Below are positions 1 through 64,000 of a stretch of 64,000 nucleotides of DNA, one piece after another; the first letter of the stretch is position 1, and every line of letters starts with the position of its first letter. Location of the stretch: the IMG/VR virus record IMGVR_UViG_3300045988_079665; one strand, 5' to 3'. The notes under the pieces were generated by a model, which did no database searches, was not told the origin of the DNA, and saw only the letters and a list, made by a program, of their open reading frames with translations. Source of the DNA: a virus. The position numbers and the translations under genes were made by a program.

Positions 1-132
1 ACCTACACGGAAACTGGCAAGCTTGTCACAGACAATTTTGACATCGAGACGGCAAGCCCGGAGCAGCTGCGTGAGCGGCTTGCCGATACCGAGACGGCGG
101 CGAAAATCTTACTGGGGGAGGAAACGCCATGA
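1..132 (+). CDS. partial CDS, 3' end of a structural (tail-module) protein
   Basis: Frame 1 is open from the window edge to TGA at 130-132 (...PEQLRERLADTETAAKILLGEETP*). The stop overlaps the next ATG (ATGA). Confidence 0.4.
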   Translation, partial: TYTETGKLVTDNFDIETASPEQLRERLADTETAAKILLGEETP

Positions 133-527
133 CGTACACGGAGAGGGCACGAAAAATGCGCCCGTACATTGAAAAAGCAGCCACCAACCTAACCGATGAG
201 GATGCACTACAAGCGGTAAAGCTATTCCCACAGTGGGCAGTAGAACATACTTATGTGGTAGGTGAGCGGTTACAATACAAGAATGTACTATATCGAGTTG
301 TTCAAGCGCATACTTCACAAGCAGATTGGACACCTGATATTACACCCGCAATGTTTGCGATAGTTTCACTAGATGAATGGCCGGAATTTGTACAGCCTAC
401 TGGTGCGCATGATGCCTACAAAAAGGGTGACAAGGTGACGTTCAATGGTAAGCATTATATAAGCCTGATTGACGGAAATGTATATTCACCAACAGCGTAT
501 CCGGCTGGTTGGCAAGAACAGGCGTAA
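129..527 (+). CDS. tail-associated protein with two carbohydrate/chitin-binding (CBM5/12-like) repeats
   Basis: Two copies of the Y-x-x-G-[DE]-x-V-x-[YF]-x-G-x-x-Y...W pattern (YVVGERLQYKNVLYRVVQAHTSQADW; YKKGDKVTFNGKHYISLIDGNVYSPTAYPAGW). Lies in the tail-gene context. Confidence 0.6.
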   Translation: MTYTERARKMRPYIEKAATNLTDEDALQAVKLFPQWAVEHTYVVGERLQYKNVLYRVVQAHTSQADWTPDITPAMFAIVSLDEWPEFVQPTGAHDAYKKGDKVTFNGKHYISLIDGNVYSPTAYPAGWQEQA

Positions 528-601
528 ACGAAACAATATCCTCTATGGCTCAAATCGGGTTATAGAGGATAAATTTTAATCTAAATAGGATGTGATAATA
601 T

Positions 602-1414
602 ATGGAAACAATCAGAGCCGCAGATGGTGGCTATCTATTAAATTCAGACCAATTTAATTATACCAAGGATGCACAGGGTCGACCCGTGCTTAATGTAAAA
701 GACGTAGCTGGTGCTGGTGGGGCATCAGGTGATTTTAAGTCAGATGGTACAGTGCCTATGAGCGGCAACCTATATATGAATGGCAATAACATCATGGGCG
801 TTAAGTCTATTAGCAATACAGATAGCGGCATGGCTATCGAATCAGAGGTCAGCTTGAATAACCATAAAATCACTGACCTGCTTAACCCAACCGCTGACCA
901 AGATGCGGCAACCAAGGCATATGTAGACGAGCATAGTCTACTTGGTGATGATGGCATGATTGATAGTGATTTGAACATGAATGAGCATGGCATTGTCAAC
1001 GCACATAGAATCAGTACGGACGGCCCAGCTCCATTATATATTGGCTCAACCATTGAACCGACCGGTACAACCGCGCCTAGATTGACTGGCTCTAATGATG
1101 GAACGGCGGCATTCGTCAAGGCTGATACACAGGCTACTTATGTACCTGTTAGTGTAGGCGCGCCAACATCAACAAATCATGCTACTACTAAAGAATATGT
1201 GGATGGCAAGACAGGCGCAATCCAAGCTAGTGCAATCCTTAAATCAGGTGGCACTATGGTAGGCAAGCTTAAGCTAACAGCTGAACCAACTGAGGATAAT
1301 GATGCAGTTGATAAGGGATATGTTGACGCTATTCTACCAGCATTTACGGCTGCTGATGATGGTAAGGTGTTAGGCATCGTAAACGGCGCATTAGCATGGG
1401 TTGCTAAAGCATAA
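602..1414 (+). CDS. tail fibre protein with phage tail-fibre repeats
   Basis: Three xTKxYVD-type repeats (ATKAYVDEH, TTKEYVDGK, AVDKGYVDAI). Gly/Thr/Ser-rich, 270 aa. Confidence 0.65.
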   Translation: METIRAADGGYLLNSDQFNYTKDAQGRPVLNVKDVAGAGGASGDFKSDGTVPMSGNLYMNGNNIMGVKSISNTDSGMAIESEVSLNNHKITDLLNPTADQDAATKAYVDEHSLLGDDGMIDSDLNMNEHGIVNAHRISTDGPAPLYIGSTIEPTGTTAPRLTGSNDGTAAFVKADTQATYVPVSVGAPTSTNHATTKEYVDGKTGAIQASAILKSGGTMVGKLKLTAEPTEDNDAVDKGYVDAILPAFTAADDGKVLGIVNGALAWVAKA

Positions 1415-1434
1415 TATAGGGAGGAGAATGAAAT

Positions 1435-1968
1435 ATGGCTAATTTTTGTGGTGGTATAAGACTAGATTCAACCACACTCAAAGTTATTAACGGGGTGATT
1501 TGTGATGCAAATGCAACAACTGTTGATAGAAGTAAAGCAGTATCTACTTGCGGTCAGCTCTGGGATGGCGCATTATTTACCGTTGCTAAAGTTGGTGGCG
1601 CTGGTTATATCACTCTACATGGTTCGGAAGGCGAAGAAATTGGTACTCCTATTATGGGTAGGGGTAATTGCGGCGTTGGTCTTGATGGGCGCTTTTTCAA
1701 GGTTGTAAAGGGCGTAGTTACGTTACAGGATGGCTTCTTACTTACCGTTAATGTAACGCCTGATACCGCAAGCATTAAAGTAGTAGATGCTGATTCTGTT
1801 GAAGTTACACCAGTTGCTGGGAAAACCAATGTGTTCTTGCTTAGTGATATTGGTGATAAATATGGAGTTAATGTTGAAAAGGAAGGCTATACCGGTAAGC
1901 ACTTGACCATTACCAACGATAAAGATCAAACGCTTGATATTCAGCTTGAGGAGACACCTCAGACGTAA
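1435..1968 (+). CDS. tail fibre-associated / receptor-binding accessory protein (hypothetical)
   Basis: RBS GGGAGGAG lies upstream. A beta-rich C-terminal segment resembles carboxypeptidase-regulatory/PEGA-like folds. It is the last gene of the plus-strand block. Confidence 0.5.
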   Translation: MANFCGGIRLDSTTLKVINGVICDANATTVDRSKAVSTCGQLWDGALFTVAKVGGAGYITLHGSEGEEIGTPIMGRGNCGVGLDGRFFKVVKGVVTLQDGFLLTVNVTPDTASIKVVDADSVEVTPVAGKTNVFLLSDIGDKYGVNVEKEGYTGKHLTITNDKDQTLDIQLEETPQT

Positions 1969-2008
1969 AATTTTATAAAAGGTATATTATAGAGGTTAAT
2001 ATAAATTT

Positions 2009-2060
2009 ATGGGGAACATTGGATAGATAATTATGTCTACCGTGTTCCCCATTTTTTTTA
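2009..2060 (+). terminator. rho-independent terminator at a convergent gene junction
   Basis: ATGGGGAACA (2009-2018) pairs with TGTTCCCCAT (2043-2052), followed by T8 (2052-2059). Confidence 0.7.
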
Positions 2061-2366
2061 CTATGTTAATTTATCTTCACAAGCAATAGCATCCGCTAGT
2101 CCGCGTCTATATCCATCCTCATAGCCAGCGTCATATCGTTCTTGAGCGGCTTCTTCGCGTCCATCTTCAAGACCATTTAAGTATGCCTCATCGCAGCTGA
2201 CAATCTCAACGTCCAGATTCTCATATTTAGCCATCTCAGCATTATGTCTATTGCATAAATCCTCTAATGTAGCAACCATAATAGAATCGAGCCGTTTACA
2301 TAAATATAATGTTTCCGCGTCATCTAGCAATTCATAATAATCACCAATGCGTCTAAATTTCCACAT
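2061..2366 (-). CDS. hypothetical protein
   Basis: ORF track. Last gene of the tightly packed minus-strand train; acidic, 101 aa. Confidence 0.5.
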   Translation of the reverse strand: MWKFRRIGDYYELLDDAETLYLCKRLDSIMVATLEDLCNRHNAEMAKYENLDVEIVSCDEAYLNGLEDGREEAAQERYDAGYEDGYRRGLADAIACEDKLT

Positions 2367-2368
2367 TA

Positions 2369-2593
2369 CTAATCATCCTCTTCGTCCATTTCATCATAGG
2401 CTGTCATATATCCTATGCCATACCCCATACTATAATTACCTACACAAATAGTCAACAAATCATACCACATAGCAACTGTATCTTCTGTTGTTGTCATAGA
2501 TGTTTCGACAATAGGCTCATTGTCTGGATGGGCTAAATCAATGAGTTCAATCCATGACTCGTTATCTGTAATATGTAGAGTAGGGATAATCAT
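2369..2593 (-). CDS. hypothetical protein
   Basis: ORF track; 2-nt gaps to both neighbours. Confidence 0.5.
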   Translation of the reverse strand: MIIPTLHITDNESWIELIDLAHPDNEPIVETSMTTTEDTVAMWYDLLTICVGNYSMGYGIGYMTAYDEMDEEDD

Positions 2594-2595
2594 AA

Positions 2596-3111
2596 TTAAG
2601 TACCACTAGAGCCAAATCCACCATCCCCGCGCTCTGTTTCATCTAGCTTATCCACTAGTTCAAATTCAGCCTGTTCATATGGTCTAAATTCAAGCTGGGC
2701 AATGCGGTCGCCATTGTTGATAAATTGATATTTGTCTGTATCATTGTGGACTGCTACAATATACTCGCCCACGTAATCACAATCACAGACCCCCAAACAA
2801 TTCGCCGGTCTTAAACCATTCTTAGTAGCTAATCCAGACCGTGCATAGATGAATCCTGCATAACCTTCAGGTGGCTGAAATGCCCATCCGGTAGGAATCT
2901 TAATCGTCTCGTGTGGCGCAATGTGTACCCTATCAAAGCAATCACCGCTATATTCCATATGCTTGAAATCGACATTTGCAGGATTTAGGTCAATACACTT
3001 ATCCACTCTTAGATCACAATACAAGTCGCAACATGCCGCTTTTTCACTACCATAAGTAGGTAGCTTGGCGGTATCCGATAGTCGCTTTGCTTTAATCTTC
3101 ATTTGGTTCAT
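2596..3111 (-). CDS. dut: dUTP diphosphatase (trimeric dUTPase)
   Basis: Motifs ARSGLA, GVCDCDYVGE and C-terminal RGDGGFGSSG. Confidence 0.85.
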   Translation of the reverse strand: MNQMKIKAKRLSDTAKLPTYGSEKAACCDLYCDLRVDKCIDLNPANVDFKHMEYSGDCFDRVHIAPHETIKIPTGWAFQPPEGYAGFIYARSGLATKNGLRPANCLGVCDCDYVGEYIVAVHNDTDKYQFINNGDRIAQLEFRPYEQAEFELVDKLDETERGDGGFGSSGT

Positions 3112-3715
3112 ATCCTCTCTGTGTTAGTTCTAGGAAGCGTGGTAGCGTTTCGCAAAAATCACAAAACACCTGCCAGTCAGTAAGGGCGTGATGCCGTCTT
3201 TGCTGATAGATTGTTTTAAGCTGTCTATAATTTGTAGTCATTGCAGCTGTAAGCTCAAAGCCGCTAGGGATGTTATATAGCATCTCAAGCCGAGCTTCTT
3301 TTATTTCATCTGGATTGATATTATATTCTGGCTTTTTATTCGTAGCAACTAGCCAATTATAGTGGTCGATCTTTTCTTGTAGAATATCAATAGCTCTGTG
3401 GTCAACATAGCGATTGCATTGCAATCTGGGGTTCATATTCTGTAGTTTGTGCATTGTAGAGCAAGATGAGACGAAATCCATGAAGTGGTATCTTTGCAAT
3501 TCTACCCATGCCTTCTGGCTAAATGTAAGGTCGAATTGGACAATAATACCATTTAGAGCATTATCGTGTCCTTCACCTGTTGGGCAATTCAAGCAAGCCA
3601 AAATACCCTTAGTAAGCTCGGCGGTCAAGCCGTCAAGCTCAACCGCCTTTGGATACTTAGCTGCTCTAATGGAATCATTTAGTGCATATACACGAACATT
3701 AGATACATTAGGCAA
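3092..3715 (-). CDS. ThyX-like (flavin-dependent thymidylate synthase fold) protein with a degenerate catalytic signature
   Basis: LQRYHFMDFVSSCSTMH occupies the place of RHRxxSxxxxSxR. NYRQLKTIYQQRRHHALTDWQ resembles the ThyX NxRxLxHxxxLR...AQxEIR segment. Confidence 0.45.
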   Translation of the reverse strand: MPNVSNVRVYALNDSIRAAKYPKAVELDGLTAELTKGILACLNCPTGEGHDNALNGIIVQFDLTFSQKAWVELQRYHFMDFVSSCSTMHKLQNMNPRLQCNRYVDHRAIDILQEKIDHYNWLVATNKKPEYNINPDEIKEARLEMLYNIPSGFELTAAMTTNYRQLKTIYQQRRHHALTDWQVFCDFCETLPRFLELTQRGYEPNED

Positions 3716-3973
3716 TTAGTAGTCCTCCTCATCATATTCAGCTAGAACATCCTCTGTAATATCATGGCATTCTACATCCACTAGATATAGGTCATCGCCA
3801 TCATAGCAATCAGGTGAATATGTCACCATGTCAACCTCTACACAGGTATCATCATCGACCCATACACGCTCACCAATACGGAGGATAATCATACGTGCGG
3901 CATGAGTATATGACCATTCATGACCTTTGCATTCCACATTATCATCAATAAAATATCTTAGCAGAAATTCCAT
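3716..3973 (-). CDS. hypothetical protein
   Basis: ORF track; abuts the upstream gene; acidic C-terminus. Confidence 0.5.
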   Translation of the reverse strand: MEFLLRYFIDDNVECKGHEWSYTHAARMIILRIGERVWVDDDTCVEVDMVTYSPDCYDGDDLYLVDVECHDITEDVLAEYDEEDY

Positions 3974-3977
3974 TTAA

Positions 3978-4202
3978 TCAATCCTCCCAATCATATGGCT
4001 TGCAGAAATAGCTAATTTCGTTTGTCGCAACATATTTCTGTAGTACTACATACATTTCCTGCTCATCTTCATCGGCGTCAATAGGCAGATATACCAAATC
4101 ACCCTTATTTGGTTCGCCCATTAAGTCTAGTTCATCACATGAACAAATCCAGTCCTCATTACCTAGTCTGCCTAGATAGAAATTGATACGATTTTCTGTC
4201 AT
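3978..4202 (-). CDS. hypothetical protein
   Basis: ORF track; in the gene train. Confidence 0.5.
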   Translation of the reverse strand: MTENRINFYLGRLGNEDWICSCDELDLMGEPNKGDLVYLPIDADEDEQEMYVVLQKYVATNEISYFCKPYDWED

Positions 4203-4215
4203 TTCAGTTTACTCC

Positions 4216-6528
4216 TTATTCACATTTTGTATATCCACAGGATTTACAGGTGCAGCAACCGCCTTCAAATACTAGAGGTTCGCCACATTCAGGGCAAGTC
4301 TGTCCAATATCTCTAAGTGCACTGGCTATTTCATTCATTGATTTAGTTGTCTTTGCTGATGCTTCTTCTAGTTCTTTGAACGTGGCATTAAGTTTGGATA
4401 ATAGTGTATCATCTTCTTTATCATCTAGCTCACTCTGCATCTCATTATACATCTCTACTAGAGCATTACCAATAGCCATAGGGCAACACGAGCCTTTACT
4501 TGTATCATGGTGAGTTGCCTTTCTAGTAGCATAAGATGGGCATACACCAGTTGAATCAAGCTGGTCTTTGATGGTCATAATATCCACACCAGCACGGCAT
4601 AGTAGGCTGACCATTCGGCTTAGACCTGTCATGAAATTAGCACATCCACCTGTCGAGCCTTTATTGAAATATACCTCTTGTAAATTGCCGTCAATTGGGT
4701 CAAAGAATGCTAGAACGTGAAGTGAACCGCATCCTGTCTGGATTTTACGCTTTTTGCCAATCAGGTCATTACTTGGTTCGATGATTGAGCCACGAGGAAG
4801 GATAGTAGATGTATTTTCTGGCTTAGCTTCATCATCTTTCTTTGGTTCTGCATTTAGAATACCAGCTCTTTTGCATCCAGCACGATATACTGTAATGCCC
4901 TTTAGATGTTTCTCCCAAGCATACATATATAGGTCTTTTACATCGTCTACTGTCGCTTCGTTTGGCAGATTAACAGTAGAGCTAATGCTTGCATCAATAT
5001 GTTTCTGCCATACTGACTGCATATCAATGCGCCGCTTGATAGGAATGGTAGCAGATGTAACAAAATAGGATGGTAGCCCAAGTTCGTCTTTAATACCATT
5101 ATCGTCCATATATTCCTTAACGATTGGTGTATATACCTTATACACCTCATCATGCCCATGCAGGGATTTTGTAGTGCGCTCATAGTAGTTAGCAAATATT
5201 GGTTCAATGCCACCAGATACGCCAATCATTGTGCTAATAGAGCCAGTTGGCGCGATTGTTAATAGTTGGCTATTGCGTAGTCCATTCATATGAATCAATA
5301 GCTTGGCTTCATTATCATCAGCTTTAATATGTTCAGTAAAGAATGGTGATGTGGTTACTTTATCAATGTCCCAATTATAGTAACAGCCTATATCTTTAGC
5401 TACTTTAGCACTCGCTACAATGGCATTACGAGCCATAGAATAGCCAATGGAATCACATAGAGTGATAGAATCAGGAGAGCCGTATTCAATACCTAGCTTA
5501 ATTAGCATATCGGCTAGTCCCATGATGCCAAGTCCAATCTGCCGCCAATCTCTTACTGTTTTGCGCTGTTCAGCTAGTGGATGCCGCTCAAGCCCCTCAT
5601 CAAGCACATCATTCAATGTTCTAACTGCAATATTTACAGTTCTGTTAAAATCATCCCAGTCAAACTTGCCGTTATCGGCAAATGCAGATAGGTTGATTGC
5701 ACCAAGTAGACATGAGCCTCCTGCTGGTAGTGGTTCTTCTGCGCAGGGATTTACACCAGCATATTCAAATTCCTTATCGTTACTTACCAGATTCCAGTTG
5801 GCAATTCTATCCCAATAGAGAATACCTGGCTCGGCATAATCCCAATTATTACGGCATAACAGGTCAAAAATATCTCGCGCTTTTACTGTTTTCTTGATTT
5901 CTTCGCCTGTTTCATTGCGCTTATAGTATAGTTCCCAATCTTCATCATTTTTAACTGCAACCATAAAACGGTCTGTAACGCGAACTGAGATATTAGCAGA
6001 TGTTACTTTGTTCAAGTCGGATTTGATCGTAATGAATTTTTCGAGGTCTGGATGGGTGCAATCAATGCTAATCATCAATGCACCACGTCTACCATTCTGA
6101 CCAATCTGTTCTGTGACTTGACTGAATGTGTCCATAAAGCTGACTGCACCAGATGTGGATTTGGCTTGATTATTTACCTTTGCACCACATGGAGCAAGTT
6201 TGCTGATATCAATGCCGCAGCCTCCACCATATGAGTAAGTTCTAGCCAGCTTCTTAGCAGTATCATAAATTGACTCAATGTTATCTTCAGGTGGAGTGAT
6301 AACATAACAATTACTATATGTTACCTTTTCATCATCAATGCCGCGATTGCTCAAGATGCGTCCACCGAACAAGAATTTCTTATGAACAATAAGCTCTACT
6401 ACATCTGCGTCGCCACCACTTACACGCTCAAGCCAATCTTCAAAAGATTCCCCATTACGTTGATATTTCTTTTTCCAGATGTCAATACCAAGCTGATTTT
6501 CTTTGCCTAGCCATTCTTCAACAAACAA
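4216..6528 (-). CDS. nrdJ: class II (adenosylcobalamin-dependent) ribonucleotide reductase
   Basis: 770 aa. Has NPCAEEPLPAGGSCLLGAINLS, TVNLPNEATVDDV and a C-terminal CPECG...CKSCG zinc ribbon. No beta subunit gene is nearby. Confidence 0.9.
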   Translation of the reverse strand: MFVEEWLGKENQLGIDIWKKKYQRNGESFEDWLERVSGGDADVVELIVHKKFLFGGRILSNRGIDDEKVTYSNCYVITPPEDNIESIYDTAKKLARTYSYGGGCGIDISKLAPCGAKVNNQAKSTSGAVSFMDTFSQVTEQIGQNGRRGALMISIDCTHPDLEKFITIKSDLNKVTSANISVRVTDRFMVAVKNDEDWELYYKRNETGEEIKKTVKARDIFDLLCRNNWDYAEPGILYWDRIANWNLVSNDKEFEYAGVNPCAEEPLPAGGSCLLGAINLSAFADNGKFDWDDFNRTVNIAVRTLNDVLDEGLERHPLAEQRKTVRDWRQIGLGIMGLADMLIKLGIEYGSPDSITLCDSIGYSMARNAIVASAKVAKDIGCYYNWDIDKVTTSPFFTEHIKADDNEAKLLIHMNGLRNSQLLTIAPTGSISTMIGVSGGIEPIFANYYERTTKSLHGHDEVYKVYTPIVKEYMDDNGIKDELGLPSYFVTSATIPIKRRIDMQSVWQKHIDASISSTVNLPNEATVDDVKDLYMYAWEKHLKGITVYRAGCKRAGILNAEPKKDDEAKPENTSTILPRGSIIEPSNDLIGKKRKIQTGCGSLHVLAFFDPIDGNLQEVYFNKGSTGGCANFMTGLSRMVSLLCRAGVDIMTIKDQLDSTGVCPSYATRKATHHDTSKGSCCPMAIGNALVEMYNEMQSELDDKEDDTLLSKLNATFKELEEASAKTTKSMNEIASALRDIGQTCPECGEPLVFEGGCCTCKSCGYTKCE

Positions 6529-6543
6529 TAAATCGTCCTCCTT

Positions 6544-6723
6544 TTAATTCTCCTTAACATGAATAACAATATTTGGCTTATTGGTATTCATATCAATTAC
6601 TGTGTCAATGTGGTCAACATCATATAGCTGGGTTCCAATATGAATGCGAATAGGGGTATATTCATTTACGTCCTTTTGTCGAAATGTTCTAATAAACGCA
6701 TCCTCAATTTCGATTGGATTCAA
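6544..6723 (-). CDS. small hypothetical protein (59 aa, TTG start)
   Basis: Hand translation. GGAGGT RBS at 6731-6736, TTG at 6723, TAA at 6544-6546. Below the ORF-track cutoff. Confidence 0.35.
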   Translation of the reverse strand: MNPIEIEDAFIRTFRQKDVNEYTPIRIHIGTQLYDVDHIDTVIDMNTNKPNIVIHVKEN

Positions 6724-6751
6724 TTACATTACCTCCTTGTCATATATATTA

Positions 6752-6937
6752 TCACGATTCAGTTGATTTGTCAAGCAATTTCTTTAATATCTTCAGAAAT
6801 TCTGGACAAAGCAAACATTCAGTCTTACTATACTCATTTGCTCTACATACTGCACATACTCTAGTCGGCTCACCGCGCATCTCACCTACTGGAATAGACA
6901 ATTTGAAAGTACATTCTTTTAGTTCATGGTGGTTCAT
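6752..6937 (-). CDS. hypothetical Cys-containing small protein
   Basis: ORF track; ATGA overlap with the upstream gene at 6934-6937. Confidence 0.45.
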   Translation of the reverse strand: MNHHELKECTFKLSIPVGEMRGEPTRVCAVCRANEYSKTECLLCPEFLKILKKLLDKSTES

Positions 6938-7275
6938 TCCTCATCCTCCTTATCCATCAATTTATTCACAGCATCAACAAGTTCATTGATTTTATTCTTT
7001 AGTGCGCTAAGTTGTTTTATTGTAGCATCGACAGAAGCGTTGTAATTAAGTGGCTCAATTTCCTTCTTTTCTTTCTTAGTGAAATCGTATGCGCCGATAC
7101 GGAGAAAATTATTTGTGATATTTAAGTCATCAACTCTAAAATATCCACTATCTCCATCGCTATAGCATACGCGAACTGCGATATTATCATCTTCCAAATC
7201 ATTGATACCATCAATATATCCGATAAATCCAGCCCTTGTCTTTACATAATCTCCTACATGAAATTCATAATTCAT
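6934..7275 (-). CDS. hypothetical protein
   Basis: ORF track; abuts 7276. Confidence 0.5.
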   Translation of the reverse strand: MNYEFHVGDYVKTRAGFIGYIDGINDLEDDNIAVRVCYSDGDSGYFRVDDLNITNNFLRIGAYDFTKKEKKEIEPLNYNASVDATIKQLSALKNKINELVDAVNKLMDKEDEE

Positions 7276-7596
7276 TTAATCATTGTCCTCCTTTTCACAT
7301 CTTTCACCAAGCCCACCTAGAATCATAGCATAAATTTCTAAGAATTTATTGGTAATACCAGTGGTAATCTTAGCCATATTAGCCATCGTCCCATCATCTT
7401 TTGACCAATCCCAACCATGCCATGCACATTCACTCTGCCAGTAGTCAAGATAGAAAATCTTGTTGTCATAGAGCTTTTCGATGATTGGCTTTAGATCACG
7501 TAGATTATCACGCACACCTGTCATAGTAACAGGCTTGTAGCCATTATCGTCAATCATCTTATTAATTTTATCAGCGGAATAAGTAAATGGGTTCAT
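7276..7596 (-). CDS. hypothetical protein
   Basis: ORF track; 4-nt overlap with the helicase gene. Confidence 0.5.
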   Translation of the reverse strand: MNPFTYSADKINKMIDDNGYKPVTMTGVRDNLRDLKPIIEKLYDNKIFYLDYWQSECAWHGWDWSKDDGTMANMAKITTGITNKFLEIYAMILGGLGERCEKEDND

Positions 7597-9749
7597 TTAA
7601 TCAACATCTCCTTTAATTCAGTGTCGCGGATTTTCTCCTCTTGTATCTTTAATCCCTCTTGAATAGCCGCCTCATCTCCAATCAATATTAGCCGCTCTTG
7701 TGCTCGTGATACCGCTGTATAGCACAAGTTACGGCTTAGCATCCTTACATGGCTTCTATCAATCACTACAATTACAGCCTTTGCTTGGCTACCTTGGCAG
7801 CTATGAATAGAAATTGCATATGCTAATAGTGTATTTTTGATATGCGCCTTATCTACTATACAATCGCCGCAATCATATCGCACAATCATATATGGCTCTT
7901 TTTCATCAGGCATAATTTCCATTACTGTGCCAATATCTCCATTAGCTACAAAAGCGGTATCGTCATCATCAATAAGCGGCATAGAATATTCATTCTTTTT
8001 GTTGATTACCTTATCATCAACCTTGAAATAGATAGGTATATTATTGACCGTATGCCCAACCGTGCTTAATTCATTTGGATTGAATTTGGCTTGAATCGCC
8101 GCATTGATAGCCAATGAGCCAACCTCACCCTTATTGAATGGAGATAGAATCAACACATCATCCTTACCATATCCATCTGCTAATATCCGCGTATATTCTT
8201 GTTCAATTTGATTGATTACTAATGTATCAGTTTCAATGAACTTATAATCTGTGAAAGTATCTGTCAGATGTTCATTTACTCCATTTCGTACATCAGTAGC
8301 TATGGTAATAATGCCAGATGTGTTATATCTGAACACTTTAGTCAAGTTGCATACGGGCACTATGCCGCTATTAAGCATATCCTCAACAATGTTGCCACAA
8401 GCAATAGATGCGAGCTGAGATGGGTCGGCTATGAAGATGATTTTAGTGCGATCTGTTACCTTATCAAATAGCATTGATAGTAGATGGACGCTAACCATAC
8501 CCATTTCATCAATTAGCACATAATCGCCCAGATTTCCGCCACAAGTCAGGAACATATGTATTGTGCTTGCTTCACGTCCTGTTGCTTCTCTTAACCTCTT
8601 TGCCGCGATTCCAGTTGGGGATAACAAGGTATAAGTATAATTATTGGCTTCTAGCATCTCAATAATTGCCTTAGTGGTAGCTGATTTGCCAACGCCAGCA
8701 CTACCAGTCAGCATCATCACATCTTGCTTACAAGCCATTTCAAGAATCTGCGCCTGTTCATCTGTCAGCTCTAATCCGTCTACACTTGTAAACTTCTGCC
8801 AATCCATAGGATAATAATGTGGATTGGCTATTTTTTTCTTGATAACATCAGCAATATGCTGTTCAGCACTATATGTGGCTTGTAGAGCCGTGTTTTGGCT
8901 AGATGCGTCATAGTGTACTTGCGCCGATTTCGTCACAACATCGAGGAGGTGATGAACGCACTGAGGCGCTTTCTGCTTAACCATATCAAATAGCATCTTG
9001 GCTTGCATCCTTGTATTGCCGTCCAGCTCATTATGCTTTAGAGCATATATAGTAGCCGCTTCACATCGTTCATAGCTATCCAACCAAATTGCTGTTTTAT
9101 TGATTATTGCCCTATCTGCCCTATTAAAAGACCACTCAAGCAAGTTAATCATAACAGCATATGGATTAGTATTTATATCCTTGCTGAATCCATATACATT
9201 TTTATATGTTGCAGCGATTTTGTTTATATCCTCATCGTTCTCAATGCCCCAAGCGTATGTTTCACCCATAAATTCAACACGTTTGTTAATCGTCTTGATT
9301 TTATTAATATATCTTGGCAAAAGCACCTTGCCTACACCACGAATTTTTTTATAGTCAAGCTTGGCTTCTTCACCATTTAACACCATACTGACAAAATGAG
9401 GATATGCGGCATGACATGATTCAGCTTGCCCATTGGTCATTAAGCTGCGTAACGTTTGCAATTCGGCTTTTTCAGTCAAGTTGAATTTGCCATCTTTAGC
9501 CACAAATCCAGCAAAGCCAATGAATTTATAGCTATATTTGTACTTGTCATCCTCACATGGCTCTATAATACAATCAATAGATTGCCCCATTTTTAAGTCA
9601 GCAATCCCAGTTCCTTTTAGGCTGATTGTGCCATATTGAGGGTGACATTCTATTGATTCATCCTTAGTGCGACATGATATAATTGAGAAATTGGATTCAG
9701 GATTATTGAATATCATACGCATTGGGGTTAATTTTACTGTTTGCATCAA
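7593..9749 (-). CDS. RecD-like SF1 DNA helicase
   Basis: Walker A GSAGVGKSAT, Walker B VLIDEMGM, and C-terminal SIHSCQGSQA and YTAVSRAQERL motifs. Confidence 0.85.
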   Translation of the reverse strand: MMQTVKLTPMRMIFNNPESNFSIISCRTKDESIECHPQYGTISLKGTGIADLKMGQSIDCIIEPCEDDKYKYSYKFIGFAGFVAKDGKFNLTEKAELQTLRSLMTNGQAESCHAAYPHFVSMVLNGEEAKLDYKKIRGVGKVLLPRYINKIKTINKRVEFMGETYAWGIENDEDINKIAATYKNVYGFSKDINTNPYAVMINLLEWSFNRADRAIINKTAIWLDSYERCEAATIYALKHNELDGNTRMQAKMLFDMVKQKAPQCVHHLLDVVTKSAQVHYDASSQNTALQATYSAEQHIADVIKKKIANPHYYPMDWQKFTSVDGLELTDEQAQILEMACKQDVMMLTGSAGVGKSATTKAIIEMLEANNYTYTLLSPTGIAAKRLREATGREASTIHMFLTCGGNLGDYVLIDEMGMVSVHLLSMLFDKVTDRTKIIFIADPSQLASIACGNIVEDMLNSGIVPVCNLTKVFRYNTSGIITIATDVRNGVNEHLTDTFTDYKFIETDTLVINQIEQEYTRILADGYGKDDVLILSPFNKGEVGSLAINAAIQAKFNPNELSTVGHTVNNIPIYFKVDDKVINKKNEYSMPLIDDDDTAFVANGDIGTVMEIMPDEKEPYMIVRYDCGDCIVDKAHIKNTLLAYAISIHSCQGSQAKAVIVVIDRSHVRMLSRNLCYTAVSRAQERLILIGDEAAIQEGLKIQEEKIRDTELKEMLIK

Positions 9750-10006
9750 TCCTGTTCCTCAATCAGCAGTTGTTCCCATCTATCAATAATAATTTCCATC
9801 AGCTTGGTTGCTCCAAACGCTGGTTCCCAGCCCTCATTGTATATTACTTCAAATCCGGCACAATCAACAAATGTAATCCAACGATATTTTGTAGCCGTTA
9901 CCTTAAACTCATTATTACCTGTTACACTTACATTTGCTTTCAGTAAGCTATTACAGATATGGCATACGGCATCTAGCCATGCTTCATAGGTCAATACATC
10001 TTGCAT
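9746..10006 (-). CDS. hypothetical protein
   Basis: ORF track. First gene behind the promoter at 10037-10065. Confidence 0.5.
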   Translation of the reverse strand: MQDVLTYEAWLDAVCHICNSLLKANVSVTGNNEFKVTATKYRWITFVDCAGFEVIYNEGWEPAFGATKLMEIIIDRWEQLLIEEQD

Positions 10007-10036
10007 TAAAACAACCTCCTGTTCTTTGATAAATCA

Positions 10037-10065
10037 AGTATACCATAGAATCAGGAGGTTGTCAA
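10037..10065 (-). promoter_or_regulatory. sigma-A type promoter TTGACA-17-TATACT
   Basis: Plus strand has agtata at 10037-10042 and tgtcaa at 10060-10065; exact 17-nt spacer. Confidence 0.7.
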
Positions 10066-10073
10066 GCAATATT

Positions 10074-10256
10074 TTAATTATTTTTAATTATTTTCTTTAA
10101 TTCTACAAATAGCTCTCTGCCACAAATGGGACAGGTAGAATTTATGTCAACTACATATTTTTCATCTACCATTAAGCCACAATTTGGGCATTTGATAGGA
10201 GCATATTTTAGGGGTCGCTCAGTCCGTTTGCGACGATTTCTTTCTGCTCTGCTCAT
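10074..10256 (-). CDS. zinc-ribbon small protein
   Basis: CPNCG...CPICG pairs; basic N-terminus. Confidence 0.5.
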   Translation of the reverse strand: MSRAERNRRKRTERPLKYAPIKCPNCGLMVDEKYVVDINSTCPICGRELFVELKKIIKNN

Positions 10257-10419
10257 TCAGATTCATTGCCTCCAATCCAACCATCTAAGCTATTTGCCAT
10301 ACAAGCAATCACAGCCGCTACCAGCAGTACCCATTTGTTGTTATAACCGCGCAGAATTAGTGTGTATAGCACAACAGATGTGACCATACTGATCGCCTTA
10401 GTCCATTTTCTCAGATTAC

Positions 10420-12105
10420 TCAATTAAAATATTCACTCCAATCAATTTCATTTTCTTTTGGCTTATCAATAATCTCATATCGCTCAATAATTGCTTGAGG
10501 CTTAATCTGACCATTATATTCATTCAATCCAAGCGATACTACCACCTCAATAGATTTGCCTTGTGCTGATTCAAATTGAGTTGCTTCTTCATTACTAACA
10601 AAGAATTTGATGAACTCAACGCCATCTTGAATCAGCTTAACAGTAGTTGAACGATTGCGATAAATATAGATTTGAGGGGATGTTAAAATACAATGAAGTA
10701 ACGGCTTGTTTACATCCTTGCCCCATAGGATATTATTTTCTACACACACATTTGCAAGATTGCGTGTGATATTATTAGGCTCGATTTGAGCTGCTACCTC
10801 AATATCTGGCTCTACGTCCAAGTCAAGCCCATCTAAGAATCGTGCAAATCGTTTGAGGTTGGACTTCTTCACGGTTATACCAGCTGCGGCATCATGTCCT
10901 TGACACTTGGCTAATCCTGATTCATTGATAATCTCAAGCAAATCAATAGGACTGCGCATCGAACCAGACCATGTTGTGCTATTTAGTTCTATCAGCAGGA
11001 ATGTGGGCTTATTATATTTATCACAGAATTTATTGGCTACAAGCCCTAAATAAGATTTATTCTCAGGTTCACCAAAACCGATAATAACCTTATGAGACGT
11101 ATCAAGTCCATCTGACAGCTTATCTACTACCTTCTTGACTTGATAATCCTGCTTAGATTTTACGGCTTTCATAACCTTTACAGCAGCTTCTGGCTCAATC
11201 TTACCAATCAGCGCATCAAAGAATAGCCGTTTAGTAGACTGGTCGTCACTACGAGCCAGTGCATTAGCAAGAGGCGCAATACCAAATGCAACACCCTCTG
11301 GATTAACGCCGCGATTACAACAATGCTCTAAGCAATATTTAATAAATGGATTGGTTGGATTAGTCAAGCCGTCATATACATATTTGCGGTTCTCAGGTGA
11401 ACGTAAGCTGCAAATATCAGAGATCAGGCTAACAGCTACTAGGTCTTTGAAAGATTGAGTCGAGTCGAGTGCACAAGCAAATTTTTCTACAACTCCTGTA
11501 CCGCTAATGTCGGTATTGCAAGTATATGTGACCTTAACACCATTATAAACTCGCTCAACTAGCTCAAGTTGGTCATCCGGCATTGGTGGAATAATAGCAC
11601 TATTATATGGATTGACTACAACGGCGTGTCTATTCTCTTTTTCAATGATATGGTGGTCAAGAACAATAACCTTGATACCATGTTCATATAGCTCTCTACA
11701 AGCGTCAACCTCACTCGACCCAGCATCAGGGATAATGAGCATATCAATATTTGCGGCAAGAATATCTGGCAGCAGATCAGTACACCCGTGTTGTTTGCCA
11801 GTATGGGCAAAGATAATTGGCTCTACCTCTGGATGATATTCTTTACATAGCATATAGGCAATAGCAGCAGAACAAGCGCCGTCCATATCAGAGTCAATAA
11901 CGATTCCAATTCTACCTATATCTCCATGAAGCATATCAACAGCCACATCCATGTTCTTATACATATCAGGCGATTGATATTCAATACTATCTGGATTTAG
12001 ATATGTGTCAATATCGGCTATCCCACAAGCAGATAAATATTCCCCTAAAAATGTGGCTTCATTAAGGGAATCAAGCAGTGGATGAATCTTAATCTGAATC
12101 ACCAT
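10420..12105 (-). CDS. recJ: RecJ-like DHH-family single-strand DNA exonuclease
   Basis: DHH motifs DSDMDGACS, IIPDAGS, VLDHH and DHHA1 GHDAAAG. Start set at the internal Met (MVIQIK), because the longer ORF to 12171 overlaps the upstream gene. Confidence 0.85.
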   Translation of the reverse strand: MVIQIKIHPLLDSLNEATFLGEYLSACGIADIDTYLNPDSIEYQSPDMYKNMDVAVDMLHGDIGRIGIVIDSDMDGACSAAIAYMLCKEYHPEVEPIIFAHTGKQHGCTDLLPDILAANIDMLIIPDAGSSEVDACRELYEHGIKVIVLDHHIIEKENRHAVVVNPYNSAIIPPMPDDQLELVERVYNGVKVTYTCNTDISGTGVVEKFACALDSTQSFKDLVAVSLISDICSLRSPENRKYVYDGLTNPTNPFIKYCLEHCCNRGVNPEGVAFGIAPLANALARSDDQSTKRLFFDALIGKIEPEAAVKVMKAVKSKQDYQVKKVVDKLSDGLDTSHKVIIGFGEPENKSYLGLVANKFCDKYNKPTFLLIELNSTTWSGSMRSPIDLLEIINESGLAKCQGHDAAAGITVKKSNLKRFARFLDGLDLDVEPDIEVAAQIEPNNITRNLANVCVENNILWGKDVNKPLLHCILTSPQIYIYRNRSTTVKLIQDGVEFIKFFVSNEEATQFESAQGKSIEVVVSLGLNEYNGQIKPQAIIERYEIIDKPKENEIDWSEYFN

Positions 12106-12361
12106 CCTTTTCTGGCAGATTAAAATAAGACCACCAATCGTTAGAAAAATATATTGGCCCAATGCCGCCATTTTTGTCTTGCCAATCTAGCTTTTCTTCA
12201 ATTTCATCCGTACCTGTACGCGGGTCATGAACCGTGACATCAACCTTTACATATCTGCTTTGCTTAATATAATGTTGCCCACTGCGCGATCTACATGTAA
12301 GTACCCATTCACCTATTGGCGGCAAATCAGATACATCTACGACTCTATGCCATTCAATCAT
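12089..12361 (-). CDS. hypothetical protein
   Basis: ORF track; 4-nt overlap with 12358. Confidence 0.5.
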   Translation of the reverse strand: MIEWHRVVDVSDLPPIGEWVLTCRSRSGQHYIKQSRYVKVDVTVHDPRTGTDEIEEKLDWQDKNGGIGPIYFSNDWWSYFNLPEKDGDSD

Positions 12362-12765
12362 TCTTTCTCTCCTCCAATCTTAAACGGTCTACCCTTTTTA
12401 GCTCTAAGATAACCAGAACGATATGCTAAAGCAACAGCCTTAATTACATCACTTTCTGGAACATATGGCTCATAATCATTTTTTGATTCAAATTCTAGTT
12501 CAAATACAGTTGGCAATAATTTGTGATATTCTGTCTTCATACACATACTTTCAAGTTTTGGCTTGAGCATATTGTAGATTTCATCATCTGAAATATCTAT
12601 TTCTTTTTCATACGCAACAATACTATCTTCTGGCTCAATGATAAACTCATAATCTTTCGTAACAATCATAATATCATTCGGTAAAATTCTGACCACTGCT
12701 TTGCCAATACATTCGTAAGAGTTTGTTTTATAAGCTACCTTATCTCCTACTTTGAATTTGCTCAT
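12358..12765 (-). CDS. hypothetical protein
   Basis: ORF track. First gene behind the promoter at 12799-12827. Confidence 0.55.
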   Translation of the reverse strand: MSKFKVGDKVAYKTNSYECIGKAVVRILPNDIMIVTKDYEFIIEPEDSIVAYEKEIDISDDEIYNMLKPKLESMCMKTEYHKLLPTVFELEFESKNDYEPYVPESDVIKAVALAYRSGYLRAKKGRPFKIGGEKE

Positions 12766-12798
12766 AATAAAATCAACCTCCTTATTGTTGATATAGCA

Positions 12799-12827
12799 AT
12801 TATATCATAAAGAGGTTGATTTGTCAA
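12799..12827 (-). promoter_or_regulatory. sigma-A type promoter TTGACA-17-TATAAT
   Basis: attata at 12799-12804 and tgtcaa at 12822-12827 on the plus strand. Confidence 0.75.
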
Positions 12828-12836
12828 GTATTTAAT

Positions 12837-13106
12837 TTATTTAAATGTTGTGTCATCCCAAGGATTGTATTCATATCCACAATGAGGACAATAATTGGAC
12901 ATGCCAATAATCTCTTTCCCGCATCTGATGCACTTATACACATCACCGTAGTGCTCATCAAATTTATTCATTGGAATCCAAAGTAATTCAAGATTATTAC
13001 TTAGTGGTTTATATTTATCACAGATTTCCATTTGTTTTGCATCACATACAGTCAGCTCTTTCTCGCCCCAACATTTATCTATGTTTACCTTAACAAAAAG
13101 TGCCAT
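12837..13106 (-). CDS. zinc-ribbon protein (hypothetical)
   Basis: CIRCG...CPHCG. Confidence 0.5.
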   Translation of the reverse strand: MALFVKVNIDKCWGEKELTVCDAKQMEICDKYKPLSNNLELLWIPMNKFDEHYGDVYKCIRCGKEIIGMSNYCPHCGYEYNPWDDTTFK

Positions 13107-13154
13107 CTACCCATCTCAAATATGTGACATTATGCGCATACTTACATGGCGTTC

Positions 13155-13454
13155 TCATACTTTCACCCAATCTACTACAGTAACAACACGCTCTTTACGC
13201 TCAACACGATATGGATTTGATGGATATTCATTTTCTTGATATTCAGTTAAACCAGAGCGCCAGTCAATAGCCCAATATTCACCATTATATTTGAATATAG
13301 TTCGCATCTTCTGTGTCCATCTACCAGACGAGCCATCAATTTGATCTATATATTCATATCCTTCATCGTCAAGATCGCCCCATGCTAAATTAGCACGGTC
13401 ATCTTCTGTTAGCTTTTCTCCATTTAGAAACTTTTCCATAATTGGTTTACTCAT
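13155..13454 (-). CDS. hypothetical protein
   Basis: ORF track; 4-nt overlap with primase. Confidence 0.5.
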   Translation of the reverse strand: MSKPIMEKFLNGEKLTEDDRANLAWGDLDDEGYEYIDQIDGSSGRWTQKMRTIFKYNGEYWAIDWRSGLTEYQENEYPSNPYRVERKERVVTVVDWVKV

Positions 13455-14503
13455 ACTTTCACCCTACTTTCCCATAATTTCATAGCTTGTTCATATGACA
13501 TATCCATCATATTGCATTTATACATATCATAACCTTGATTATTATAGACTATGCTAACTGAAAAATATGGCTTTAACTTAGCCGCCAATTTTTTCATCTT
13601 TACAACAAAGAACTTAAATTCATCATCTCCTACTTGGTGATAATCGCTATCCATACATAACACCACATCATTCACACCAAGCTCTAGCAATAGCTGTATA
13701 TGCTGTTTGCTTATATTAGAGCCAAAGACAGCTAAGGCGTTATCTATACCATATTGAGGCGCTTTTAGCACTGACTTTTCACTCTCAAATAGCACTACTT
13801 GGCGCGACTTTTCAATAGCAGCTTTATTTTGGTCATAGCCATAAAATAACTGACTACTTGGAAATTTTAATACTGTCCCATCTAACGTACATATTGGTCT
13901 ATATTTGCCCTTAGACACATCCTGCTCTCTTGTATATCGTCCTCTTACACCTACTAGTTGTCCATTAAACACAACAGGTATGGAAATACACGCCTGACGC
14001 GCATACCAGCCTATACCAAATTTGTCAAGTATGTCCGCTGAAATGCCATATTCTAGCCATTCTTGCGGATATAAATGGTCAAATAGAGATAATATGGACT
14101 TGTCATATGTCAAGAGCTTATCTGGCTCTGGTTCGGCATTAGGTAGAAATCGGCGCAATTCAGCCCAATTATCAATACATTTATTTTCTTCTATTTGCCC
14201 TACTTGAAGATGCAGGACTGAGCAGATATATGATACAGCTTGATTGAAGTCAATATGTTTGACATGCTGAACTAGAGATATGACATCACCTGAAAAGCCG
14301 CAACTCCAACAATGGAATGAGCCAGATTCTATATAATACCATAATTTTGGCTTATGCTTATCCCAATCAGCGCCCCAATGACAAATTGAGCCAAATATCA
14401 GATTATTGCTATCAGCTTTCATCAATGGCGCACCTAGAGCATCCATTAGTTCTATAATGCGGTCATCGGTTAATTGGGATTTAAGAGATGCGATGTCAAT
14501 CAT
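13451..14503 (-). CDS. dnaG: DnaG-type DNA primase (CHC2 zinc finger + TOPRIM)
   Basis: CHWG...HCWSCGFSGD zinc finger, TOPRIM Glu in LFESEKS, and DxD in CMDSDYHQVGDD. Confidence 0.8.
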   Translation of the reverse strand: MIDIASLKSQLTDDRIIELMDALGAPLMKADSNNLIFGSICHWGADWDKHKPKLWYYIESGSFHCWSCGFSGDVISLVQHVKHIDFNQAVSYICSVLHLQVGQIEENKCIDNWAELRRFLPNAEPEPDKLLTYDKSILSLFDHLYPQEWLEYGISADILDKFGIGWYARQACISIPVVFNGQLVGVRGRYTREQDVSKGKYRPICTLDGTVLKFPSSQLFYGYDQNKAAIEKSRQVVLFESEKSVLKAPQYGIDNALAVFGSNISKQHIQLLLELGVNDVVLCMDSDYHQVGDDEFKFFVVKMKKLAAKLKPYFSVSIVYNNQGYDMYKCNMMDMSYEQAMKLWESRVKV

Positions 14504-14822
14504 GATTCAAACATATCTTTTCAAATTCAATGCATTGCGTACCAATAAGAATCAACCCATCATCTGGCTTGTCATCTGACGTTTGAACATTAAAATAATG
14601 AGTAATTGCAGGACATAAATAAACCGGCTCTTTATATAGCTTGATGCCGAGCTTTAGATGTTTAGAGCCATCTGCATTATCATGGGATTCTACTACAAAA
14701 TTATCATAATCATCTTGAGTGTCGAACGATACGATTGTTTCAAATCCTGTAAGATATGAGCGAGGTGACGCATATGGTACATTTATATGTTCTCTTTCTT
14801 CTTTTACATTTATGTGAATCAT
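14496..14822 (-). CDS. hypothetical protein
   Basis: ORF track; 8-nt overlap with primase. Confidence 0.5.
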   Translation of the reverse strand: MIHINVKEEREHINVPYASPRSYLTGFETIVSFDTQDDYDNFVVESHDNADGSKHLKLGIKLYKEPVYLCPAITHYFNVQTSDDKPDDGLILIGTQCIEFEKICLNHD

Positions 14823-14844
14823 AATATTCCCTCAACGAAGTTTA

Positions 14845-15018
14845 TTACGTTAAAAATACTGCCATGGTTGCAACCATACATGTGAATGCAAATAGCCCGC
14901 AGCCTAGACTACACAGCACCAGTGAGCTGAACTGACGATATTTCTTATAGTGGCTACCACCAACAGCAATGGCTAAAATCGCGCCAATCAAGCATTGAGC
15001 AACTAAAATCCATAGCAT
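14845..15018 (-). CDS. small membrane protein (57 aa)
   Basis: Hand translation MLWILVAQCLIGAILAIAVGG...CGLFAFTCMVATMAVFLT. ATGA overlap with the upstream stop at 15018. Confidence 0.4.
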   Translation of the reverse strand: MLWILVAQCLIGAILAIAVGGSHYKKYRQFSSLVLCSLGCGLFAFTCMVATMAVFLT

Positions 15019-15224
15019 CAGTTATTCTCCTTATACCACAGCACGATTTCCTCTGGCACATATATCTGTACTACCTTGACAAACGGTGCTTCATCATTAT
15101 GTAACCCAATCACAATATCACAGTCTTGATAATATGGTACATCAGCTAATAGCTTATCTGCATTTGCGGCAATATCTTGAGCACATAGACGCAGTATATC
15201 TGCACGATTCACATTTCTTTGCAT
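15018..15224 (-). CDS. hypothetical protein
   Basis: ORF track. AAGGA RBS lies inside the upstream ORF. Confidence 0.5.
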   Translation of the reverse strand: MQRNVNRADILRLCAQDIAANADKLLADVPYYQDCDIVIGLHNDEAPFVKVVQIYVPEEIVLWYKENN

Positions 15225-15363
15225 TTTTCATTATTCCTTTCAATACAATTTTTTGATACCATAATAGCTTGATGTTAAAATATTGTTCAACGAGAATGTC
15301 AGGATTACGCAGATAAAATTCGCGCCAACTATCAGTATTCTTTTGTTTTAATAATTCATTCAT
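15154..15363 (-). CDS. small ORF whose first ~45 aa resemble the N-terminus of the large terminase in this window
   Basis: FYLRNPDILVEQYFNIKLLWYQK compares with TerL FRRNWDIFAEFYLGIPLKPYQR (62174 gene). Its tail overlaps the next gene by 71 nt. Confidence 0.4.
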   Translation of the reverse strand: MNELLKQKNTDSWREFYLRNPDILVEQYFNIKLLWYQKIVLKGIMKNAKKCESCRYTASMCSRYCRKCR

Positions 15364-15370
15364 GTGTCAA

Positions 15371-15583
15371 TCATTCTTCAATAATAGGTAATGACATAGC
15401 TATTTTATATTCACAAGTTGGGCACACCTCTGTCTCGTTATACCCCATTGTGTCTACTTTACCGATGATTTTATCGCCACTTTTTCCACCTCTAACAGAT
15501 ACGCGAAACATTCTGGGCAATTTAATGATATGCCCTGTTACATCAAGTTCTTCTCCACAAATATCACAAAATCGTTTAATCAT
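15371..15583 (-). CDS. zinc-ribbon small protein
   Basis: CDICG...CPTCE. Confidence 0.5.
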   Translation of the reverse strand: MIKRFCDICGEELDVTGHIIKLPRMFRVSVRGGKSGDKIIGKVDTMGYNETEVCPTCEYKIAMSLPIIEE

Positions 15584-15789
15584 TCAGTTATCCCCTTTGT
15601 TGCTACAATAGCATCACGGAAATCTTGGAACGCCTTATGTATATCTTCCAAAGTTATCTTGCTTATATATTCTTTAACCTGTTCCGGCGTTTCTCCAAGT
15701 TGCTCAGCCATTTCTTCGATAGCGTCTCTACTATTATCATCGGCAATAGGCCATAGCTCGATTTCTTCAGCTAATTCAATTTCGCTCAT
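15580..15789 (-). CDS. hypothetical acidic protein
   Basis: ORF track; 4-nt overlaps on both sides. Confidence 0.5.
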   Translation of the reverse strand: MSEIELAEEIELWPIADDNSRDAIEEMAEQLGETPEQVKEYISKITLEDIHKAFQDFRDAIVATKGITE

Positions 15790-17258
15790 TTAGCATACAC
15801 CAACCTTGTTCTTTGAAGCTGTATTGGATTGTCGAACTTGCTCGTTACAAAACAATCCTTTGTTCGACCCGTATTCAAATCAAGGTAGAAATATATCTTA
15901 ATACCTTGTTCAACCTGTGAGAAGCGCATTTTATAGAGATGTAGCACGCGATTTGGCTTTACTTTATCAGAATATTTCTCCATCATCATATCAGCTATTT
16001 CTTGCTCTTTACGGCGCAATGGCATAATTACGCCAGCTACATCAGCCTTGTTTTGAATCGCTCTTGAACCAGCCGCAACGCCACTGTCCATAATTTCTTG
16101 CGTCATAGCATTAGCATTGACCTGAGTAAATGTCAGTACGGCTATATTGTATTCAACAGCCAAATCCTTGAGCTTACTTGCTATGCCAGATAGCACCTGA
16201 TCTGAGCGAGTAGATACGCCATTCTTTTTAGCCAAATCGCTTGATACAGATGAAGATTCAACAATATAATCATAACATAGAAAGCCTACTTGTTTATTTA
16301 CTACATAATCCTTTACATACGATTCAATTAAATCAACCGTATAATTTGGCATTGTGACAATATATAGCTTAGATTCGTGCAGGATTTTAATAGCCTCATC
16401 TACACGTTCTTCTTCACCTTCTTCGTATCGCCCATTTAAGATGCTGAAGCATGGTACGCCGCTAATTGTAGCCACAATCTTCGGCGTGATTTCAGTATCA
16501 CCAGCCATCTCAAATTGGAGATATAGACCAGCTTTATGCTGATAACATGGATTATCTATATATTGCCCCTTGTCTATATCATAGATTCTAGGACAGCATA
16601 CTTGCACTAAATTAGCCAAACCAATGGTTGACTTGCCTACGCCTGAGCCGACTGAATAGATGGATAATTGCCCTTGAATCCAGCCTCTAGCAGCTGTGTT
16701 GAGGTATTCACTAAAGGTCGTTGCGCCAAATAGTGGCTCTGCTTTGAAGCCCTCTTTGACCGCCTCAAATCCATCACCAGCTTTTAGCTCATCTATATCT
16801 TTGTCCTTATAGAATTGCTTCTTTATAGCTATTTGCTGTGCATCAAAATATTGTACTATATCCTCTATGGTTGCTTTATCATCTTGCTCAAATTTATCTA
16901 TGTTATAACCAGCATTTTTATAGCTTCTGAGTAACGTGGCGCGGCGCGTGTTGTTGTAATAGACCTCAAAATTGCCAACATTAGCAAGCTGCTTGACCGT
17001 ATCAATAAAATCATCTAATTGATTTAGCTTGAATATATCCTCTACTCTCTTGTTGGTCTTACATAGCATATATAGGTCTAGTGCCGATATAGACTCAGCT
17101 CCACGACGACTAAGAGCGACGCACCCTTGCCACAATCTGAGGTGAAAATCCATCGTAAAATCATCACGGCTTAGGGGGTACTTGTCAGAAATAGCAAGAG
17201 AAGGCTTGATTAGCAAACAACCTAATAGCAATCTGACAGAATTTTGGTCATAGAGCAA
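15786..17258 (-). CDS. dnaB: DnaB-type replicative DNA helicase
   Basis: N-terminal DnaB-like domain, Walker A GSGVGKST, Walker B-like FLCYDYIV; 490 aa. Confidence 0.85.
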   Translation of the reverse strand: MLYDQNSVRLLLGCLLIKPSLAISDKYPLSRDDFTMDFHLRLWQGCVALSRRGAESISALDLYMLCKTNKRVEDIFKLNQLDDFIDTVKQLANVGNFEVYYNNTRRATLLRSYKNAGYNIDKFEQDDKATIEDIVQYFDAQQIAIKKQFYKDKDIDELKAGDGFEAVKEGFKAEPLFGATTFSEYLNTAARGWIQGQLSIYSVGSGVGKSTIGLANLVQVCCPRIYDIDKGQYIDNPCYQHKAGLYLQFEMAGDTEITPKIVATISGVPCFSILNGRYEEGEEERVDEAIKILHESKLYIVTMPNYTVDLIESYVKDYVVNKQVGFLCYDYIVESSSVSSDLAKKNGVSTRSDQVLSGIASKLKDLAVEYNIAVLTFTQVNANAMTQEIMDSGVAAGSRAIQNKADVAGVIMPLRRKEQEIADMMMEKYSDKVKPNRVLHLYKMRFSQVEQGIKIYFYLDLNTGRTKDCFVTSKFDNPIQLQRTRLVYAK

Positions 17259-17261
17259 TGA

Positions 17262-17627
17262 TTATTCCTCCATTATACCCTTAATTTCTTTTACCTTTTC
17301 AACATATTCTTTGAAGCTAAACCATTTGTTTTTCATCAAATGACCAATTTTATCAATCGTGTTATGCTCATCTACATGGACACGCACATATTTATCCTTT
17401 AGGTCTTCCCACTTATCAACCTCAAGCGTTTTCATCAATTCAATGATAGCACCATATCCATCAGATGAGCCATAATGTCCAACTTCACTACACCAATGGT
17501 CGAGACAGTAACCACCCATACCACCACCCCAACCAGCGCCTTCAACATAAATATAAACTGTTAGACAGCCATGATCTTCGCCTAGTTTAGTCTCTGTAAT
17601 TTTAGCATTTAGTGTTTCGTTCCTCAT
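17262..17627 (-). CDS. hypothetical protein
   Basis: ORF track. Confidence 0.5.
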   Translation of the reverse strand: MRNETLNAKITETKLGEDHGCLTVYIYVEGAGWGGGMGGYCLDHWCSEVGHYGSSDGYGAIIELMKTLEVDKWEDLKDKYVRVHVDEHNTIDKIGHLMKNKWFSFKEYVEKVKEIKGIMEE

Positions 17628-17629
17628 TC

Positions 17630-17746
17630 TTATTCCTCCTTGCTCGATTCATCTAATTCACAAAACGTGCCTTGCCAATGCGGGCAATCCGTATCAGGAG
17701 CAGTGCATTTAGCACCATCTTTATATGGACACATCATCATTTCCAT
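17630..17746 (-). CDS. Cys-rich mini-protein (38 aa)
   Basis: Hand translation MEMMMCPYKDGAKCTAPDTDCPHWQGTFCELDESSKEE. Overlaps the upstream stop; its stop lies 2 nt before the next ATG. Confidence 0.35.
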   Translation of the reverse strand: MEMMMCPYKDGAKCTAPDTDCPHWQGTFCELDESSKEE

Positions 17747-17988
17747 TTCAACGCTTGCCCACAACATTCACAATATTGCATATATGAGTTGACATCATTA
17801 CCACATAACTGGCAAATACCACTATCTTTGTACCATCCAGACGAGCGCACACCAACTGCATATATGGGGATTTGTTTCTGCAATGCTCCAACAATAGCGC
17901 CCAGATACGGCGCAATATCGCTTGTATCAAGCATACCGCTAGTTAGAGCATTAAGGGCCTCATCATATTCATTAACATATTGTTTCAT
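17737..17988 (-). CDS. hypothetical protein with C-terminal Cys cluster
   Basis: ORF track; CQLCG...CECCG. Confidence 0.5.
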   Translation of the reverse strand: MKQYVNEYDEALNALTSGMLDTSDIAPYLGAIVGALQKQIPIYAVGVRSSGWYKDSGICQLCGNDVNSYMQYCECCGQALKWK

Positions 17989-18209
17989 AATTTAGCATTC
18001 TCCGGAAGTTTAATTCTAATCCAGCAATCAGAGCTATCTACAAGACGCTCTTCGCCCGTGTCACTATCTACCCATTCATGTTCATCGCGACGATATTCGC
18101 ACATATGGCACAGCGGATATAAATATTCTCCATCTTCTGTACAATGCGCAACTAATACTTCTTCAAAATCGTTTGGTAATTCATCATTAAATACCTTATT
18201 CCATTTCAT
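17985..18209 (-). CDS. hypothetical protein
   Basis: ORF track. Confidence 0.5.
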   Translation of the reverse strand: MKWNKVFNDELPNDFEEVLVAHCTEDGEYLYPLCHMCEYRRDEHEWVDSDTGEERLVDSSDCWIRIKLPENAKL

Positions 18210-18212
18210 TGT

Positions 18213-18482
18213 TTACTCCTTCTTGTTTACTACAGTCTTAATATTTTTCCAACCAATCATTTGCCCACAACTGTGGCAATATGTATCCTTAATTCTACCA
18301 TGGTCATTCTCTACGCCCATATCACAATTAGGACAAGCCCAGCCTTCTGCATCTTCTTCTTTTCGGTAATATGGTTTGCTTGGCAACTGCTTATTGATGG
18401 CATTTACGATAGCACAAAGCATCTCTGGTTCAATGATATTTGAGAACGCCCAGCTAAGTGCCTTATTATAATCATATTTCAT
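18213..18482 (-). CDS. hypothetical zinc-ribbon protein
   Basis: CPNCD...CHSCG. Confidence 0.5.
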   Translation of the reverse strand: MKYDYNKALSWAFSNIIEPEMLCAIVNAINKQLPSKPYYRKEEDAEGWACPNCDMGVENDHGRIKDTYCHSCGQMIGWKNIKTVVNKKE

Positions 18483-18485
18483 TTC

Positions 18486-18707
18486 TTATTCCTCCGGCAA
18501 TTCAATATATGCCCAACGGTCTGCCACATCAACAAAGCAACGATCATAATCATTTGCTCCATAAATCCATTTATCGCCACGTCTATAACACAGCATTGTT
18601 GCTTCTTCATTGTATTGACAGTCCATATTCCAATACGCTACAAGTACGCGCTTAAATTCTTGTGGAAAATCATCATCAGATATTTTATGCCATTGCATCA
18701 TCATCAA
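18486..18707 (-). CDS. hypothetical protein
   Basis: ORF track. Paralog-like to 17985-18209 (W-H/N-K-I/V...DDFP/LPNDF...VLVA pattern). Confidence 0.5.
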   Translation of the reverse strand: MMMMQWHKISDDDFPQEFKRVLVAYWNMDCQYNEEATMLCYRRGDKWIYGANDYDRCFVDVADRWAYIELPEE

Positions 18708-18945
18708 TCTCCTTTACAACCATATTATCATCATCGGCTCTAAAGCAATGAAAATCAGGGCAACGTCCGCAAAATTCAGCAATGTCTTGATGTTCTTGGT
18801 CATGATGCAATCCGCATCTAATCGGCTCGCCACGGACAATATTTCCGTCTTTATCAAAGAAAAATTCATGGTGAGCATAGATGCAGAAATCACAGCAAGC
18901 AAATCTCAAGCATTCTTCAGAACATCCAATCATTTTATGTTTCAT
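18685..18945 (-). CDS. Cys/His-rich hypothetical protein
   Basis: ORF track; many Cys/His residues (CCDFC, CGLHHDQEH, CGRCPDFHC). Confidence 0.5.
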   Translation of the reverse strand: MKHKMIGCSEECLRFACCDFCIYAHHEFFFDKDGNIVRGEPIRCGLHHDQEHQDIAEFCGRCPDFHCFRADDDNMVVKEIDDDAMA

Positions 18946-19160
18946 GACATCAAATCCTCTTTAGATAATCTCATTGTTCCCAATAAATTATTTCCACTCT
19001 CATCTGTTAGAGTAAAAGATTCCCCATTAAGTCCAATAACGAGATACTTATGCCCTCCAACATAAGTATGAGTAATATATCGAATACTTGAAACATCGAC
19101 ATACATCTTGGTAGCATCATAGCCAATATCATAACCCGGATAGTATTCAACCAAAATCAT
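18942..19160 (-). CDS. hypothetical protein
   Basis: ORF track. Confidence 0.5.
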   Translation of the reverse strand: MILVEYYPGYDIGYDATKMYVDVSSIRYITHTYVGGHKYLVIGLNGESFTLTDESGNNLLGTMRLSKEDLMS

Positions 19161-19636
19161 CTAAACACATCCTCCTCATCATTTCTTTTCATAATCGTCG
19201 CAACAACATCCTCAACTTGCCATTGCTGAATATTCTGTCTTACCTGATTTAGCCAAGTATAATATTTTTTACATTCATCGTACTTATATTTGACTAGTCC
19301 AAGTGGCGATTGAGATATATCTTTTCCAAGCTCTTTATGGATATATCTGATAGTATAAGCAATGCCGCCATATGTCATATCAGGATTATCTTTCATCAAC
19401 TGAGCAAGCTGGATTCCTACAAGCCGCATATTAGCATTAGGGGCGACTTGGCGTATATAATCCAGCAATTTGCGCCTATCATCTTTTGATTCTGCTTTAG
19501 GCTTGACAGCATGAGCATTGATATAATCCTGCTTACATTGCTCACAACAGAAATAGAATTTAGGCTTATATTCGATTGCATCTTGTTTTGGCGTTGATTT
19601 ACCGCATTGGCGGCATTTAACTGTTTTTTCTTTCAT
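19157..19636 (-). CDS. hypothetical protein with N-terminal zinc ribbon
   Basis: CRQCG...CCEQC. Confidence 0.5.
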   Translation of the reverse strand: MKEKTVKCRQCGKSTPKQDAIEYKPKFYFCCEQCKQDYINAHAVKPKAESKDDRRKLLDYIRQVAPNANMRLVGIQLAQLMKDNPDMTYGGIAYTIRYIHKELGKDISQSPLGLVKYKYDECKKYYTWLNQVRQNIQQWQVEDVVATIMKRNDEEDVFR

Positions 19637-19932
19637 AATCCAGAGAATGCCATCTGACGCATATAGCTATAAGGTAACAAATATTCACCATGAGTGGGTA
19701 TCCAGTTGAACCATTTCTGGATATTATCGCCATCAACAATGTATTGTCCATCATAGTAGGAGACACATCGATTATCACTAGCATCAAAATCGACATATCC
19801 ACCCTCTGTGAATGTCATAAATCCAGTCTCATCGCCAGACCAAATAGTCACATAGATAGCCTCAATATGCTTATCGTCCGGAATCTCAACTTCTTTGACT
19901 TTATCGTCATAATCATAAATTTTCATCTTCAT
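19633..19932 (-). CDS. hypothetical protein
   Basis: ORF track. Confidence 0.5.
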   Translation of the reverse strand: MKMKIYDYDDKVKEVEIPDDKHIEAIYVTIWSGDETGFMTFTEGGYVDFDASDNRCVSYYDGQYIVDGDNIQKWFNWIPTHGEYLLPYSYMRQMAFSGL

Positions 19933-19979
19933 TATATTTATCCTCCTTTATTGGCGGCATTTGACTGTAGGTGGCTTTC

Positions 19980-20126
19980 TCATTCACTTACCACTCTTGC
20001 CGCGTTTACTCTAAGGTCAATACGACGAGCTTTAGCAATCGCCTCATCAAAAGAATCGGCTTCAACGTAAATGTACGTTTTCTTGTTGCCATTGATATAA
20101 TCATAATACCACGCTTCCCATTTCAT
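19980..20126 (-). CDS. small hypothetical protein (48 aa)
   Basis: Hand translation MKWEAWYYDYINGNKKTYIYVEADSFDEAIAKARRIDLRVNAARVVSE. GGAGGT RBS; first gene behind the promoter at 20157-20185. Confidence 0.45.
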   Translation of the reverse strand: MKWEAWYYDYINGNKKTYIYVEADSFDEAIAKARRIDLRVNAARVVSE

Positions 20127-20156
20127 ATTTATTACCTCCATCTCTTTGATAATCCA

Positions 20157-20185
20157 AGTATAGCATATATTGACTTATTTGTCAA
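20157..20185 (-). promoter_or_regulatory. sigma-A type promoter TTGACA-17-TATACT
   Basis: agtata at 20157-20162 and tgtcaa at 20180-20185. The TGA stop of the upstream gene sits inside the -35. Confidence 0.7.
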
Positions 20186-20811
20186 GAGGAAATTATCTCA
20201 TATTCTAACATCCGCTTATCAATTTCTTCTTGGCTCATAACCGCATCTGTTCTCTTACAATCAACCACGCTAAGACCGCTAGTATGCGTTATGACCCGAT
20301 TTTGTTCTATGGTATATCCTGCATCATATTCAAGTTGTAATCGGCATATATAGCCTTCACAGCCTTCAGGACGCTTGATGGTAAACACCCTAGGCGAATC
20401 GCCGCATATGTTCAAGAATCGGCTCGAATCCAGCCATTGCCCATCTATTTCTATGTTCATGCTATCAGGCGCATTATTTTCAATTATGCGGCAATATTGT
20501 ACATTATAATACAATGATTTTTTCCATTCATTGATATTTCCTGATACCAATAGCCTAGTAGGTGTATCAGATTTTTTCATTGTATAATAATGTTTATTTT
20601 TGACATATATATAGCTATCTATTCGTGGATGGATATATTGTGCCATAGCCAGCCATGATTTGATTTGCGCCTCGTTCCATTTGCGGCTTAATGTTTGGCT
20701 CATGGTGAGACATTGGTTATTGGTGATGACGCTGAATCTGACTTTCATATGGGTTTGATATAGGTCAATTCGCAGCTCTTGTAACTGGGATATACATAGA
20801 AATCTATTCAA
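20182..20811 (-). CDS. hypothetical protein (TTG start as tracked)
   Basis: ORF track; no motif recognised. Confidence 0.5.
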   Translation of the reverse strand: MNRFLCISQLQELRIDLYQTHMKVRFSVITNNQCLTMSQTLSRKWNEAQIKSWLAMAQYIHPRIDSYIYVKNKHYYTMKKSDTPTRLLVSGNINEWKKSLYYNVQYCRIIENNAPDSMNIEIDGQWLDSSRFLNICGDSPRVFTIKRPEGCEGYICRLQLEYDAGYTIEQNRVITHTSGLSVVDCKRTDAVMSQEEIDKRMLEYEIISS

Positions 20812-20832
20812 GCATCATCACCTACTTTGTCA

Positions 20833-21273
20833 TTACTTTGATCTAAAAATTACAACCATAGATGGAAATGGGGCTGAATTTTTACATCCACCAAATTTAA
20901 GCCGTCCTTTGATAAAGCGAATCTCTGTATTTGGCTTATTGTAAATATAATCATGGAACCAACGCGTATCGGTTCGAGCCGGTAATAGCATTACTACTGT
21001 TACAGAGCCAACATGAGAAGAAATATAAGCTCGTCGTACCCACTCACCAATTTTACGTCCATAAGGAGGATTACACCATACTGTTCCAATCCAAGGGCGA
21101 CTTAATCCATCAACTTCTTTTGTGTAGTAGTGTTCACATTTATGATTGTTTTCATCAGCACATACGTCTAATGTAAAATGAAATTCATCATTCAGCTTAT
21201 CGAAAAAATCTTGCGGCGTAGACCAATTATCTGTTGCACTTGAAAACATTACATCTGTGTTCATTTTTATCAC
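20833..21273 (-). CDS. dam: phage-type DNA N6-adenine methyltransferase (Dam family)
   Basis: WCNPPYGRK catalytic motif; N-terminal STPQDFFDKLNDEFHFTLDVCA. Confidence 0.8.
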   Translation of the reverse strand: MIKMNTDVMFSSATDNWSTPQDFFDKLNDEFHFTLDVCADENNHKCEHYYTKEVDGLSRPWIGTVWCNPPYGRKIGEWVRRAYISSHVGSVTVVMLLPARTDTRWFHDYIYNKPNTEIRFIKGRLKFGGCKNSAPFPSMVVIFRSK

Positions 21274-21282
21274 CTCACAGCT

Positions 21283-21311
21283 ATTATATAATAAAAAGGC
21301 GGGATTGTCAA
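21283..21311 (-). promoter_or_regulatory. sigma-A type promoter TTGACA-17-TATAAT with the -35 in a terminator loop
   Basis: attata at 21283-21288 and tgtcaa at 21306-21311. Confidence 0.7.
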
Positions 21312-21320
21312 GCCCCGCCT
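21290..21320 (-). terminator. rho-independent terminator
   Basis: AGGCGGG (21297-21303) pairs with CCCGCCT (21314-21320). A U-run on the minus strand comes from plus aaaaa at 21293-21297. Confidence 0.65.
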
Positions 21321-21336
21321 TTAATATTTTTATAGA

Positions 21337-21960
21337 TTAGCCAAATGGATTCTCGTCAGAATCATCCCAAGGACTTTCTGATTCAGCAGGAGTGGGCGTA
21401 TCAGTAGATTCAGCATCTGGGAACACATCGCCAAAATCAGGAATGGGGTCATTAACAGGAGCGGTTGTTGTCTTAGTGGTAGTCAGTTCCTTGAGTGTAG
21501 GAATTTCATACTCGCCCTTTTCAATGGTTTCAACAGAGCGAACGGCGGCAACATAGTTACGGACACGAACCTGGCCCTTCTGGTTCTGATACTGCTCGTC
21601 TGCAATGATTAGACCAACGACCTTATTGACAAGCGTCTTTTCGTCAAAATCCCACTTATAGCCCTTATTAGACTTCTCAACCGCATTAGTAAAGCCCTTA
21701 AACATAGATGCCGCGCTATCCTTATAGGAACGAATGAACGTGCCAGCATTAGGCCACTTCTTTTCCTTGCGCGTATCGCCGTCATACTGCTTCTTAAAAT
21801 ATCCCTTATCATCACCCTTGAAAATATCAAAATAAATCTTTAGATATTCTTTCTCAGGATGATCTTCTACCTTCAGAATCTTACAAATATAGCCGTTTGG
21901 TGTTAGACGCTTAAATGATATGCTTTCAACGATAGAGTCCCAATTTTCGATTCGCTTCAT
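21337..21960 (-). CDS. DUF669-type SSB-like protein (Sak4 partner)
   Basis: N-terminal GYICKILKVEDHPEKEYLKIYFDIFKGDDKGYF pattern; acidic C-terminal tail DDSDENPFG like SSB tails. Confidence 0.65.
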   Translation of the reverse strand: MKRIENWDSIVESISFKRLTPNGYICKILKVEDHPEKEYLKIYFDIFKGDDKGYFKKQYDGDTRKEKKWPNAGTFIRSYKDSAASMFKGFTNAVEKSNKGYKWDFDEKTLVNKVVGLIIADEQYQNQKGQVRVRNYVAAVRSVETIEKGEYEIPTLKELTTTKTTTAPVNDPIPDFGDVFPDAESTDTPTPAESESPWDDSDENPFG

Positions 21961-22011
21961 AATAAATTTAACCTCGCTTTAATTTGATTTTAATAAAAAA
22001 TTATTTATATC

Positions 22012-22656
22012 TTACTCAGCCTTTTTAGCTGGAGTAGTAGATTTAGTTAGGGATTTTCCCACATCCCATTTATATTCATCCAATCGCATACGGATTGTAC
22101 TTGACGCTATTCCTGTGATTCTGCTCCATTCTTCTAATGTGTGCGATTCACCATTATATTCAATAATTCTGTTCGTGCTTCTATTATTAGCTTGTTCTCT
22201 GTCTGTTAACCATCTACAATTCTCTGGGCAATAATTGCCATTTGAATCAATTCTATCTATAGTCAATTCATCAGAATACCCATTATCCATAGACCAATCA
22301 TAAAAGTTTTCAAAATCATCCCATTCATCACATACACAAATTCCCTTTGCTCCATACCAACAATAACTGTTTCGGTTTGGATTATAACATCTTTCTTTCA
22401 TACTAATCCAAATTTTGTATAGCCTACTCTTTGACTTACCATGTGTTATAGTATGAGAGATAGATTTATTGCACCCACAGCTTTTAGTATGCCCACTTTT
22501 CAGATATTCTCCTCGGACAACAACCTCATTGCCACAGTCACACACGCATCTCCATTGAACAATTTTATGCCCATTCGGCTCGATATAATCATCTACCCTT
22601 GAAATAACAACTAATCTACCAAAACGTTGATTTGTCAAATCCTTAAATTTACTCAT
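22012..22656 (-). CDS. HNH homing endonuclease
   Basis: IDRIDSNGNYCPENCRWLTDREQANNR HNH-type motif and an N-terminal CVCDCG...HTKSCGC zinc module. Sits between two normally adjacent genes. Confidence 0.7.
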   Translation of the reverse strand: MSKFKDLTNQRFGRLVVISRVDDYIEPNGHKIVQWRCVCDCGNEVVVRGEYLKSGHTKSCGCNKSISHTITHGKSKSRLYKIWISMKERCYNPNRNSYCWYGAKGICVCDEWDDFENFYDWSMDNGYSDELTIDRIDSNGNYCPENCRWLTDREQANNRSTNRIIEYNGESHTLEEWSRITGIASSTIRMRLDEYKWDVGKSLTKSTTPAKKAE

Positions 22657-22759
22657 ATCATATTCTCCTTACTCAAGAATTTTATTAAGAGTGAGCAGAA
22701 TGGAGTAAGCATCCTGCTCTAAGTGCGGAAGTTTGCAACCCTCCTACAGCCTCTATCTA

Positions 22760-22788
22760 ATTATACCATAAAGATATAATTTTGTCAA
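22760..22788 (-). promoter_or_regulatory. sigma-A type promoter TTGACA-17-TATAAT
   Basis: attata at 22760-22765 and tgtcaa at 22783-22788. A ~95-nt leader precedes the HNH gene. Confidence 0.7.
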
Positions 22789-22796
22789 GTATTATT

Positions 22797-23429
22797 TTAG
22801 AAATCTTTTAGTGCATCAATGACTAACATAATATCATTAGGAATTTCATCCTTTTCAAACGCACCTCTTGGTGTCTTAGCCGTGCTATTCTTGGCTCTTG
22901 TTTCAAACACATATTCGCCATTATCATTGATTCGAGATAGCAGCACAGTGGTCATCTTGCTTTCAAGGCAAATCTTATTGAGCTTACGCCCATTAGTAAG
23001 CATACAAGTAAACCCATCATCACTGGTCTGAGTATGTCCAATGAGAATAACTGTCAAATCGTCACGCATTTTGTTAGAGAAATCAACAATGCTATATACG
23101 CTCTGAGCCAAATCCATCCACTTGTCATACGCCTTTTCCTTGGCTCGGCGCATCTCATCTGCTACCATACAGCCATTTAGAGTATCAATCACAAGATACT
23201 TAATTTGCTTCTGTTTGTCATTGATTTGCTGCATCAGACTATAAATAGAATTAGGGTCATCACATACGAAATAATTCTTATTAGTCTTATTATACTGATT
23301 GCGCCATCCCTTCCAACTAAGTCCCTTACCATCTGCGTCAATGTAAAATGTAAGCTTTGGGTCAAGATGCTCTAGGCTGGTTGTCTTACCAGAACCGCTT
23401 GGCCCAATAATCATAATTGCCTTACTCAT
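22797..23429 (-). CDS. Sak4-like RecA-core ATPase (AAA_24-type recombination protein)
   Basis: Walker A GPSGSGKTT, Walker B YLVIDTL; 210 aa. Confidence 0.75.
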   Translation of the reverse strand: MSKAIMIIGPSGSGKTTSLEHLDPKLTFYIDADGKGLSWKGWRNQYNKTNKNYFVCDDPNSIYSLMQQINDKQKQIKYLVIDTLNGCMVADEMRRAKEKAYDKWMDLAQSVYSIVDFSNKMRDDLTVILIGHTQTSDDGFTCMLTNGRKLNKICLESKMTTVLLSRINDNGEYVFETRAKNSTAKTPRGAFEKDEIPNDIMLVIDALKDF

Positions 23430-23437
23430 TTACTTAC

Positions 23438-23806
23438 TTAATCCTCCTCATTCTCATGAACTTCTTTTAGCCAAAAATCATGACGACATTTATCACATAT
23501 TCCTCTATCCTCACAATCTTTCTGAGCTTTACCATGAGTCAACCCAACATCCAACTGACATGGTGCAATGCTCGGTAGTCCATCATCACTAATCTCAGTA
23601 TTTGGAAACATCTTCAAAAATTCACTCTGTCTTGTTTTGACAGGATGTTCTTTTGCCCATTGCTCTATAATAGAAACACCATCTTCTTCTTGTCCATCAA
23701 ATTCTTCTCCACAACGATACTTATAAGCAGGACATTCCTTACACCCATCATCGTTGTATGCTTTACACATTCGATTAAACTGTTTCAAAAATTCAACAGC
23801 ATCCAT
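23438..23806 (-). CDS. hypothetical Cys-containing protein
   Basis: ORF track. Confidence 0.5.
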   Translation of the reverse strand: MDAVEFLKQFNRMCKAYNDDGCKECPAYKYRCGEEFDGQEEDGVSIIEQWAKEHPVKTRQSEFLKMFPNTEISDDGLPSIAPCQLDVGLTHGKAQKDCEDRGICDKCRHDFWLKEVHENEED

Positions 23807-23809
23807 TAT

Positions 23810-26800
23810 TTACACCTCCAATTTCTTCCAACATTTCATTTCCACAATTTTTTCACTTAGCGTTACCCATTCGCCGTTCTCGTCCTTCTTCATTTTATTC
23901 TTCTCTTGCAACACCACCCTTGCTACATCACCCTTTGATAATTGATGATTCGTCCAGAATTTCTTATTGGCTCGATATGTGCGTTCTGCGCCATAGCATA
24001 GATTGTATAAGGTACAATAAATCTTACCATATCCTGTTGTCTTGACATCTAACACGAGCCAATCATTTGGGTCTGAATTTGGGTCATTTACTGTGCAATA
24101 TCCTAGATACTCAAGTTGCCATTTAATGCGATCAACAATAGTAGCTGGCTTGATGTTAGCTTGCTTAATTAAAGCCGTTATCAATGCTTTATTATTAATC
24201 TCTCTAAATTGCTTCTCAGTTTCTTTGTCACAACACGGTCTAATTACATCTATCATTATATCATCAAATGATGATTTTGTCAATACCTTTGCTGAAATAT
24301 ATTTTTGATAAATCTCATATTCAGCAATGAGCCGGTTCGGTTGGGCAAATTTATCAAAATATCCAAGATGGAATAGAATTTCAATGGCTTTTTTATTAAT
24401 TCTAGGGTCATCCATAAGAGCTTGATATAGAGCGGCGCGATTCTTTATATCTGTTTTACCAAGCTCATATAGAGCCTCTGGTGCGCTCTTAGGCATATCC
24501 TTAATAGATGCCATAGTCTGTACAATACAGTTATTAGCACGATCTATATTGAACGCTCTATTATCGTCACCAAATTGAATATCTTTTAACTTATAGCCGC
24601 GCTTTAACATCTCCTGCTTAATAAGCGCAACCTTATCTTTCTCACCCTTATCGGTAAATCGCTGAAGAACACACTTATAAAATTCAAGTGGATAATGCGC
24701 TTTGAGATAAGCAATCGTTACGCTATCAATAGCCATACAATAAGCATGGGCACTATTGAAGCCATAGGCGGCGCTATTCTCAATAATCGTCCATACCTTA
24801 TCGGCAAGCTCATGTGCCTTGTTATCATCATTTGTTTCGCCAGTATCAAGAATAGCTTGGGCAAAATTCTTGATAAATTTAGGCTTTGCGTCCTTGATGA
24901 TATAATCCTTTTTCTTACTAATTGCCTTGATAATAGTATATGTCTCAGACATAGGGAAGCCAGCAAATCCAAGGACTTTCATTAGAGATTCTTGATATAG
25001 AATGAACGATGATGAACAGTATTCATCTTGAAGCAAATCATCAAGTGCCTTAATACCATAATCAAAGTGTTGCCGTTGCTCAAACGTCTGATACATAGAT
25101 TGGAAAGAAGGTCTGATTGCAGCTATAAATTGCGTTAGCTCAGCAATATTCTTTGGCTTATATCGCATTACCTTTTGAGTCGACCTTGGTTGTTCACACT
25201 GATTGACGCATTGTGTATAGCCATCTGCATAAATCTGCCACGTTGCATCATCATGTGCAATTTTTTCAAGAAGCTGGTTGACAGTGAATGGCTCGATACC
25301 AGCCTCTTTATAAATATCATATGTCAAGCCGATTGAATCAACAATAAGATAATCCTGTTTGAGATACCCAAAAGCATCAATCGTGCCTGATTCAATATTG
25401 GCTACAAGCACCTCTTTACCTGTTGCTTCAGATTTACACAAGCTGATACCAATATCAGATTCAATGTCGCCCTCATAGCACAAGCAACCGCAATTATGAA
25501 CAAGAAGATTATTAACTGTATAAGTATGTGTATCCTCCACTTCAAAGTTATAAACGGTCTGAATTTCTTCAAGTTTTGTTTTGTTTCTATATGGAACCCA
25601 AATCATGCCATCTTCATATAAAGCTTTATCTTGTTTTCGAGCTTCATAATGAAATTCACCACGATATTGTGTATGAGAATTTACAATTCTACCCTGAATT
25701 TTCTCAATTCTATCTTGTCTTGATTTAATTAAAGAACATGGGCGATTATATGCTTTATTTATGCAAGCAACAATTCCCAGCGCTAATTCTTTATTGATGG
25801 TAGAAAATATCTGACATTTTGTTACTTTATCAAAATGCCCATCTGCACTAAAGTAACCTTGTAAGAATGATTTAAGCTGTTCAACTGGTAGATTAAGAAT
25901 TGTTCCTGTCAAGCGTTTCCCAATCGCATAATCTCCAAATTCACCAAGCCAATCATATAATTCTTTACTTTTGAAATATATCTTATTGGTAGTCACTTCT
26001 TTTGCTATTCTAGTCTTACACCAGCTTGCATGAGATAAGATTTTATTTGTTTCATCATTATTTTTATTACAACAAATAATGACATTTTTTATTTTTTGCC
26101 CAACTTTCTCACCAGACTTACGAACTGTATGACTTCTCCATCCATCTCCAAAATATCGTCCAATACACCACCAAAAGTCAAGATTTGTTGAATCTACAAA
26201 ATTAAGAATTGGTAATCTGCTTAATTGATTGATTGGAACTCCAATTAAATCGCCTTGCTCAAGTTGCTCAACTGTTTTCCATGTAGGATTTTTATTTCTT
26301 TTTTTTGTGTAAAATGGATGGTTGCTTGTAACTTGAATTGCCGGAGAGCCATATGCTACAACGTTATAAATGTCATCAACATTGGATGTTATAAATAATT
26401 GTTTTACTTTATGATATTGTCCATCACTAGATAAAACATTATCTCCAATGGTAATATCCTTAATTTTTTTGTAACCATTGCTCGTCATAACAAGTTCATC
26501 CGCAGTAAAGCATGGATGACCCTTTGCAGTATCATAAATGCCTAGATATTTTTTACATCCATCTACAAGCTCTTGATATTTTGGCTCGATATATTTATGA
26601 ATATCAACCGTTTCACCATCTTCAGCGTGTTTCTTAGCTGTTTCATATTGGTCAATCTGCTTACTTACTTCATTAGCTGTATCAGGCTCGACATTATGTG
26701 CTCTTGCATACATTTTCCATGCGGCCTTGAATTTAAGCGTACCAAGAGCCAATAGGTCATATGTGCCAAGTTCACCTACTAGGTCGCGCTGTGCTTGAAT

Positions 26801-28072
26801 GAATGGTTGACGGTCACTAACATTGTTATCAATATCGGGCGGCGTATGGCTATCCAAGACGCGCTCTTTAGTCAAGAATCGCTCTGAATACATAAGGACT
26901 GGACTATTAACCTTATCAACCTTAGTAAGCCGCAAGAGCTTATTGAGATACATAGAGACAGCAGAACCACGCCCTGATGGGGTCAAAATACCGCCATATT
27001 TCTCTTGCCCGCGCTTCATTACCATATATGACAAGATGAAATAATCCGCCATATTACAAGCCTCTATTTCACCTATATCATGCTTAATCTCTTGATAATA
27101 CTGTTGCAGTTTATCCTTGTTAATATCGGCTTTTTGCAAGAACCATTCATCTTTAAGAATCTGCTCAAAGATATGATTGCGTTCCTCTTGAGTTTTATTG
27201 CGCAGCTCTTTTATAACAGGCACTTTCAATGAGCGGTCGAGCTTGATGTCCTCAAATTCAAACAACACATTGGTATTATTAATAGCGGCTTTAATCTGTC
27301 CATCTGTCAATACGCCCTGTTGCTTAAATCGCTCAAATAGAACATCATATGTTGGATAATCCATATACCATCCATCTTCATCCTCATAATGGATGTTGCC
27401 AGATTTAAGCAATTCATCTCTATCGAGCATTTGCGATTCAGTGATAACATGACTATCACACCCAGCAATAAGTGGAATTCCATAAAATTTTGGCAATAGC
27501 AAATGCTCATTTAATTGCTTCTGCGCTAATGTATCATGGGCTTGCACTTCAAGATAGAAATGCGGAAACTTATGTGCCAGTTTAATAACAATATCGTCTA
27601 TATTGTTATATTTATTCCAGAAAGCAATGCAAGCCGTTGTAATCATCACATCATCGTATGGCAACTGGTCAATCAATTCAAGATCAATGCGAGGACGTGC
27701 ATAATATCCATCCTTATTGGCAATAGATAAAATTTTATTGATTGCTTTACGCCCTTTATCGGTTCGAGCTAATAGCACAATATGGCAGTTGCTTCTATCT
27801 GACTCATGCCTGTTTTTTACCCAATATGCTTCAGCGCCATATATCCATCTGATATTCGTGCCATTCTTCTTATTAAATTTTTCTAAGTCATCATATTGAT
27901 TGAAATAATTACCAGCCCATCCATGCTCTACTGTGGTATAGATGCACGGTTTATCTCCATATCGCGCTTTTAGCTCATTCCAATAATCAACAGGCAAGAG
28001 CGGGCTATCTTTCATATAGCGATTACTTAATGATGTATGTTTATGGTAATTTACCCAAATTGGTTCATTCAT
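23810..28072 (-). CDS. dnaE: DnaE-type DNA polymerase III alpha subunit (PHP + polymerase core), interrupted by an intein
   Basis: N-terminal PHP NYHKHTSLSN, plus GRGSAVSMYLN and GFNSAHAYCMA motifs. 1420 aa including a 340-aa in-frame insertion. Confidence 0.9.
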   Translation of the reverse strand: MNEPIWVNYHKHTSLSNRYMKDSPLLPVDYWNELKARYGDKPCIYTTVEHGWAGNYFNQYDDLEKFNKKNGTNIRWIYGAEAYWVKNRHESDRSNCHIVLLARTDKGRKAINKILSIANKDGYYARPRIDLELIDQLPYDDVMITTACIAFWNKYNNIDDIVIKLAHKFPHFYLEVQAHDTLAQKQLNEHLLLPKFYGIPLIAGCDSHVITESQMLDRDELLKSGNIHYEDEDGWYMDYPTYDVLFERFKQQGVLTDGQIKAAINNTNVLFEFEDIKLDRSLKVPVIKELRNKTQEERNHIFEQILKDEWFLQKADINKDKLQQYYQEIKHDIGEIEACNMADYFILSYMVMKRGQEKYGGILTPSGRGSAVSMYLNKLLRLTKVDKVNSPVLMYSERFLTKERVLDSHTPPDIDNNVSDRQPFIQAQRDLVGELGTYDLLALGTLKFKAAWKMYARAHNVEPDTANEVSKQIDQYETAKKHAEDGETVDIHKYIEPKYQELVDGCKKYLGIYDTAKGHPCFTADELVMTSNGYKKIKDITIGDNVLSSDGQYHKVKQLFITSNVDDIYNVVAYGSPAIQVTSNHPFYTKKRNKNPTWKTVEQLEQGDLIGVPINQLSRLPILNFVDSTNLDFWWCIGRYFGDGWRSHTVRKSGEKVGQKIKNVIICCNKNNDETNKILSHASWCKTRIAKEVTTNKIYFKSKELYDWLGEFGDYAIGKRLTGTILNLPVEQLKSFLQGYFSADGHFDKVTKCQIFSTINKELALGIVACINKAYNRPCSLIKSRQDRIEKIQGRIVNSHTQYRGEFHYEARKQDKALYEDGMIWVPYRNKTKLEEIQTVYNFEVEDTHTYTVNNLLVHNCGCLCYEGDIESDIGISLCKSEATGKEVLVANIESGTIDAFGYLKQDYLIVDSIGLTYDIYKEAGIEPFTVNQLLEKIAHDDATWQIYADGYTQCVNQCEQPRSTQKVMRYKPKNIAELTQFIAAIRPSFQSMYQTFEQRQHFDYGIKALDDLLQDEYCSSSFILYQESLMKVLGFAGFPMSETYTIIKAISKKKDYIIKDAKPKFIKNFAQAILDTGETNDDNKAHELADKVWTIIENSAAYGFNSAHAYCMAIDSVTIAYLKAHYPLEFYKCVLQRFTDKGEKDKVALIKQEMLKRGYKLKDIQFGDDNRAFNIDRANNCIVQTMASIKDMPKSAPEALYELGKTDIKNRAALYQALMDDPRINKKAIEILFHLGYFDKFAQPNRLIAEYEIYQKYISAKVLTKSSFDDIMIDVIRPCCDKETEKQFREINNKALITALIKQANIKPATIVDRIKWQLEYLGYCTVNDPNSDPNDWLVLDVKTTGYGKIYCTLYNLCYGAERTYRANKKFWTNHQLSKGDVARVVLQEKNKMKKDENGEWVTLSEKIVEMKCWKKLEV
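25493..26512 (-). mobile_element. intein with double-motif LAGLIDADG homing endonuclease (aa 521-860 of DnaE)
   Basis: Starts CFTADELVMT and has block B TSNHPF. LAGLIDADG-like motifs are IGRYFGDGW and LQGYFSADGHF. Ends VYNFEVEDTHTYTVNNLLVHN followed by Cys+1. Exteins join as GHP|CGCLCYEG. Confidence 0.85.
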
Positions 28073-28074
28073 AT

Positions 28075-28335
28075 TTATTCCACTTCAGTACACATACCAA
28101 TACATTGTGGATAATCTAACCGCTCGAATCCATCAAATGTATCAGTACAAATATAATATGTCGGACACCATCCAATACGATTATCATCGCATACATATTT
28201 GATGGTTAGGTCGAATCTCTGAATGTTCCATTCACTTGCAGCATATTCAAACACGTCTGCTAATGAATTAAATTCGCGGCATTCTTTCATTGATTCTTCA
28301 AGCGTGCCCCTATGTGGTCGATATTTCCAAGCCAT
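28075..28335 (-). CDS. hypothetical protein
   Basis: ORF track. Confidence 0.5.
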   Translation of the reverse strand: MAWKYRPHRGTLEESMKECREFNSLADVFEYAASEWNIQRFDLTIKYVCDDNRIGWCPTYYICTDTFDGFERLDYPQCIGMCTEVE

Positions 28336-28348
28336 ATTTGATTCCTCC

Positions 28349-28990
28349 TTACTTATGATTCACCGGTATAACCACACCATCTCCATTTTCAGCCTTGAAA
28401 TAAATCGGGCTGATTCTATTTGCCGCATACGCCTTACAATCAGGCAGACATTCCATAGCATTAAGCAAATACTGCGGATTAACCCAAAGATTCAATTCTT
28501 CATCAAGCAGATAATCAGCTACTTTCTTAGGATTATTCTTTTCTTTGATTTTATGCGTCTTGATATAGACCTTTAATTTGTCAATATCAGGCAGGGCAAT
28601 TTCCTCAGAGTCGTATATTGGTCTAACAATCTGTTCAAGCTGCATTTCCTGTCCACGATATTTTTCATCAATTTCAGGCAGGAGCGGCTTTTCGTTGAAT
28701 CGGATTGCTACAAAGCCATCACATACGCAATACAGTGTTGAGCCATCTCTTGTCTGATTGGTAAACATACCCATTAACATATCTCGACCAGTGGATTCAG
28801 CGTTCTTAATGATACGATTTGCCGCAGTCACAATCGACTTAGTATCAGATTTCTTTGACTGCTCAATGAGCATATCAGCTTCAAGCTGTTTTAGAACATT
28901 ATCCATCTCTTCACTAGTAAAAATCATACCCTCAGCATTTACAGAATCACGCCACACCTTGATAGTATCATACAGTTTTTCAGTTGTCAT
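28349..28990 (-). CDS. hypothetical protein with sliding-clamp (DnaN) C-terminal-domain-like end
   Basis: VNPQYLLNAMECLP...PIYFKAENGDGVVIPV resembles the DnaN FNxxYLLDAL...P...MP(V/M)R segment. Next to the polymerase. Confidence 0.3.
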   Translation of the reverse strand: MTTEKLYDTIKVWRDSVNAEGMIFTSEEMDNVLKQLEADMLIEQSKKSDTKSIVTAANRIIKNAESTGRDMLMGMFTNQTRDGSTLYCVCDGFVAIRFNEKPLLPEIDEKYRGQEMQLEQIVRPIYDSEEIALPDIDKLKVYIKTHKIKEKNNPKKVADYLLDEELNLWVNPQYLLNAMECLPDCKAYAANRISPIYFKAENGDGVVIPVNHK

Positions 28991-28992
28991 AA

Positions 28993-29178
28993 TTATTTAC
29001 CTCTCGCCTTTTTATCAGTTCTAAAATCTACTAATCTATTATTAGGGTTAAAATCCTGAGATGGTTTAGGTATGATATTATCTATCATATTATTAAACCA
29101 TTCGTAACTATGCAATCTGTTCCACAAATCCTCAAATTGTTCTTCTGTAAGAATTGGTAATTTGAATTTTTCATCCAT
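28993..29178 (-). CDS. hypothetical protein
   Basis: ORF track. Confidence 0.45.
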   Translation of the reverse strand: MDEKFKLPILTEEQFEDLWNRLHSYEWFNNMIDNIIPKPSQDFNPNNRLVDFRTDKKARGK

Positions 29179-29184
29179 AATTAT

Positions 29185-29469
29185 TTATTCCCTATAATCG
29201 TCATAAATTTCAAGCACATAATGCTTCTCGTCTCTCCACTTGCGTGGTGGTGCAATTATAACTTCATGTCTTGTTTCATCAATCAATTCTTTTAGCTTAG
29301 CCATAGATGAAATATCAATATATGTAATATCCCATTCACTATTATTGATATTATTCCTCACTCGAGTCGTATACATCTTATACTTTTCATCCCTAAGACA
29401 AGGATACTTGTTAATTGCCTCAACATAAGATGTGTAGCCAATCGATGTGATATTTAAGCAGAATTTCAT
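29185..29469 (-). CDS. hypothetical protein
   Basis: ORF track. Start moved to the second Met (MKFCLN) because the first ATG lies ~5 nt from the predicted TSS. Confidence 0.45.
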   Translation of the reverse strand: MKFCLNITSIGYTSYVEAINKYPCLRDEKYKMYTTRVRNNINNSEWDITYIDISSMAKLKELIDETRHEVIIAPPRKWRDEKHYVLEIYDDYRE

Positions 29470-29501
29470 AATAACAACCGCCCCTTTCATTTAATACTTG
29501 G

Positions 29502-29530
29502 ATTATATCATAGATTAGAGCGGTTGTCAA
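29502..29530 (-). promoter_or_regulatory. sigma-A type promoter TTGACA-17-TATAAT
   Basis: attata at 29502-29507 and tgtcaa at 29525-29530. Flanked by the 7-bp inverted repeat CAACCGC/GCGGTTG. Confidence 0.7.
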
Positions 29531-29540
29531 GAGGGTTTAT

Positions 29541-29855
29541 TTAATTTTTTCTTAGAATTTTAGCGTCAATCAACTCTTTCTGATTAAGCCATTCTAAACC
29601 ATTTTCAATATCTATCATTGCACGATTCGTTTGTTCGTCAATTAAAAACCTATCCTTCTCATATTCGATAGTAACTCGAATTGCGCCACATTGACCAGCT
29701 AATCTTGGGTCTGTCCTATAAATATAACGGAATATATTCATGTCAAATGTAATCAAAGCGTCATGCAATTTAACATTTGTCACTACATAAGCAATATCAA
29801 TTTTGTGAACAACTTGTAATTTGAAATTCTTCGTTATAAATTCGTCAAATCTCAT
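29541..29855 (-). CDS. hypothetical protein
   Basis: ORF track. Start set at MRFDEF, 1 nt after the upstream TGA. Confidence 0.45.
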   Translation of the reverse strand: MRFDEFITKNFKLQVVHKIDIAYVVTNVKLHDALITFDMNIFRYIYRTDPRLAGQCGAIRVTIEYEKDRFLIDEQTNRAMIDIENGLEWLNQKELIDAKILRKN

Positions 29856-29856
29856 A

Positions 29857-31257
29857 TCACAACCACACCTTTTGATCCTGTTGAGTACATACAACCCTAC
29901 TTGATTTACCTTGTTTAATTAGCTCATCTTGTAGGGTATGAGTAAATTCTACCTTGCTTGAAAATTCACTATGTACTAAGCATAATTTGTCATAATCTAT
30001 ATTCTGATAATATTGCATTAGCTGATTATAATTGGCATGAGATGAAAATGTATTTAAGCAATATATCTGAGCATTGTTCTGAATCAGCTCACCATCAAGC
30101 ATGATTTCTTTTGCGCCATGCTTAATTTCATATGCAAGCGTATTAGGACTAGCATAACCAGAGAATAGCACGGTATTGCGGTTATTGGGAAGAATGTATT
30201 TGAGATGAGCCAAAGCCCGTCCAGCATTGAGCATACCGCTACTAGCCACTATAATGGCTCGTTCATTTGATTGCTGAATAGATTGACTTTCTTCCCATGA
30301 CTCAATTAGTCGCAAATTGAGCTTATCTTCATAATCTAGTTGCTCTGACCATGCTCTATAGATACGACAGGCAAGCGGCGAATCAAGATAAATAGGAATC
30401 ATCTGCCCATCAATCTTGCGCTCCATGGCTCGTGTATGCCATAGGACATCAAGAATATCCTCTACGCGCTGTAGACTAAAAGCTGGCATCAAGATACGGT
30501 TATATTGGTATATAGCCGCATTAATAATTTGCTCATCATACCAGCGGTCTTTCTTCATGCTATAGCATCTAGTCGAATCACTATAAGTACATTCACCAAC
30601 TACTACATTACATCTTGGCAATGGCTCGATTGGCGGTACAGATACGCTCTTAGCCTCTGTATTAAAATCGCCCGTAAAGCCAATTCGCTTGATACTATAA
30701 CCTTGTTTGATTTCCAACACAACTTGAGCCGAATGAATTATATGACCAGCATGATAATATGTCAGCTTTGCACCGCCTACAATGGTCGTAGGAACGTTAA
30801 ACGGCACTTCGACAAGCCATTGTATTACTTTATCAATATCAGCCTCAGTAGCCAATGGTGGTGCTTTGATACCATGCTTATTCTGCATCTTTAGGCTATC
30901 CTGTGCCATGATTTTAATGCAATCATCCATCATTATCTTGAGGATAGGAATTGAGCCTTGAGGGATATAGATATATGCTTGCATACCCATAGCAACAGCG
31001 GCAAGCACCCCAAGACAATGATCAGCATGTAGATGAGTAATGACAACACCATGCACCGTCTTTGGTTTGATTTTCTTCATCTGGTCACGATTAGCGCGAT
31101 AATCAGCTACTAGATTATTGGTCTGAATTAGACCCATATCAACAGCTAATTTGATATTGTCGAATCTAACAATCGTGCATGAACCAGTTACAGATGCGGA
31201 ATTGCCACCAATGAAATGTAGATAGGGCTTGGATGTTCCAGATGATTTAGCTGGCAT
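29857..31257 (-). CDS. MBL-fold beta-CASP-type nuclease
   Basis: HLHADHC (HxHxDH) motif and a C-terminal SSHA-type motif; 466 aa. Confidence 0.7.
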   Translation of the reverse strand: MPAKSSGTSKPYLHFIGGNSASVTGSCTIVRFDNIKLAVDMGLIQTNNLVADYRANRDQMKKIKPKTVHGVVITHLHADHCLGVLAAVAMGMQAYIYIPQGSIPILKIMMDDCIKIMAQDSLKMQNKHGIKAPPLATEADIDKVIQWLVEVPFNVPTTIVGGAKLTYYHAGHIIHSAQVVLEIKQGYSIKRIGFTGDFNTEAKSVSVPPIEPLPRCNVVVGECTYSDSTRCYSMKKDRWYDEQIINAAIYQYNRILMPAFSLQRVEDILDVLWHTRAMERKIDGQMIPIYLDSPLACRIYRAWSEQLDYEDKLNLRLIESWEESQSIQQSNERAIIVASSGMLNAGRALAHLKYILPNNRNTVLFSGYASPNTLAYEIKHGAKEIMLDGELIQNNAQIYCLNTFSSHANYNQLMQYYQNIDYDKLCLVHSEFSSKVEFTHTLQDELIKQGKSSRVVCTQQDQKVWL

Positions 31258-31570
31258 TAGCCGCCTCCTCGTTCTTTTTACCAGTTGGTAAATAAGCCCA
31301 TGCTACCACATCGTCCCAATCTCCATGATTGTCAAGATAATATGAGTTATATCCAGCACATCCATCATCTAGCATACAGGTGTCTTGCCATACATCACCA
31401 CTTGCACCCAATACTAGAATATCTCTATTATCATCCGGTAATTCACAGGCAAACATATAAAGAGGATATTCATATTCGGCTAAACCCCATTCGGCAAATC
31501 CTTCAATTTCTTCCTCAGTTGGCGGTCTGGTTACAACCTCATGCCATACAATTTTTTCAATCCATTCCAT
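31247..31570 (-). CDS. hypothetical protein
   Basis: ORF track. Start set at MEWIEK (TAATG overlap with the upstream stop). Confidence 0.45.
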   Translation of the reverse strand: MEWIEKIVWHEVVTRPPTEEEIEGFAEWGLAEYEYPLYMFACELPDDNRDILVLGASGDVWQDTCMLDDGCAGYNSYYLDNHGDWDDVVAWAYLPTGKKNEEAANAS

Positions 31571-31767
31571 TAAGCTGGCTCGCCTTCCTTCTTTATCTTT
31601 AGCACATTTCTCAGAACACAATCCATACAATTCAAATCAGCATCATTCCACATTTTATCTCTCTGTGCCGTCATGCGTGGGTCGATTTTTACATATCGGT
31701 CACAATCAGATTGATAATCACAGCGGTTGCAAGGGATTTCATACAATTTTTGAGGTCTACGGCCCAT
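31570..31767 (-). CDS. hypothetical Cys-rich protein
   Basis: ORF track; GAGGAGG RBS. Confidence 0.5.
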   Translation of the reverse strand: MGRRPQKLYEIPCNRCDYQSDCDRYVKIDPRMTAQRDKMWNDADLNCMDCVLRNVLKIKKEGEPA

Positions 31768-31892
31768 TCATATTCCTCCTCATATTCAGGTTCTGAGCTT
31801 ACATCAAAACCAATAGCTTGCGTCATCTGTGGACTTGGCTTAATCGTCTCAGCAGCAGCTTGTGCCTCTCTCTGGTCAAGCTCTAAATCAAT

Positions 31893-32030
31893 CTACATAC
31901 GATTGATGTGTGCATTGATAGCGGATGAAATCCATGTAACCACAGAATCAATCAATGGCATAGCGGCTGATACAAATAATATCGAGCCGCCAGCAATCCA
32001 TAGTGGTAATAGATTATTCTTTTCTTTCAT
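31893..32030 (-). CDS. small membrane protein (45 aa)
   Basis: Hand translation MKEKNNLLPLWIAGGSILFVSAAMPLIDSVVTWISSAINAHINRM, ending in TAG. Confidence 0.35.
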   Translation of the reverse strand: MKEKNNLLPLWIAGGSILFVSAAMPLIDSVVTWISSAINAHINRM

Positions 32031-32102
32031 ACATCGCCTTTCTTGATTTCATATAGCATTAAACAGAGCCATAGCAGCATACATACGCCCAGCCGCCATA
32101 CA

Positions 32103-32312
32103 TCATCCATTCTTTTTACCTCTTGAGTTGGCTTCAGCTACTTTACTCTTGATAACATCTTTAATTGCTTTAGCAGATGTCAAGCCACTTGTTAGCTTAT
32201 AAATCTCATAAATACAAGCATCCCATCCAGTCATAAGCCCTTGTGTGAAATAGCTCTGAAATTTAGGCTCAAGTTCCTTTCTGAGTACGTCCTGTAGTTC
32301 ATTATCAGACAT
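32103..32312 (-). CDS. hypothetical protein
   Basis: ORF track. Confidence 0.5.
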   Translation of the reverse strand: MSDNELQDVLRKELEPKFQSYFTQGLMTGWDACIYEIYKLTSGLTSAKAIKDVIKSKVAEANSRGKKNG

Positions 32313-32616
32313 ATGTTCCCTCCCTATATGGCATATCGCAATTTGGACAATATACTTCTGTTAATGTTTCATAACATGGCTCATCCAACTCGGTATGCAA
32401 CTCTCTATGTGTATATCTTTCTAGCTTAGAGCCACAAACAGGACATCGCCCCATTGATTCTAGCGCTGTATCAGCTGTGTAGGCTAATGGCAGGACTTTT
32501 AGGCTAGATAGATACACTAGACAATTTACTAGTGTATCTTCATCATCTTTATAATACTCACATACCGATTCAATTATTTCATCGTGCATTTCTGTCATAG
32601 CACTAGCTCCAGCCAT
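32305..32616 (-). CDS. hypothetical zinc-ribbon protein
   Basis: CPVCG...CPNCD. Confidence 0.5.
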   Translation of the reverse strand: MAGASAMTEMHDEIIESVCEYYKDDEDTLVNCLVYLSSLKVLPLAYTADTALESMGRCPVCGSKLERYTHRELHTELDEPCYETLTEVYCPNCDMPYREGTYV

Positions 32617-33158
32617 TCTGTGTCAACAATAAAGCTATAATGGTTATTTACATCCATGATATAAGCAAGCGTCTGATTCTTATGTTTGGCTACTGTTACA
32701 ACTCTAAATCTATAGTCTTCAAGTTCGTATGTCTGCTCGCCAAAAATAAGATCAGAAGCATATGCGGTCATTACATCATCAACTGAGATATGATTTGTCT
32801 TACACCAATCAGATACAGTATGTGGATAATACCAATCAACAACGCCATGCTTGAATTTGACTTTATCACCAACCTTAATTTCTCTTGGCTTCTTTGCTTC
32901 AAACATTCTTTCTTTCAGCTCATCAATGCCAACCTGTAGCCGCCAATCATCGTCAGGATGGCACCGAACCTCAACCTTTTTACCGTCCTTACTTGTCATC
33001 GTCATACGATTGCCCTCAATATGCAGGTCATAATCGCCCTCTAGCCACTTAGGTGCTAGATTCTTTTCATAGAATTTGTATTCAAGATTCATGTTTTTCT
33101 TCATCCTTTCTTTCATAATTTCATCATACAAGCTATTGAACACATCTTCCCACATCAT
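32595..33158 (-). CDS. hypothetical protein
   Basis: ORF track. Confidence 0.5.
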   Translation of the reverse strand: MMWEDVFNSLYDEIMKERMKKNMNLEYKFYEKNLAPKWLEGDYDLHIEGNRMTMTSKDGKKVEVRCHPDDDWRLQVGIDELKERMFEAKKPREIKVGDKVKFKHGVVDWYYPHTVSDWCKTNHISVDDVMTAYASDLIFGEQTYELEDYRFRVVTVAKHKNQTLAYIMDVNNHYSFIVDTEWLELVL

Positions 33159-33178
33159 TGTTTTGTTCTCCTTATATC

Positions 33179-34018
33179 TTAAAAATTCACAACACTCATA
33201 GCGTTAATTGCACGCTGTTCAGTGCGCTTAATATATCTGTTTGCCGTAATAGCAATAGACGAATGCCCCATTGCTTTACTAATGACCTCAATCGGCACAT
33301 CAGCCTCAGACATCATCGTAGCGAATGTGCGGCGCATCGTGTGATTGCTAATATGCAATTCTTCCCAATTCTCAATACCAGCTTTTCTAGCTGCTACCTT
33401 GAGCATAGCACTGGTATTCTTTCCGTCCATCTTCTTGGACTGATTACCAACGAATAGGTATTCGCAGCCATCTTTGCGCTCGTTGATAATATAGCTATCA
33501 ATCAACTTAATTGTCTCATCGCCTAGACCAATCAATCTATCCTTATCGCCCTTGCCGCGAATGACCAGCACATTGTTTGCGCGGCTTTCATACTGTTCAA
33601 GTGTGATATTAAGCAATTCGTGAATACGCAATCCAGTCTGTGCAAGCATCGTAATAATTGCTTTATTACGCAAATTGGTTGCCGCATTGACCATTGCTCT
33701 AACCTGTTCACCAGTTAGCGCGGACTGCTCCCGGTTCTTGATAGCAGGAGCTTCAAGAAATTCAGCAGGATTGCGACTAATAAATTCATTCCGATAGAGG
33801 AATTTGAAATATTCACGAACGGCAGATGTTCTCTGGGCAACAGATGCAGAGCTGAGATTACTCATGTTGGACTGCCACAACTCAAGGTCAATCGCCTTGA
33901 TTTCAGATTCAGGCTTGTTGACATATTCCAAGCAATTTTCAATCGACTTGGCATATTCACGAATCGTTCCCTCGCTACGATGCTTTGCTTTCAGACTCAT
34001 AATAAACAGTTCATTCAT
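33179..34018 (-). CDS. tyrosine site-specific recombinase (XerC/D / phage integrase family)
   Basis: Catalytic-region motifs GLRIHELL, HTMRRTFAT and GHSSIAITANRYI. Start set at MNELF with an AAGGAG RBS, downstream of the promoter. Confidence 0.8.
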   Translation of the reverse strand: MNELFIMSLKAKHRSEGTIREYAKSIENCLEYVNKPESEIKAIDLELWQSNMSNLSSASVAQRTSAVREYFKFLYRNEFISRNPAEFLEAPAIKNREQSALTGEQVRAMVNAATNLRNKAIITMLAQTGLRIHELLNITLEQYESRANNVLVIRGKGDKDRLIGLGDETIKLIDSYIINERKDGCEYLFVGNQSKKMDGKNTSAMLKVAARKAGIENWEELHISNHTMRRTFATMMSEADVPIEVISKAMGHSSIAITANRYIKRTEQRAINAMSVVNF

Positions 34019-34047
34019 AATATTCAGCTCCTTCATTTGATGATTTA

Positions 34048-34076
34048 AGTATAGCACCATAGCGGCGATTTGTCAA
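34048..34076 (-). promoter_or_regulatory. sigma-A type promoter TTGACA-17-TATACT
   Basis: agtata at 34048-34053 and tgtcaa at 34071-34076. The upstream TGA stop lies inside the -35. Confidence 0.7.
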
Positions 34077-34477
34077 GTATTATTTTTAACTTTCTTAATC
34101 ATCTCATCATATTTCCCACCAGATAAAACTCGTTCACACTCTTCAATGTTCTGTGTAAAATAGTAAATCGCTGGAATGTTATAGGCTTTACTTTCCCATT
34201 TGCGGAGCGATACGCCCTTTTCAACACAATACCAATCAATAGAAATAATGTTCTGAAATGGATAAGCAGTTTCGCCTACCATAATATATCCCTCATGTTT
34301 TATATCGATCATAATCCATTCAGGAATACTACATCTGATTGTATTTGGGTCAATGTAAAATTTATGCCTAAATGAATGCTCATCACCATCTAAGGTCTTA
34401 AATGTCGCGCCCCATTTTTCAACAATTACAAAATCAGTTGGCTTGTATTTCTTTTCTCGTTTCTTAAATAATATCAT
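34073..34477 (-). CDS. hypothetical protein
   Basis: ORF track. Confidence 0.5.
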   Translation of the reverse strand: MILFKKREKKYKPTDFVIVEKWGATFKTLDGDEHSFRHKFYIDPNTIRCSIPEWIMIDIKHEGYIMVGETAYPFQNIISIDWYCVEKGVSLRKWESKAYNIPAIYYFTQNIEECERVLSGGKYDEMIKKVKNNT

Positions 34478-34553
34478 ATATTCACCACCATTCTTTTCCT
34501 TTAGAAAAATCCCTATAATCTTTCGACCATAGGGATTTTAACAGGCGGATTAT

Positions 34554-34829
34554 TTACTCATTGATTTCCGCCTTCAATGTACTTGTTGGCTTAAATGCCA
34601 AAGCATACTTGGCAGGAACTTCAATGGTTTCACCAGTCTGTGGATTACGAGCCGTTCTTGCATCTCTCAGCTTAGTTGTGAACTTGCCAAAGCCATGAAT
34701 CACAACGTCCTCATGCTGGACTAGACTGCGCTTTACATAATCAATGAACGTGTCTACGATTTCAGTTGTGTCCTTGACAGTATTTTCTGTGCTATCTGCT
34801 ACGAACTTAATTAGTTCCTTCTTTGTCAT
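34554..34829 (-). CDS. hup: HU/IHF-family DNA-binding protein
   Basis: MTKKELI..., GFGKFTT, RNPQTGETIEVPA, FKP; 91 aa. Confidence 0.85.
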   Translation of the reverse strand: MTKKELIKFVADSTENTVKDTTEIVDTFIDYVKRSLVQHEDVVIHGFGKFTTKLRDARTARNPQTGETIEVPAKYALAFKPTSTLKAEINE

Positions 34830-35368
34830 AATTTCCTTTTAATTTCCTTTCGATTTCTAATAAAATTTTATTAAAACAAGTCGCAATGTTCATGCGCATA
34901 TTGACTTGATATATAGGGTTATTTTGTCGCACTATTAACTACTTACAGGTACTCACTTCACCAAGCCCTATACTATTTGCGCGGAATAGGATTATCACCA
35001 CACTATAAGCACATTTTCCAGTTTTGCTCTTCGGATGGTACTAGATGAGATTCGACCAACAGCCAACCTTAGCAGTGACGCGCGTTATTTACTAAGGATT
35101 TTTAGAATTGCCACACTCTCTACAAATTCATGTTAAATTGAATTTACAGTTGCGCAACCATCTTAAAATCAAGAGTGTGGCGACGTTGCCTCATAGCATC
35201 AAGTGGTCAGCTATCAACTATTCAGCAACTAGCATTATAACCTATAAACTAGACTATCCGCAGTGACCAAATCTTGAGGACTGTCTTACAAAGCTAGGAT
35301 TTTCGGCTTTTCCACCAGACGGCTATCAAGTGTGCTTACAATGCTAGTAGAGGCATGATAGACGTTTT

Positions 35369-35441
35369 TGACCGTGGTAGGATTCGAACCTACATCTCAT
35401 CCGCTATGAACGGAGAGTATTACCAATTAGGAGACGCGGTC
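35369..35441 (-). tRNA. tRNA-shaped element with Met-type CAU anticodon loop but no pairing D-stem
   Basis: GACCGCG/CACGGUC acceptor (one C-A mismatch). A14/G18G19/A21 are in place. Anticodon arm CUCCG-UUCAUAG-CGGAU, T arm GUAGG-UUCGAAU-CCUAC, A73. D-stem UCCU vs AUAC pairs at only 1 of 4 positions. Confidence 0.4.
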
Positions 35442-35448
35442 ATATGGA

Positions 35449-35562
35449 AATGGGCTTTAAGCGTCAACCCATTAGAAGCATTGGATTCCTATTCAGTTTA
35501 TTAAGTCGTATGTATCCAACAACCAGTGGACTTTGGTAATGGGCTTTAAAGATAAACCCATT
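35449..35562 (-). repeat. twin hairpin modules (AATGGG...CCCATT-AGAA) 89 nt apart
   Basis: Copies at 35449-35473 and 35538-35562 share aatgggctttaa...acccattagaa. Confidence 0.6.
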
Positions 35563-35880
35563 AGAACTAATCAGCAAGTCTACACTCTAACCTAGTCCTA
35601 AGACTGCTAGAACCTCTCCACATTTTTGTATGCCTCGCCTCGACTTACTGATTGCAACTATAATTAGTATCCCTTAGTTGCCTAGGGGCCAATCCCTGCT
35701 TAATCCGTCTGGTTCTCGTTATCGACATGATTGACTGCATATGCCTTTATGCTGTTAAGCAATTTAATTTCCTCTCACCAGCTCGATTTGCATTTGATAA
35801 CGAAGTGCTTATGACCAATTCTCTTCTCCGTATTAGTAGTCTATAAACCAGCCACTATATATCGTTTCAAGTGGACTTAA

Positions 35881-35959
35881 TGGTGCGGGATAGGAAAGTC
35901 AAATCCCTACGCCTTACGGATTTTGAATCCGCTCCCTCTGCCGATTGGGGTACCGAGCC
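35881..35959 (-). ncRNA. tRNA-shaped chimera: Leu(CAA)-like 5' half joined to a T-arm/acceptor/CCA 3' part that does not pair with it
   Basis: 5' half is GGCUCGG-UA-CCC(C)-AAUCGGCAGA-GGG-A-GCGGA-UUCAAAA-UCCGU. 3' part is AGGGA-UUUGACU-UUCCU-AUCCCGC-A-CCA. The acceptor strands are not complementary. Confidence 0.3.
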
Positions 35960-36637
35960 ATATTTATCTTAAGCCGACTTTCTACCTCATAGCTATTTCT
36001 AGCATCGGCTCGTGAATGATGTTTACATATGATGTGCTATCACGCCAAAAAATCCATGTTGCTAAGGCATATCCCAACACACAACATAATGCTTAGCAAG
36101 ACAAATTTGTGTGCCAGTAGTCGCTAACTACTCTTGGGAACAAGTGAATATCGAACTACCATTTCTGGACGGTGCGACCGATTTATTCTTGTGCAAAGCA
36201 CTATGTTCATTCACTGTTAGTGACTCGCGATCAGGCTTCCTCTGATTTAACTGTCACCATTGCCACGATTTACTCCTTAGACGATGGCTGCCTCTAAGCC
36301 AACATTTCATATGTATGTAATATCCTTATATCACCTTTGCCGTTATGTTTTTGCCCTCATGCTAACGGAACACGCTCAGGCGCGACCCCAATTCTCTATA
36401 AGCTATCTGCCGCTTCTCAAACTCTGCACAGACCTGCTTCACAGGCGTGATATAGATTTGACGGTTATCTTCAAATCCGGTCGGATATTATAAACGATGG
36501 CTGTTCATCTCACTCCATTTACTACTGCTCCTGTGTTCCAAAGATTCTATATTGCTATTCATTATCGGCTTTGCCGTCCTGTCTTACCGGGCGCTCATAA
36601 TCTTTAGCTTCGTAGCACCATCATCTTTACATTCTCA

Positions 36638-36666
36638 ATTATAGCATACTTGATTTCATTTGTCAA
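36638..36666 (-). promoter_or_regulatory. sigma-A type promoter TTGACA-17-TATAAT driving the ORF-free RNA locus
   Basis: attata at 36638-36643 and tgtcaa at 36661-36666. The upstream TGA stop lies inside the -35. Confidence 0.75.
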
Positions 36667-36809
36667 GTATTATTTTTGAAATTATTATTTATTTTTTCTA
36701 AGATTTCTTCCATTTGCACATTGGCTTTAGTCCAATGATATACGACTATCAGCATCCCAACTGCAACACCAACCGCAAATGAACCTAAACAAGCTAACAG
36801 AATAATCAT
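36663..36809 (-). CDS. small membrane protein (48 aa)
   Basis: Hand translation MIILLACLGSFAVGVAVGMLIVVYHWTKANVQMEEILEKINNNFKNNT. Confidence 0.4.
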   Translation of the reverse strand: MIILLACLGSFAVGVAVGMLIVVYHWTKANVQMEEILEKINNNFKNNT

Positions 36810-36871
36810 ACACTAATAATCAATAAATTTTCCCAAACTCTTTACCCTACAAACTTACCTTACCTAATTAA

Positions 36872-37111
36872 CTAATCCTGTTTTTCTTCATTATTAGTCA
36901 ATGATTTCTTTGCTAGACGAGCTGATTTGAGCCGTTCTGCCGCAGCTTGCTTCTGTTCATCGGTCATCTCTCTTTTTCTAAATGGATTGTTGCCTAGGCG
37001 AAACGGATATAAATTGCAATCGTGGATAGTACAATTCTTTACTTCATAAGCCGAGCCACAGCTACATTCTAAGCAGTGCTGACGGATGACTTTTAGTGGA
37101 GATTTTTCCAT
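36872..37111 (-). CDS. zinc-finger small protein (CLEC...C...C PF-RxG type)
   Basis: HCLECSCGSAYEVKNCTIHDCNLYPFRLG with a basic C-terminus. Confidence 0.55.
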   Translation of the reverse strand: MEKSPLKVIRQHCLECSCGSAYEVKNCTIHDCNLYPFRLGNNPFRKREMTDEQKQAAAERLKSARLAKKSLTNNEEKQD

Positions 37112-37329
37112 ATTATCACCTCATTGATAATTGGTTCCGTTTATTATTATCTAATGCCTTATAAACGGTTTCCTTAAAATTTGGCCCCTACTTTATACAC
37201 TCATAGGTGAATTGTGGTCAGTTAACGATTGATTTCTGAACGAATTGATTTTTGGCTCATACAATCATAACCCGCAATTTCAACTGTTTGTTTAAGTGTT
37301 AACTGAAATTGCTTTAACTGCGATCACTT

Positions 37330-37422
37330 TGGTACTGGCGCTCGGACTCGAACCGAGATTTTGCGGCAATCGACCGCTAAACTGTGTATAGGACAGCTGG
37401 CTTACCATTAACCGACACCAGC
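37330..37422 (-). tRNA. class II (long variable arm) tRNA with non-canonical anticodon loop CCUAUAC (nominal anticodon UAU, C33)
   Basis: Full cloverleaf: GCUGGUG/CGCCAGU acceptor (2 G-U), D arm GGUU-AAUGGUA-AGCC, anticodon arm GCUGU-CCUAUAC-ACAGU. It has a 23-nt variable arm with a GCGG/CCGC stem, T arm CUCGG-UUCGAGU-CCGAG, A73 and encoded CCA. Confidence 0.6.
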
Positions 37423-37520
37423 ATATTTGAGCCTTTTATCGTCATGCTCAGGACTATATTTTAGGAGGTTCACAATGAAGAACTGTAATTGAGATTACCC
37501 AATCTCTCAACCACATCTGT

Positions 37521-37549
37521 ATTATATCATATGAGTTGCTGTTTGTCAA
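37521..37549 (-). promoter_or_regulatory. sigma-A type promoter TTGACA-17-TATAAT upstream of the tRNA
   Basis: attata at 37521-37526 and tgtcaa at 37544-37549. Confidence 0.75.
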
Positions 37550-37559
37550 GAATTATTTT

Positions 37560-37736
37560 TTATAGTTCTTGAAACATCTTTTCCCATTTTTCCATCCACA
37601 ACATAACTGGAGTTGTATCGCCTGTTCTATAAGTTTCATATGCGATAGCACCACGCACGAATGTCATAATACTAGACTTTGTAACAAGACCGGTTGGGTC
37701 TGGCAATTCTGTTTTACCAGTTTCATATTGCTTCAT
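37560..37736 (-). CDS. hypothetical protein (start uncertain)
   Basis: ORF track 37560-37796. The first two Mets lie within or upstream of the promoter at 37762-37790, so the third Met (MKQYETGK) is used. Confidence 0.4.
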   Translation of the reverse strand: MKQYETGKTELPDPTGLVTKSSIMTFVRGAIAYETYRTGDTTPVMLWMEKWEKMFQEL

Positions 37737-37761
37737 GATAAAATCTGTAAGTTTCTCATCC

Positions 37762-37790
37762 ATTATATCACACCAACTTTCATTTGTCAA
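37762..37790 (-). promoter_or_regulatory. sigma-A type promoter TTGACA-17-TATAAT
   Basis: attata at 37762-37767 and tgtcaa at 37785-37790. Confidence 0.7.
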
Positions 37791-37942
37791 GAACAAATTT
37801 TATTCATTTCAATAAATTTTTCACAAGCCCATCCATTTAGAACTGGTACTTCATCACAGTTGTAACCCCACAATCCAGTTTCACGGTCATAGCAATCTAC
37901 ATGACAAAGATAATCACCGATTTTGAAATAGGTATTAAGCAT
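37787..37942 (-). CDS. small Cys-containing protein (51 aa)
   Basis: Hand translation MLNTYFKIGDYLCHVDCYDRETGLWGYNCDEVPVLNGWACEKFIEMNKICS. GAGGA RBS; the TGA stop lies inside the next -35. Confidence 0.4.
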   Translation of the reverse strand: MLNTYFKIGDYLCHVDCYDRETGLWGYNCDEVPVLNGWACEKFIEMNKICS

Positions 37943-37945
37943 ACG

Positions 37946-38158
37946 TTAATCCTCTACATAATATGTTTCACATACATCTTGTACATCATCTCTGTTCGAT
38001 TTAATATCTAATGTTGCATATGTTGGATTTGCGCCTTCATATACAATTTTTAGTTTGCAGTCAATCCCAAGATTTTTCATCACAGACTGAATCTTCTGAA
38101 ATGCCTTACCAAGCAATTCTTCCCTGAGCTGATATTCTTCCAATGTTTTCGCTACCAT
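37946..38158 (-). CDS. hypothetical protein
   Basis: ORF track. Confidence 0.5.
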   Translation of the reverse strand: MVAKTLEEYQLREELLGKAFQKIQSVMKNLGIDCKLKIVYEGANPTYATLDIKSNRDDVQDVCETYYVED

Positions 38159-38168
38159 AATTTACTCC

Positions 38169-38510
38169 TTACCAATCAGCATTGATTATAATTTTATTGC
38201 CATCAATACGAGCTGATTCTATCAGCCGATAGACGCAATCCATATGCCACAAACCTTCAAAATCAGGTCGATTGACAAATTTGCTAAGCTCATCAACTTG
38301 TTTGTCGTTAAGTGACATATCTTTACCGTACATAGGTTGTGAATACGGTTGTCCTTTTACATATGGCTTATAATAACCAATAGATTCGAGAAATTCATAC
38401 CACCAACTACCGCCACCATCAACTGTATCAACGGCTCGATATGTAACCAATTCACCGCAATGTGGACAATAAATTGGCTCTGCACGACTGATTCTAATGT
38501 CTAGCCCCAT
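38169..38510 (-). CDS. hypothetical protein with N-terminal zinc ribbon
   Basis: CPHCG; first gene behind the promoter at 38542-38570. Confidence 0.5.
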   Translation of the reverse strand: MGLDIRISRAEPIYCPHCGELVTYRAVDTVDGGGSWWYEFLESIGYYKPYVKGQPYSQPMYGKDMSLNDKQVDELSKFVNRPDFEGLWHMDCVYRLIESARIDGNKIIINADW

Positions 38511-38541
38511 ATATTATCATCTCCATTCATTTGATAATTGG

Positions 38542-38570
38542 ATTATACCATATAAAATTAGATTTGTCAA
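38542..38570 (-). promoter_or_regulatory. sigma-A type promoter TTGACA-17-TATAAT
   Basis: attata at 38542-38547 and tgtcaa at 38565-38570. The upstream TGA stop lies inside the -35. Confidence 0.7.
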
Positions 38571-38992
38571 GCATCTTTGATAAATTTATTTTCAATAGCA
38601 ACCCACTTTTTAATCTGGTCATCTACTCGCACCCATTTGCCATAACAATTCAGGTCTGGGTCAAAATACCAGAGTCCATAATAGTTTAGATGCGCCTCGT
38701 TGGTAATATTGCTGAATGGATTATCATAACCAATCCAACCAAACAAACCCGTAACAAACTTTACATCAGAATCATTACCTACTGTAAATACCGCCAAATC
38801 GCCTAGTTCATCATGAACAGCCTGCACATTAAATTTGATTTCTGTCCCATCTTCTCTATAAAATCCAAGACAACTTCCTTCGCGCTTCTTTACATCTTCA
38901 TACTGACACACATACTCATGGCAATGCGCCTCATACTCATCATCAAATTCTGCGCCGCAATATTCACATTTATAAATCGTTGTTTCAATCAT
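38567..38992 (-). CDS. hypothetical protein
   Basis: ORF track; N-terminal CEYCG...HCHEYVC. Confidence 0.5.
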   Translation of the reverse strand: MIETTIYKCEYCGAEFDDEYEAHCHEYVCQYEDVKKREGSCLGFYREDGTEIKFNVQAVHDELGDLAVFTVGNDSDVKFVTGLFGWIGYDNPFSNITNEAHLNYYGLWYFDPDLNCYGKWVRVDDQIKKWVAIENKFIKDA

Positions 38993-39564
38993 TTGAACAA
39001 TTCCTCCATTTCTCTAGTATTGTATTTTCTATTCTTCACATATTCAACTCGACTTTTGAATTTGCCCCAATCTGCACTACGGATATTATCGTCAATCAAT
39101 TCACGAATAAAAATCTCATCCTTATATTTGCGCCGTTCGAGCCGTAAATCATGTAGCAACTTATATATCTTATATCCATCTCTTGCATTGTATGAATTGA
39201 ACTCAATAGCATGAAGCACATCTTGAATTTTATTCTCTACTTCTTGCAGTTTATATTCGACCCATGTCGCCCTTGCTACAAGCTGGTCATGCAGGTCACA
39301 GAACGCGCCAATTTGCGCCAATGCTAAATCATAATTGACCAAATTTGAATTGTTAAACTGGTCGAAATCGACGGGTTTAGATGGTGCATCAATCTGTTGC
39401 ACAAAATATCCAAGATTGCGCATTTGCTTTGGTAAATTAACAAGCGCATTATCGGCTTTGGTTTTATCATTGAATTGAAATGACTCGCTTAATTCAGTTG
39501 TTGGAATCCATTGCCCTATGGCATTATGCATGAGATAGTATTTATTGTTATAGAGTACATACAT
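38989..39564 (-). CDS. hypothetical protein
   Basis: ORF track. Confidence 0.5.
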   Translation of the reverse strand: MYVLYNNKYYLMHNAIGQWIPTTELSESFQFNDKTKADNALVNLPKQMRNLGYFVQQIDAPSKPVDFDQFNNSNLVNYDLALAQIGAFCDLHDQLVARATWVEYKLQEVENKIQDVLHAIEFNSYNARDGYKIYKLLHDLRLERRKYKDEIFIRELIDDNIRSADWGKFKSRVEYVKNRKYNTREMEELFK

Positions 39565-39566
39565 GA

Positions 39567-39797
39567 TTATCGTTTCTTTCTTTTAGATTTACGACGTTCG
39601 GCTCGATTTGGAGGAAATGAGACACCATTTGGATATAGATAATCCTTCAATGCTAAAGTAAAATCGTAGAAGGATATATCGTATGGTAAATTTAATTTGT
39701 CACACCATCTGTTCCACCATTCATCGAATCCTATAGTCCATGTGGCTGTTTCGTCATCGCCGAACGATTCCAAATATTCAAAAATCCTATCGTTCAT
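39567..39797 (-). CDS. hypothetical protein
   Basis: ORF track; basic C-terminus. Confidence 0.5.
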   Translation of the reverse strand: MNDRIFEYLESFGDDETATWTIGFDEWWNRWCDKLNLPYDISFYDFTLALKDYLYPNGVSFPPNRAERRKSKRKKR

Positions 39798-39966
39798 TTA
39801 GCACCTCATCCAATCCAACAAAATACGGACACTTCTTCGTATCTTCGCAAATGTGCTTATCTTCACCAACTTGACATACCCAACTATGAAATTCCATATT
39901 CCCTTCTTGACGGCAGTTGCGGCATTCATATGGATAATTAGGCATTTCATTTACTATAATTTTCAT
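39787..39966 (-). CDS. Cys-rich mini-protein (59 aa)
   Basis: Hand translation MKIIVNEMPNYPYECRNCRQEGNMEFHSWVCQVGEDKHICEDTKKCPYFVGLDEVLNER. Confidence 0.4.
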   Translation of the reverse strand: MKIIVNEMPNYPYECRNCRQEGNMEFHSWVCQVGEDKHICEDTKKCPYFVGLDEVLNER

Positions 39967-40018
39967 CTATATGTCTTTCCTTTAACTTTTATAAAATGTG
40001 AAAATCTGCGGTATTTGG

Positions 40019-40216
40019 TTAAGATACCCAATAAGCAATAGAGATTATACCAGATATAATAATTGCAATAATTGGTAGCATAATCAATCCAAGCCAATTT
40101 CCATTTTCAAGTAACGTCACACCAAAAGCTAGTGTCGCAAACGCAAGAGTGACTAAAATCATTACAAGAAAAATCCATAATGTTCGCTTCAAAAATCTAA
40201 TTATGTTATTCTTCAT
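40019..40216 (-). CDS. small membrane protein
   Basis: Two hydrophobic helices (IFLVMILVTLAFATLAFGV; LIMLPIIAIIISGIISIAYW). Confidence 0.55.
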   Translation of the reverse strand: MKNNIIRFLKRTLWIFLVMILVTLAFATLAFGVTLLENGNWLGLIMLPIIAIIISGIISIAYWVS

Positions 40217-40530
40217 CTATATTTCTTTCCTTCTTCAATCAGCTTAGAAATTTCATCTGTGCATCTCAATACACGTTGTTTCCACATAAATTCACCCACA
40301 TCTCGTTTTCTAAAAAAGTCGTACTTGCCAATAGAATCAAACAATAACACGATGTCCTGTTCGTCAATATCCAGACATATTGATCTATTAAATTCATCAA
40401 ATTCAATTCCAATTCGATACGTCTTATCAATCATTTCGTTGGTTGGGTACATACAATATGTAATTCTTCCAGTTCGATTATGTAACTTGACATAATCTCC
40501 AGCATTAAATTGATACTTATTTGTATTCAT
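40213..40530 (-). CDS. hypothetical protein
   Basis: ORF track. Confidence 0.5.
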   Translation of the reverse strand: MNTNKYQFNAGDYVKLHNRTGRITYCMYPTNEMIDKTYRIGIEFDEFNRSICLDIDEQDIVLLFDSIGKYDFFRKRDVGEFMWKQRVLRCTDEISKLIEEGKKYR

Positions 40531-40573
40531 ATCTTAATCCTTTCCAATATACATAACATCATATTCAATATTG

Positions 40574-40963
40574 TCAATTGTGTGATTCAATTCTATATAT
40601 TCCTTTCTCACATTTAGAATACCAGAATGTCAATTCACCAATTTTCGAGCCTTCTTTAAGAAATCCAAATCCACCAATCACCCAATTGACATTAACTGCA
40701 CTAATTACATCCATTACAATTTTGATTTTGTTTGTAAAGCATTCTAGCATATCTGGTTCTGGATTACAATCTTCAAGATAATCAGCATATGCCCATATAT
40801 CAATATTACTATGAGTATGCAAAAAGAAATATTGAGGTGCATTCATTCTCAACGTAGAATCAACTAAGAATCTACCAATCTCAATGTCATATTCATCATA
40901 TACATATCCTACGCCAGAAATAGAAATGGGAACACCAGATGAAGCAGAAATTTCAACACTCAT
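40574..40963 (-). CDS. hypothetical protein
   Basis: ORF track. Confidence 0.5.
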   Translation of the reverse strand: MSVEISASSGVPISISGVGYVYDEYDIEIGRFLVDSTLRMNAPQYFFLHTHSNIDIWAYADYLEDCNPEPDMLECFTNKIKIVMDVISAVNVNWVIGGFGFLKEGSKIGELTFWYSKCEKGIYRIESHN

Positions 40964-41340
40964 ATATCAATACCTTCTTTCAAATTTCCCAATAGAATAC
41001 GCGATATTGTTTCTTTATCTCTATCTGAGCAATCGCCAAATTGCATTACGGAACACCATAAAACAGGACGTTTAATTCTCCAGTTATTGCGTTTTGAATA
41101 TATTACAACAAACTCAATCGGAATACGCTTATCCATTCTAACTTTGAATCCATTCCGTTCCACTTCTTTATCATCATGTTTCATATTAAAAATAAATTTG
41201 CCCATTGGCTCACCTACATATGCAACAGGCTTAATTCCATTACAATAGGCTTGAATATATTATAATTTTTTATATACCCAATCTTTATGTATCATATAGC
41301 CGCCCCAAATATCATAGTCATCAGCAAGAAATTCAATCAT
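40960..41340 (-). pseudogene. ORF split by a single in-frame TAA (26 codons + TAA + 18 codons + the 81-aa tracked ORF 40960-41205)
   Basis: GGAGGTGTGG RBS and ATG at 41340, TAA at 41260-41262. The ATG at 41205 is exactly 18 codons downstream in the same frame. Confidence 0.35.
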
Positions 41341-41362
41341 AATCCACACCTCCTTTTCGATT

Positions 41363-42085
41363 TCACGGTTCAATTATACCATATTCATTTACTTTTGTCA
41401 AGAGAATATTTGCCCATTCTGCATTTTCATCTTCAGAGAGATAAAAGAACTTATGGTTAGCAATGTTTCCCCAATATTCCTGAGCCTCATGCCATTCACT
41501 ATAGCCATATGCAGGATTATAGAAATATAAAATCGGCTTGTCTGTTACAAATTTACCACCATAGAATATATCCATTACAGCATTCTTTATTTCATCATAT
41601 GCTTTTTTATCCTGCTTATCCAAATTTTCATTCCAGCCATCGTATCTATATGCCGATTTTACTTCTGTAGCTGACAGACCATCTTTCAGCATTGCGCTAA
41701 AATAACACTGAGCAACAGCCAGCTTGCCTTCATACGGCTCACCAGCGGCCTCACCACCTACTACACATTCAACAAACCATGTTTCATATTCAGTTAGATG
41801 AAACGGTGGCTCATAGGCGATAGTAGATTCTGATTCCTGTTCTTCAATCTGTGGTTCAGTTACTACAGTATCCATAACAACCACATCATTATCTTGTTGA
41901 TATTCAATTTTGGTTGTATCAATTGGTTCACATTTAATCCATTTAACAACCGGTTCAGATTCGCGCCGTTCATCCATCATCGAATTGTATTCTTGAATCT
42001 GTGTATACACAAATCCGCCACAAGCTGTAAATCCAACTAATGCCAACCCAATTCCTGCAATCATATATCGAATTTCATTTTTCAT
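41363..42085 (-). CDS. membrane-anchored SleB-type cell wall hydrolase
   Basis: N-terminal TM IRYMIAGIGLALVGFTACGGFVY. SleB/Hydrolase_2-like ECVVGGEAAGEPYEGKLAVAQCY...YRYDGW...ILYFYNP. Start set at MKNEIRY (AAGGAG RBS), downstream of the promoter. Confidence 0.65.
   Translation of the reverse strand: MKNEIRYMIAGIGLALVGFTACGGFVYTQIQEYNSMMDERRESEPVVKWIKCEPIDTTKIEYQQDNDVVVMDTVVTEPQIEEQESESTIAYEPPFHLTEYETWFVECVVGGEAAGEPYEGKLAVAQCYFSAMLKDGLSATEVKSAYRYDGWNENLDKQDKKAYDEIKNAVMDIFYGGKFVTDKPILYFYNPAYGYSEWHEAQEYWGNIANHKFFYLSEDENAEWANILLTKVNEYGIIEP
41373..41401 (-). promoter_or_regulatory. sigma-A type promoter TTGACA-17-TATAAT inside the 3' end of the hydrolase gene
   Basis: attata at 41373-41378 and tgtcaa at 41396-41401. 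Confidence 0.65.
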
Positions 42086-42123
42086 TGTCGATTCTCCTTT
42101 TTCAATCTCTGCCTCTGTATATG

Positions 42124-42152
42124 TATATATCACATTTAATTCTATTTGTCAA
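42124..42152 (-). promoter_or_regulatory. sigma-A type promoter TTGACA-17-TATATA
   Basis: tatata at 42124-42129 and tgtcaa at 42147-42152. A T-tract array lies upstream. Confidence 0.6.
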
Positions 42153-42157
42153 GTACA

Positions 42158-42243
42158 ATTTTCAATTTTCATTTTCTGAATAGGAATATTGATTTTCAAT
42201 TTCTAACTTGTTTTTCATTTTCGAAAATCATTTTTCATTTTCT
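42158..42243. repeat. phased T-tract array (TTTTCATTTTC / TTTTCAATTTC units)
   Basis: At least five ATTTTC-containing units immediately upstream of the 42124-42152 promoter. Confidence 0.6.
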
Positions 42244-42769
42244 AGCCCGTACATACATAGATATTTATATACATATCTATCTGCACATACATTTACATAT
42301 TCATATGCAGATTCATCTGCATCATCATGCATATAAATGATGTAGATAGATGTATTTATAGATAATACGTGGCTTTGTGTCTATAAATATAAACGCCACA
42401 TTTACTTTCATGCACATATCGGCAAACATATTAGCACCAAAGTCAATGTCATTCACATTTTTCATATGAATATATGTGAATATTCACACATTTTCCCAAC
42501 AAGTTTATGTATTGATTTGCCGCTTTTTCTATTTAGACATATAGATATATACTATTATCATCAGTCTATTACATGCACACATTATTTTGTATAGATATAA
42601 TGCTTGATTGTCAACTATGGCAGAATCGCCGCAATTAGCTGTATTGCACCATCTGCGTCTCACTATGCCAATTTCAACGCAATCTCATATACATACTAGA
42701 CTCGGCGCAAAAGTCCGTTGTACGTCATCAGAGCCGCACCGCCACGATTATATGTAGGCATATATTACT

Positions 42770-42955
42770 GGGGAAAATCTGCATAGCTTAAGCCGCACAC
42801 ACACATGAGAAAAATCTAGTCGATTTTTTCGCGCCGAGCCAGTGTATGTACTGTATATAGTTGGGGAAAATGTAAAAAATTGTAAGGTCACATATACGCG
42901 AGGATTTTTTGCATCGATTTATTGCTTCATTTGAATAAAGTGTATCTGGGAAAAT
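42770..42955 (+). repeat. three direct copies of GGGGAAAAT / GGGAAAAT ~85-92 bp apart
   Basis: Copies at 42770-42778, 42863-42871 and 42948-42955. The first two share ~30 bp of upstream context (TATGTA...TATAT..T.GGGGAAAAT). Confidence 0.6.
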
Positions 42956-43187
42956 ATGATAATTGGAAACCACTGGCAATTTAGTTAAATGTCTCTAACT
43001 CATGGCCGACTTTCCCCTCCTCATAGGTGCTTCCCTAGGTCACTTTAATTATAGCAGATCGTGTGCCATATGTCAACAAAAAAATTTGTACAAAAATAAG
43101 CCACCCATTTTAGGCACATTGTACAATGCTCTTCTGGCGGCTTTGGCGGCTTTATACGGCGCGAACTATGCTAGAGCTATAGAAAAC

Positions 43188-43227
43188 ATAGGGAAACAAA
43201 GAAAACCCGTTAACGTCTGTCAACGGG
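43188..43227 (-). terminator. rho-independent terminator
   Basis: On the minus strand CCCGUU...AACGGG (43206-43211 with 43222-43227) is followed by UUUUCUUUGUUU. Confidence 0.6.
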
Positions 43228-43386
43228 CTTGTTGCAATATGTATCAATAGCGCACTGGCAATCTTTCTTTGTGCGATATTTTCCGAAACATAGCAACTTG
43301 GAAAATTTGCGTTCTTCTGTATTATAAACACACCACCATAATCTTCTATCAATCGCAGTTCTTTTCATTGGTATAAATTTGTCCAT
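43210..43386 (-). CDS. small basic Cys-containing protein (58 aa)
   Basis: Hand translation MDKFIPMKRTAIDRRLWWCVYNTEERKFSKLLCFGKYRTKKDCQCAIDTYCNKPVDRR. GGAAGGAG RBS; replaces the tracked ORF 43152-43352. Confidence 0.5.
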   Translation of the reverse strand: MDKFIPMKRTAIDRRLWWCVYNTEERKFSKLLCFGKYRTKKDCQCAIDTYCNKPVDRR

Positions 43387-43503
43387 TTTATTTTACTCCT
43401 TCCATTTCTCAACCGCTCAGCGCCTTGCTACGGACTTTCCAGCGCGTCCGGCTATGTTTACTTGTCTTTTCTGTTTGTGGCGTGGTGGGCTTGCTATGCC
43501 GTC

Positions 43504-43737
43504 TTAAGATAATTCAAACTTGACAAGCTCCACAGCGGCCGCGTGTAGCTGAGACGGCACGCTTGCGATATAGTCATATAGCTCCGCCGGGAGCAAATCA
43601 CAACCTACCGCCATATATCCGGCGCGCTCCGTCCAACGTGTATAAATATGGCACTTGTCACAATGGCGGCAGTCTCCACCACATTTTTCCAATTTTCTTC
43701 CAGCCGTTTCTAACTGTTTGATCTGTTTTTTCGTCAT
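43504..43737 (-). CDS. hypothetical Cys-rich protein
   Basis: ORF track; GC-richer codon usage than the backbone. Confidence 0.5.
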   Translation of the reverse strand: MTKKQIKQLETAGRKLEKCGGDCRHCDKCHIYTRWTERAGYMAVGCDLLPAELYDYIASVPSQLHAAAVELVKFELS

Positions 43738-43752
43738 GGTAAAATCCCCCTA

Positions 43753-43941
43753 TCATTTAACATATTCAAAAGTCAATTTATCATAGTCATAAATCGTAAC
43801 ATATTTAACAGGAATTGACGCGATTTCAATATGTTTTACGTTGTGTAAGTAATTTTTTAGCGCCTTTTGACTGGAAAATTTTGTGGTAGTGAAAAGATAT
43901 TCCCCGTTAACATAGCAACGGATTTTCCTATTTCTTTCCAT
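43753..43941 (-). CDS. hypothetical protein
   Basis: ORF track. Confidence 0.5.
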   Translation of the reverse strand: MERNRKIRCYVNGEYLFTTTKFSSQKALKNYLHNVKHIEIASIPVKYVTIYDYDKLTFEYVK

Positions 43942-43956
43942 GGTAAAATCCTCCTC

Positions 43957-44181
43957 TTATTTATAATTTTTTACAATAAATTCCATTGCTTCTTCTTCCG
44001 TGTCAAATATTTTGACTCTGTTTTCCCAATTTTTACAAGTGTAAGGATTTCCCGCCCACGCTATAAAATAAGTTTGTTTAACGCTTCTACAATGATCTTG
44101 TAACATTCCGATATATCCATTTTTTGTATGGATGTAATACGTGTCAAAATAAGCGTTCCCTTGTCTGTAAATCTTTTCCAT
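43957..44181 (-). CDS. hypothetical protein
   Basis: ORF track. Confidence 0.5.
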   Translation of the reverse strand: MEKIYRQGNAYFDTYYIHTKNGYIGMLQDHCRSVKQTYFIAWAGNPYTCKNWENRVKIFDTEEEAMEFIVKNYK

Positions 44182-44183
44182 GG

Positions 44184-44414
44184 TTATTCTCCTTTACAAT
44201 TTCTAACACTCTGTACCCGCTCGACCACCTTGTAAAAAAGTGGCAGAATTTCCGGGCGCGGATACTTCATTTTGCAAAATTCCTTATACGTCGCAGGCTG
44301 ACAAGCACAAGCCGCGATATAATCTTGATCGTTGTCTATGTCATATCCCACGGAGTCGGCCAGACGTTGTAGGGATAATAATTTCTTATCCCAAAATTTT
44401 ACAGTATGTTTCAT
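44184..44414 (-). CDS. hypothetical protein
   Basis: ORF track; GGAGGT RBS. Confidence 0.5.
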   Translation of the reverse strand: MKHTVKFWDKKLLSLQRLADSVGYDIDNDQDYIAACACQPATYKEFCKMKYPRPEILPLFYKVVERVQSVRNCKGE

Positions 44415-44418
44415 TATG

Positions 44419-44544
44419 TTAACCTCCTAAAATTTTACAAATAAGCGCAGGAATCCAAAACAAGCTGGAAATTGCTACCAGACCACCTAAAAACTGGAGC
44501 GTCCAGTAAATGGGATTTAAACGGCGTTTACGTCTTTTTTGCAT
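44419..44544 (-). CDS. small membrane protein (41 aa)
   Basis: Hand translation MQKRRKRRLNPIYWTLQFLGGLVAISSLFWIPALICKILGG; AAGGAGG RBS. Confidence 0.45.
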   Translation of the reverse strand: MQKRRKRRLNPIYWTLQFLGGLVAISSLFWIPALICKILGG

Positions 44545-44556
44545 GGTTTTGCCTCC

Positions 44557-44883
44557 TTACTCAATAATGACGCTTGTGCTATCGGTATACAAATAATCAT
44601 AGCCCTGACGGCACCACGCCGCCCCGTATGGGTAAATATATTTATCAGCATATCCAGCAAAAGACGGATTTAATTTTCTGCGTTCACGTTCGGCCCTTGC
44701 AAGCTGGAGCGCTTGTGCGCGTGTAATACGTTCTGCGTCTGGATAATCTTGTAAAAAATCTTCCGTTGTAAATTTCTTACAATAGCTAGGATTTTCTGGA
44801 TAGTATCCAGCATCGGTTGTGTAAAAAAGCTTGTATTGATTGCCAAAATCCCCGTGTACTACAAAATATTTTCTTTTTTCCAT
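44557..44883 (-). CDS. hypothetical protein
   Basis: ORF track. Confidence 0.5.
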   Translation of the reverse strand: MEKRKYFVVHGDFGNQYKLFYTTDAGYYPENPSYCKKFTTEDFLQDYPDAERITRAQALQLARAERERRKLNPSFAGYADKYIYPYGAAWCRQGYDYLYTDSTSVIIE

Positions 44884-44966
44884 TGTAATTTCCTCCTTAT
44901 TTTATCTTAAAAAAATGTTATGGGGTGCCGCTTTTTTATGGAAAACGGCCTAGAAAACCGCTTGTT

Positions 44967-45515
44967 TTATTCCGCAAAAAGATTTTTAATTTCTTCCAGG
45001 TCTTTTTCCGGTATGTTGGAAATGACCCACCCGTGACCGTATTTATAGGGCTTTCCGTCCGCTTTACGTGTTCCGATCAAATCAGCAGTTAACGGCACTT
45101 CATACAGTCCGCAATTTTTTAGCATTTCACAAACTTTTTTATAGTCATATTCATTCCCTTTAACTTTCCACTCCGCAACAGCTTTTTCTTGTTCTGGCGT
45201 CCCAGCGTGCATGCCGTTCAAATGATATTTTTTCCAAAAAGTATAAATTTTTTGGAAAAGAGGCGTTTTAATATATTTTGCAATGTCATCAAGATTTTGA
45301 CCGCCGGAACAAATATCAGAATGGCGAGAGTTCCAGATGCTCCCACTCGCAGAAAATTCAATATATTTATTATTATATTTTTCGGTAAAATTGCCAGCCT
45401 TATCAAATACTTTTTCTCCGCCTTTTTCTTCCAGACAAATAGTCACGTCAACGGCGCAATCTTTCCGGCCTCTGTTCATATAATCGATTTTACCAAAATT
45501 AAAAGTTTTTTCCAT
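44967..45515 (-). CDS. hypothetical protein (182 aa)
   Basis: ORF track; first gene behind the promoter at 45562-45591. Confidence 0.55.
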   Translation of the reverse strand: MEKTFNFGKIDYMNRGRKDCAVDVTICLEEKGGEKVFDKAGNFTEKYNNKYIEFSASGSIWNSRHSDICSGGQNLDDIAKYIKTPLFQKIYTFWKKYHLNGMHAGTPEQEKAVAEWKVKGNEYDYKKVCEMLKNCGLYEVPLTADLIGTRKADGKPYKYGHGWVISNIPEKDLEEIKNLFAE

Positions 45516-45561
45516 TTTTTGTTCCTCCTGAATTTTTTGTTTGGTTGTTTATCGTGCCTTA

Positions 45562-45591
45562 AGTATAACCGATATTTTTTTATAATGTCAA
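45562..45591 (-). promoter_or_regulatory. sigma-A type promoter TTGACA-18-TATACT
   Basis: agtata at 45562-45567 and tgtcaa at 45586-45591. Confidence 0.6.
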
Positions 45592-45969
45592 TCGGCATGT
45601 TGTACAAATTTTAATTGGTTTCTTTGTTTATTTTTTTATAGTTTGGCGGGATTGCTCCCGCCTTGCTAGTTACTGTCTATCAATCCATTCTCTAGCGGCT
45701 TTTTCGGTTTCTACCTTTGCTATAATTTTACCGCTTGTGTCTCGAATGTAATAGACGCTTTCGGATTCCTGAATTAAGAATCCTTTGTATTGTTCTTCCG
45801 TTGTTCTCACCTCCCTTGCATGGTTATATGATACAGCACGACACCGGAAAAGTCAATATAGCAGCTATAAAAATATTGCACAAAAAAGCGCGGCTGATTT
45901 TATGCAAATTGACGAAGGATATGGACATAAAAATCCCGGCCAGCTATGACGGCCAGCCGGGAAAAACTA

Positions 45970-46128
45970 TTATTTTTGTTTGCGCCAGATATTATAATCG
46001 CTTGCACTCATAATCTTGTAACCTCCGTCCACTTTAACAATCACTTGATCTCTTGTTGCTGCCTTGCTTGCATAATAACGGGATGCATACAAACCGGACT
46101 TCTGATCGTAACCCTTGCAATATGTCAT
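45970..46128 (-). CDS. small hypothetical protein (52 aa)
   Basis: Hand translation MTYCKGYDQKSGLYASRYYASKAATRDQVIVKVDGGYKIMSASDYNIWRKQK; GGAGGT RBS 7 nt upstream. Confidence 0.5.
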   Translation of the reverse strand: MTYCKGYDQKSGLYASRYYASKAATRDQVIVKVDGGYKIMSASDYNIWRKQK

Positions 46129-46379
46129 TGTAATAACCTCCAGATAATGTATTATTGCCTTGTGGCTTGTTTATAATATAGCAGACTATGCGCCATTTGT
46201 CTATCTTTTTATAATGTTTTTTTGTATATTTTAATATATGGTTATTATATATATTATATGTATATGCGATCAATTTACTACAATGTTATTGTAAGGCCAC
46301 TGGAGCCGTTTTAAGTAGTTTTCAGGTCGAGCCGTGTTTTTATATGCCTGATCTTTTTATTCCGTTATACAGTTTTTAT

Positions 46380-46800
46380 ACAGTTTGATTATTCATTGTT
46401 TTGATAGTAAATAGCTATGATATACACTTAGAAAGTTAGAATATACTAGAATTACATAGATTATTGTATAGATATGATATGCATATACTACATATTTATT
46501 CATTTATTGCTTATTGGTACAGTGTCTTAATAGTTATATAGATATAATTATATCGATATTGATTATTGTATATTTTTATCGATATATTATATCGGTATAA
46601 TTATCTATATAATGTACTGATTATAATAGTTACAATATTGTAACTATGTATTACAAAGTAGTAACAGTATTTAAATATCGATATAATAGTATTGAATATG
46701 GTATCTTGTGTGGTATATTAGATGTTATTGTATGTTATAGTAGTTGGTATGATATAGATAATGGGGTAAATGATAGTAAATAGGGTTTATTGCATGGAGT
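46380..46800. repeat. AT-rich iteron/palindrome field (candidate origin or operator array)
   Basis: ATATCGATAT at 46550-46559 and 46675-46684, TATCGATAT at 46577-46585, and a near-copy at 46588-46599. GTTACAATATTGTAAC palindrome at 46629-46644. TGATAGTAAATAG at 46402-46414 and 46771-46783. GATTATTGTATA at 46459-46470 and 46561-46572. Confidence 0.6.
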
Positions 46801-46921
46801 AAATATGGTTTACCAAAAAGCGTGTATCAGGTAACACGTACGCGAGTATCTAATTTTTTGCAATCGATTTTGACAACAGAAATTTTAGACTATTCTAAAA
46901 ATCCGGAAAAATCAGTCTATA

Positions 46922-46944
46922 ATAATAGGAATCATTCCTATTAT
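46922..46944. repeat. perfect 11-bp-arm palindrome ATAATAGGAAT-c-ATTCCTATTAT
   Basis: Read directly at 46922-46944. Confidence 0.7.
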
Positions 46945-47204
46945 AGCCCGATACGCCGGCAAAGTGCTATTTTCAGGCGTTTTTTAAGATGGTAGCATTT
47001 TCCAGTACGGGGGCTAGGATATGGATGGGAATGGTAGAAATGGAAGAAATTGGCATTTAGCACAACAAGCTACATACCATGTAATCACATCATAAATTCA
47101 TATAACCCACGCATCACTATTTAGCAACAATTCACACAACCCGTAACAGATATTATTTTCCCCATCATAATAATTTACAATTTGTTAACAAATAGATGAT
47201 TAGA

Positions 47205-47216
47205 ATATGGTATAAT
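47205..47216 (+). promoter_or_regulatory. extended -10 promoter element ATATGGTATAAT (no good -35)
   Basis: Identical 12-mer to the -10 region of the 53437-53465 promoter. Precedes the 47339 gene. Confidence 0.5.
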
Positions 47217-47256
47217 TAGATGATGATAAAAAAGTTGTACAATCGCTGATACTAAT

Positions 47257-47274
47257 ATAATACGTTAGTATTAT
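47257..47274 (+). promoter_or_regulatory. hairpin/operator ATAATAC-GTTA-GTATTAT sharing the AATACGTTAGTATT core with 53476-53497
   Basis: Read directly; lies between the promoter and the RBS. Confidence 0.5.
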
Positions 47275-47338
47275 TATAGTGTCACGCAATGTACAAAAAT
47301 TTTACATCAATGTACAAAAAAATAGAAAGGAAGAAAAT

Positions 47339-48379
47339 ATGCCAAGCAAACCAAAATACCTGCCATCCAACGAAGATAATAAATTAATTGACGCTCTTAT
47401 CAAAATAGAAGGGCGCGAATTAAAATATCCAGAGTTATGCAAGGCGCTTGATATTCCAACCAAATCTGGCAACACTAAGATATCTCAACTAGATAAAGTT
47501 CGGAATTATTGCCAACTAGATACTCTAGAACATCCCACCCGTTATATTGTCCAAGAGGTCTATCCTGAAGCAGATGCCCTTATCAATGAGCTAGATAAAG
47601 ATTCCTATCAAGCCGCATTTGAAGCCGCTCTTTATCAAATATTTCTAAAGACAAACTGCGCCACTATATATGCGTCAACCAGCAATTTGCTCAGGATGTT
47701 CCAAGAGGTTAATGATAATTTCAGCTATACATATAGCCAAGCCGTAGAAAATTCAGAGCATTATGGATATATGAGCTTAGTCAATGGCGTTGTTTATAAT
47801 ATCCTAGCTCAATGGACTAGGCGCAAATTGCTAACCATGAAAAATCGTTATGTCATTGATCTAAATAGGGGCTATCGTCTCTATAAACAACGGCGCAACC
47901 CAGAAGGAAAAGAAACGTGGCTCGAAACATATGATGTGCCAGAAGATAGCATAGATCATCAGACCTGCTTATCCATCTATTCTAAAGCCGTCAATGAGAT
48001 TATGCCGCCAAATTGGGGCAAGGTCATAGATAATAGGGTCTACAAGCCATATGTGTCAACAGAACAATATAAGGCGTTTGAAGCACGACTTGCACAATTA
48101 ACCCAAGAGGCATTTGATGGTGAATATGTCAAAGTCAAAGAGGTTTATATCATCAAGCCAGCAACAAAGGAATGGATTGTCAATCGGCTATTAGATGTCT
48201 ATGAGCATTATCCTAGCTTTGAGAAAATCAATAAAGAAGCGTGTGCGAAGATTATTCAGACCAGCCAGCTTAGTTGTATTACAGGCAAACAGCGGCGCGA
48301 ATTTGTTGACATCAATATGGACAATAAGCAAAGCGATAAACTCAAGGATTTAGTTGCTAGTGAAAAGTGTAATCAATAA
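47339..48379 (+). CDS. hypothetical protein, possible N-terminal HTH (346 aa from MPSKPK)
   Basis: ORF track 47279-48379. GAAAGGAAG RBS precedes the ATG at 47339. Lone plus-strand gene next to the iteron field. Confidence 0.55.
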   Translation: MPSKPKYLPSNEDNKLIDALIKIEGRELKYPELCKALDIPTKSGNTKISQLDKVRNYCQLDTLEHPTRYIVQEVYPEADALINELDKDSYQAAFEAALYQIFLKTNCATIYASTSNLLRMFQEVNDNFSYTYSQAVENSEHYGYMSLVNGVVYNILAQWTRRKLLTMKNRYVIDLNRGYRLYKQRRNPEGKETWLETYDVPEDSIDHQTCLSIYSKAVNEIMPPNWGKVIDNRVYKPYVSTEQYKAFEARLAQLTQEAFDGEYVKVKEVYIIKPATKEWIVNRLLDVYEHYPSFEKINKEACAKIIQTSQLSCITGKQRREFVDINMDNKQSDKLKDLVASEKCNQ

Positions 48380-48380
48380 A

Positions 48381-48431
48381 AAATCTGCCCCAATTTATTC
48401 CCTATATGTATAGGGTCTTTGGGGCAGATTT
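48381..48431. terminator. bidirectional terminator between convergent genes
   Basis: 12-bp stem AAATCTGCCCCA/TGGGGCAGATTT with inner hairpin CCCTATA-tg-TATAGGG. An A-run lies before and a T-rich run after. Confidence 0.7.
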
Positions 48432-48435
48432 CATT

Positions 48436-48630
48436 TTATTCTACTGTATTACAAGTTGAACCTTCATCATAAATGAACGGTGGGTTGCCTGTGTTCACAT
48501 ATGTTAATCCATTGTACTCGTATTTTTGACCAGTACAAATTTTGGCGCTTCTCCAATTTGTCACAAATTGCTTATATTTACATCCTAGCGTCGTTTCTAC
48601 ACATTCAGGCCAATTTGCATTTTCTCTCAA
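48436..48630 (-). CDS. hypothetical protein
   Basis: ORF track. Confidence 0.45.
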   Translation of the reverse strand: MRENANWPECVETTLGCKYKQFVTNWRSAKICTGQKYEYNGLTYVNTGNPPFIYDEGSTCNTVE

Positions 48631-48688
48631 TTGCTTATATTCTGACCTATTCTAAGTCTCAATAGTTGACGTATATCCACTTGCCATA

Positions 48689-48970
48689 TTACCAAAATGC
48701 ACCTTCATCATAATCTTCAAATCTCCTATTCCATGCTTCAGCGGCTTGTTCTTCCGTGTCGTAAATATATACACCACCCAAAATCCCGCCATCGCACTCA
48801 TAGCTTGCAATCGGACATTCCGGGTTTTCCTCGTGAGCATGGTGAAGCATAAATCCAAGCCCACTATAGGGATGTTCTCTATATGTCTCATCATGCAGAT
48901 TCCCTTCGTCATCGCACAAAACAATGCTAACTTTACCTCCGCAGAATGGGCATAGCTTCAACTTAGTCAT
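48689..48970 (-). CDS. Lar-family (restriction alleviation-like) zinc-ribbon protein
   Basis: LKLCPFCGGK near the N-terminus and TEEQAAEAWNRR near the C-terminus. Confidence 0.5.
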   Translation of the reverse strand: MTKLKLCPFCGGKVSIVLCDDEGNLHDETYREHPYSGLGFMLHHAHEENPECPIASYECDGGILGGVYIYDTEEQAAEAWNRRFEDYDEGAFW

Positions 48971-49169
48971 CCTTCTTGTCCTCCTCTACACGCGACTTAA
49001 GCCATTCTTTGATTTGCATTGCGCAGGAGCAGCAAAGCTCGATATCGGGTGATTCCTCATGAAACGCGCTTCGTACATTTACATACGTCGCAGAGCTTGT
49101 GGGGTTTATTTCCGCCCCACAACGGTCACATACTCGTTTTGTTGCCATCTTTCTCATCCTCCATTTCAA
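48963..49169 (-). CDS. zinc-ribbon small protein
   Basis: CDRCG...CCSC. Confidence 0.5.
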   Translation of the reverse strand: MKWRMRKMATKRVCDRCGAEINPTSSATYVNVRSAFHEESPDIELCCSCAMQIKEWLKSRVEEDKKDD

Positions 49170-49348
49170 TCCTTCTTATCAAGTTTATTCATGTAATTTT
49201 CAATAATTTTATTAGCTTGGTTTGTTATATTAACCAATCCACCAAGCCCAACAACGATATTCCACTCATTTATGCCAATTTGATAATAGTCATGTCCGGC
49301 ACATTCGATTGGCTTGATTTCTACATAATCTTGATTGATATATTTCAT
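49166..49348 (-). CDS. hypothetical protein
   Basis: ORF track. Confidence 0.45.
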   Translation of the reverse strand: MKYINQDYVEIKPIECAGHDYYQIGINEWNIVVGLGGLVNITNQANKIIENYMNKLDKKD

Positions 49349-49361
49349 TCAATCAATCCTT

Positions 49362-50039
49362 TCAACAATCAAACTCAAATACGATGCGCACATCATCCTC
49401 TGTGCCACCATCTGGAATAAGTCGCCTCAACCCTTCCATCGTTTCATTATAGAACCAATCCGCGCATTCTCTATAGGTGATTGGCGCAAAATAGCAAGCA
49501 GTATAATATTGTTTTGATTCGTCTCTTAGATATTCACCATTGATTAAATCAACCATTTCTGGCTCGGTCAATTTAACAATGTTGCATCCCCATATATCAC
49601 CACTGTAAGAATTTGGTTGTTTACCCTTCATGATATAATCACGATATGTAGCTTCATCAACATAGCCGTATTTTCTATGCAGCTGTTCCCAATCATATTC
49701 GTGCAACTCTCTCAATGTAAGCCAAGAACCATAGCCATATTCATCACCAAACAACACATCATTTTTAGACATATCGTCAGGATAACCCTTTAGATTGGCA
49801 ATAGGATTGAATCTTTCCCCGGTTCTACATCCAGCAAATCCTTCACCATTTCTAACTCCTGCAAGAATGGCAAACAAGTTATAATTGCGACTATCGTCAG
49901 GTTCGCTCATATATTCTTCCATAGCCCATTTCTTGTTTGAAGCTGGGTCATAATATGGATTCTTGAATACTTTAGCAGTTGACATTTCCCACACACCATT
50001 ACGCCGCACTTCGGCAATCATGTTAATATCAGTTCCCAT
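49362..50039 (-). CDS. hypothetical protein (225 aa)
   Basis: ORF track; abuts the deaminase gene. Confidence 0.55.
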   Translation of the reverse strand: MGTDINMIAEVRRNGVWEMSTAKVFKNPYYDPASNKKWAMEEYMSEPDDSRNYNLFAILAGVRNGEGFAGCRTGERFNPIANLKGYPDDMSKNDVLFGDEYGYGSWLTLRELHEYDWEQLHRKYGYVDEATYRDYIMKGKQPNSYSGDIWGCNIVKLTEPEMVDLINGEYLRDESKQYYTACYFAPITYRECADWFYNETMEGLRRLIPDGGTEDDVRIVFEFDC

Positions 50040-50456
50040 CTAATCAATCCTTTCTTCAGCAATTCCATCAGCCGTACTATAGCAAATATGCTTAATTCCC
50101 AATTCTTTTATATATTTCATACAAGCAGGACATGGACGCGCCATTGCTTTATTACCATTTGCATACTCACGATATACATACAGTGTTGATTTGCTAAAAT
50201 CAATATCCAGATATTTTACTTTGCTCAATGCCCTGATTTCGGCATGGAGCGAATTTACCACGCCGCTTTGATTTGGGTCAAATTCACGCTCTGCATTAAG
50301 CCGCTTTTGCAACGGGCTTGTTTTGGTACTATTGCATCCAGTAGCCAGCAATACGCCCTTATAGTACAGAGCTGCGCCAAGGTGGTATCTTGGAAATTCA
50401 GATTCTTTGCTTGCCCTACAAGCCGATTCAATGCCGCGCTTAGTTCTCTGGTTCAT
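50040..50456 (-). CDS. dCMP/cytidine deaminase family protein
   Basis: HAEIRAL (HxE) and PCPACMKYI (PCxxC) zinc motifs. Start set at MNQRTKRG, because an upstream small ORF overlaps the longer tracked start at 50489. Confidence 0.8.
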   Translation of the reverse strand: MNQRTKRGIESACRASKESEFPRYHLGAALYYKGVLLATGCNSTKTSPLQKRLNAEREFDPNQSGVVNSLHAEIRALSKVKYLDIDFSKSTLYVYREYANGNKAMARPCPACMKYIKELGIKHICYSTADGIAEERID

Positions 50457-50603
50457 CTGGTTCTTTGTGTTCCTCATCAAGCCAATCAATCCAGCATTCC
50501 GTACATGATTTGATAATGTCAGGACAATGATAATGAGGACATGGCTTTGACATATTTGTAATAGTTTGTTCTTTAGATTGGTTCATCAGCCATTCACGAT
50601 TAG

Positions 50604-50792
50604 TCATTCGTTCACCTCACTTTTAATTAAATATTTGTGGCATTTGCAGATAATATCAATAGCTCTTTGAGCTGGAAAGAAATTAGCAGAATTATCGTCA
50701 AAAATACCATACTTCACAAAATTCGCTTCATCATCTGCTTCAGCTTTTTTAAATGCCTCAACCGCATCATCAAGTTTGATATAAATAGCCAT
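50604..50792 (-). CDS. hypothetical protein
   Basis: ORF track. Confidence 0.5.
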   Translation of the reverse strand: MAIYIKLDDAVEAFKKAEADDEANFVKYGIFDDNSANFFPAQRAIDIICKCHKYLIKSEVNE

Positions 50793-51328
50793 TATTCATT
50801 CACCTCATATCCCAATTCAATCAACGTCATAATAGCATAATTAGCCATATCAAGCAACGTGTCCTCAATTTTTTCATCTTTTACCTGAGCATCATGTGAT
50901 ACAGCAAGTGACATAAGTCGATTCATCTTATCACTAAGCCGAGTCACAGCACTGATGATGCCGAGTTTTTTGTATGTGTCACCAAATGAATCACCATAGT
51001 CATGATTTTTGGCTTTATATACCTGATTTAGCTTCTGACAGATTTCATAGTGCCGCGCCACTTTTGACTCAATATGTAACTTTAGGTCATTGGGCTCTTT
51101 GTTGCAACATTTAGCCTCAATATTTTCACAAGCTGCTGGGTCTAGCTTTTTATACCAGTTATAGCATTTGTTGAGCATATCTTCGTCCATTTCATCAAAC
51201 ACACAACCATTGCTATCTGTAAAAACATCTACTTGTTCATCGTATAACTTTCTTAGTTCACAAGTGTCGCATTTATGGCATTCCTGACAATATTCTTCAA
51301 GAGCGTCAATCATCATTTCAGTGGTCAT
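50792..51328 (-). CDS. DUF1599-like (nucleotide-modification-associated) protein
   Basis: KNHDYGDSFGDTYKKLG...TRLSDKMNRL motif in the C-terminal half. Confidence 0.5.
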   Translation of the reverse strand: MTTEMMIDALEEYCQECHKCDTCELRKLYDEQVDVFTDSNGCVFDEMDEDMLNKCYNWYKKLDPAACENIEAKCCNKEPNDLKLHIESKVARHYEICQKLNQVYKAKNHDYGDSFGDTYKKLGIISAVTRLSDKMNRLMSLAVSHDAQVKDEKIEDTLLDMANYAIMTLIELGYEVNE

Positions 51329-51352
51329 ATTTATTCATCCTTCATCAATTAT

Positions 51353-51568
51353 TTAGTCATTCAGCATAACGTTCTCAATGTTTTCATACATTGTCCAATC
51401 TTCATCGAGCTTGGCTTTGATTGGTTTGAATGGGCGATATTCAATTCCGTCTTTTTCTTCATACCGCCAGTCACAATCTAGGCAAGCCCATACATCAATA
51501 GGCGGCAATGTACAGATACAAGTATGGTAAATATCGCCACCACACTTTGGGCAAGTATAGATAATCAT
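51353..51568 (-). CDS. zinc-ribbon small protein
   Basis: CPKCG...CLDCD. Confidence 0.5.
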   Translation of the reverse strand: MIIYTCPKCGGDIYHTCICTLPPIDVWACLDCDWRYEEKDGIEYRPFKPIKAKLDEDWTMYENIENVMLND

Positions 51569-51871
51569 TTATTTATCCTCCTCATCTAGCGTTCTATTAG
51601 CTAACACAATTTCTTTTGCTTCTTCATATGTCAACACATCATCAAACGTATGACCAACATCTTCAATTATTGAGTCAAGAGCATATCCACCCCATCCATC
51701 ACCAACATCAATACCGTCTGCATTGAATTTAAGAAATTTTCTAAATGTATCATACCATCCTAAACACCAGTCTCTATCACCGCATTGTTCGCAGTATAAG
51801 TCGTGTGGTGAGATATAAGCATCACTTGTATAATAACCGCCTAGATGGCTTTCATAAACATAAGCTCCCAT
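51569..51871 (-). CDS. hypothetical protein
   Basis: ORF track. Confidence 0.5.
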   Translation of the reverse strand: MGAYVYESHLGGYYTSDAYISPHDLYCEQCGDRDWCLGWYDTFRKFLKFNADGIDVGDGWGGYALDSIIEDVGHTFDDVLTYEEAKEIVLANRTLDEEDK

Positions 51872-51874
51872 AAT

Positions 51875-53035
51875 TTATTCATCCTCCTCATTTTCATCAC
51901 AATTTTCATCTACAAAATGGACATCTACATTGAAAATTTCTTTCAGAACATCAATAGCTTCTTTTGGCTCGATGCGGAAAAATTCTCTATCTGGGTTGAC
52001 CCGCTCTTTGTCGAAATATTTATGGATATTATTTTCCAGCTCAAAGCAATCATCACTGAATACAAAACAATGAGCATGATATGGTTCTGGCAAGCTGCTT
52101 GAGCTAAGTTCACGCACTCTTAATGCAGGATTCAATCTTCTAGTGCAACCGAGCTTTACCAATCCGGGCAAGCTTGGTGAACTAATTACATATAGCCAAC
52201 CAGCTTTGCTATGTGATTCACGATAAGCAATAGAATCGAGCCGCTTGTCAATACTAGCTAATTGAGATTTAATTCTATTACGCTCATCGTCTGTTAGCGC
52301 TTTATCAAACGCAATATTCATTGCTTTCTTTTCTTCAAGCAATTTAGCGCGTTCTCTAGCAATATCAGCAAGCAACTGTTCCTGTTCTTTTAATCTGCGC
52401 TTTTCTTCACGGATTCGCGCCTTTTCTTCTTTCTGTTTAACCTTAATTGCTAAGTTGATATATAGCATATCAAGCCGCGCCTTTACATATTCAGCATTGA
52501 GCGCCAATCCGACTTTATTTGCCTTAGACTGATAAGAATTAAATTTATTCTTAATCAATTCTTTGCTCTTAGCAATATTGCTTGTTGTTATGGATTTTTC
52601 TTTGTTGTCAATATATTCTGACATAGCATAGCACAATCCGCGCCCATATACATCCTGCATTTCTTTACCGCGCCTAGCAGAATCATTGAGGGTATATCCT
52701 TGCTCAATGCGATATAGACCAGTATTTACGGCAGATTCAATTTTGCTTTGTAGCTCATAGCGTTTATGCTCAAGTTCATCTAGTGAATCTTGATAATATG
52801 GGATATTATAATCCTGCATTTCTTCAATGGTATGGATTTTGCCATTTAGAGCATTAAGGACGGATTGAGCTTCTTTTGCGGCGATTTCGGCACTTTCTGC
52901 TGATTTACGGCTTTTTTCTTCTTTTGTTTCAAGAGAATCAATTTCCTTATACAACTCTTGAATCTTAAAGTCTAGTAAATCGATATAATGCTCAAGTTCT
53001 TTCTTCTTCTTGTTCATCTTGAAAATCTCGAACAC
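51875..53035 (-). CDS. DUF4041-like coiled-coil + T5orf172/MUG113 (GIY-YIG-related) domain protein
   Basis: Long Glu/Lys coiled-coil N-terminal region. C-terminal GWLYVISSPSLPGLVKLGCTRRLNPALRVRELSSSSLPEPY...EFF. Confidence 0.6.
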   Translation of the reverse strand: MFEIFKMNKKKKELEHYIDLLDFKIQELYKEIDSLETKEEKSRKSAESAEIAAKEAQSVLNALNGKIHTIEEMQDYNIPYYQDSLDELEHKRYELQSKIESAVNTGLYRIEQGYTLNDSARRGKEMQDVYGRGLCYAMSEYIDNKEKSITTSNIAKSKELIKNKFNSYQSKANKVGLALNAEYVKARLDMLYINLAIKVKQKEEKARIREEKRRLKEQEQLLADIARERAKLLEEKKAMNIAFDKALTDDERNRIKSQLASIDKRLDSIAYRESHSKAGWLYVISSPSLPGLVKLGCTRRLNPALRVRELSSSSLPEPYHAHCFVFSDDCFELENNIHKYFDKERVNPDREFFRIEPKEAIDVLKEIFNVDVHFVDENCDENEEDE

Positions 53036-53222
53036 GCCTAGCCGCCTCCTTGCTAAAAATTTTATCTATATGCTTATCAAAATCCAATGGATTATTGCTC
53101 TTTGCTAAAATTTGCTTGGTGCTGGTATTATATAGCTCGAATTGCCCATTGCCGCAATCGTTGATAATCCAGCCTGTATCGCCATATTGGACTACGGCGT
53201 TAATTTTCTTTGTTCTTGGCAT
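52992..53222 (-). CDS. hypothetical protein
   Basis: ORF track; first gene behind the promoter at 53243-53271. Confidence 0.5.
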   Translation of the reverse strand: MPRTKKINAVVQYGDTGWIINDCGNGQFELYNTSTKQILAKSNNPLDFDKHIDKIFSKEAARRVRDFQDEQEEERT

Positions 53223-53242
53223 TTATTTCACCTCATATTGCA

Positions 53243-53271
53243 ATTATATCACAGCCATTTGCATTTGTCAA
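53243..53271 (-). promoter_or_regulatory. sigma-A type promoter TTGACA-17-TATAAT
   Basis: attata at 53243-53248 and tgtcaa at 53266-53271. Confidence 0.7.
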
Positions 53272-53436
53272 GCATAATTTTTGGCAAATTGATTTTTCCC
53301 ATCAATTTAACTATTATCTACGAATGTATATGAGTAGATAATAGTTAAATTGTAATTATATATTATTATATATACTAATAGATATTATAACATAGAAAGT
53401 ATGTAATGTCAATAGAAAAATTTTTTATTTTACCAC

Positions 53437-53465
53437 TTGACAAAGTGATGAATATATGGTATAAT
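53437..53465 (+). promoter_or_regulatory. sigma-A type promoter TTGACA-17-TGgTATAAT (extended -10)
   Basis: ttgaca at 53437-53442 and tataat at 53460-53465, with TG at 53457-53458. Confidence 0.75.
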
Positions 53466-53475
53466 ATAGTAAATA

Positions 53476-53497
53476 AGTAAATACGTTAGTATTTACT
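53476..53497 (+). promoter_or_regulatory. perfect 9-bp hairpin AGTAAATAC-GTTA-GTATTTACT in the 5' leader
   Basis: Read directly; shares the AATACGTTAGTATT core with 47257-47274. Confidence 0.55.
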
Positions 53498-53558
53498 TAT
53501 ACATTGTTTCTTTCTTTTGGTTCTTTTCTTTCTTAGAATTTATAGATAGGAGATAAAT

Positions 53559-54137
53559 ATGGAAAATAATAACGTTGTATATAAGCACACTAACTTAGAA
53601 AATGGATTGGTCTATTATGGGATTGCTGAAAATTATGTAACAAGATGGAATGACGGCTTTGGATACCAAACAAATCAGAGATTTTGGAAAGATATAGTAA
53701 AATATGGATGGAAAAATTTTAAGCATGAGATACTTGTGGAAAATCTAACTCGCGATGAGGCAAAATTTTATGAAGGTATGCTAATTCAAGAAACAGGCTC
53801 GTATCTTCCTGAGAACGGATATAATCAAAGTCTTGGCGAACATATGAATTATCAAGAAGTAACACCTGATGATATTAGAGATGACATTATTAGAACACAA
53901 AGACCAAGAACTGGGCGTGCAGGTACACCAGTTGTTTGCAATGGAAAGACGTATTTGACGATTGCTGAATTGTCCGAAGAAATCAATGAAGATGCTGGTG
54001 TGCTTGCTCAGATGCTAAGTCCTGCTTGCACAAGAAAAATGTCTAAAATTTATGAAGATATGGGGCTTAGATATGCTACAGAAGATGAAATTCTTGCCTG
54101 TGTGAATGAGCGAATGGAAAGAGATATCTTGGGTTGA
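53559..54137 (+). CDS. GIY-YIG homing endonuclease
   Basis: N-terminal VYKHTNLENGLVYYGIA (GIY...YIG spacing) and downstream R/E residues. A C-terminal region has a DNA-binding-like GTPVVCNGKTYLTIAELSE module. Confidence 0.65.
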   Translation: MENNNVVYKHTNLENGLVYYGIAENYVTRWNDGFGYQTNQRFWKDIVKYGWKNFKHEILVENLTRDEAKFYEGMLIQETGSYLPENGYNQSLGEHMNYQEVTPDDIRDDIIRTQRPRTGRAGTPVVCNGKTYLTIAELSEEINEDAGVLAQMLSPACTRKMSKIYEDMGLRYATEDEILACVNERMERDILG

Positions 54138-54162
54138 CAAATAATCAAATATATGATATAAT
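54134..54162 (+). promoter_or_regulatory. sigma-A type promoter TTGACA-17-TGaTATAAT
   Basis: ttgaca at 54134-54139 and tataat at 54157-54162. Precedes the RNAP operon. Confidence 0.75.
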
Positions 54163-54191
54163 AGCATTAAGCTCAAGGAGGTGGTAAGAAA

Positions 54192-54335
54192 TTGTGGAGC
54201 GAGATGAGCTATAACTGGTATGTATCGGAAGATACAGAGCCAGAAGTATGGGATGATGAATATGAACCAACTGAGCGCGATTGGGTGCTTTGGATATATG
54301 GTAGTTCAGAGAATGAATTAGAGGTGATTTATTAA
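54192..54335 (+). CDS. small acidic protein (about 43-47 aa)
   Basis: AAGGAGG at 54174-54180, TTG at 54192 or ATG at 54204, TAA at 54333-54335. Translates as ...MSYNWYVSEDTEPEVWDDEYEPTERDWVLWIYGSSENELEVIY. Confidence 0.35.
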   Translation: MWSEMSYNWYVSEDTEPEVWDDEYEPTERDWVLWIYGSSENELEVIY

Positions 54336-56924
54336 GTGCCATTAACAGAGTTCTGTTATATACCTTCTGTGGCAACGGATGCTTTTTATACGCCAGAGGA
54401 ACAAGTAATACATAATCGACTTGTCAAGCTATATGCCTTGAGAATGCGCGAGAAGAATGGTCAGAATCGAAAATGGCGTGTTTCATCAATTAACCGTGTT
54501 ATCAAGAAGCATAAAGATGAACTTGTTGAGTTGCTGAGAAAATCGCTTGAAGACAACATTACAAGAGAACTTAATCCAGATGCGGTAACAGATAAGACAA
54601 TTATTAACCTGTTTTGTTCTGAGTTGACTCGTAGCCTTGGCATTAAGACATTTGAGCGAAGTGACAAAATTATTATTGTCAATGTTTTCTTTTTCGAGGT
54701 ATTAAACAGCATCATTCATAATGGATTCAATTACAATGGGGAGCATTATATTTTCTATTCATGTGGCGCTGGCATGATACGTACAAAGCGATTTATGGCT
54801 GTTCGTGAAAAAGATTATTTGGCGGTTGAACAAACCCTCATGTGTGGACTGACCATTGAATCAATCAATGCGCTGGGTGGCATGAATGAAAATAAACTAT
54901 TGAGCTATAAGAGCCTTATGGCATCTGCAACAGATAGAATTACAGACTTTGACATAGACCGTTGCATTATAGTTGATGATTTCGAAATGCCAGTTATGGC
55001 TGAATCAGATTTCATTGATTATACGGATTATAGCATTACGCGTAAAACATCAGAGACAATTATAGCTGAAACTGACGGTTGGGGAATGTGTTGCAAGCCC
55101 GGATTTAAGACACAGATTGTTCGTGCGCCTTGGATAAAAGGACTAGTGTCATACTTTGATTTTAGGGCATGGTTAAAGGAATATTGTCCTGCCGACGATT
55201 GGACTGTAACTGATATATACGGAAGAGAATGGAATATTATTGTGGATGACATTCAGTATATATTAACTAAATCAATGTTTAAGTTGTATAAATTTTATCC
55301 ATCTTGGCTTTGCTACAAGACTAATTTTAAGAGTTATGGTTGTTATTTTGGATGCTGTAAAGTTGAGGAAGATTATATACCAAAGGCGCGAATCAATTAT
55401 CAGATGCTTCAATCTCTAAGTGATATGACGGATAATGAGATTGAGCGGCTTATTGCCAAGACAGCAGATGAAATTAATAGTGTCGGGAGAGATTATCAAA
55501 CTACCATGAGACTATTAGGCGCGACTGAATACAATCAAACAAAATCAGCCATGCAAGAAGCGTTGACAATATATCCAGAATTATTTAAAGATGCGTATAA
55601 CCGGGAGTTGTTGAAACAGACAAAGAAAAGTTTGGTAAAACAAGCAAAAGGTGGCAGATTGAGAATTAACGGCAAATACCTGTTTATTTCGCCTGACCCT
55701 GTGGCATTTTGTGAGTGGTTGTTCAAAGGTGAGCAATTCCCAACTGGTATACTTGAGAATGGAGAGGTTTATACTAATCAATTCAAAGATGGTGACGAGC
55801 TTGATTGTTTGAGAAGCCCACACTTGTATCAGGAACACGCGGTTAGAATCAACAAGCGAAATGGGCTGACCGATAAATGGCTTGGCGGAACAAAATGCAT
55901 ATATTTCAGTGCACACGATATGATTAGTCGTATATTACAACAGGACTTTGATGGGGATATTTCCTTGGTTGTGAAGGATAAGACGTTGACAACTGTGGCA
56001 AAGCGCAATATGCAAGGAATTGTACCGTTATCGTATGACCTCAAAAAAGCACGTGGCGGTATTATTGATGCGGATAGACTGTATGAAGGTGTAAGTACTG
56101 CATATACAGGTGGGTCGATTGGCCCGATTAGTAATGCAATCAGTAAGGTAAAAAATGCTAATGGTGGTAAAATGACTGAGGAGCAAATTAGAGTAATTGC
56201 TTGGCTTACAATGAAGAACAATCAAATTATTGATTTTGCGAAAACGTTATGGAAAAGTGAGCCACCAAAAGAAATTGCAGATATTATAAAAAAATATACA
56301 AAGTCAAAATTGCCTCATTTTTTTATCTATGCCAAAGACAAAGACCCAGATACTCAAGTTGAGTTGCCAAATAATTCCACGATGAATCGTATATCAGCCA
56401 AAATCCCTACTTCTCGAATTCGATATAATAACAAGATTGGGAAATTCGATTGGACGATGTTGATAAATAAATCAGTCGATTATACTACTAGAGAAAATTC
56501 ACCAATCATTGAGCGGTATAATTGGTGGATGTGGAATCAGCGCCGATTTGATTATGGCGATGACCCGCATATCAATGAGGACGATTTATATAAATATCGT
56601 CGCATAGCACAAGATATTGTGGAATATAGCAACGAGCCACTAGATGTTGTGGCAAATAGCCTAGTTGCTTATCTATATACAGTTAAAAAATCAAGCAATA
56701 AGAAAATGCTGTGGGCTTGTTTCGGTTGGACGATTGTAGAGAATTTGAGAACCAATACGGCGCAACTTAATCCAATCTGTCCCATTTGCGGCAAGCGCTT
56801 CAAGCCGCGAGATGTATGTCAGCATTATTGCTCAGAGGAATGTTATAAGAAAGCAGATAATCAGAGGCGTACTGAATCGCGCGAAGCCCCACCTGTCCGC
56901 ACGGGGGACATGTTAAAACAGTAG
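54336..56924 (+). CDS. YonO-like single-subunit two-barrel RNA polymerase
   Basis: 862 aa. DFDGD metal-binding motif at nt 55944-55958 (ILQQDFDGDISLVV, compare beta-prime NADFDGD). An upstream YIFYSCGAGMIRTKRFMAV segment resembles the first-barrel motif of RdRP/YonO-type enzymes. C-terminal zinc ribbon CPICG...CQHYCSEEC. GTG start behind GAGGTG. Confidence 0.7.
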   Translation: MPLTEFCYIPSVATDAFYTPEEQVIHNRLVKLYALRMREKNGQNRKWRVSSINRVIKKHKDELVELLRKSLEDNITRELNPDAVTDKTIINLFCSELTRSLGIKTFERSDKIIIVNVFFFEVLNSIIHNGFNYNGEHYIFYSCGAGMIRTKRFMAVREKDYLAVEQTLMCGLTIESINALGGMNENKLLSYKSLMASATDRITDFDIDRCIIVDDFEMPVMAESDFIDYTDYSITRKTSETIIAETDGWGMCCKPGFKTQIVRAPWIKGLVSYFDFRAWLKEYCPADDWTVTDIYGREWNIIVDDIQYILTKSMFKLYKFYPSWLCYKTNFKSYGCYFGCCKVEEDYIPKARINYQMLQSLSDMTDNEIERLIAKTADEINSVGRDYQTTMRLLGATEYNQTKSAMQEALTIYPELFKDAYNRELLKQTKKSLVKQAKGGRLRINGKYLFISPDPVAFCEWLFKGEQFPTGILENGEVYTNQFKDGDELDCLRSPHLYQEHAVRINKRNGLTDKWLGGTKCIYFSAHDMISRILQQDFDGDISLVVKDKTLTTVAKRNMQGIVPLSYDLKKARGGIIDADRLYEGVSTAYTGGSIGPISNAISKVKNANGGKMTEEQIRVIAWLTMKNNQIIDFAKTLWKSEPPKEIADIIKKYTKSKLPHFFIYAKDKDPDTQVELPNNSTMNRISAKIPTSRIRYNNKIGKFDWTMLINKSVDYTTRENSPIIERYNWWMWNQRRFDYGDDPHINEDDLYKYRRIAQDIVEYSNEPLDVVANSLVAYLYTVKKSSNKKMLWACFGWTIVENLRTNTAQLNPICPICGKRFKPRDVCQHYCSEECYKKADNQRRTESREAPPVRTGDMLKQ

Positions 56925-57012
56925 GAAATATATGGATAAAATTAACTCACCACAATATGTTGTGGTAGACTAATAGGGAGACATATCTTTGAAATGAAGG
57001 GTGGTGAATGTG

Positions 57013-58104
57013 ATGGCATACATGGCTTATAAATTTAGGATGTATCCCAATACTGAACAGGAAAATCTTATAATAAAGACATTTGGTTGTGTTCGGTTTA
57101 TTTATAATAAGATGCTTGAAGATAAAATAAAGTTTTATGAATGTACAAAGAAAAGATTAAATAATACTCCCGCACAATATAAAAAAGAATATCTTTGGTT
57201 AAGAGAAGTTGACGCTTTTGCTTTGTGCAACGCACAAATTCATTTGCAAGCAGCATATAATAATTTTTTTAAGAATCCAAAGAGCGGGTTTCCTAAATTT
57301 AAGAGTAAGAAAACGGGCAAGAATAGTTATACAACAAATAACCATTCGGAAAATATAAGGATTGTAGATAAAACTATTAAACTTCCGAAACTTGGAATGG
57401 TTAAAATAAAGCAACACAGAGAAATCAAGCAAAATCAAAAAATTAAGTCTGTTACCATCACAAGAAAACCATCTGGGAAATACTTTGTATCAATTTTAGT
57501 TGAATATAATATTGTTGAAAAGTCGGTAAAATTAAATAAGGAAAAATCGATTGGACTTGATTATTCAAGTCATAGCTTTTACGTCGATAGCCAATGTGTA
57601 GAAGCAGATTATCCACGATTTTATCGAGCGTCTCAAGATCATTTGTCCAAAGAGCAAAGGAAGTTGGCTACAATGAAGAAAGGTAGCAACAATTATTATA
57701 AGCAAAAAGTAAAAATTGCTACTATTCAAGAAAAAATAGCAAACCAAAGAAAAGATTGGATGCACAAATTAAGTACAGAATTATCAAATAAGTACGATTA
57801 TATTTGCGTTGAAGATATAAATTTACAACAAATGTCACAGCATTTAAATCTTGGGAAATCTACATATGACAATGGATTTGGTATGTTTAGAGATATGCTT
57901 TTTTATAAATTAAAGCAAAGAGGGAAAAAGTTCATCAAGATTGATAAATGGTATCCATCTAGTAAAATGTGTAGATATTGTGGCACGATAAATTCTAATT
58001 TAACTCTAAGCCAAAGAGTATGGACATGTGAATGTGGAAAAGTGCTTAATAGGGATGAAAATGCAGCGATTAACATATTGAACGCTGGATTAAGTATGAT
58101 ATAA
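57013..58104 (+). CDS. tnpB: TnpB RNA-guided endonuclease (OrfB_IS605 + zinc ribbon)
   Basis: MAYKFRMYPNTEQ N-terminus. RuvC triad candidates IGLDYS, ICVEDINL and NRDENAAINI. Zinc ribbon CRYCG...CECG. Confidence 0.85.
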   Translation: MAYMAYKFRMYPNTEQENLIIKTFGCVRFIYNKMLEDKIKFYECTKKRLNNTPAQYKKEYLWLREVDAFALCNAQIHLQAAYNNFFKNPKSGFPKFKSKKTGKNSYTTNNHSENIRIVDKTIKLPKLGMVKIKQHREIKQNQKIKSVTITRKPSGKYFVSILVEYNIVEKSVKLNKEKSIGLDYSSHSFYVDSQCVEADYPRFYRASQDHLSKEQRKLATMKKGSNNYYKQKVKIATIQEKIANQRKDWMHKLSTELSNKYDYICVEDINLQQMSQHLNLGKSTYDNGFGMFRDMLFYKLKQRGKKFIKIDKWYPSSKMCRYCGTINSNLTLSQRVWTCECGKVLNRDENAAINILNAGLSMI

Positions 58105-58200
58105 ATAAAAAATAACCGTAGGGGCTACGGAGTTAGCTTGTTGATACTTATGCTTTAAGCATATTGAGCAAGAAATTTGTTGAAACACAAATAGCCCACT
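58105..58200 (+). ncRNA. 3' part of the putative omega (right-end) RNA scaffold of the TnpB element
   Basis: Stacked hairpins immediately after the tnpB stop: CCGTAG/CTACGG, GCTTG...GCAAG enclosing ATGCTT/AAGCAT, and TTTGT/ACAAA. Confidence 0.45.
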
Positions 58201-58218
58201 AGGGAAAGGACGATATAA

Positions 58219-58638
58219 TTGCATAAAAATAAATATCCTCGGCTAGGCAAAGCCGATATGAGCAAAGAGCTACGACGGCGCACAGGCGTTGATTCTAAAA
58301 TCATTGAGCTAGTGTTAAGAAACTATCATGACATTATTCGTGAGACACTACAACATGGCGTGGAATATTCTTTGCCAGATATTGGTGTTATTACATTCCG
58401 CGACCACCCACCAAAGCCAGCTGGCGAATATTGGAACGGATTCCAAAAGCGGCGTATGTACTATCCTGACAGAATGGGATATTATCGACTAGAGTTTAAG
58501 GCTGAGAAACATATGGCTAGTTATGTAAAAGCTGGTACATTGTATGGTAAAGGCCCGACAAAAGAAGAATGGGATGCTTGGGTATTAGAGAATTATCCTA
58601 ATAATCCTAAGTTTGCTAAGGAAGAAGAAGATGGCTGA
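58219..58638 (+). CDS. divergent HU/IHF-fold DNA-binding protein (paralog 1)
   Basis: MSKELRRRTGVDSKIIELVLRNYHDIIRETLQHG...DIGVITF...extended arm...RLEFKAEKHM follows HU topology. The start is either TTG 58219 (RBS GGGAAAGGA) or ATG 58258. Confidence 0.5.
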   Translation: MHKNKYPRLGKADMSKELRRRTGVDSKIIELVLRNYHDIIRETLQHGVEYSLPDIGVITFRDHPPKPAGEYWNGFQKRRMYYPDRMGYYRLEFKAEKHMASYVKAGTLYGKGPTKEEWDAWVLENYPNNPKFAKEEEDG

Positions 58639-59194
58639 ATATAATAAGCTGAATCAAGAATTTTATGCTTATGCTGGTGGATTGCTCAATGTATCGCCAC
58701 AGACTGCCAAGAAATATTGGATGGGGTTTGTTGATACTATCATCCATATTCTTCATTTTGATGGCAAATGCCAAATGCCAAGTGTAGGCACATTTACACT
58801 AGAAGAATTGCCTGAGCGTAGAGTAATGGCTAAGAATGAGCAGGGTGAACTTGTTGAGCAAATTAACCCTGCTTGGTTTAAGATATTATACAAATATAAT
58901 GAGGATTTTCTTAATAACGTAAATGGACGCGGCGTTACAAAGAAATATCGTAGGCGTGTTCGTGAACGTAAGTTGACACCAAATGATCTCAAGCTGATAA
59001 CTCAAGCTGAAATGGAACGAACGGCAAAGCGAACATTAGAGCAAATGCAAAATGAGCGCATTGAGAAAGCAAAGCAACAGAGCTATGATGATTTTATCAA
59101 TGTCATCAATCAGAAAAAAGAAGATTATGAACGGAAAAAGAAGGAAAAGGAACAGAAATTGAATGAATCTAATGAAGATACGACAAGCGACTGA
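58631..59194 (+). CDS. divergent HU/IHF-fold DNA-binding protein (paralog 2) with Lys/Glu-rich tail
   Basis: NQEFYAYAGGLLNVSPQTAKKYWMGFVDTIIHIL...SVGTFTLEE...FKILYKYNEDF. Start set at MAEYNK, overlapping the upstream stop. Confidence 0.45.
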   Translation: MAEYNKLNQEFYAYAGGLLNVSPQTAKKYWMGFVDTIIHILHFDGKCQMPSVGTFTLEELPERRVMAKNEQGELVEQINPAWFKILYKYNEDFLNNVNGRGVTKKYRRRVRERKLTPNDLKLITQAEMERTAKRTLEQMQNERIEKAKQQSYDDFINVINQKKEDYERKKKEKEQKLNESNEDTTSD

Positions 59195-60347
59195 GCTGCT
59201 AGATAGCAAATTGATTGACTTGCAAGAATGGACGGCTCGTTGTCTTGGTGAGGATTATAGGGGCGTCTGGTCAGAGGAATATTTACGTCGATGTGCTGTG
59301 TTTGTTCGCAATATGCTAAATGGCGCAGACGATTGTGAGTCAGACGAAAAAGACGCTGAGATTTTAGCCCAGCTTAAAGAAGCAAAAATTGAGTTAGAGA
59401 AAGAACGCAAGAAATTACAGAGCGAGAATATTCAGTATGTTCAAAATCAGAGACTTGACGCAAGAGCAGACTTGATTCAAGAAAAGATTGCTGAGTCGAT
59501 TAAGAACCTTGAGCCGTTTACTATTCGTGAGTTTAACATTCTGCCGCAAATGAATGTAAGTGGACTTCTTTGTATTTCTGACCTTCATGCTGGCTCGACC
59601 TATGAAATCAAGGGTGCATATAATGAAATTGTAAACAAGTACAATTTTGATATTATGAGGGCGCGGCTTGATGGGTTGCTTAACAAGATGTGTAATGATG
59701 ACAACTGCATCTGGATTGATGATATTACGGTTGCTGTGCTCGGTGACTGCGTAGAGAATATTTTACGTACATCTAGTTTAACTAAGCTAAGAGAGCCAGT
59801 TATTGATACGGTTATCAAGTTGTCTGAATATCTGGCTGATTGGTTTGTTGAGTTACATGACCGGCTTGAAATTCCTGTTAATGTGGTGATGGTTGGTGGT
59901 AACCATGATGTATGCCGCCCGTTGACATCTAAGCCACAGTTTGAGGAAGAAAATCTAGGTAAAATCATTGTATGGTATCTACAAGAGCGGTTAAAGTCAG
60001 TAGATGGAATTACAGTTGATGATTACACAGATTGTGCTATTAAATACATTAAGAACAATGCAATCATGCTTCATCATGGGGATGGCGGCGATGTAACTGA
60101 GACAATGCGATATTTTGAAAATTTATATAATATTGACATTGATGAATGCTACGTTGGGCATCTACACCGACAAGAAATGAAGAATGCTGGTATTACTGAG
60201 TTAGGTGATAAACTGTGTTGGCGCGTTGGCTCGGTATGCGGTGTTGATGGATTTGCCAAGTCTATTCGTAAAGCATCAAGACCATCTTGTATGTTTACTA
60301 CATATTCAGAAGATGGTGCAGAATGGCGTAAAACATTTTATCTTTAA
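59163..60347 (+). CDS. calcineurin-like metallophosphoesterase with coiled-coil N-terminus
   Basis: Motifs ISDLHAG (DxH), LGDCVEN (GD), GGNHD, LHHGD and VGHLHR. Confidence 0.7.
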   Translation: MNLMKIRQATELLDSKLIDLQEWTARCLGEDYRGVWSEEYLRRCAVFVRNMLNGADDCESDEKDAEILAQLKEAKIELEKERKKLQSENIQYVQNQRLDARADLIQEKIAESIKNLEPFTIREFNILPQMNVSGLLCISDLHAGSTYEIKGAYNEIVNKYNFDIMRARLDGLLNKMCNDDNCIWIDDITVAVLGDCVENILRTSSLTKLREPVIDTVIKLSEYLADWFVELHDRLEIPVNVVMVGGNHDVCRPLTSKPQFEEENLGKIIVWYLQERLKSVDGITVDDYTDCAIKYIKNNAIMLHHGDGGDVTETMRYFENLYNIDIDECYVGHLHRQEMKNAGITELGDKLCWRVGSVCGVDGFAKSIRKASRPSCMFTTYSEDGAEWRKTFYL

Positions 60348-60349
60348 TA

Positions 60350-60378
60350 TTGACAATCAATAGATTATGTGATATAAT
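60350..60378 (+). promoter_or_regulatory. sigma-A type promoter TTGACA-17-TGaTATAAT firing into an ORF-free region
   Basis: ttgaca at 60350-60355 and tataat at 60373-60378, with TG at 60370-60371. Confidence 0.75.
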
Positions 60379-60384
60379 ACAACT

Positions 60385-61306
60385 ATGGAATTGCGGCTAA
60401 TATCTGCGGAGTTAGCCTTGGCTTGGGGATGCGTCCTACAAGTCTCATAATAGAGGAAAAGTCTGAACTCTTTTCGCCGTCACAAGACGGAATTTAGAAC
60501 AATCGGTAGCGTCAGTTGCAAATGGCGCTACCAACTTAAATTGATTCATTCTCTGCTAGGTGATAGCTATTTTAGCTGTGTTAATCATGCTTGTGGGGCG
60601 ATTGACCCACCTAGTAGAGTTGGATATCTTCGCCGTGAATCTGCAATTCAGCAGAGCCTGATACGAGCGTGTCATATACTGTGGCGAGATATGACAATTT
60701 ATCTCGTGTACCATGCGTACATGGAGTTTTCAGGGTCGTTTATGGCGGCTCTTGCAAAATCCTATCCTTGACGATAGGCGTATAGCAACAGGTGTGTTAT
60801 ACGAGCGTATGAAGCATAGAACCGGGTTGTCTTTCGGCAATATGTGGACGTTAATCGAAGGTTTGCGGTATACCATATGGCAACAATGAAAACCGCATCG
60901 CCATTAGAACGATGCAAAGGCGAGATGTGATGGCATCTAATACCCATTGCACCATAATACCGAGCGACACGGTAAATATGTCGCACTTGTAAAATGATAA
61001 AACATAACAATGAGTGGCGCTCGATACCGGCATGCGCTTGATAAATACCGGACATTGATGAGTCCCTAGGCAAGGACAATAAACTACCTGTCGCTACTAC
61101 TCATTGGCGGCTATGAATATCCGAAAGGAGGTCACTATTCTCTTGAATTATCCACTGGTTTATCCGAAGCATAATTAAAGAAAGGATGGTGGTCAGAGCC
61201 AATCGGCTCATATCTACAATAAGCCCAACTCAATGGGAACTGTTGTTTAACTGAATATTGAACCTTGACAAATACAAAGCAGCTGAGAGCAATCTTGGCT
61301 GCTTTG
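60385..61306 (+). ncRNA. ~0.9-kb promoter-to-terminator ORF-free transcript; candidate large structured RNA
   Basis: No RBS-led ORF. At least 9 local 5-7-bp hairpins (for example 60505-60532, 60685-60706, 60779-60803, 60895-60915, 60964-60984). GC-richer by eye than the flanks. Confidence 0.5.
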
Positions 61307-61316
61307 TCATATTTAT
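61275..61316 (+). terminator. terminator-like hairpin ending the ORF-free transcript
   Basis: CAAAGCAGC (61275-61283) pairs with GCTGCTTTG (61298-61306), followed by TCATATTTAT. Confidence 0.5.
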
Positions 61317-61349
61317 AGGAAAGTAAACGGAACAGAAAGGAATGAGAAT

Positions 61350-62174
61350 ATGTTTTGCCCATATTGCGGCAAGGAAAAGCAAGACAGCCAATTCTATAAA
61401 AGCCCAATCAAAACGGGCGAATATATTAAGCCATGCAAATCATGCGTAACTGAGATATATAAACAAGCTCTTGAATCTACTAAAGACCAAGGCGCGGCAT
61501 TATGGTCAACTTGTATGCAGACTGGCATTCCCATGAGACGTGCTGAATATACGGCTTGTCTTGATACGCTAGAAAAGGCGGCTAAAGGTAAAAAGCCTAG
61601 TCTATTTATGTTGTATCATACATACTTATCAACATCTCCTGATAAATTAACAGGCGTATGGGATAGCGATATGGAGTTGTCTAATTTCAAGGATTTGGGC
61701 GATGTAGCTAAGGGTGAAACAGATGAAGTTGCGCTTAAAGCAAGATGGCGCAAACAATGGGGCGGTGACTATGAAGATGAGGACTGTCAATGGCTAGATG
61801 ATATGTTCGATAGCTATACGGCAGATATATTTGAAATGGATACCGCTATGGAAATGCGTTATCGTGATCTGTGTAAGCTAGAACTTGAACAGTATAAAAA
61901 TGGTGTTAATAAAGACACTCAAGCACAGATCAAAACGTTAATGTCACTACTTAAACTTGATGATTTTAAGAGTAATCAGAAGTCGGACGCGGAACGAGCA
62001 TTTGAGAAACGTATAGCTTGGGTGGAATATACTAAACCATCTGAATGTGAAGATTTGACAAGATTCGTAGATATGGTTGGATATGAAAAGGACAAGGGTG
62101 AAAAGATGCGTAGCTTGCGCAACGCTGTTGCTGGCACTAGAGATTATCCAGCAATCCCGAAGGAGGAAGCATAA
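61350..62174 (+). CDS. putative small terminase / packaging DNA-recognition protein
   Basis: Immediately upstream of and overlapping (TAATG) the large terminase. N-terminal zinc ribbon CPYCG...CKSC. Confidence 0.4.
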   Translation: MFCPYCGKEKQDSQFYKSPIKTGEYIKPCKSCVTEIYKQALESTKDQGAALWSTCMQTGIPMRRAEYTACLDTLEKAAKGKKPSLFMLYHTYLSTSPDKLTGVWDSDMELSNFKDLGDVAKGETDEVALKARWRKQWGGDYEDEDCQWLDDMFDSYTADIFEMDTAMEMRYRDLCKLELEQYKNGVNKDTQAQIKTLMSLLKLDDFKSNQKSDAERAFEKRIAWVEYTKPSECEDLTRFVDMVGYEKDKGEKMRSLRNAVAGTRDYPAIPKEEA

Positions 62175-64000
62175 TGCGCTCTAGGATGGGCGGTCTTAGA
62201 GAATCATTTAAGGCTGATAAACTTCGCGCCGTATCTGGCATATCTAAAAAAATAGATAGTGCCTTAGAAGATAACATCATAGAGTGGACAACTCTATTCA
62301 GACGAAATTGGGATATATTTGCTGAATTTTATCTAGGGATTCCATTAAAACCATATCAGCGTCAGGCATTACATGAAATTGGTGTATCAGATGTGTACTT
62401 TTGGAGAGCAGGACGTGGCGGCGCAAAATCGTTTATTACTATGCTTGCGGCGGTCTGCAAGCTACTATTGTATCCAAACTGTCAGATAGTTATTACATCC
62501 TCTACTGTTGACCAAGCTAATAAGATGGTCAAAGAAAAGCTAGAGAAAGAATTGATAAAAAAGTTATCTCAACTACTTTTGCTTTATTATGAAAAAGACT
62601 GGATAAAAATAACAAAGCCGAACGATGGATATTATGTAGAGTGTACACTTAACAATTCGTCCATTACTGTTCTTGCCCCTGTTGAATCAGCTAGAGGTTC
62701 GCGTTCTAACTTTACCATATATGATGAGGTTGCCATTATGAAGAAAACGGCAATAGACCAAATCTTTGATGGGATGTTGTTTCCAAGGCAACCAAATTAT
62801 TTAAGCAATCCTGCATATTCTGGAAACAAGAGATGGATAGAAGAATCTAAGAGTATATATCTAACATCATCTAAGTTCAAGTTCCAGTGGTGGTATAGAT
62901 TGTGGTGCGATTGTGTAACAGGATATTATGTTGATAAGCGTACTAAATATGGCATATTCGCAACTGACTTTTTTGATAATATAGAAAATGGCTTAAAAAC
63001 ATGGGGTGATTATCGTAGAGCTAAAAGGCAGAACGACGATATATCATTTAGGACAGAATACTTAAATGAAGCGATTGGCGAGTCAGAGGATTCTTTCTTT
63101 AGTCTTGAATCATTTAAGGAAAATCAAGTTATTACAGATGCGTTTTGCCCACCAAAACCGATGGATTTATTGGTTGCTAGTGAATTAGAAGATGACGAGA
63201 AAAAAGACGATGAAGTGCGCCTCATTGTATCTGACTTTGCTTGGACAACAACTGGCAAAAAAGCAAACGAATCGGATAATAGCATTGCTATATGTATAAG
63301 AGCAAAGTGGAAAAAAGACCATTTTGATAAATATGTAGAATATATTGAACTGCTACCAACGGCAGATGACGCAGATGGTTGTGCTGATAGGTTAAAAGAA
63401 TTGTTTTGGTTGTATCAAGCAGACTATTTAGTGCCTGATGCTAGATCGGGTGGCGAAGCGGTTATGATAGCTTTATCTAAACCATATACCAATGAACGTT
63501 ATTCGGCGTTCATCAATAATCATGGCCTAACTATGGCTGATAAAAAAGAATATCATGTGGCTCGACCCGATAAGCTAGATTACTATAGAGCCAATGCAGT
63601 AGACCCAAATGCTTATCCTTGTATCATACCTATTGTTGGTAGTGAAACGCTCAATACGTCTTATTGGAAAGCAACTAAAATGTCACTTGAGAATAATCGT
63701 ATAAAATTCTTGATAGGGATGAGCGATAAGCAAGATGTTATTGTTGAAACTGGCGAATATTACAAATACACCGGCGAACAGATAGCAGATATACTTGCGC
63801 CTCATGGCAATACTGATTTGCTTATATCGGAGGCAGTTAATTTAACCACCATATTCAAAGGCGAAAACATTAAACTGGAAGCGCCGAGAACAGGGCATCG
63901 TGACCGTATTGTTACATTAGCTATGGGTATTTTAATATGTGATTATATTGAAAATGAATGGAATAGACAGAATCATGCTGAAGAATATGATTTAGATGAC
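62174..64000 (+). CDS. terL: terminase large subunit, truncated by the window end
   Basis: Open frame of 609 codons with no stop. Walker A-like RAGRGGAKS, Walker B FTIYDEVA, and acidic nuclease-domain residues (IVSDFAW). Not in the ORF track because no stop lies within the window. Confidence 0.8.
   Translation, partial: MRSRMGGLRESFKADKLRAVSGISKKIDSALEDNIIEWTTLFRRNWDIFAEFYLGIPLKPYQRQALHEIGVSDVYFWRAGRGGAKSFITMLAAVCKLLLYPNCQIVITSSTVDQANKMVKEKLEKELIKKLSQLLLLYYEKDWIKITKPNDGYYVECTLNNSSITVLAPVESARGSRSNFTIYDEVAIMKKTAIDQIFDGMLFPRQPNYLSNPAYSGNKRWIEESKSIYLTSSKFKFQWWYRLWCDCVTGYYVDKRTKYGIFATDFFDNIENGLKTWGDYRRAKRQNDDISFRTEYLNEAIGESEDSFFSLESFKENQVITDAFCPPKPMDLLVASELEDDEKKDDEVRLIVSDFAWTTTGKKANESDNSIAICIRAKWKKDHFDKYVEYIELLPTADDADGCADRLKELFWLYQADYLVPDARSGGEAVMIALSKPYTNERYSAFINNHGLTMADKKEYHVARPDKLDYYRANAVDPNAYPCIIPIVGSETLNTSYWKATKMSLENNRIKFLIGMSDKQDVIVETGEYYKYTGEQIADILAPHGNTDLLISEAVNLTTIFKGENIKLEAPRTGHRDRIVTLAMGILICDYIENEWNRQNHAEEYDLDD

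Follow-up and report, generated by a model that had tools for sequence, protein, structure and literature searches.

What is encoded by the roughly 1.8 kb without protein genes at positions 34860-36666, on the minus strand of a human-gut phage genome? We analysed this region within a window of 64,000 nucleotides (IMG/VR record IMGVR_UViG_3300045988_079665), which encodes phage replication, integrase and lysis proteins. The initial annotation had described a perfect promoter firing into a GC-rich transcript dense in pairings and devoid of all but trivial ORFs, with a 12-bp helix, two paired hairpins, a duplicated 10-mer, two tRNA-shaped units and an HU gene at its far end, and had proposed either a GOLLD/ROOL-like member or an undescribed large RNA. 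Our results favour the undescribed option, and they support neither membership of GOLLD or ROOL nor one obligatory giant RNA. The promoter, HU gene, base composition, 12-bp helix, hairpins, 10-mer and tRNA units were borne out, whereas the ORF sizes and the thermodynamic density of pairings were not. The best reading is that these are new structured RNAs, arranged as a modular set within a phage tRNA island and analogous to GOLLD and ROOL without belonging to either. All features described below lie on the minus strand.

The sigma-A/sigma-70 promoter (36638-36666) has the form TTGACA-17-TGnTATAAT, with 12 of 12 consensus matches and, beyond the perfect boxes already recognised, a TG extension (extended -10). 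It is kept in 20 of the 23 relatives used for presence/absence counts and is missing from exactly the three that lack the RNA domains. Because it is perfect, is conserved together with the RNA domains and is missing where they are missing, the promoter is part of the RNA cassette. About 13 nt separate the -10 box from the start of domain D in one related locus (L123). In appearance the promoter is of early type, and it is set among early genes.

G+C is 0.41-0.44 in the region and 0.34-0.39 in the flanks. ORFs of 26-41 codons are present on the minus strand, at odds with the claim that none reaches 15 codons. No small ORF is conserved among the relatives, and the minus-strand ORFs carry no coding signature, with variable columns spread evenly over codon positions in every domain (chi-square p 0.25-0.92 for D, K, N, E and H). 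Thus, lacking both a conserved ORF and a 3-nt periodicity of variable columns, the region is non-coding. The duplicated 10-mer sits inside a 13-nt repeat (36278-36290 and 36491-36503), and by our own estimate chance alone would give one 10-mer repeat of this kind in 1.8 kb. The region has no tandem repeats except an 11-nt unit at the HU ribosome-binding site. The motif UGUAAR follows helices six times (about 1.9 expected), a modest excess.

Minimum free energy (MFE) z-scores of 200-nt windows are ordinary (best -2.8), so the support for structure comes from covariation rather than from thermodynamics. We compared the region with some 75 related gut-phage and metagenomic contigs; the window's contig has near-identical counterparts in the ENA contigs ERZ791729 and ERZ791623. 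The homologues show strong covariation in D, K and N and, in smaller alignments, compensatory changes in E, F and H, as expected of a structured minus-strand RNA, and G-U pairs make the helices specific to this strand. Alignments fitted with covariance models lean towards the modelled structure, and all-against-all column covariation was left unused because lineage-correlated changes dominate it. Nucleotide searches of GenBank phages returned no match to the region or to the 12 kb around it. Patterns for D and K gave hit numbers at chance level in 185,579 GTDB species representatives, and no prophage or host was identified there.

The order of domains is D, optional E, F, tRNA, optional H/I, tRNA, K, optional hairpin and N. 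Comparison of the relatives shows the domains to fold independently and to be gained, lost and swapped between related phages as cassettes, since their presence and absence vary independently across the related contigs with sharp junctions, D is closed by a helix joining its own 5' and 3' ends, and K and N are found in other phage lineages too, with D, E, F and H missing (and N also without K). Relatives carry K-N only, N only, F and a tRNA only, or nothing, and the flanking genes stand between 233 and 2311 bp apart. The whole cassette, including the promoter, is absent from three relatives (L020, L022 and L023), in which HU is still there. The most widely conserved part is K-N; D-F is lineage-restricted.

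At the 5' end, module C (36493..36613) is a variable leader present in only 4-10 relatives. One of its segments resembles the 3' part of D (direct repeat 36329-36351 / 36563-36585, 78% identical), and L002 and L008 have a shorter D-like paralogue at its position. Module C is probably a degenerate D-like copy. Domain D itself (36318..36492; 175 nt; 199.5 bits with model R3, which found 34 copies) has seven helices, with 96.8% of cells paired. Compensatory changes were found in 20 of its 47 pairs, compared with 7.5 in shuffles (0/500 reach the observed number), and its covariation score is 0.232, compared with at most 0.071 in slid controls. The P6 loop of D alternates between CGCG and AGCU. A search for further divergent D or N copies within the window, with filters off, found none.

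Domain E (36030..36317), an optional insertion of 288 nt between D and F, is known from eight copies that are 95-99% identical; the most divergent (L017) keeps the helices through at least five double changes. For both E and H, the evidence consists of 5-8 close homologues. Segment 36267-36305 of E resembles 23S rRNA helix 43, as a near-copy 34 nt long. Rfam gave an LSU rRNA match here (22 bits, E 5e-4) that was absent from two later Rfam searches, and with blastn the E domain of L017 matched 23S genes at 91% over 34 nt (E 1e-3) in each of the 5426 E. coli genomes. Helix 44, which is required for uL11 binding, is truncated in the copy. Through this copy, domain E may display the helix-43 site of 23S rRNA to a ribosome-associated factor.

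Module F (35960..36029) is a conserved hairpin with an inner GCUA-GAAA-UAGC stem-loop and a 3' end in AUAUG, present in 19 of 23 relatives; 3 of its 15 pairs show compensatory changes. In most loci 0-7 nt lie between F and a tRNA (Leu, Ile, Val or Phe), and L009, L014 and L019 have no tRNA there. In the window this slot holds a degenerate tRNA-Leu(CAA)-like unit (35884..35958) with a mismatched acceptor stem and an altered T-loop (Rfam tRNA 20.4 bits, E 0.7; no ARAGORN call), and relatives have a bona fide tRNA-Leu(CAA) in the same place. Domain H (35567..35880) is optional, 314 nt long and represented by five distinct copies. Its 12-bp helix (35642-35653 with 35569-35580), with a single G-U on the minus-strand RNA as originally noted, is kept in five homologues with two compensatory pairs, along with further one-sided changes (e.g., G-C to G-U). 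Module I (35445..35566; about 12 distinct variants) consists of two pre-tRNA leader hairpins (AAUGGG...CCCAUU), which we find to be parts of two 33-nt units, 89 nt apart, that form an 85% identical direct repeat (35445-35477 and 35534-35566). The second hairpin is followed by UCCAUAUG and then by tRNA-Met; in L123, the module I hairpin and CCAUAUG stand ahead of a tRNA.

The tRNA-Met (CAU; 35368..35442) was called by ARAGORN, has a poor D-arm and scores 28.7 bits with Rfam RF00005 over 35369-35441, where the gathering score is 29. The two tRNA-shaped units reported at the outset thus correspond to this gene and to the degenerate tRNA-Leu(CAA), and RF00005 finds no other match in the rest of the region at E <= 10. 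Among the relatives, the identity of the tRNA in the 35368-35442 slot varies (Met, Thr, Ile, Val, Asn, Asp or Leu). There are two fixed tRNA slots between domains, whatever the identity of the tRNA, with leaders that terminate in AUAUG. These fixed positions make it plausible that the embedded tRNAs serve as processing punctuation. However, the tRNA-Leu is degenerate and the tRNA-Met scores below threshold, so RNase P and RNase Z cannot be counted on to cut here.

Domain K (35176..35348; about 170 nt; 195 bits with model R2) comprises hairpins Ka and Kc, a conserved 3' half and a long-range helix, K0, that pairs 35336-35348 with 35228-35240 and shows partial covariation. In about 24 maps with a tRNA directly upstream, K begins 42-51 nt 3' of the tRNA. 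Model R2 found 50 copies (one a 32-nt fragment) in at least two phage lineages. Paired cells make up 91% (about 40% in slid controls), and the covariation score of 0.287 compares with 0.168 in shuffles (0/500), the signal coming mostly from the 5' helices; the count of double-change pairs does not exceed shuffles (239/500). A pseudoknot of UUGGUCA with UGACCA is possible. Another candidate, helix Ke (GCUA/UAGC), was rejected: its third position varies without compensation, and the segment pairs with the post-tRNA stretch to form K0. RNAalifold on a plain MAFFT alignment of K missed most helices, with stems out of register, and a covariance-model realignment was used. Between K and N lies an optional hairpin (35095..35181; stem GCCACACUCU / AGAGUGUGGC; MFE -23.4 kcal/mol, z = -3.2) known in about 15 distinct variants; where it is missing, K abuts N.

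Domain N (34976..35102; about 115-125 nt; 51.2 bits, E 1e-10 with model R1) is made up of hairpins P1-P4 with conserved junctions (ACAAAGAG, CAUAG, GGUGA and AUUCCGYGCAA). Model R1 has 100 matches on many contigs, 70 of them distinct, with up to three in tandem. In N, 94.9% of cells are paired, compensatory changes occur in 19 of 22 pairs, and the covariation score is 0.457, compared with 0.167 in shuffles and at most 0.069 in slid controls. For a loop-loop pseudoknot between P3 and P4, the loops fit their own partner better than the loops of other copies (permutation, 20/2000). The P1 loop of the window's N contains the palindrome CGCGCG (35079-35084), and a central 6-nt palindrome is present in 21 of 32 distinct P1 loops (4.6 expected), with seven different palindromes among them. 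The same pattern backs intermolecular kissing loops in OLE L9.3 and GOLLD L21a (PMC12286853). At the level of sequence, the P1 palindromes are the signature of a symmetric kissing loop, and D possibly carries such a signature as well. The P1-loop palindromes could in principle instead be protein sites at the DNA level.

Segment M (34830..34975) contains the stem UAUAGGG/CCCUAUA, a weak hairpin with a U-run, a weak promoter-like site (34892-34865, 9 of 12 matches) and the HU ribosome-binding site. All 23 relatives, including those without the cassette, have the ~80 nt of this segment nearest HU, and about 15 have its distal part. The hairpin and U-run upstream of HU (34877-34908) were considered as a terminator and found too weak (-7.1 kcal/mol, z = -0.6). 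The HU-family gene lies at 34554-34829 (phrog_379 DNA-binding protein, E 2e-27), in agreement with its first description. There is no strong terminator between N and HU; the first strong intrinsic terminator is at 34505-34539 (hairpin -19.3 kcal/mol, z = -5.4, then U5) and is probably the 3' end of read-through transcripts. From N to the universal segment upstream of HU there are 2-7 nt in most loci of the window's lineage and up to about 117 nt elsewhere. In other lineages tRNAs, instead of HU, follow N and K.

We searched the 4227 covariance models of Rfam 15 both at the gathering score and at E <= 10. GOLLD (RF01998) gave no match at its gathering score and none at E <= 10 on spans of 3.2 kb, 386 nt and 686 nt or in relatives, and ROOL (RF03087) gave none in the region, in short sub-regions or in relatives. 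Also lacking are Rfam 15 matches to OLE, HEARO, group I and II introns, tmRNA, RNase P RNA, small ribozymes and riboswitches, and ARAGORN found no tmRNA. The matches are limited to tRNA, one partial LSU rRNA and others at chance level. With no match at E <= 10, we reject membership of GOLLD, ROOL, HEARO, OLE, introns, tmRNA or RNase P RNA. A type III antitoxin RNA array, which would have tandem near-identical repeats (about 34-45 nt) beside an endoribonuclease toxin gene, was likewise rejected, as such repeats are absent.

The T4 tRNA cluster encodes stable RNAs of unknown function (species 1 and 2, RNA C and D) that are co-transcribed with tRNAs and released by the tRNA-processing machinery. 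The likeness to our region is that small RNAs stand beside phage tRNAs in both; those of our region are larger and more numerous, have folds supported by covariation, and occur in phages of the human gut and other metagenomes, and no relationship in sequence is expected. In GOLLD the 3' region is conserved and the 5' region less so, the linker sometimes contains tRNAs, and the setting is a phage tRNA island (PMC12286853). Similarly, our region is borne by phages in or beside tRNA islands with tRNAs at times in a linker, is multi-helical over several hundred nucleotides and is better conserved in its 3' part than in its variable 5' part. A symmetric kissing loop with a covarying palindrome is a further shared trait (PMC12286853), known here as a sequence signature. 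However, the helices and conserved motifs of GOLLD differ, the domains of our region are separable cassettes, and GOLLD forms a homo-oligomeric cage, with kissing loops and A-minor contacts holding it together, while our region offers the sequence signature of palindromic covarying loops. ROOL, too, is a phage and prophage RNA found near tRNA islands, and it is ornate, with pseudoknots, quaternary kissing loops and no known protein partner (PMC12286853), which we count as likenesses; it differs in being one unit of about 580 nt and not a chain of optional domains. HDV-like theta ribozymes adjoin tRNAs in gut Caudoviricetes, with a proposed role in tRNA maturation (PMC10879173). They resemble our region as small structured RNAs directly next to gut-phage tRNAs, but the region has no HDV-like or other ribozyme match, and K and N, with hairpins in tandem, do not fit their nested double pseudoknot.

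We propose, with a probability of about 0.55, that the region is a dedicated non-coding transcription unit whose chain of domains is processed at the tRNAs into stable RNAs, with N pairing to itself; here we infer the transcript ends, the processing and the stability of the RNAs. The strong early promoter would yield a precursor about 1.8 kb in length; if transcription continues through HU as far as the first strong terminator, the length would be about 2.15 kb. Cuts by RNase P and RNase Z at the embedded tRNAs would release a D-E-F leader, H/I and K-N as stable structured RNAs, in parallel with RNAs C and D of the T4 tRNA cluster. A phage beta-CASP/RMMBL nuclease, encoded 3.6 kb downstream of the region (29857-31257), could have a part in RNA processing. 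Domain N, and perhaps D, would pair with a second copy of itself via the self-complementary kissing loop. The released RNAs may act in trans during early infection, as RNA-RNA assemblies, scaffolds or decoys. More tentatively, the set may be a third class of self-assembling ornate phage tRNA-island RNA with exchangeable domains, in which a tRNA-K-N core would oligomerise by the covarying palindromic kissing loop and accessory domains, such as E with its helix-43 copy, would recruit ribosomal or translation factors in host take-over.

A rather doubtful alternative is one giant ornate RNA, with D-(E)-F as a variable 5' domain, a tRNA-bearing linker and K-N as a conserved 3' domain, forming a homo-oligomer like GOLLD or ROOL. 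Such a layout agrees with the published description of GOLLD, with the wide conservation of K-N relative to D-F, with the palindromic signatures in N and possibly D, and with a single promoter and the absence of a strong internal terminator. However, relatives manage with K-N alone, N alone, F and a tRNA, or nothing, embedded tRNAs are normally excised, a non-systematic look noted no covarying contacts between domains, and homology to the GOLLD and ROOL models is lacking. In another reading the domains serve against host defences, and each would act as a decoy or mimic that ties up a host factor of its own. The candidates are tRNA-targeting nucleases, type III toxin endoribonucleases and, through the helix-43 copy, ribosome-associated factors, and the turnover of cassettes would reflect an arms race. 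An early-looking promoter among early genes, rapid gain and loss of cassettes, the near-copy of helix 43 and the non-canonical or degenerate tRNAs within the array are consistent with this, as is a weak match to the abiF RNA motif in one relative (E 0.78). We consider decoys improbable, since the abiF match is at chance level, tandem identical repeats are absent, helix 44 is truncated in the copy, and the 34-nt helix-43 segment is the sole significant similarity to an antitoxin RNA, CRISPR repeat or other host RNA.

Because no strong terminator separates N from HU, the RNA of the region could be just a very long HU leader, acting in cis like a riboswitch or attenuator. The closeness of N to the universal HU upstream segment in most loci of the window's lineage, and the aptamer-like conserved junctions and loop-loop pseudoknot of N, would suit such a role. 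It is very unlikely, since L020, L022 and L023 lack the cassette yet keep HU and the segment upstream of it intact, N and K precede tRNAs and not HU in other lineages, and N occurs in tandem. There is scarcely any case for a plain tRNA gene island in which the spacers amount to neutral filler and tRNA pseudogenes in decay: the two tRNA or tRNA-like units of the window (the tRNA-Leu being degenerate) and several true tRNAs in relatives would fit, but the spacers have no tRNA model match at E <= 10, and their conservation across lineages comes with compensatory changes in folds other than that of tRNA, so covariation contradicts it. We give equally little credence to the idea that the region is a group of genes for very small proteins, or that it serves a UG27-type reverse transcriptase (RT) as an array of templates. 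ORFs of 26-41 codons do exist, and a 2026 preprint describes, for UG27 RTs, modular gut-phage ncRNA arrays on which cDNA is made (bioRxiv 10.64898/2026.09.22.753630). As in our region, those arrays are intergenic structured RNA units gained and lost between close relatives; they are characterised by an adjacent RT with two accessory ORFs, ~150-nt units of one fold and the motif AUCN7UANAG. Our region, however, is without an adjacent RT or accessory genes: the window's ORFs of 350-450 aa (the UG27 RT size class) gave no RT family match, the motif is absent from 34860-36666, and the units belong to different families and not to repeats of one fold. Codon periodicity and ORF conservation are also lacking, as shown above.

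To our knowledge, very few large structured RNA classes have come from phages; they include GOLLD and ROOL, and what they do is not yet known. GOLLD and ROOL were recently shown to form RNA-only cages. An unrelated set of structured RNAs in the same niche would make phage tRNA islands a recurrent home of elaborate RNAs. Its domains are small and lend themselves to structural and biochemical study (N, with 70 distinct sequences, is about 115 nt long), and their turnover is a natural experiment on which domain combinations are permitted. Ribosomes are reported to bind GOLLD in pull-downs (PMC12286853), with which the helix-43 copy agrees as a specific hypothesis tying such RNAs to the ribosome. 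The palindrome in N, in turn, offers a concrete handle on RNA-RNA self-association.

Comparison with related loci establishes the region at 34860-36666 (minus strand) as a promoter-linked, modular, non-coding set of conserved minus-strand RNA folds, predicted from sequence, in a phage tRNA island. The perfect TTGACA-17-TATAAT promoter reported in the initial annotation was confirmed at 36666-36638 (-), with all 12 consensus nucleotides intact and, in addition, a TG extension. Within 2 kb (36638-38570, -) the extended form TTGACA-17-TGnTATAAT occurs perfectly four times (38570, 37790, 37549 and 36666), and this cluster, placed before very small genes, looks like an early-gene region. The longest ORF between the promoter and the HU-family gene (34829-34554, -) has 41 codons, so the earlier limit of <15 codons was too low; the reported enrichment in G+C holds as a slight rise (0.41-0.44 vs 0.34-0.39 in the flanks). 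A strong terminator was not found between the array and HU, and the first one lies 3' of HU (34539-34505). The HU ribosome-binding site (34829-34857) is spanned by 2-2.5 tandem copies of AAAGGAAATTA, an 11-nt unit given here on the minus strand.

GenBank phages have no DNA-level similarity to the region, and the GTDB representative genomes yielded no prophage copy of it. Using the 79-aa protein encoded just upstream as query, we obtained 23 IMG/VR contigs of ~50-100 kb, all with the HU gene; DNA patterns from the region brought in additional contigs of viral or metagenomic origin, some of them annotated as human gut, and two of these additions are near-identical to the window. Among the relatives the interval from the 79-aa gene to HU spans 233 to 2311 bp, is nearly ORF-free throughout, and is resolved by blastn into sharp-edged blocks, each present or absent independently. 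Three relatives lack every block and also the promoter, while every relative keeps the HU-proximal stretch of the upstream segment. Variable alignment columns have no 3-nt periodicity in any domain tested. The independent blocks, the relatives without the cassette and the missing coding signal together indicate, at the level of these comparisons, that the region is modular, does not code for protein and can be dispensed with in its entirety.

The blocks were named C (36493-36613), D (36318-36492), E (36030-36317), F (35960-36029), G (35884-35958), H (35567-35880), I (35445-35566), J (35368-35442), K (35176-35348), an inserted hairpin (35095-35181), N (34976-35102) and M (34830-34975), all on the minus strand. 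Mapping of tRNAs and domains over all loci gave a constant order in the window lineage, tRNA-Ile ... [C]-D-[E]-F-tRNA-[H/I]-tRNA-K-[hairpin]-N-[N]-HU, with Leu, Ile, Val or Phe as the tRNA after F and Met, Thr or Ile, among others, before K. Other lineages, of higher G+C, carry tRNA(X)-K-N-(N)-tRNA-like units-tRNA-Pro-tRNA-Gln-tRNA-Met, or N alone. N is the most widely spread domain, followed by K-N, and D-E-F-H is limited to the window lineage. In most loci the gap between F and the following tRNA is 0-7 nt; K begins 42-51 nt past a tRNA of any identity (~24 distinct maps with a tRNA directly upstream), and tRNA leaders have AUAUG at their 3' end.

One of the two tRNA-shaped units first noted was called by ARAGORN as tRNA-Met (J, 35368-35442, -); the other, in the tRNA-Leu slot (G, 35884-35958, -), is a degenerate tRNA-like unit detected by Rfam in E-value mode. 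Upstream, tRNA-Ile(TAT) (37330-37422, -; Rfam 45.6 bits) is 93 nt long with a ~20-nt insertion after the anticodon arm, a long form kept in most relatives. In several higher-G+C loci (L139 716-906, also L144, L149, L155 and others) the element after N is an unusual tRNA-like unit that has a 3' CCA and two hairpins resembling T-arms; beyond it come a class II tRNA-Ser(UGA)-like unit and then tRNA-Pro. ARAGORN recognises some of these units but not others.

The families named for testing at the outset (GOLLD, ROOL, HEARO, OLE, introns, tmRNA and RNase P) gave no Rfam match in the region, nor did ribozymes, and a re-scan of short sub-regions with the laxest filters again returned none of them; by this measure the array has no relative among the families of Rfam 15. 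Folding-energy z-scores of 200-nt windows are ordinary, which does not bear out the dense pairing seen by eye. Both hairpin units, with their 89-nt spacing, and the 10-mer duplication were confirmed.

Covariance models were built for N, K and D, and copies were collected and re-aligned from ~1.07 Mb of fetched loci. N gave 100 matches (70 distinct), with 94.9% of cells paired and double changes at 19 of 22 pairs; D gave 34 (28 distinct), with 96.8% paired and double changes at 20 of 47 pairs (7.5 in shuffles); K gave 50 (41 distinct), with 91% paired and double changes at 12 of 35 pairs, a number not above shuffles (239/500). Covariation scores, from alignments fitted to their own models and hence biased towards the modelled structure, were 0.457 for N (shuffled 0.167, slid at most 0.069), 0.232 for D (0.136, at most 0.071) and 0.287 for K (0.168, at most 0.086), and 0/500 shuffles reached the observed score for any of the three. 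In slid-partner controls the paired cells fall to 30-50%, and unfitted alignments contain, by eye, many different stem sequences at the same positions. Most of the covariation in K comes from its 5' helices, and its 3' half is conserved in sequence. Smaller alignments agree with this support for folding: the most divergent of eight E copies keeps its helices despite at least 5 double changes, F has three compensatory pairs in 20 copies, and the 12-bp helix reported earlier is kept in all five H copies with two compensatory pairs. Because G-U pairs are frequent, the folds are minus-strand specific. The N and D models match once each in the window, so none of the remaining blocks is a divergent copy of N or D.

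D is closed by a helix pairing its first and last 8 nt, and in relatives without C it starts ~13 nt after the -10 box, so promoter and D form one unit. Some relatives have, upstream of D, a shorter D paralogue of ~130 nt (L002 10515-10644, L008 10899-11028); block C of the window retains only a fragment like the 3' part of D (36563-36585). In K, a long-range helix pairs the conserved centre with the stretch that directly follows the upstream tRNA, and the hairpin loop UUGGUCA could pair with downstream UGACCA, two conserved strings for which covariation is uninformative. UGUAAR is present at six sites of the transcribed strand (34942, 35143, 35285, 35335, 36022 and 36626, -; ~1.9 expected). 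By eye it often follows directly on the 3' side of a helix (after D, before K, after Ka and in M), and it may serve as a signal for processing or for protein binding.

N comprises four hairpins with invariant junction strings (ACAAAGAG, CAUAG, GGUGA, AUUCCGYGCAA) and a predicted pseudoknot between the P3 and P4 loops, whose pairing varies by variant (GGC/GCC, GGCGU/ACGCC, GGCAA/UUGCC, UUGGUU/AACCAA, AGGUU/AACCU); by a crude measure these loops fit their own partner better than those of other copies (permutation 20/2000). A hexamer cannot pair with itself inside one loop. The N P1 loop has a perfect central 6-nt palindrome in 21 of 32 distinct variants (4.6 predicted by shuffles), of seven kinds: ACUAGU, UCCGGA, CCCGGG, UGCGCA, ACCGGU, CGCGCG and UGUACA. 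Such loops, which change in sequence but remain palindromic, were taken by Kretsch et al. (PMC12286853) as evidence that OLE and GOLLD form symmetric kissing loops between molecules, and N has the same covarying-palindrome pattern, known here at the sequence level. The D P6 loop, which alternates between CGCG and AGCU, hints at a similar contact, though less strongly.

Within E, a 34-nt stretch in the segment 36267-36305 (-) (~4987-5029 in the related locus L017) is 91% identical to 23S rRNA by blastn; with the L017 version as query, each of the 5426 E. coli genomes gave a match in its 23S gene. We take it to be helix 43, the uL11/thiostrepton site, within the 58-nt GTPase-associated-centre RNA; helix 44 is truncated. 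The assignment rests mainly on BLAST, since the partial LSU rRNA match from Rfam in E-value mode was not reproduced in two later scans.

Elsewhere in the window, a 466-aa protein (29857-31257, -) has metallo-beta-lactamase, Beta-Casp and RMMBL (RNA-specificity) domains; this predicted phage RNase J/CPSF-like nuclease is a candidate processing enzyme for the array. Polymerase matches of a 1420-aa DNA polymerase (23810-28072, -) are interrupted by ~370 aa (residues 515-882), probably an intein, as the segment matches ribonucleotide-reductase and helicase phage families. Also encoded are TnpB/IS605 OrfB (Cas12f-like; 57001-58104, +), with an omega-RNA expected at its 3' side, and a 386-aa protein with a C-terminal T5orf172/MUG113 domain (51875-53035, -).

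We favour a processed array (probability about 0.55) over one obligatory giant RNA because domain sub-sets exist alone in relatives. GOLLD likewise combines a variable half with linker tRNAs, as the array combines variable blocks with tRNAs, so the two readings lie close to each other; a single obligatory RNA is nonetheless clearly the less probable one. A cis-regulatory leader of HU is unlikely: some relatives have HU but no cassette, and other lineages have K and N but no HU. Covariation contradicts decayed tRNA filler, and translated small ORFs, whose coding-type conservation would have spoken against the structured-RNA proposal, are unlikely with coding signal absent: there is no 3-nt periodicity, and the relatives' interval is nearly empty of ORFs. 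A UG27-type reverse-transcriptase template array is unlikely too: the window's 350-450-aa ORFs include no match to a reverse transcriptase, the UG27 motif is absent from the region, and the units fold unlike one another. A type III antitoxin array is likewise unlikely, tandem repeats being absent apart from the 11-nt unit at the HU ribosome-binding site.

Large structured RNAs of undefined role in phage tRNA islands are a kind already known. These folds are new to Rfam, and individual domains, N especially, may be among the 8495 short candidate RNAs of Fremin et al. (2023) as unnamed entries. In a processed array, transcription would start at the perfect promoter, RNase P and RNase Z would process the precursor at the embedded tRNAs, and stable domains would be released that may self-associate via the palindromic loop and, at an early stage of infection, act in trans. 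An anti-defence decoy role, a candidate of low probability, would fit both the cassette turnover and the rRNA mimic.

Follow-up and report, generated by a model that had tools for sequence, protein, structure and literature searches.

A YonO-type single-chain RNA polymerase gene behind host-type promoters, probably serving late transcription in an uncultured phage

Introduction

To our knowledge, no DNA-transcribing single-chain relative of the cellular multisubunit RNA polymerases has been characterised apart from YonO of the Bacillus prophage SPbeta. YonO is a single polypeptide of ~100 kDa that contains both double-psi beta-barrels and synthesises RNA on DNA templates (PMC5467207). In vitro it shows a strong preference for DNA templates, takes NTPs as substrates and yields RNA products, and in SPbeta lacking YonO 37 late genes are silent (PMC5467207). 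The 2017 study (PMC5467207) did not settle which promoter and cofactors YonO uses, and our literature search returned no later paper that does. Published primers, mapped on the SPbeta sequence, place the YonO start 300-500 nt downstream of yonN and no less than 1.2 kb upstream of yonK.

Here we describe a locus of this kind in a stretch of 64,000 nucleotides (hereafter the window) from an uncultured metagenomic phage of ~100 kb, and assess which of its features are shared with SPbeta.

Results

The polymerase is a full-length relative of YonO

The polymerase gene occupies positions 54336..56924 of the plus strand and encodes 862 aa from a GTG start, reproducing exactly the coordinates, strand and length that had originally been predicted. 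An in-frame TAA lies directly 5' of the GTG, which is thus the earliest possible start. The protein is 40% identical to SPbeta YonO over 843 aligned positions (query residues 3-832 of 862; BLASTP E = 0), an alignment that spans 96-99% of its length, and tblastn matched yonO of SPBc2 (E = 5e-169) as well as homologues in Clostridium phage D-1873 and Psychrobacillus phage Perkons at 39-40% identity. The match to phrog_8308 is likewise full length (E = 1.4e-225). Clustered at 50% identity, the YonO-type family falls into at least 1,218 groups, and a protein identical to the window polymerase is present on 12 independent contigs.

Curated profiles are less informative. The polymerase itself matched no Pfam or NCBIfam model above threshold, and PF05183 (RdRP) gave no match at E <= 0.1 and did not reach its gathering threshold. 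PF05183 is matched by 22 of 39 aligned relatives (best E = 7.8e-16), so that the link between this model and the window polymerase is a transitive one. Searching the PDB by sequence returned only a weak cysteine-motif match to TiaS and no structure of YonO. Judged by its sequence, the polymerase is an orthologue-grade relative of YonO and a member of a known, large family, not a new kind of enzyme. No relative above 60% identity was found among 185,579 species genomes; the closest there (52-59%) lie on short contigs binned as Gastranaerophilales, Muribaculaceae, Bacilli, Rickettsiales and Tenericutes, mutually incompatible taxa that probably reflect mis-binned phage contigs. A near-identity DNA search with 10 kb matched none of 50,697 phage records, indicating that the phage is absent from GenBank phages.

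The predicted fold resembles two-barrel polymerases

The AlphaFold2 model of the polymerase (pLDDT 88.2, pTM 0.83) was compared with known structures using Foldseek, and all top matches were two-barrel polymerases. RDR2 was best (E = 1.4e-18, TM 0.53-0.57) and QDE-1 followed at an E of about 1e-13, with the RDR2 and QDE-1 matches ranging from E 1e-18 to 1e-12 and TM 0.45-0.57. The RNAPs of phages P32 (gp64) and P74 (gp62) matched at an E of about 1e-5, and a phage 'RdRP' in BFVD gave a structural match at E = 4.5e-35. The model thus predicts two double-psi beta-barrels within one polymerase chain, the structural similarity that the original prediction had proposed to look for in this way. Among solved structures, those nearest to the model belong to enzymes that copy RNA templates and not to DNA-dependent polymerases.

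Active-site and barrel residues do not vary among aligned homologues

The chain carries the DFDGD loop (D537, D539, D541; 55944..55958, plus strand), present within ILQQDFDGDISLVV at the nucleotides originally assigned to the DxDGD signature and aligned to the catalytic DNDGD of YonO as a putative metal-binding loop. D537, D539, G540 and D541 are invariant in all 39 aligned homologues (38-96% identity), and of 115 full-length cluster representatives (33-44% identity) 114 carry DxDGD. The YonO alignment, this invariance and the count among representatives together argue that the motif is not a chance pentapeptide, and they answer the concern that it might be unconserved among homologues. The corresponding aspartate triad is essential in YonO, whose 3D>3N mutant is inactive (PMC5467207).

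Both barrel motifs were recovered when the polymerase was aligned with YonO. The proposed first-barrel motif YIFYSCGAGMIRTKRFMAV corresponds to residues 138-156 and includes the beta-like AGMIRTK (residues 145-151; 54768..54788, plus strand), which aligns with SAGQIRTK of YonO and whose residues A145, G146, I148, R149 and K151 never vary across the alignment of 39 sequences. With a strict regular expression this motif was found in only 70 of the 115 distant representatives, a count that is not alignment-based. The putative beta-prime-like barrel carries LRSPH (residues 492-496; 55809..55823, plus strand) 5' of the catalytic loop, with R493, P495 and H496 invariant in the same alignment; we take this motif to be equivalent to the RxP motif of beta-prime.

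At the C-terminus, where a zinc ribbon had been predicted, four cysteines (C815, C818, C832 and C836; 56778..56843, plus strand) form the cluster CPICGKRF...YCSEEC at residues 815-836. All four are invariant in the 39-sequence alignment, and a relaxed four-cysteine pattern is found in 97 of the 115 distant representatives, consistent with a probable zinc module. Its assignment as a ribbon was not established: no Pfam zinc-finger family reached threshold, and the sub-threshold matches (RING_UBOX, NinG, the 'probable treble clef' DUF2116 and Zn_ribbon_TiaS) are a mixture of treble-clef and ribbon types.

Host-type promoters and a small acidic gene precede the polymerase

Two plus-strand sigma-A consensus promoters lie upstream of the polymerase gene. 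P2 (54134..54162), which immediately precedes the small ORF and the polymerase gene, has TTGACA at 54134-54139 and a TG-extended TATAAT at 54157-54162 separated by 17 nt, a 12/12 match at the site of the predicted consensus promoter. P1 (53437..53465), also 12/12 with a TG-extended -10, is the upstream copy for the polymerase operon. Between the two is a plus-strand gene for a GIY-YIG homing endonuclease of 192 aa (53559..54137; Pfam PF01541, PHROG homing endonuclease), whose stop codon is overlapped by the -35 of P2. This gene is found at the same place in three relatives (L049, L054 and L059) and is absent from five others (L008 and L011-L014), a distribution that identifies it, at the sequence level, as a lineage-specific insertion; in relatives without it, P1 lies ~95-125 nt 5' of P2.

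With up to one mismatch allowed, the window contains 20 copies of the sigma-A pattern where 1.3 would be expected; none of 100 shuffles reached 20, and P2 is thus not a chance match. Across the clade, a sigma-A consensus site, frequently doubled, lies 185-210 nt 5' of the polymerase start, and in SPbeta an 11/12 site precedes yonP, so that expression from a host-type promoter, as first proposed, gains comparative support. Such sites are unevenly distributed in 14 relatives: the 138 kb upstream of the late block contain 76 of them, and the 99 kb of the late block itself two weak ones. Host-type promoters cease at the start of the late block.

The tiny acidic ORF noted in the original prediction (54192..54335, plus strand) encodes 47 aa from a TTG, or 43 aa from the ATG at 54204, has 14 acidic residues and one basic residue in its longer form, and carries W-x-E-M-S-Y near its N-terminus. 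It is preceded by the ribosome-binding site AAGGAGGTG, and its TAA stop is immediately followed by the polymerase GTG, suggesting translational coupling. Comparison with relatives supports the ORF as a real gene that is conserved in this place upstream of YonO-type genes. We considered it as a YonP homologue; BLASTP gave no alignment and YonP lines up weakly in a multiple alignment, and we claim no homology.

An HU-like gene and a YonJ-like gene follow the polymerase

The spacer between the polymerase and HU-like genes holds a TnpB-only IS605-family element (56980..58187, plus strand, ends approximate) with a TnpB ORF at 57001..58104 (Pfam OrfB_IS605 and Cas12f1-like_TNB). It occurs in this genome only and is absent from the 97%-identical L011; by this sequence comparison it too is a lineage-specific insertion. 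Downstream of the element, an adjacent HU-like pair had been proposed, one half of which stood. The gene at 58219..58638 (plus strand) encodes a 139-aa HU-like DNA-binding protein whose N-terminal part alone matches PF00216 (Bac_DNA_binding) at 24.2 bits (threshold 22.4), and it is the positional counterpart of SPbeta YonN. The gene at 58613..59194 (plus strand) encodes a 193-aa protein that is kept in relatives and matched no family, PF00216 included, so that it is not detectably HU-like. Next on the plus strand is a 394-aa YonJ-like metallophosphoesterase/exonuclease (59163..60347; precomputed PF27387 YonJ_CC, PF00149, PHROG exonuclease). Domain annotation and synteny place the start of the packaging and structural genes at a 274-aa YonG_N-like protein (61350..62174, plus strand), followed by the large terminase (TerL_ATPase; from 62174 on the plus strand, continuing past the window end at 64000).

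A conserved, covarying leader lies directly before the packaging genes

The ORF-free region between the YonJ-like and YonG_N-like genes has two parts. It begins with a third plus-strand sigma-A consensus promoter, again perfect (60350..60378), at the start of a modular and variable insert (60385..61115, plus strand) that is strongly structured (z = -4.45), is absent from L008 and L019 and contains a sub-threshold match to the drum RNA at 60804-60900. In L019 the gap is reduced to a minimal 261 nt. The remainder, directly 5' of the first packaging gene (61116..61349, plus strand), was delimited by comparison of relatives and covariation and is the only non-coding DNA that every relative has at the packaging-gene junction. 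The long YonO leader of SPbeta parallels the ORF-free region seen here.

Within the conserved leader, a Shine-Dalgarno-like box and a mini-ORF fall in a covarying stem domain; a covarying stem-loop occupies 61208-61258, and the hairpin at 61274-61307 looks like a terminator and shows compensatory changes. No Rfam family matched these ~230 nt. An obligatory leader peptide is an unlikely role for the mini-ORF, since L008 lacks the TTG start and base pairs are conserved where the peptide is not. Covariance-model searching gave 40 hits for the leader, but the model of the stem-loop found nothing in SPbeta or in any locus at about 40% identity. For this reason, we treat as a coincidence the octamer ATATCTAC, a candidate shared late-promoter element that occurs in the clade leader and within the SPbeta primer-extension bracket. 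No shared promoter motif speaks for an initiation mechanism common to both phages.

Several YonO phages carry the drum, DUF3800-VIII and skipping-rope RNA motifs on their late strand; in SPbeta, DUF3800-VIII falls within the mapped YonO-transcribed leader. Drum, DUF3800 and skipping-rope motifs were found in 5 of 21 YonO loci scanned and in none of eight prophages from named genomes; their association with YonO loci is real but partial.

Discussion

A host-expressed polymerase for the late block

The full-length homology, the aligned motifs, the fold search and the SPbeta-like gene order bear out the YonO-like identity of this enzyme, and we consider it highly probable that the polymerase is expressed from host promoters and then transcribes the late packaging and structural block. 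Host sigma-A holoenzyme would start at P1 (53437) and P2 (54134), and these transcripts would cover the small acidic ORF and the polymerase, HU-like, 193-aa and YonJ-like exonuclease genes. Once accumulated, the phage polymerase would transcribe the plus-strand packaging and structural block from the YonG-like gene (61350), with initiation or take-over most likely within the conserved leader at 61116-61349. That the polymerase transcribes the plus-strand late genes is suggested by the SPbeta experiments (PMC5467207) together with synteny, helped by the scarcity of sigma-A sites in the late block. DNA-dependent RNA synthesis, the dependence of late genes and the timing would all follow by analogy with SPbeta, while the precise point of initiation is speculative, as are possible functions of the small ORF, the HU-like protein and the leader.

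The main competing explanation for late expression is that host RNA polymerase transcribes the late genes, from the promoter at 60350 or by read-through from P1 and P2, with the leader serving as an attenuator or antiterminator and the phage polymerase having a narrower or different task. The promoter at 60350 is a perfect one that faces the late genes, the leader ends in a hairpin of terminator type with compensatory changes, and the Shine-Dalgarno-like box with its mini-ORF of 10-14 codons in a covarying stem is attenuator-like. That promoter and its insert are nevertheless missing from close relatives, among them L008, L019 and L012, which keep the late genes. Furthermore, the 37 SPbeta late genes fall silent without YonO, and here the polymerase gene is intact, its catalytic residues invariant in 39 sequences and its DxDGD shared by 114 of 115 distant representatives. 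We thus regard transcription of the late block by the host enzyme in place of the phage polymerase as improbable, although host polymerase could contribute to late genes from the 60350 promoter if the hairpin at 61274-61307 is leaky.

Doubts about the activity itself are smaller still. The enzyme could be an RNA-dependent RNA polymerase that copies or amplifies phage or host RNAs, such as the structured RNAs close to its gene: the cellular RdRPs RDR2 and QDE-1 are its best structural matches, relatives match the Pfam 'RdRP' model PF05183, and homologues are labelled RdRP in several phage records. Identity to RDR2 and QDE-1 is just 11-13%, however, whereas YonO, 40% identical over the full length, prefers DNA and is needed for late transcription in vivo (PMC5467207), and the SPbeta-like synteny also argues for a YonO role, making RNA-templated synthesis very unlikely as the task of this protein. 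An inactive relic, or a gene recruited to a role other than polymerisation, might be suspected of a polymerase that, taken alone, matches no curated family model and whose neighbourhood is being invaded by mobile elements (the GIY-YIG gene and TnpB); yet those elements sit in spacers outside the polymerase gene, the ORF is full length and uninterrupted, its catalytic and barrel residues are all invariant, and the identical protein recurs on 12 independent contigs, so that degeneration or recruitment seems hardly credible.

A possible wider module

Within the reading of a host-expressed YonO-type polymerase for late genes, the conserved neighbours may help to locate the promoter and cofactors of such enzymes. 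Dozens of related ~100-kb phage genomes permit comparative footprinting that is impossible with SPbeta alone, and the comparison narrows the late-gene control region to ~230 conserved, structured nucleotides and nominates one small conserved protein as a candidate partner of the polymerase. A bolder proposal, which we hold to be rather unlikely, is a three-part YonO module of polymerase, small acidic protein and covarying leader, with orphan RNA motifs in late leaders. In such a module the small acidic protein, with its W-x-[ED]-x-[SY]-Y motif, may act as a specificity or initiation factor or as a decoy for host RNA polymerase; the two-domain covarying leader may be a start or take-over site for the polymerase; and the drum, DUF3800-VIII and skipping-rope motifs may form part of late leaders that depend on YonO.

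Comparison with known systems

Relative to multisubunit RNA polymerases, DFDGD is the core of the universal NADFDGD loop of beta-prime, and the upstream RxP(x)H and the Lys/Arg-rich motif of the other barrel presumably parallel elements of beta-prime and beta, respectively (see Fig. 1a of PMC5467207). Foldseek matches to these enzymes were marginal (Rpb1 and A190, E 0.3-2); the phage polymerase is about one quarter the size of a multisubunit core enzyme, and neither a trigger loop nor any further accessory domain is detectable in it. Thermus phages P23-45, P74-26 and P32 (gp64/gp62) also encode small two-barrel RNA polymerases, and promoters of the P23-45-type enzyme are known; these proteins differ from the window polymerase in their weaker similarity (TM 0.27-0.39), a length of ~590 aa and the lack of shared synteny. 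QDE-1 and RDR2 (PF05183) resemble it in being single chains with two barrels and a DxDGD loop, and are its best structural matches, but they share 11-13% identity with it, are RNA-dependent where YonO, the characterised member of the window family, is DNA-dependent, and belong to RNA silencing as opposed to a phage late-transcription setting.

SPbeta remains the closest system. The two phages differ in origin, one being a Bacillus prophage and the other an uncultured metagenomic phage, and in the catalytic loop, DNDGD in YonO and DFDGD here. Unlike SPbeta, the window has a TnpB element and a GIY-YIG gene inserted beside the polymerase; its conserved leader element was not found in SPbeta, and its small ORF is without BLAST-detectable homology to YonP. 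The YonJ-like gene precedes the ORF-free leader here and follows it in SPbeta, so that the polymerase-dependent gene set may differ between the two. The likeness, on the other side, runs through the whole locus: length (862 versus 839 aa) and 40% identity over the chain; alignment of the DxDGD triad, AGxIRTK, LRSPH and the C-terminal CxxC...C...C cluster; a host-type promoter before a small upstream ORF; a downstream HU gene and then YonJ-, YonG- and TerL-like genes; and a long ORF-free leader before the late genes. The SPbeta order yonP-yonO-yonN...yonJ...yonG-yonF is thus paralleled in the window, in both cases at the head of the packaging and structural arm.

Identity, predicted fold and conserved motifs of the polymerase

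The polymerase gene occupies 54336..56924 (+) in the ORF listing, opens with a GTG start codon and encodes 862 residues, including ILQQDFDGDISLVV, in which D537-D541 correspond to nt 55944-55958. The coordinates in the original prediction for the ORF, its catalytic motif and its promoter all proved exact on re-examination. Direct comparison with SPbeta YonO, where BLASTP aligned residues 3-832 with E = 0, settles at the level of sequence that the ORF encodes a YonO relative. A tblastn search of 50,697 phage records recovered SPbeta/SPBc2 yonO (E = 5e-169), 40% identical across 96% of the query. Every SPbeta-like phage matched as well, and so did Psychrobacillus phage Perkons and Clostridium phage D-1873, at 39-40% identity. 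The source of the polymerase is an uncultured phage lineage, and 185,579 species genomes yielded no relative that exceeds 60% identity. The protein has no Pfam or NCBIfam match at threshold; the unannotated phrog_8308 matches it over its full length (E = 1.4e-225), and the PHROG named 'RNA-dependent RNA polymerase' matches weakly. The Pfam RdRP threshold, not reached by the window protein itself, is reached by 22 of 39 aligned relatives.

An AlphaFold2 model built from a 39-sequence alignment (pLDDT 88.2, pTM 0.83) gave significant Foldseek matches in the PDB to two-barrel polymerases only, namely RDR2 of maize and of Arabidopsis (E = 1.4e-18 to 1e-16, TM 0.53-0.57), QDE-1 (E about 1e-13) and two single-subunit RNAPs of Thermus phages, P32 gp64 and P74 gp62 (E about 1e-5), with marginal matches to the largest subunits of Pol II and Pol I. 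The best BFVD matches are phage proteins named RdRP (E = 4.5e-35), and a sequence search of the PDB returned no YonO structure. For the predicted fold, the possibility that the protein lacks structural similarity to two-barrel polymerases is therefore dismissed.

The BLASTP alignment places DFDGD of the window protein on DNDGD of YonO, GAGMIRTKR on SAGQIRTKK, LRSPHLYQEH on LRSPHLFREH, and CPICGKRFKP...YC on CCICGKAFKP...YC. Homologues are numerous, with 2,095 recovered by word-indexed search and at least 1,218 clusters at 50% identity by exhaustive search. Across the 39-sequence alignment, which combines the window's own clade (53-96% identity) with the YonO clade (38-44%), invariant residues comprise D537, D539, G540 and D541; A145, G146, I148, R149 and K151; R493, P495 and H496; and C815, C818, C832 and C836. 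DxDGD was likewise retained in 114 of 115 full-length representatives at 33-44% identity, position 2 being free (V, N, F, C, W, Y or S), and a relaxed four-Cys pattern lies close to the C terminus in 97 of the 115. The possibility that the catalytic motif lacks conservation among homologs is therefore dismissed.

In many homologues the gene is interrupted, either precisely within the DxDGD codons (query residues 537/539) or close to residue 633, at the NNxxIDxAKT motif. Such splits occur in relatives P0289, P0311, P0335, P0337, P0356, P0366, P0379, P0374, P0241, P0268, P0274, P0334 and P0350, and in phages Goe11, Goe14 and SPR, with the GenBank entries for Goe11 and Goe14 reading yonO_1, hypothetical, yonO_2. 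Insertion of introns or homing elements where conservation is highest would be a plausible cause of this pattern; the polymerase gene of the window is intact.

YonO is a processive DNA-dependent RNA polymerase that is inactivated when three aspartates are changed to asparagines, and 37 SPbeta late genes stay silent in its absence (Forrest et al., PMC5467207). The family had already been described bioinformatically (PMC2919709) before its experimental characterisation in 2017 (PMC5467207), and the window protein carries every feature of membership that can be tested in silico; it is therefore a further member of a known family. Enzymatic activity and a requirement for late-gene expression are predicted for it by analogy with YonO. 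The overall interpretation of the polymerase is supported. What the comparison with relatives adds is a set of leads, namely the small ORF, the structured leader, the way promoters are distributed and the orphan RNA motifs that occur in late leaders.

The small acidic ORF and the sigma-A promoters

A 47-aa acidic ORF (54192..54335), with AAGGAGGTG as its ribosome-binding site, lies directly upstream of the polymerase gene, its TAA stop immediately preceding the GTG. The tiny ORF noted originally is a real gene, kept at 47-96% identity in the window's clade and always abutting the polymerase gene. In Paenibacillus-type prophages, the ORF that precedes the YonO-type gene shares both its W-x-[ED]-[MVL]-[SY]-Y motif near the N terminus and its acidic tail. 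Small acidic ORFs with an N-terminal W-x-[ED]-x-[SY]-Y stand directly before the polymerase gene across distant clades (loci L008-L059, L088, L096, L099, L122, L130, L150 and L154). SPbeta YonP showed no BLAST similarity to the small ORF and aligns only weakly with the small ORFs in a multiple alignment; we found nothing published on YonP function. The product is a reasonable candidate for a partner of the polymerase.

Ahead of this ORF, promoter P2 matches the sigma-A consensus at 12 of 12 positions, with TTGACA from 54134, a 17-nt spacer and TATAAT to 54162, the -10 being TG-extended. Allowing at most one mismatch, TTGACA-N17-TATAAT occurs at 20 sites in the window versus 1.3 expected, 16 perfect and four with one mismatch, nearly all with a TG-extended -10 and most starting with TTGACAAA. 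Seventeen are on the minus strand and drive the minus-strand block (for example 12799-12827, 36638-36666, 53243-53271 and 53384-53412), and the three plus-strand sites are 53437-53465 (P1), 54134-54162 (P2) and 60350-60378. The region around 53243-53465 forms a divergent promoter hub. Clade-wide, a consensus site, often doubled, is conserved immediately before the small ORF, 185-210 nt from the polymerase start, and in SPbeta yonP is preceded by a site that matches at 11 of 12 positions. In 14 relatives, 76 sites fall within 138 kb upstream of the polymerase gene, five within 76 kb from there to the YonG-like gene, all of them where the YonJ-like gene ends or where the gap insert begins, and two within 99 kb of the late block, both 11/12 and one on the wrong strand. 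The conservation and distribution of this non-chance site family support the proposal that host RNA polymerase would make the enzyme, and the same distribution is consistent with, though short of proof for, a different polymerase transcribing the late block.

Just downstream of P1, a perfect 10-bp inverted repeat, AAGTAAATAC-GTTA-GTATTTACTT (~53475-53498, hand-counted), is followed by a T-rich tract and is kept in the alignment with relative L008; the repeat may serve as an operator or form an attenuator hairpin at the 5' end. The divergent minus-strand block is headed by a gene kept in relatives (51875-53035, -), whose 386-aa product has a coiled-coil N-terminal part and C-terminal T5orf172/MUG113 (GIY-YIG-like) Pfam matches. 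Two phage tRNA genes, also on the minus strand (37330-37422 and 35368-35442), encode an unusually long tRNA-Ile(TAT) of 93 nt and a tRNA-Met(CAT).

Two elements within the operon are lineage-specific insertions. A free-standing GIY-YIG homing-endonuclease gene (53559..54137) lies between P1 and P2, its stop codon overlapping the -35 of P2; it occupies the same place in L049, L054 and L059 and is missing from L008 and L011-L014, and the tandem promoters are about 95-125 nt apart in relatives without it. A TnpB-only IS605-family element (~56980-58187, TnpB ORF 57001-58104, +) sits in the polymerase-HU spacer after ...CTAATAGGGA and has the terminal sequence ...CCCACTAGGGA. It is missing from a 97%-identical relative and present only in this genome among 90 loci, and its ~80 nt of 3' non-coding sequence is likely the omega-RNA region.

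A conserved leader ahead of the late block

A shared non-sigma-A element was indeed found upstream of the late genes. This clade-specific leader of about 230 nt (61116-61349, +), directly upstream of the YonG-like/TerL block, is a candidate promoter, entry site or attenuator. No relative lacks it, even where the entire gap measures just 254-273 nt, and its architecture recurs across subclades beyond BLAST alignment: GAAAGGAGGTCAC, a mini-ORF of 10-14 codons that starts with TTG, another AAGGAGGTGATC box, TATCTAC-stem-TAAG-hairpin-AACT-stem-AACTGAATAT, and a GC-rich hairpin followed by the ribosome-binding site of the YonG-like gene. RNAalifold (n=18) recovered the 3' stem-loop, with double changes in 8 of 10 pairs. 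In the stem-loop (61208-61258; a hairpin follows at 61274-61307), 94.4% of cells were paired versus 65.7% in shuffles, none of 500 shuffles reached the observed value, and slid controls gave 28-55%. In seven cleanly aligning sequences the whole leader forms two domains, the first containing the mini-ORF, with 15 of 28 pairs compensatory. A covariance model of the stem-loop matched 40 loci once each, always on the plus strand in the YonJ-YonG gap, with no further match in 1.6 Mb and none in SPbeta, D-1873, Perkons or any ~40%-identity locus; Rfam returned nothing at E <= 1 at this position.

The remainder of the ORF-free stretch is a modular, variable insert (about 60348-61115) that starts exactly at the perfect 60350 promoter. 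Common to many relatives at 77-95% identity, it has no counterpart in L008 and L019, and other relatives have a copy shortened on the promoter side. Its predicted folding is much stronger than that of shuffled sequences (z = -4.45); it contains a drum-RNA-like match (60804-60900; 37.6 bits, below the gathering score of 43), and is probably the 'nearby large RNA' of the original prediction.

The late strand of YonO-type phages carries orphan Rfam motifs of the drum, DUF3800 and skipping-rope group that score above the gathering cut-off (SPbeta locus L001 11381-11446; loci L015 5537-5604, L013 18408-18521, L059 20676-20789 and L053 13228-13318). Of 21 loci scanned, 5 had such a motif, whereas eight prophages from named genomes had none. 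DUF3800-VIII falls inside the leader that YonO transcribes in SPbeta and, in a relative with a 95%-identical polymerase, within the YonJ-YonG gap; drum lies just past TerL in two relatives, and skipping-rope about 700 nt past a YonO-type gene.

Gene order and comparison with SPbeta

Twelve metagenomic contigs, of up to about 100 kb, encode the identical polymerase protein, and on them precomputed Pfam matches identify SPbeta-named genes downstream: a YonJ-like exonuclease (59163..60347, YonJ_CC), a YonG-like gene (61350..62174, YonG_N) and TerL (62174 onward). Of the 'HU-like pair' proposed as neighbours, one member stands, HU at 58219..58638 (PF00216); the adjacent 193-aa gene (58613..59194, +) had no match in profile searches, to HU or otherwise.

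The primer list in the supplement of Forrest et al. (PMC5467207), mapped onto SPbeta, brackets the YonO start within L001 10307-10508, 300-500 nt past yonN and at least 1.2 kb ahead of yonK, so the YonO transcript has a long untranslated region at its head. This placement agrees with where ncr1052 maps in B. subtilis coordinates (PMC2965217). The window counterpart of that leader region is the two-part ORF-free stretch at 60348-61349. More broadly, the window order of small ORF, polymerase, HU, 193-aa gene, YonJ-like exonuclease, ORF-free gap, YonG-like gene, TerL and portal is kept in relatives from IMG/VR whose polymerases are as little as about 50% identical, and corresponds to yonP-yonO-yonN-gap-yonK-yonJ...yonG-yonF of SPbeta, the sole difference being that the gap follows the YonJ-like gene in the window but precedes yonJ in SPbeta.

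Follow-up and report, generated by a model that had tools for sequence, protein, structure and literature searches.

The drum RNA (RF02958), described by Weinberg et al. 2017 (PMC5737381) and characterised with regard to its k-turn (PMC8191799), and eleven DUF3800 RNA motifs are orphans to which no function has been assigned since their description in 2017. ROOL and GOLLD, two long RNAs, are phage-associated (PMC5737381). Precedents for RNA antidotes are the abiF-motif RNA RCd22, which neutralises the AbiF toxin in the manner of a type III antitoxin (bioRxiv 10.1101/2025.04.15.648962), and the phage PhiTE, which evades ToxIN via a pseudo-ToxI RNA (PMC3475682). YonO of SPbeta produces a late transcript whose start lies ahead of an 'unannotated non-coding RNA' and of yonK (PMC5467207); position 2225998 of B. 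subtilis 168 is the published coordinate of this start site.

Here, we analysed a kilobase-scale gene-free region in a viral DNA stretch of 64,000 nt (IMG/VR record IMGVR_UViG_3300045988_079665, hereafter the window). As a preliminary description of the sequence had placed it, the region lies between a YonO-like RNA polymerase / HU-like / Metallophos exonuclease cluster and the terminase genes. The same description regarded it as a GC-richer, non-coding and strongly structured unit transcribed by the host RNA polymerase, with its own consensus promoter and terminator, and considered the product to be one large RNA. Everything but the last of these claims was supported.

The predicted promoter at 60350-60378 (TTGACA-17-TATAAT plus the TG of an extended -10) matches the consensus in 12/12 positions. 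It is one of 14 perfect sites among the 25 TTGACA-N14-TGnTATAAT sites (at most two mismatches) found in the whole window, where 2.06 ± 1.41 would be expected, and hence part of a phage-wide class; transcription would start near 60385. At the other end, a 15-pair hairpin with three covarying pairs (61274-61307) is followed by a modest, imperfect T-run (CATATTTATA) 43 nt upstream of the start codon of the terminase small-subunit-like gene (TerS), and in L214 it is replaced at the same site by another hairpin with a T-run. Hexamers, 17-nt spacing, extended -10, hairpin and T-run of a sigma-70-type promoter and an intrinsic terminator are all found, so that, as judged from these signals, a host-type promoter and terminator appear to bound the region. 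Its GC content is 42-46%, compared to 37-40% in the flanks. A protein-coding reading was rejected: none of the open reading frames 60541-60771 (+), 60762-61079 (-) and 61135-61407 (-) has a Pfam or PHROG match, they are intact in only 1, 0 and 9 of 24 relatives, respectively, and an additional frame at 60713-60889 (+) is intact in none of the 24. The plus strand of 60385-61316 folds with a minimum free energy of -305.3 kcal/mol, compared to -257.3 ± 6.3 in shuffled sequences (z -7.6); the z-scores of the minus strand and of a coding control of the same length are -5.6 and -0.6, respectively. The view of this stretch as a unit that runs from promoter to terminator, serves host RNA polymerase and encodes no protein is well supported. 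Its features are as follows.

60350-60378, + strand: promoter of host sigma-A type with extended -10 (TTGACA-N14-TGATATAAT), 12/12 match with TG
60395-60445, + strand: module M1, two hairpins (60395-60417, 60420-60444), from a consensus fold of 11 distinct sequences
60446-60535, + strand: module M2, three hairpins (60456-60475, 60477-60490, 60505-60532), from a consensus fold
60536-60627, + strand: module M3, three-way junction (paired span 60545-60624), 31 pairs
60628-60695, + strand: module M4, two hairpins (60640-60655, 60671-60695), in 8/24 arrays
60703-60752, + strand: module M5, CAUGUAC-box motif, box 60703-60726 CUCGUGUACCAUGCGUACAUGGAG plus variable hairpin 60732-60752
60761-60803, + strand: accessory hairpins preceding the drum core, one with a UUGAC loop (60761-60778) and one with the stem CGTATA/TATACG (60779-60803)
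60804-60900, + strand: divergent drum RNA (RF02958) lacking the P3 hairpin, 37.6 bits
60893-60996, + strand: module M7, hairpins 60895-60915, 60923-60938 and 60964-60984, most variable part of the array
60997-61115, + strand: module M8, closed by AAUGAGU/ACUCAUU (about 61010-61105), in 17-18/24 arrays
61116-61262, + strand: element H, structured leader of the terminase operon, in all 24 sister phages
61274-61307, + strand: intrinsic terminator-like hairpin at the end of the unit, 15 pairs, then CATATTTATA
61350-62174, + strand: terminase small-subunit-like gene (TerS; phrog_3314, E 9.6e-16), outside the RNA unit, marks its 3' limit

Comparison with 24 sister phages revealed that the intergenic region, 258-1506 nt in length, is composed like a mosaic of about nine modules, 50-135 nt each, which are gained and lost independently and show up as presence/absence blocks. 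Only the last ~235 nt (61116-61349) are kept in all 24. Two sister phages (L001, L011) possess nothing but the last ~260 nt, and in a further one an HNH endonuclease gene is all that precedes this segment. Two elements of different age are merged at this locus: a variable accessory array (~60385-61115) and a conserved leader with terminator (61116-61349). Promoter, terminator, fold stability, unconserved reading frames, presence/absence blocks, compensatory pairs and a conservation of the modules above that of their flanks together lead us to conclude that the architecture is very probably a chain of about nine small RNA modules, folding separately and inherited separately.

A single large ornate RNA with variable peripheral domains would share with ROOL and GOLLD, and with this unit, the length, the high predicted structure, the non-coding nature and the phage setting, and it would be in line with the unit's own promoter and terminator. 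Nevertheless, we consider it highly improbable. Neither ROOL (RF03087) nor GOLLD (RF01998) matches the window at the gathering threshold or at E <= 10, and the search of Rfam large-RNA families recommended in the preliminary description gave no such family by either measure, returning solely tRNAs and a sub-threshold drum. Sister phages retain, lose and reorder the parts separately; apart from the distinct element H, every part is missing somewhere, in many combinations, so that homologues have no common core. Some module types of such arrays are small RNA families that stand alone elsewhere, and no long-range helix supported by covariation was identified.

Could the mosaic instead be non-functional debris, i.e. 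remnants of RNA-plus-toxin cassettes and recombination scars at a hot spot of mobile-DNA insertion upstream of the terminase genes? The extreme length variation, the free-standing HNH / NUMOD4 endonuclease genes inserted at the array site in L008 and L013 and the degenerate drum of the window (sub-threshold, without P3, followed by a hairpin lacking a T-run) would fit. We regard this reading as quite unlikely because conservation is higher in the modules than in the genes beside them: compared to L012, drum and H are 99% and 97% identical, while the TerS protein reaches 72% and the exonuclease 46%. Moreover, compensatory changes maintain the helices, the promoter is perfect and strong, the fold is far more stable than that of shuffled sequences, and motifs recur across phages with RNA polymerases only 40% identical.

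Covariation analysis, also proposed in the preliminary description, yielded compensatory pairs in nearly every module among the sister phages. The nine local helices listed there are all correctly located (9/9) and most of them are kept or compensated in relatives. In CCGTC/GACGG (60477-60490, in M2), a compensatory C-G to U-A exchange occurs in 13/14 distinct sequences, GAGCC/GGCTC shows two covarying pairs, and GCGGT/ACCGC corresponds to the closing helix of the drum model. Two were not upheld: instead of CGAGAT/ATCTCG the comparison favours a covarying hairpin GTCATAT/ATATGAC (60671-60695), and instead of CCATG/CATGG it favours UGUAC/GUACA, a helix within a conserved box.

M1 (22 pairs, 8 with one-sided variation and 5/242 non-standard cells among 11 distinct sequences) is gained and lost together with the promoter, both being found in 13/24 sister arrays. 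The other 11/24 arrays lack the promoter module and must depend on read-through, an observation that counts against the decoy-array reading proposed below. In L014 and L021, the array begins at M2, immediately after the stop codon of the exonuclease gene. M3, found in 21/24 arrays, has 2 covarying and 9 one-sided pairs among its 31 and 7/558 non-standard cells; in viral contigs its core pattern matches only sister phages. M4 displays 5 covarying pairs among 4 distinct sequences; together with M5 it recurs, at 85-92% identity over 128 nt, in L248, an 82-kb phage contig that is otherwise unlike the window. One pair of the accessory hairpins appears as G-C, G-U and A-U, and a bacterial drum (L109) is likewise preceded by a UUGAC-loop hairpin, with a different stem. 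M7 consists of several presence/absence sub-segments; it shows 7 covarying pairs among 5 distinct sequences in a weak alignment, and a 48-nt sub-module is 91-94% identical in a distant phage clade with 35% identity in TerS. The array of L021 contains a diverged second copy of M8 type. For most modules (M1-M4, M7 and M8) no relatives at all are recognised, which also counts against the decoy reading, and no paralogue of any module was found elsewhere in the window. A blastn search of the unit in distant mode against 50,697 phage records gave no match, and relatives of TerS were not found in species-representative genomes. Profiles of ten units searched with nhmmer against ~100 bacterial drum and DUF3800 loci matched only in their drum and DUF3800-VIII parts; a match of unit U5 was discarded as it was due to DUF3800-VIII sequences in its alignment and not to the window's own sequence.

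With 37.6 bits, the drum of the window stays below the gathering score of 43 of RF02958 (E 4.8e-5 in a local search, 1.8e-3 for the whole window), and its membership therefore rests on orthology, as copies at the same array position in L013 (44.8), L005 (43.3) and L024 (44.9) exceed the threshold. In common with the drums of bacterial drum/PBECR4 cassettes, it has P1 and P2 joined by a k-turn-type loop (UGAA...GGA; GCGUAUGAAGC...UGUGGACGU in the cmscan alignment), a core GGUU...ACCA (GGGUU...ACC.CAA in the model) and a GAAAA closing helix GAAAACCGC, and its P2 stem shows compensatory changes among sister phages (CCG/CGG to CUC/GAG). In contrast to these cassettes, P3 is absent (1 nt in place of 16 model positions), the hairpin after the drum has no T-run, there is no 3' terminator, PBECR4 is missing, and the RNA sits within a longer array. 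Elsewhere, in 39/65 genome loci and ~19/27 viral contigs, the next gene after the drum on its own strand is PBECR4 (PF18813, E 1.6e-40), with an intrinsic terminator between RNA and gene in 38/41 loci.

A second nuclease-linked RNA, DUF3800-VIII (RF03075), belongs to the modules that sister phages exchange and is found above threshold in the arrays of L013, L014, L016 and L021 (47.8-54.3 bits), while the covariance model has no match at E <= 10 within 60000-61700 of the window. In genomes, all pattern matches (18/18) turned out to be true family members, and in at least 10/18 bacterial loci the RNA abuts the 3' end of a convergent DUF3800 (PF12686) gene, the proteins of which match the PADLOC defence candidate PDC-M04A (E 6e-24).

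Why should a phage carry these RNAs without their nucleases? No nuclease gene was found within or beside the unit. In the window and 54 phage loci around exonuclease and TerS genes, homologues of neither PBECR4 (E <= 10) nor DUF3800 (E <= 1) were detected, nor of either one in 46 loci spanning +/-10 kb around the portal gene (E <= 1), and Pfam gave no PBECR or MuF domain in genes downstream of the portal gene. Since the phage possesses the RNAs and not the nucleases, we propose the array as a set of orphan antitoxin or immunity mimics. This resembles type III toxin-antitoxin RNAs and their phage mimics in that bacterial drum is a structured RNA ahead of a terminator and a nuclease gene, of which the phage has the RNA only; it differs in that many unrelated RNA types are strung together here instead of one, and neither fold nor module segmentation suggests the tandem repeats of type III antitoxins. 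Several observations count against a decoy role: the window drum is sub-threshold and lacks P3, the window has no DUF3800-VIII, and PBECR4 has no match in PADLOC and could be a phage weapon instead of a host defence.

Module M5 contains a motif that we define here as a 24-nt box, a gap of 2-5 nt and a hairpin of at least 7 bp with variable sequence. The consensus of this CAUGUAC box, CUCAUGUACCAUGyGUACAAGGAG, followed by the hairpin, has no match in Rfam 15. The window has one copy (60703-60726) that agrees with the consensus at 22/24 positions, with two mismatches where 0 such boxes would be expected by chance, and the hairpin (60732-60752) begins 5 nt after it. The two window-specific changes oppose each other in hairpin 1 (A.A to G.U). 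In the second hairpin of the motif, standard pairs account for 94/98 basal cells and each position shows 4-6 pair types, and this covariation indicates selection on the RNA. The exact box occurs in 36 viral contigs, as opposed to 1 contig in a collection of 185,579 genomes; the motif, being essentially confined to phages, therefore has no bacterial toxin partner, which is a further point against decoys. As the box is invariant, single-copy and located upstream of late genes, it was also considered as a late promoter for YonO. We rejected this as the main reading since ~6/24 sister phages have no box near TerS, since the box sits between tRNA genes in other phages and since the covarying hairpin implies selection at the RNA level.

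In jumbo phages, the box is found amid tRNA genes: in L257, L263 and L279 it is flanked by tRNA genes of its own strand, with tRNA-like spacing, and in L252 it stands directly 5' of a tRNA gene. The tRNA array of the latter also contains a skipping-rope RNA (5618-5687), and in jumbo phages the sister-array module M7b adjoins the box. Like phage tRNA arrays, which share promoters among many small RNAs on one strand and gain and lose them rapidly, the array analysed here might then supply helper RNAs for translation or RNA metabolism, e.g. as substrates, guides or decoys of enzymes that process RNA or target tRNAs, and would then not act as antitoxins; the exposed AAGGAG in the box would also be compatible with this. 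We hold such a function to be unlikely. ARAGORN and Rfam detected tRNAs of the window solely at 35368-35442 and 37330-37422 and none in the array, its modules have no tRNA fold, and drum and DUF3800-VIII are partnered with specific nucleases rather than with translation genes.

The conserved element H, with an invariant core at 61143-61179 (hairpin AAUUAU/AUAAUU) and further hairpins at 61196-61209 and 61216-61246, makes up the whole intergenic content in L001, L011 and the more distant L214-L217 clade. In H plus terminator, 96.3% of cells pair and 8 pairs change on both sides, compared to 1.9 ± 1.1 in shuffles (0/500 reached this value) and 0-3 in slid controls. Most sister phages tested have an H with 95-97% identity (L022: 77%), whereas their TerS genes are 86-93% identical over the alignable part. 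Downstream of TerS comes the gene for the large subunit (TerL); sister phages then have a second drum RNA and, after it, the portal gene.

An alternative is that the region acts in cis on the late (packaging and structural) operon, as a leader or regulatory sequence that would control start, RNA stability, processing or termination for the YonO-like polymerase. This would account for the invariable position of the covarying H directly upstream of TerS, also in the distant clade, for the terminator so close to TerS and for a second drum within the late operon, and it would parallel the SPbeta late transcript mentioned above. Late, cis-linked expression as in SPbeta (PMC5467207) would also suit a leader better than an early antidote. 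The yonN (hup)-yonK stretch of Bacillus phage Goe14 (OL580764) is syntenic: it follows the genes for the YonO polymerase and the HU-like protein, precedes the late genes, is CDS-poor over ~1.9 kb and contains a skipping-rope RNA and an orphan DUF3800-VIII RNA with the CAUGUAC box just 5' of it. However, according to the nhmmer unit profiles only the ~40-nt CAUGUAC box is alignable to the window, and Goe14 has no drum, no H element (and thus nothing in common with H) and no consensus host promoter that we could find. All modules except H are dispensable, as seen in L001 and L011, modules also occur in unrelated settings (tRNA arrays, beside nuclease genes), and the array starts from a host-type promoter of its own, while a terminator parts it from TerS. 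On balance, a leader role of the whole region appears rather unlikely.

We thus come back to an array of orphan antitoxin-like decoy RNAs, which we infer to be the best explanation overall, at just short of an even chance. The decoy mechanism itself is a tentative proposal, somewhat less likely than not. A primary transcript of ~0.93 kb would be produced early or in mid-infection and probably be cleaved into small stable RNAs that bind proteins in trans. In bacteria and prophages, the drum layout comprises promoter, RNA, terminator and a PBECR4-RNase gene, and DUF3800-VIII stands tail-to-tail with the gene of an RNase H-like DUF3800 protein, both layouts being typical of pairs of RNA antitoxin and nuclease toxin. 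As orphan mimics, the phage RNAs would counteract nuclease toxins encoded by resident prophages, defence islands or rival phages, and the fast turnover of modules would be the trace of an arms race. About as tentative is a phage 'antidote operon' in the strict sense, in which one transcript would carry a changeable set of orphan antitoxin or immunity RNAs, each of them matched to a different nuclease toxin family (PBECR4 RNases, the DUF3800 RNase H-like proteins, others) from prophages and defence islands of gut Clostridia.

Our results show drum and DUF3800 motif RNAs in toxin-antitoxin-like layouts beside nuclease genes, and phages that gather such RNAs without the nucleases in fast-evolving arrays. 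This leads to a testable proposal: the RNA neutralises the nuclease and the array protects the phage. If true, it would provide a function for the drum and DUF3800 RNA motifs, and drum-PBECR4 would constitute a new type III-like toxin-antitoxin family. The CAUGUAC motif is widespread, highly conserved and nearly confined to phages, and connects these arrays with those of tRNA genes in jumbo phages. An RNA-rich locus heading the late genes is common to SPbeta-like phages from Bacillus to gut Clostridia, and kilobase-sized 'gene deserts' in phages may be small-RNA operons and neither junk nor single long RNAs.

The window derives from a large Firmicutes phage, a relative of Bacillus phage SPbeta, and the region studied lies downstream of and between the following genes:

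54336-56924, YonO-type single-chain RNA polymerase (phrog_8308, E 1e-225; 40% identity to SPbeta-group and Clostridium phage proteins)
57001-58104, TnpB gene, 3' of the YonO-type polymerase gene
between the TnpB and exonuclease genes, an HU-like gene followed by an unknown ORF
59163-60347, Metallophos exonuclease gene, 5' border of the region
61350-62174, TerS-like gene, 3' border of the region
3' of the TerS-like gene, TerL, extending past the window end

With the exonuclease gene upstream and the TerS-like gene downstream, the region is the entire 1002-nt exonuclease-TerS spacer. TnpB (Cas12f1-like TNB, OrfB_IS605 and HTH domains) lies in an insertion at about 56925-58218, between the YonO-like polymerase and HU-like genes, which is window-specific since only about 70 nt occupy the same spot in the sister phage L198. 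The DNA polymerase III alpha-like gene (23810-28072, minus strand) contains an intein (Intein_splicing and Hint domains, residues about 520-860), and a distant relative carries a group I intron (92 bits) 3' of its terminase genes (L054, 7701-7988).

The promoter proposed at 60350-60378 has a perfect TTGACA-17-TATAAT with TG and belongs to a class (TTGACA-N14-TGnTATAAT) with 25 sites in the window at two or fewer mismatches, compared to 2.06 expected; 14 are perfect. The closing hairpin, which we place at 61274-61307, turned out to be the top-scoring terminator-like site on the plus strand. The impression of a GC-richer, non-coding stretch was likewise borne out: GC content climbs to 42-46%, no family matches were found for the three ORFs tracked in the preliminary description, and these together with one ORF added by us are intact in only 1, 0, 9 and 0 of 24 related phages, owing to frameshifts, stops and block deletions. 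No conserved protein-coding frame was found, the named ORFs being broken in most relatives. Structure had also been claimed, and the plus strand folds at -305.3 kcal/mol versus -257.3 +/- 6.3 for shuffled sequences (z -7.6), with z -5.6 for the opposite strand and -0.6 for a coding stretch of equal length. The preliminary observation as a whole is confirmed; two of the nine helices listed were displaced by alternatives with better comparative support.

The reading as one large structured RNA did not survive comparison with relatives. We fetched 25 viral contigs via TerS and 20 via the exonuclease, and compared the spacer in the 24 close relatives, in which its length ranges from 258 to 1506 nt. 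Alignments fall into sharp-ended blocks (60348-60450, 60451-60535, 60536-60627, 60628-60695, 60696-60769, 60770-60895, 60896-61115 and 61116-61349) that are separately present or absent and fold locally, with compensatory substitutions in most of them and few non-standard cells. Multiple alignment yields a pan-array of about 1.7 kb, whose blocks occur in 1 to 24 genomes each and in many combinations. Sister phages swap modules, and L001 and L011 have the last block alone. The promoter block is missing in 11 of the 24 genomes, where the array begins right after the exonuclease stop codon. Identity to sister phage L012 amounts to 99% for the drum block and 97% for the last block versus 72% for the TerS protein and 46% for the exonuclease; judged by sequence identity, array blocks are conserved more strongly than their surroundings. 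An Rfam search for a large RNA found none, the sole Rfam match in the unit being a sub-threshold drum (RF02958). These comparisons show a non-coding, structured and modular unit, and we are highly confident of its array architecture.

Free-standing HNH/NUMOD4 homing endonuclease genes are inserted in the spacer of two phages (L008, 2872-3669; L013, 2623-3123) and may partly drive the mosaicism. A perfect 12/12 extended -10 promoter, antisense to the exonuclease gene, sits within the 3' end of that gene in sister phages carrying its divergent version (46% identical; L012, 3092-3121; L001, 3639-3668; both minus strand), and none of these has the plus strand array promoter. Elsewhere in the window, stretches without any ORF of at least 70 aa on either strand occur at 34830-36871, 37112-37559, 42134-43001 and 46274-47278, several of them beside perfect minus strand consensus promoters (36638, 37521, 37762 and 43048). 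One is presumably the 'first' non-coding unit of the preliminary description, and the stretches might hold similar RNA arrays. Rfam found nothing in them beyond two tRNAs: a tRNA-Met within 34830-36871 and a 93-nt tRNA-Ile (anticodon TAT; 37330-37422, minus strand) with a 20-nt insertion 3' of the anticodon arm, a variable-region position in the Rfam tRNA alignment.

The window drum (60804-60900) scores 37.6 bits against a threshold of 43, which its orthologous block exceeds in L013, L005 and L024. Four sister arrays (L013, L014, L016 and L021) contain a DUF3800-VIII RNA (RF03075; 47.8-54.3 bits, threshold 40.2). Sister phages have a second, higher-scoring drum RNA (49-56 bits) in the TerL-portal gap, directly after the TerL stop codon:

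L012 6694-6807, second drum RNA, no own promoter or terminator
L004 6671-6784, second drum RNA, no own promoter or terminator

Having neither signal, it forms part of the late operon; its window equivalent would lie at about 64020, just beyond the window end.

In bacteria and prophages, both RNA families are physically coupled to nuclease genes. The DUF3800-VIII pattern has 18 sites in species-representative genomes, chiefly of Oscillospiraceae and other Clostridia, all 18 being true members (47-78 bits). At no fewer than 10 of these loci a DUF3800 gene (called by Pfam, E 1e-10 to 4e-13, and a local profile) converges on the RNA, with the two 3' ends a few bases apart. In PADLOC, the encoded proteins hit the defence candidate PDC-M04A (E 6e-24). 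Published work presents DUF3800 as an RNase H-like domain associated with mobile elements, retrons and Cas12a2/a3 loci (PMC7736814, PMC10910872, PMC13594972). Twister-sister ribozyme arrays of 3 and 7 copies (74-83 bits each; L055, 4512-5692; L066, 2983-6906), further tandem small structured RNAs, sit a few kb from DUF3800-VIII RNAs on Colidextribacter and Oscillospiraceae contigs. The drum pattern gave 93 genome sites, of which 80 were analysed, chiefly from Lachnospiraceae, Blautia and Faecalibacterium. Where enough downstream sequence was available, a roughly 212-aa PBECR4 protein (PF18813, E 1.6e-40; a predicted barnase/EndoU/colicin-like RNase) follows on the same strand at 39 of 65 sites, with an intrinsic terminator between drum and gene in 38 of 41. 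L109 has the complete order (promoter, drum, terminator, ribosome-binding site, PBECR4), which is how type III toxin-antitoxin loci are arranged. Among viral contigs with a canonical drum, PBECR4 is also present in about 19 of 27; seven are orphans.

Our phages carry neither nuclease gene in the sequence searched. Neither the DUF3800 (E <= 1) nor the PBECR4 profile (E <= 10) matched six-frame ORFs of the window and 54 exonuclease/TerS phage loci, neither matched at E <= 1 in 46 loci spanning 10 kb on each side of the portal gene, and neither family came up when 46 window ORFs and 10 late ORFs were scanned with Pfam. The array transcript might be processed into small RNAs, and these, by analogy to RCd22-AbiF (bioRxiv 10.1101/2025.04.15.648962) and the pseudo-ToxI of PhiTE (PMC3475682), might bind and neutralise nuclease toxins. 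We put forward this decoy function, and with it a candidate antitoxin role of the drum and DUF3800 RNAs, only tentatively and at somewhat less than even odds.

A strong counter-argument is that the CAUGUAC motif, the module at 60703-60752, is phage-only and tied to tRNA arrays. Exact copies of the motif's 22-nt box CATGTACCATGNGTACAAGGAG were found in 36 viral contigs, among them many of 120-240 kb that come from several samples, and in a single contig of a 596-Gb genome collection; the latter equals one viral contig in length and is probably the same phage. Two same-strand tRNA genes flank the box in L257, L263 and L279, and in L252 it adjoins a tRNA gene 5' end within a tRNA array that also carries a skipping-rope RNA (5618-5687, 51.8 bits). 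An Rfam search of the motif gave no family match. The box is invariant and hairpin-capable, and 2-5 nt after it comes a hairpin that varies greatly in sequence (standard pairs in 94 of 98 basal cells, a count biased towards structure as the register was chosen by folding; 4-6 pair types per position, mean z -2.7). The single window copy has two changed positions opposite each other in the box (A.A to G.U). The sister-phage block is 84-88% identical to a Bacillus phage Goe14 sequence 25 nt 5' of the Goe14 DUF3800-VIII RNA, and the sister-array module M7b (L021) shows 75% identity over 65-77 nt to sequence immediately 5' of the box in jumbo phages, indicating that modules circulate among very different phages.

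Another strong argument against decoys is that the corresponding SPbeta region is linked to late transcription. From hup (yonN) to the next forward gene, Goe14 has a nearly CDS-free stretch of 1.86 kb, in which its GenBank record annotates skipping-rope and DUF3800-VIII RNAs (Rfam 31.3 and 52.5 bits). SPbeta-like phages therefore share a locus rich in RNAs upstream of their late genes. Within this stretch, a small opposite-strand ORF (L244, 12724-12903, minus strand) directly follows the DUF3800-VIII RNA, with an annotated SR6 type I antitoxin a few kb distant. Drum and DUF3800-VIII are already known as families, and the GenBank record of one SPbeta-like phage marks such motifs; the literature searched held no account of these phages joining numerous small RNAs of unrelated types in a single fast-evolving unit, of array RNAs as nuclease-cassette orphans or of the CAUGUAC motif.

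The main rival to the decoy function is that part of the region, certainly including H, the last block (61116-61349), would serve as a leader or in regulation. H is present in 24 of 24 sister phages and, in the L214-L217 clade (portal protein 67-68% identical), makes up the whole exonuclease-to-TerS spacer. It comprises an invariant 37-nt core (61143-61179), two hairpins covarying between clades and the terminator; 96.3% of cells pair (19 distinct sequences), and eight pairs changed on both sides, where shuffles gave 1.9 +/- 1.1 (0/500) and slid controls 0-3. Within the invariant core of H (61125-61179), a TTG-started 11-codon ORF (MNYPLVYPKHN) begins 11 nt after a perfect AAAGGAGG; it is nucleotide-identical in all sister phages, with one His-to-Tyr change in L214, and possible readings are a leader peptide, a ribosome-binding stabiliser or coincidence. 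The best reading of H is as a structured, conserved leader or insulator for the terminase operon, upstream of which the accessory array was built up.
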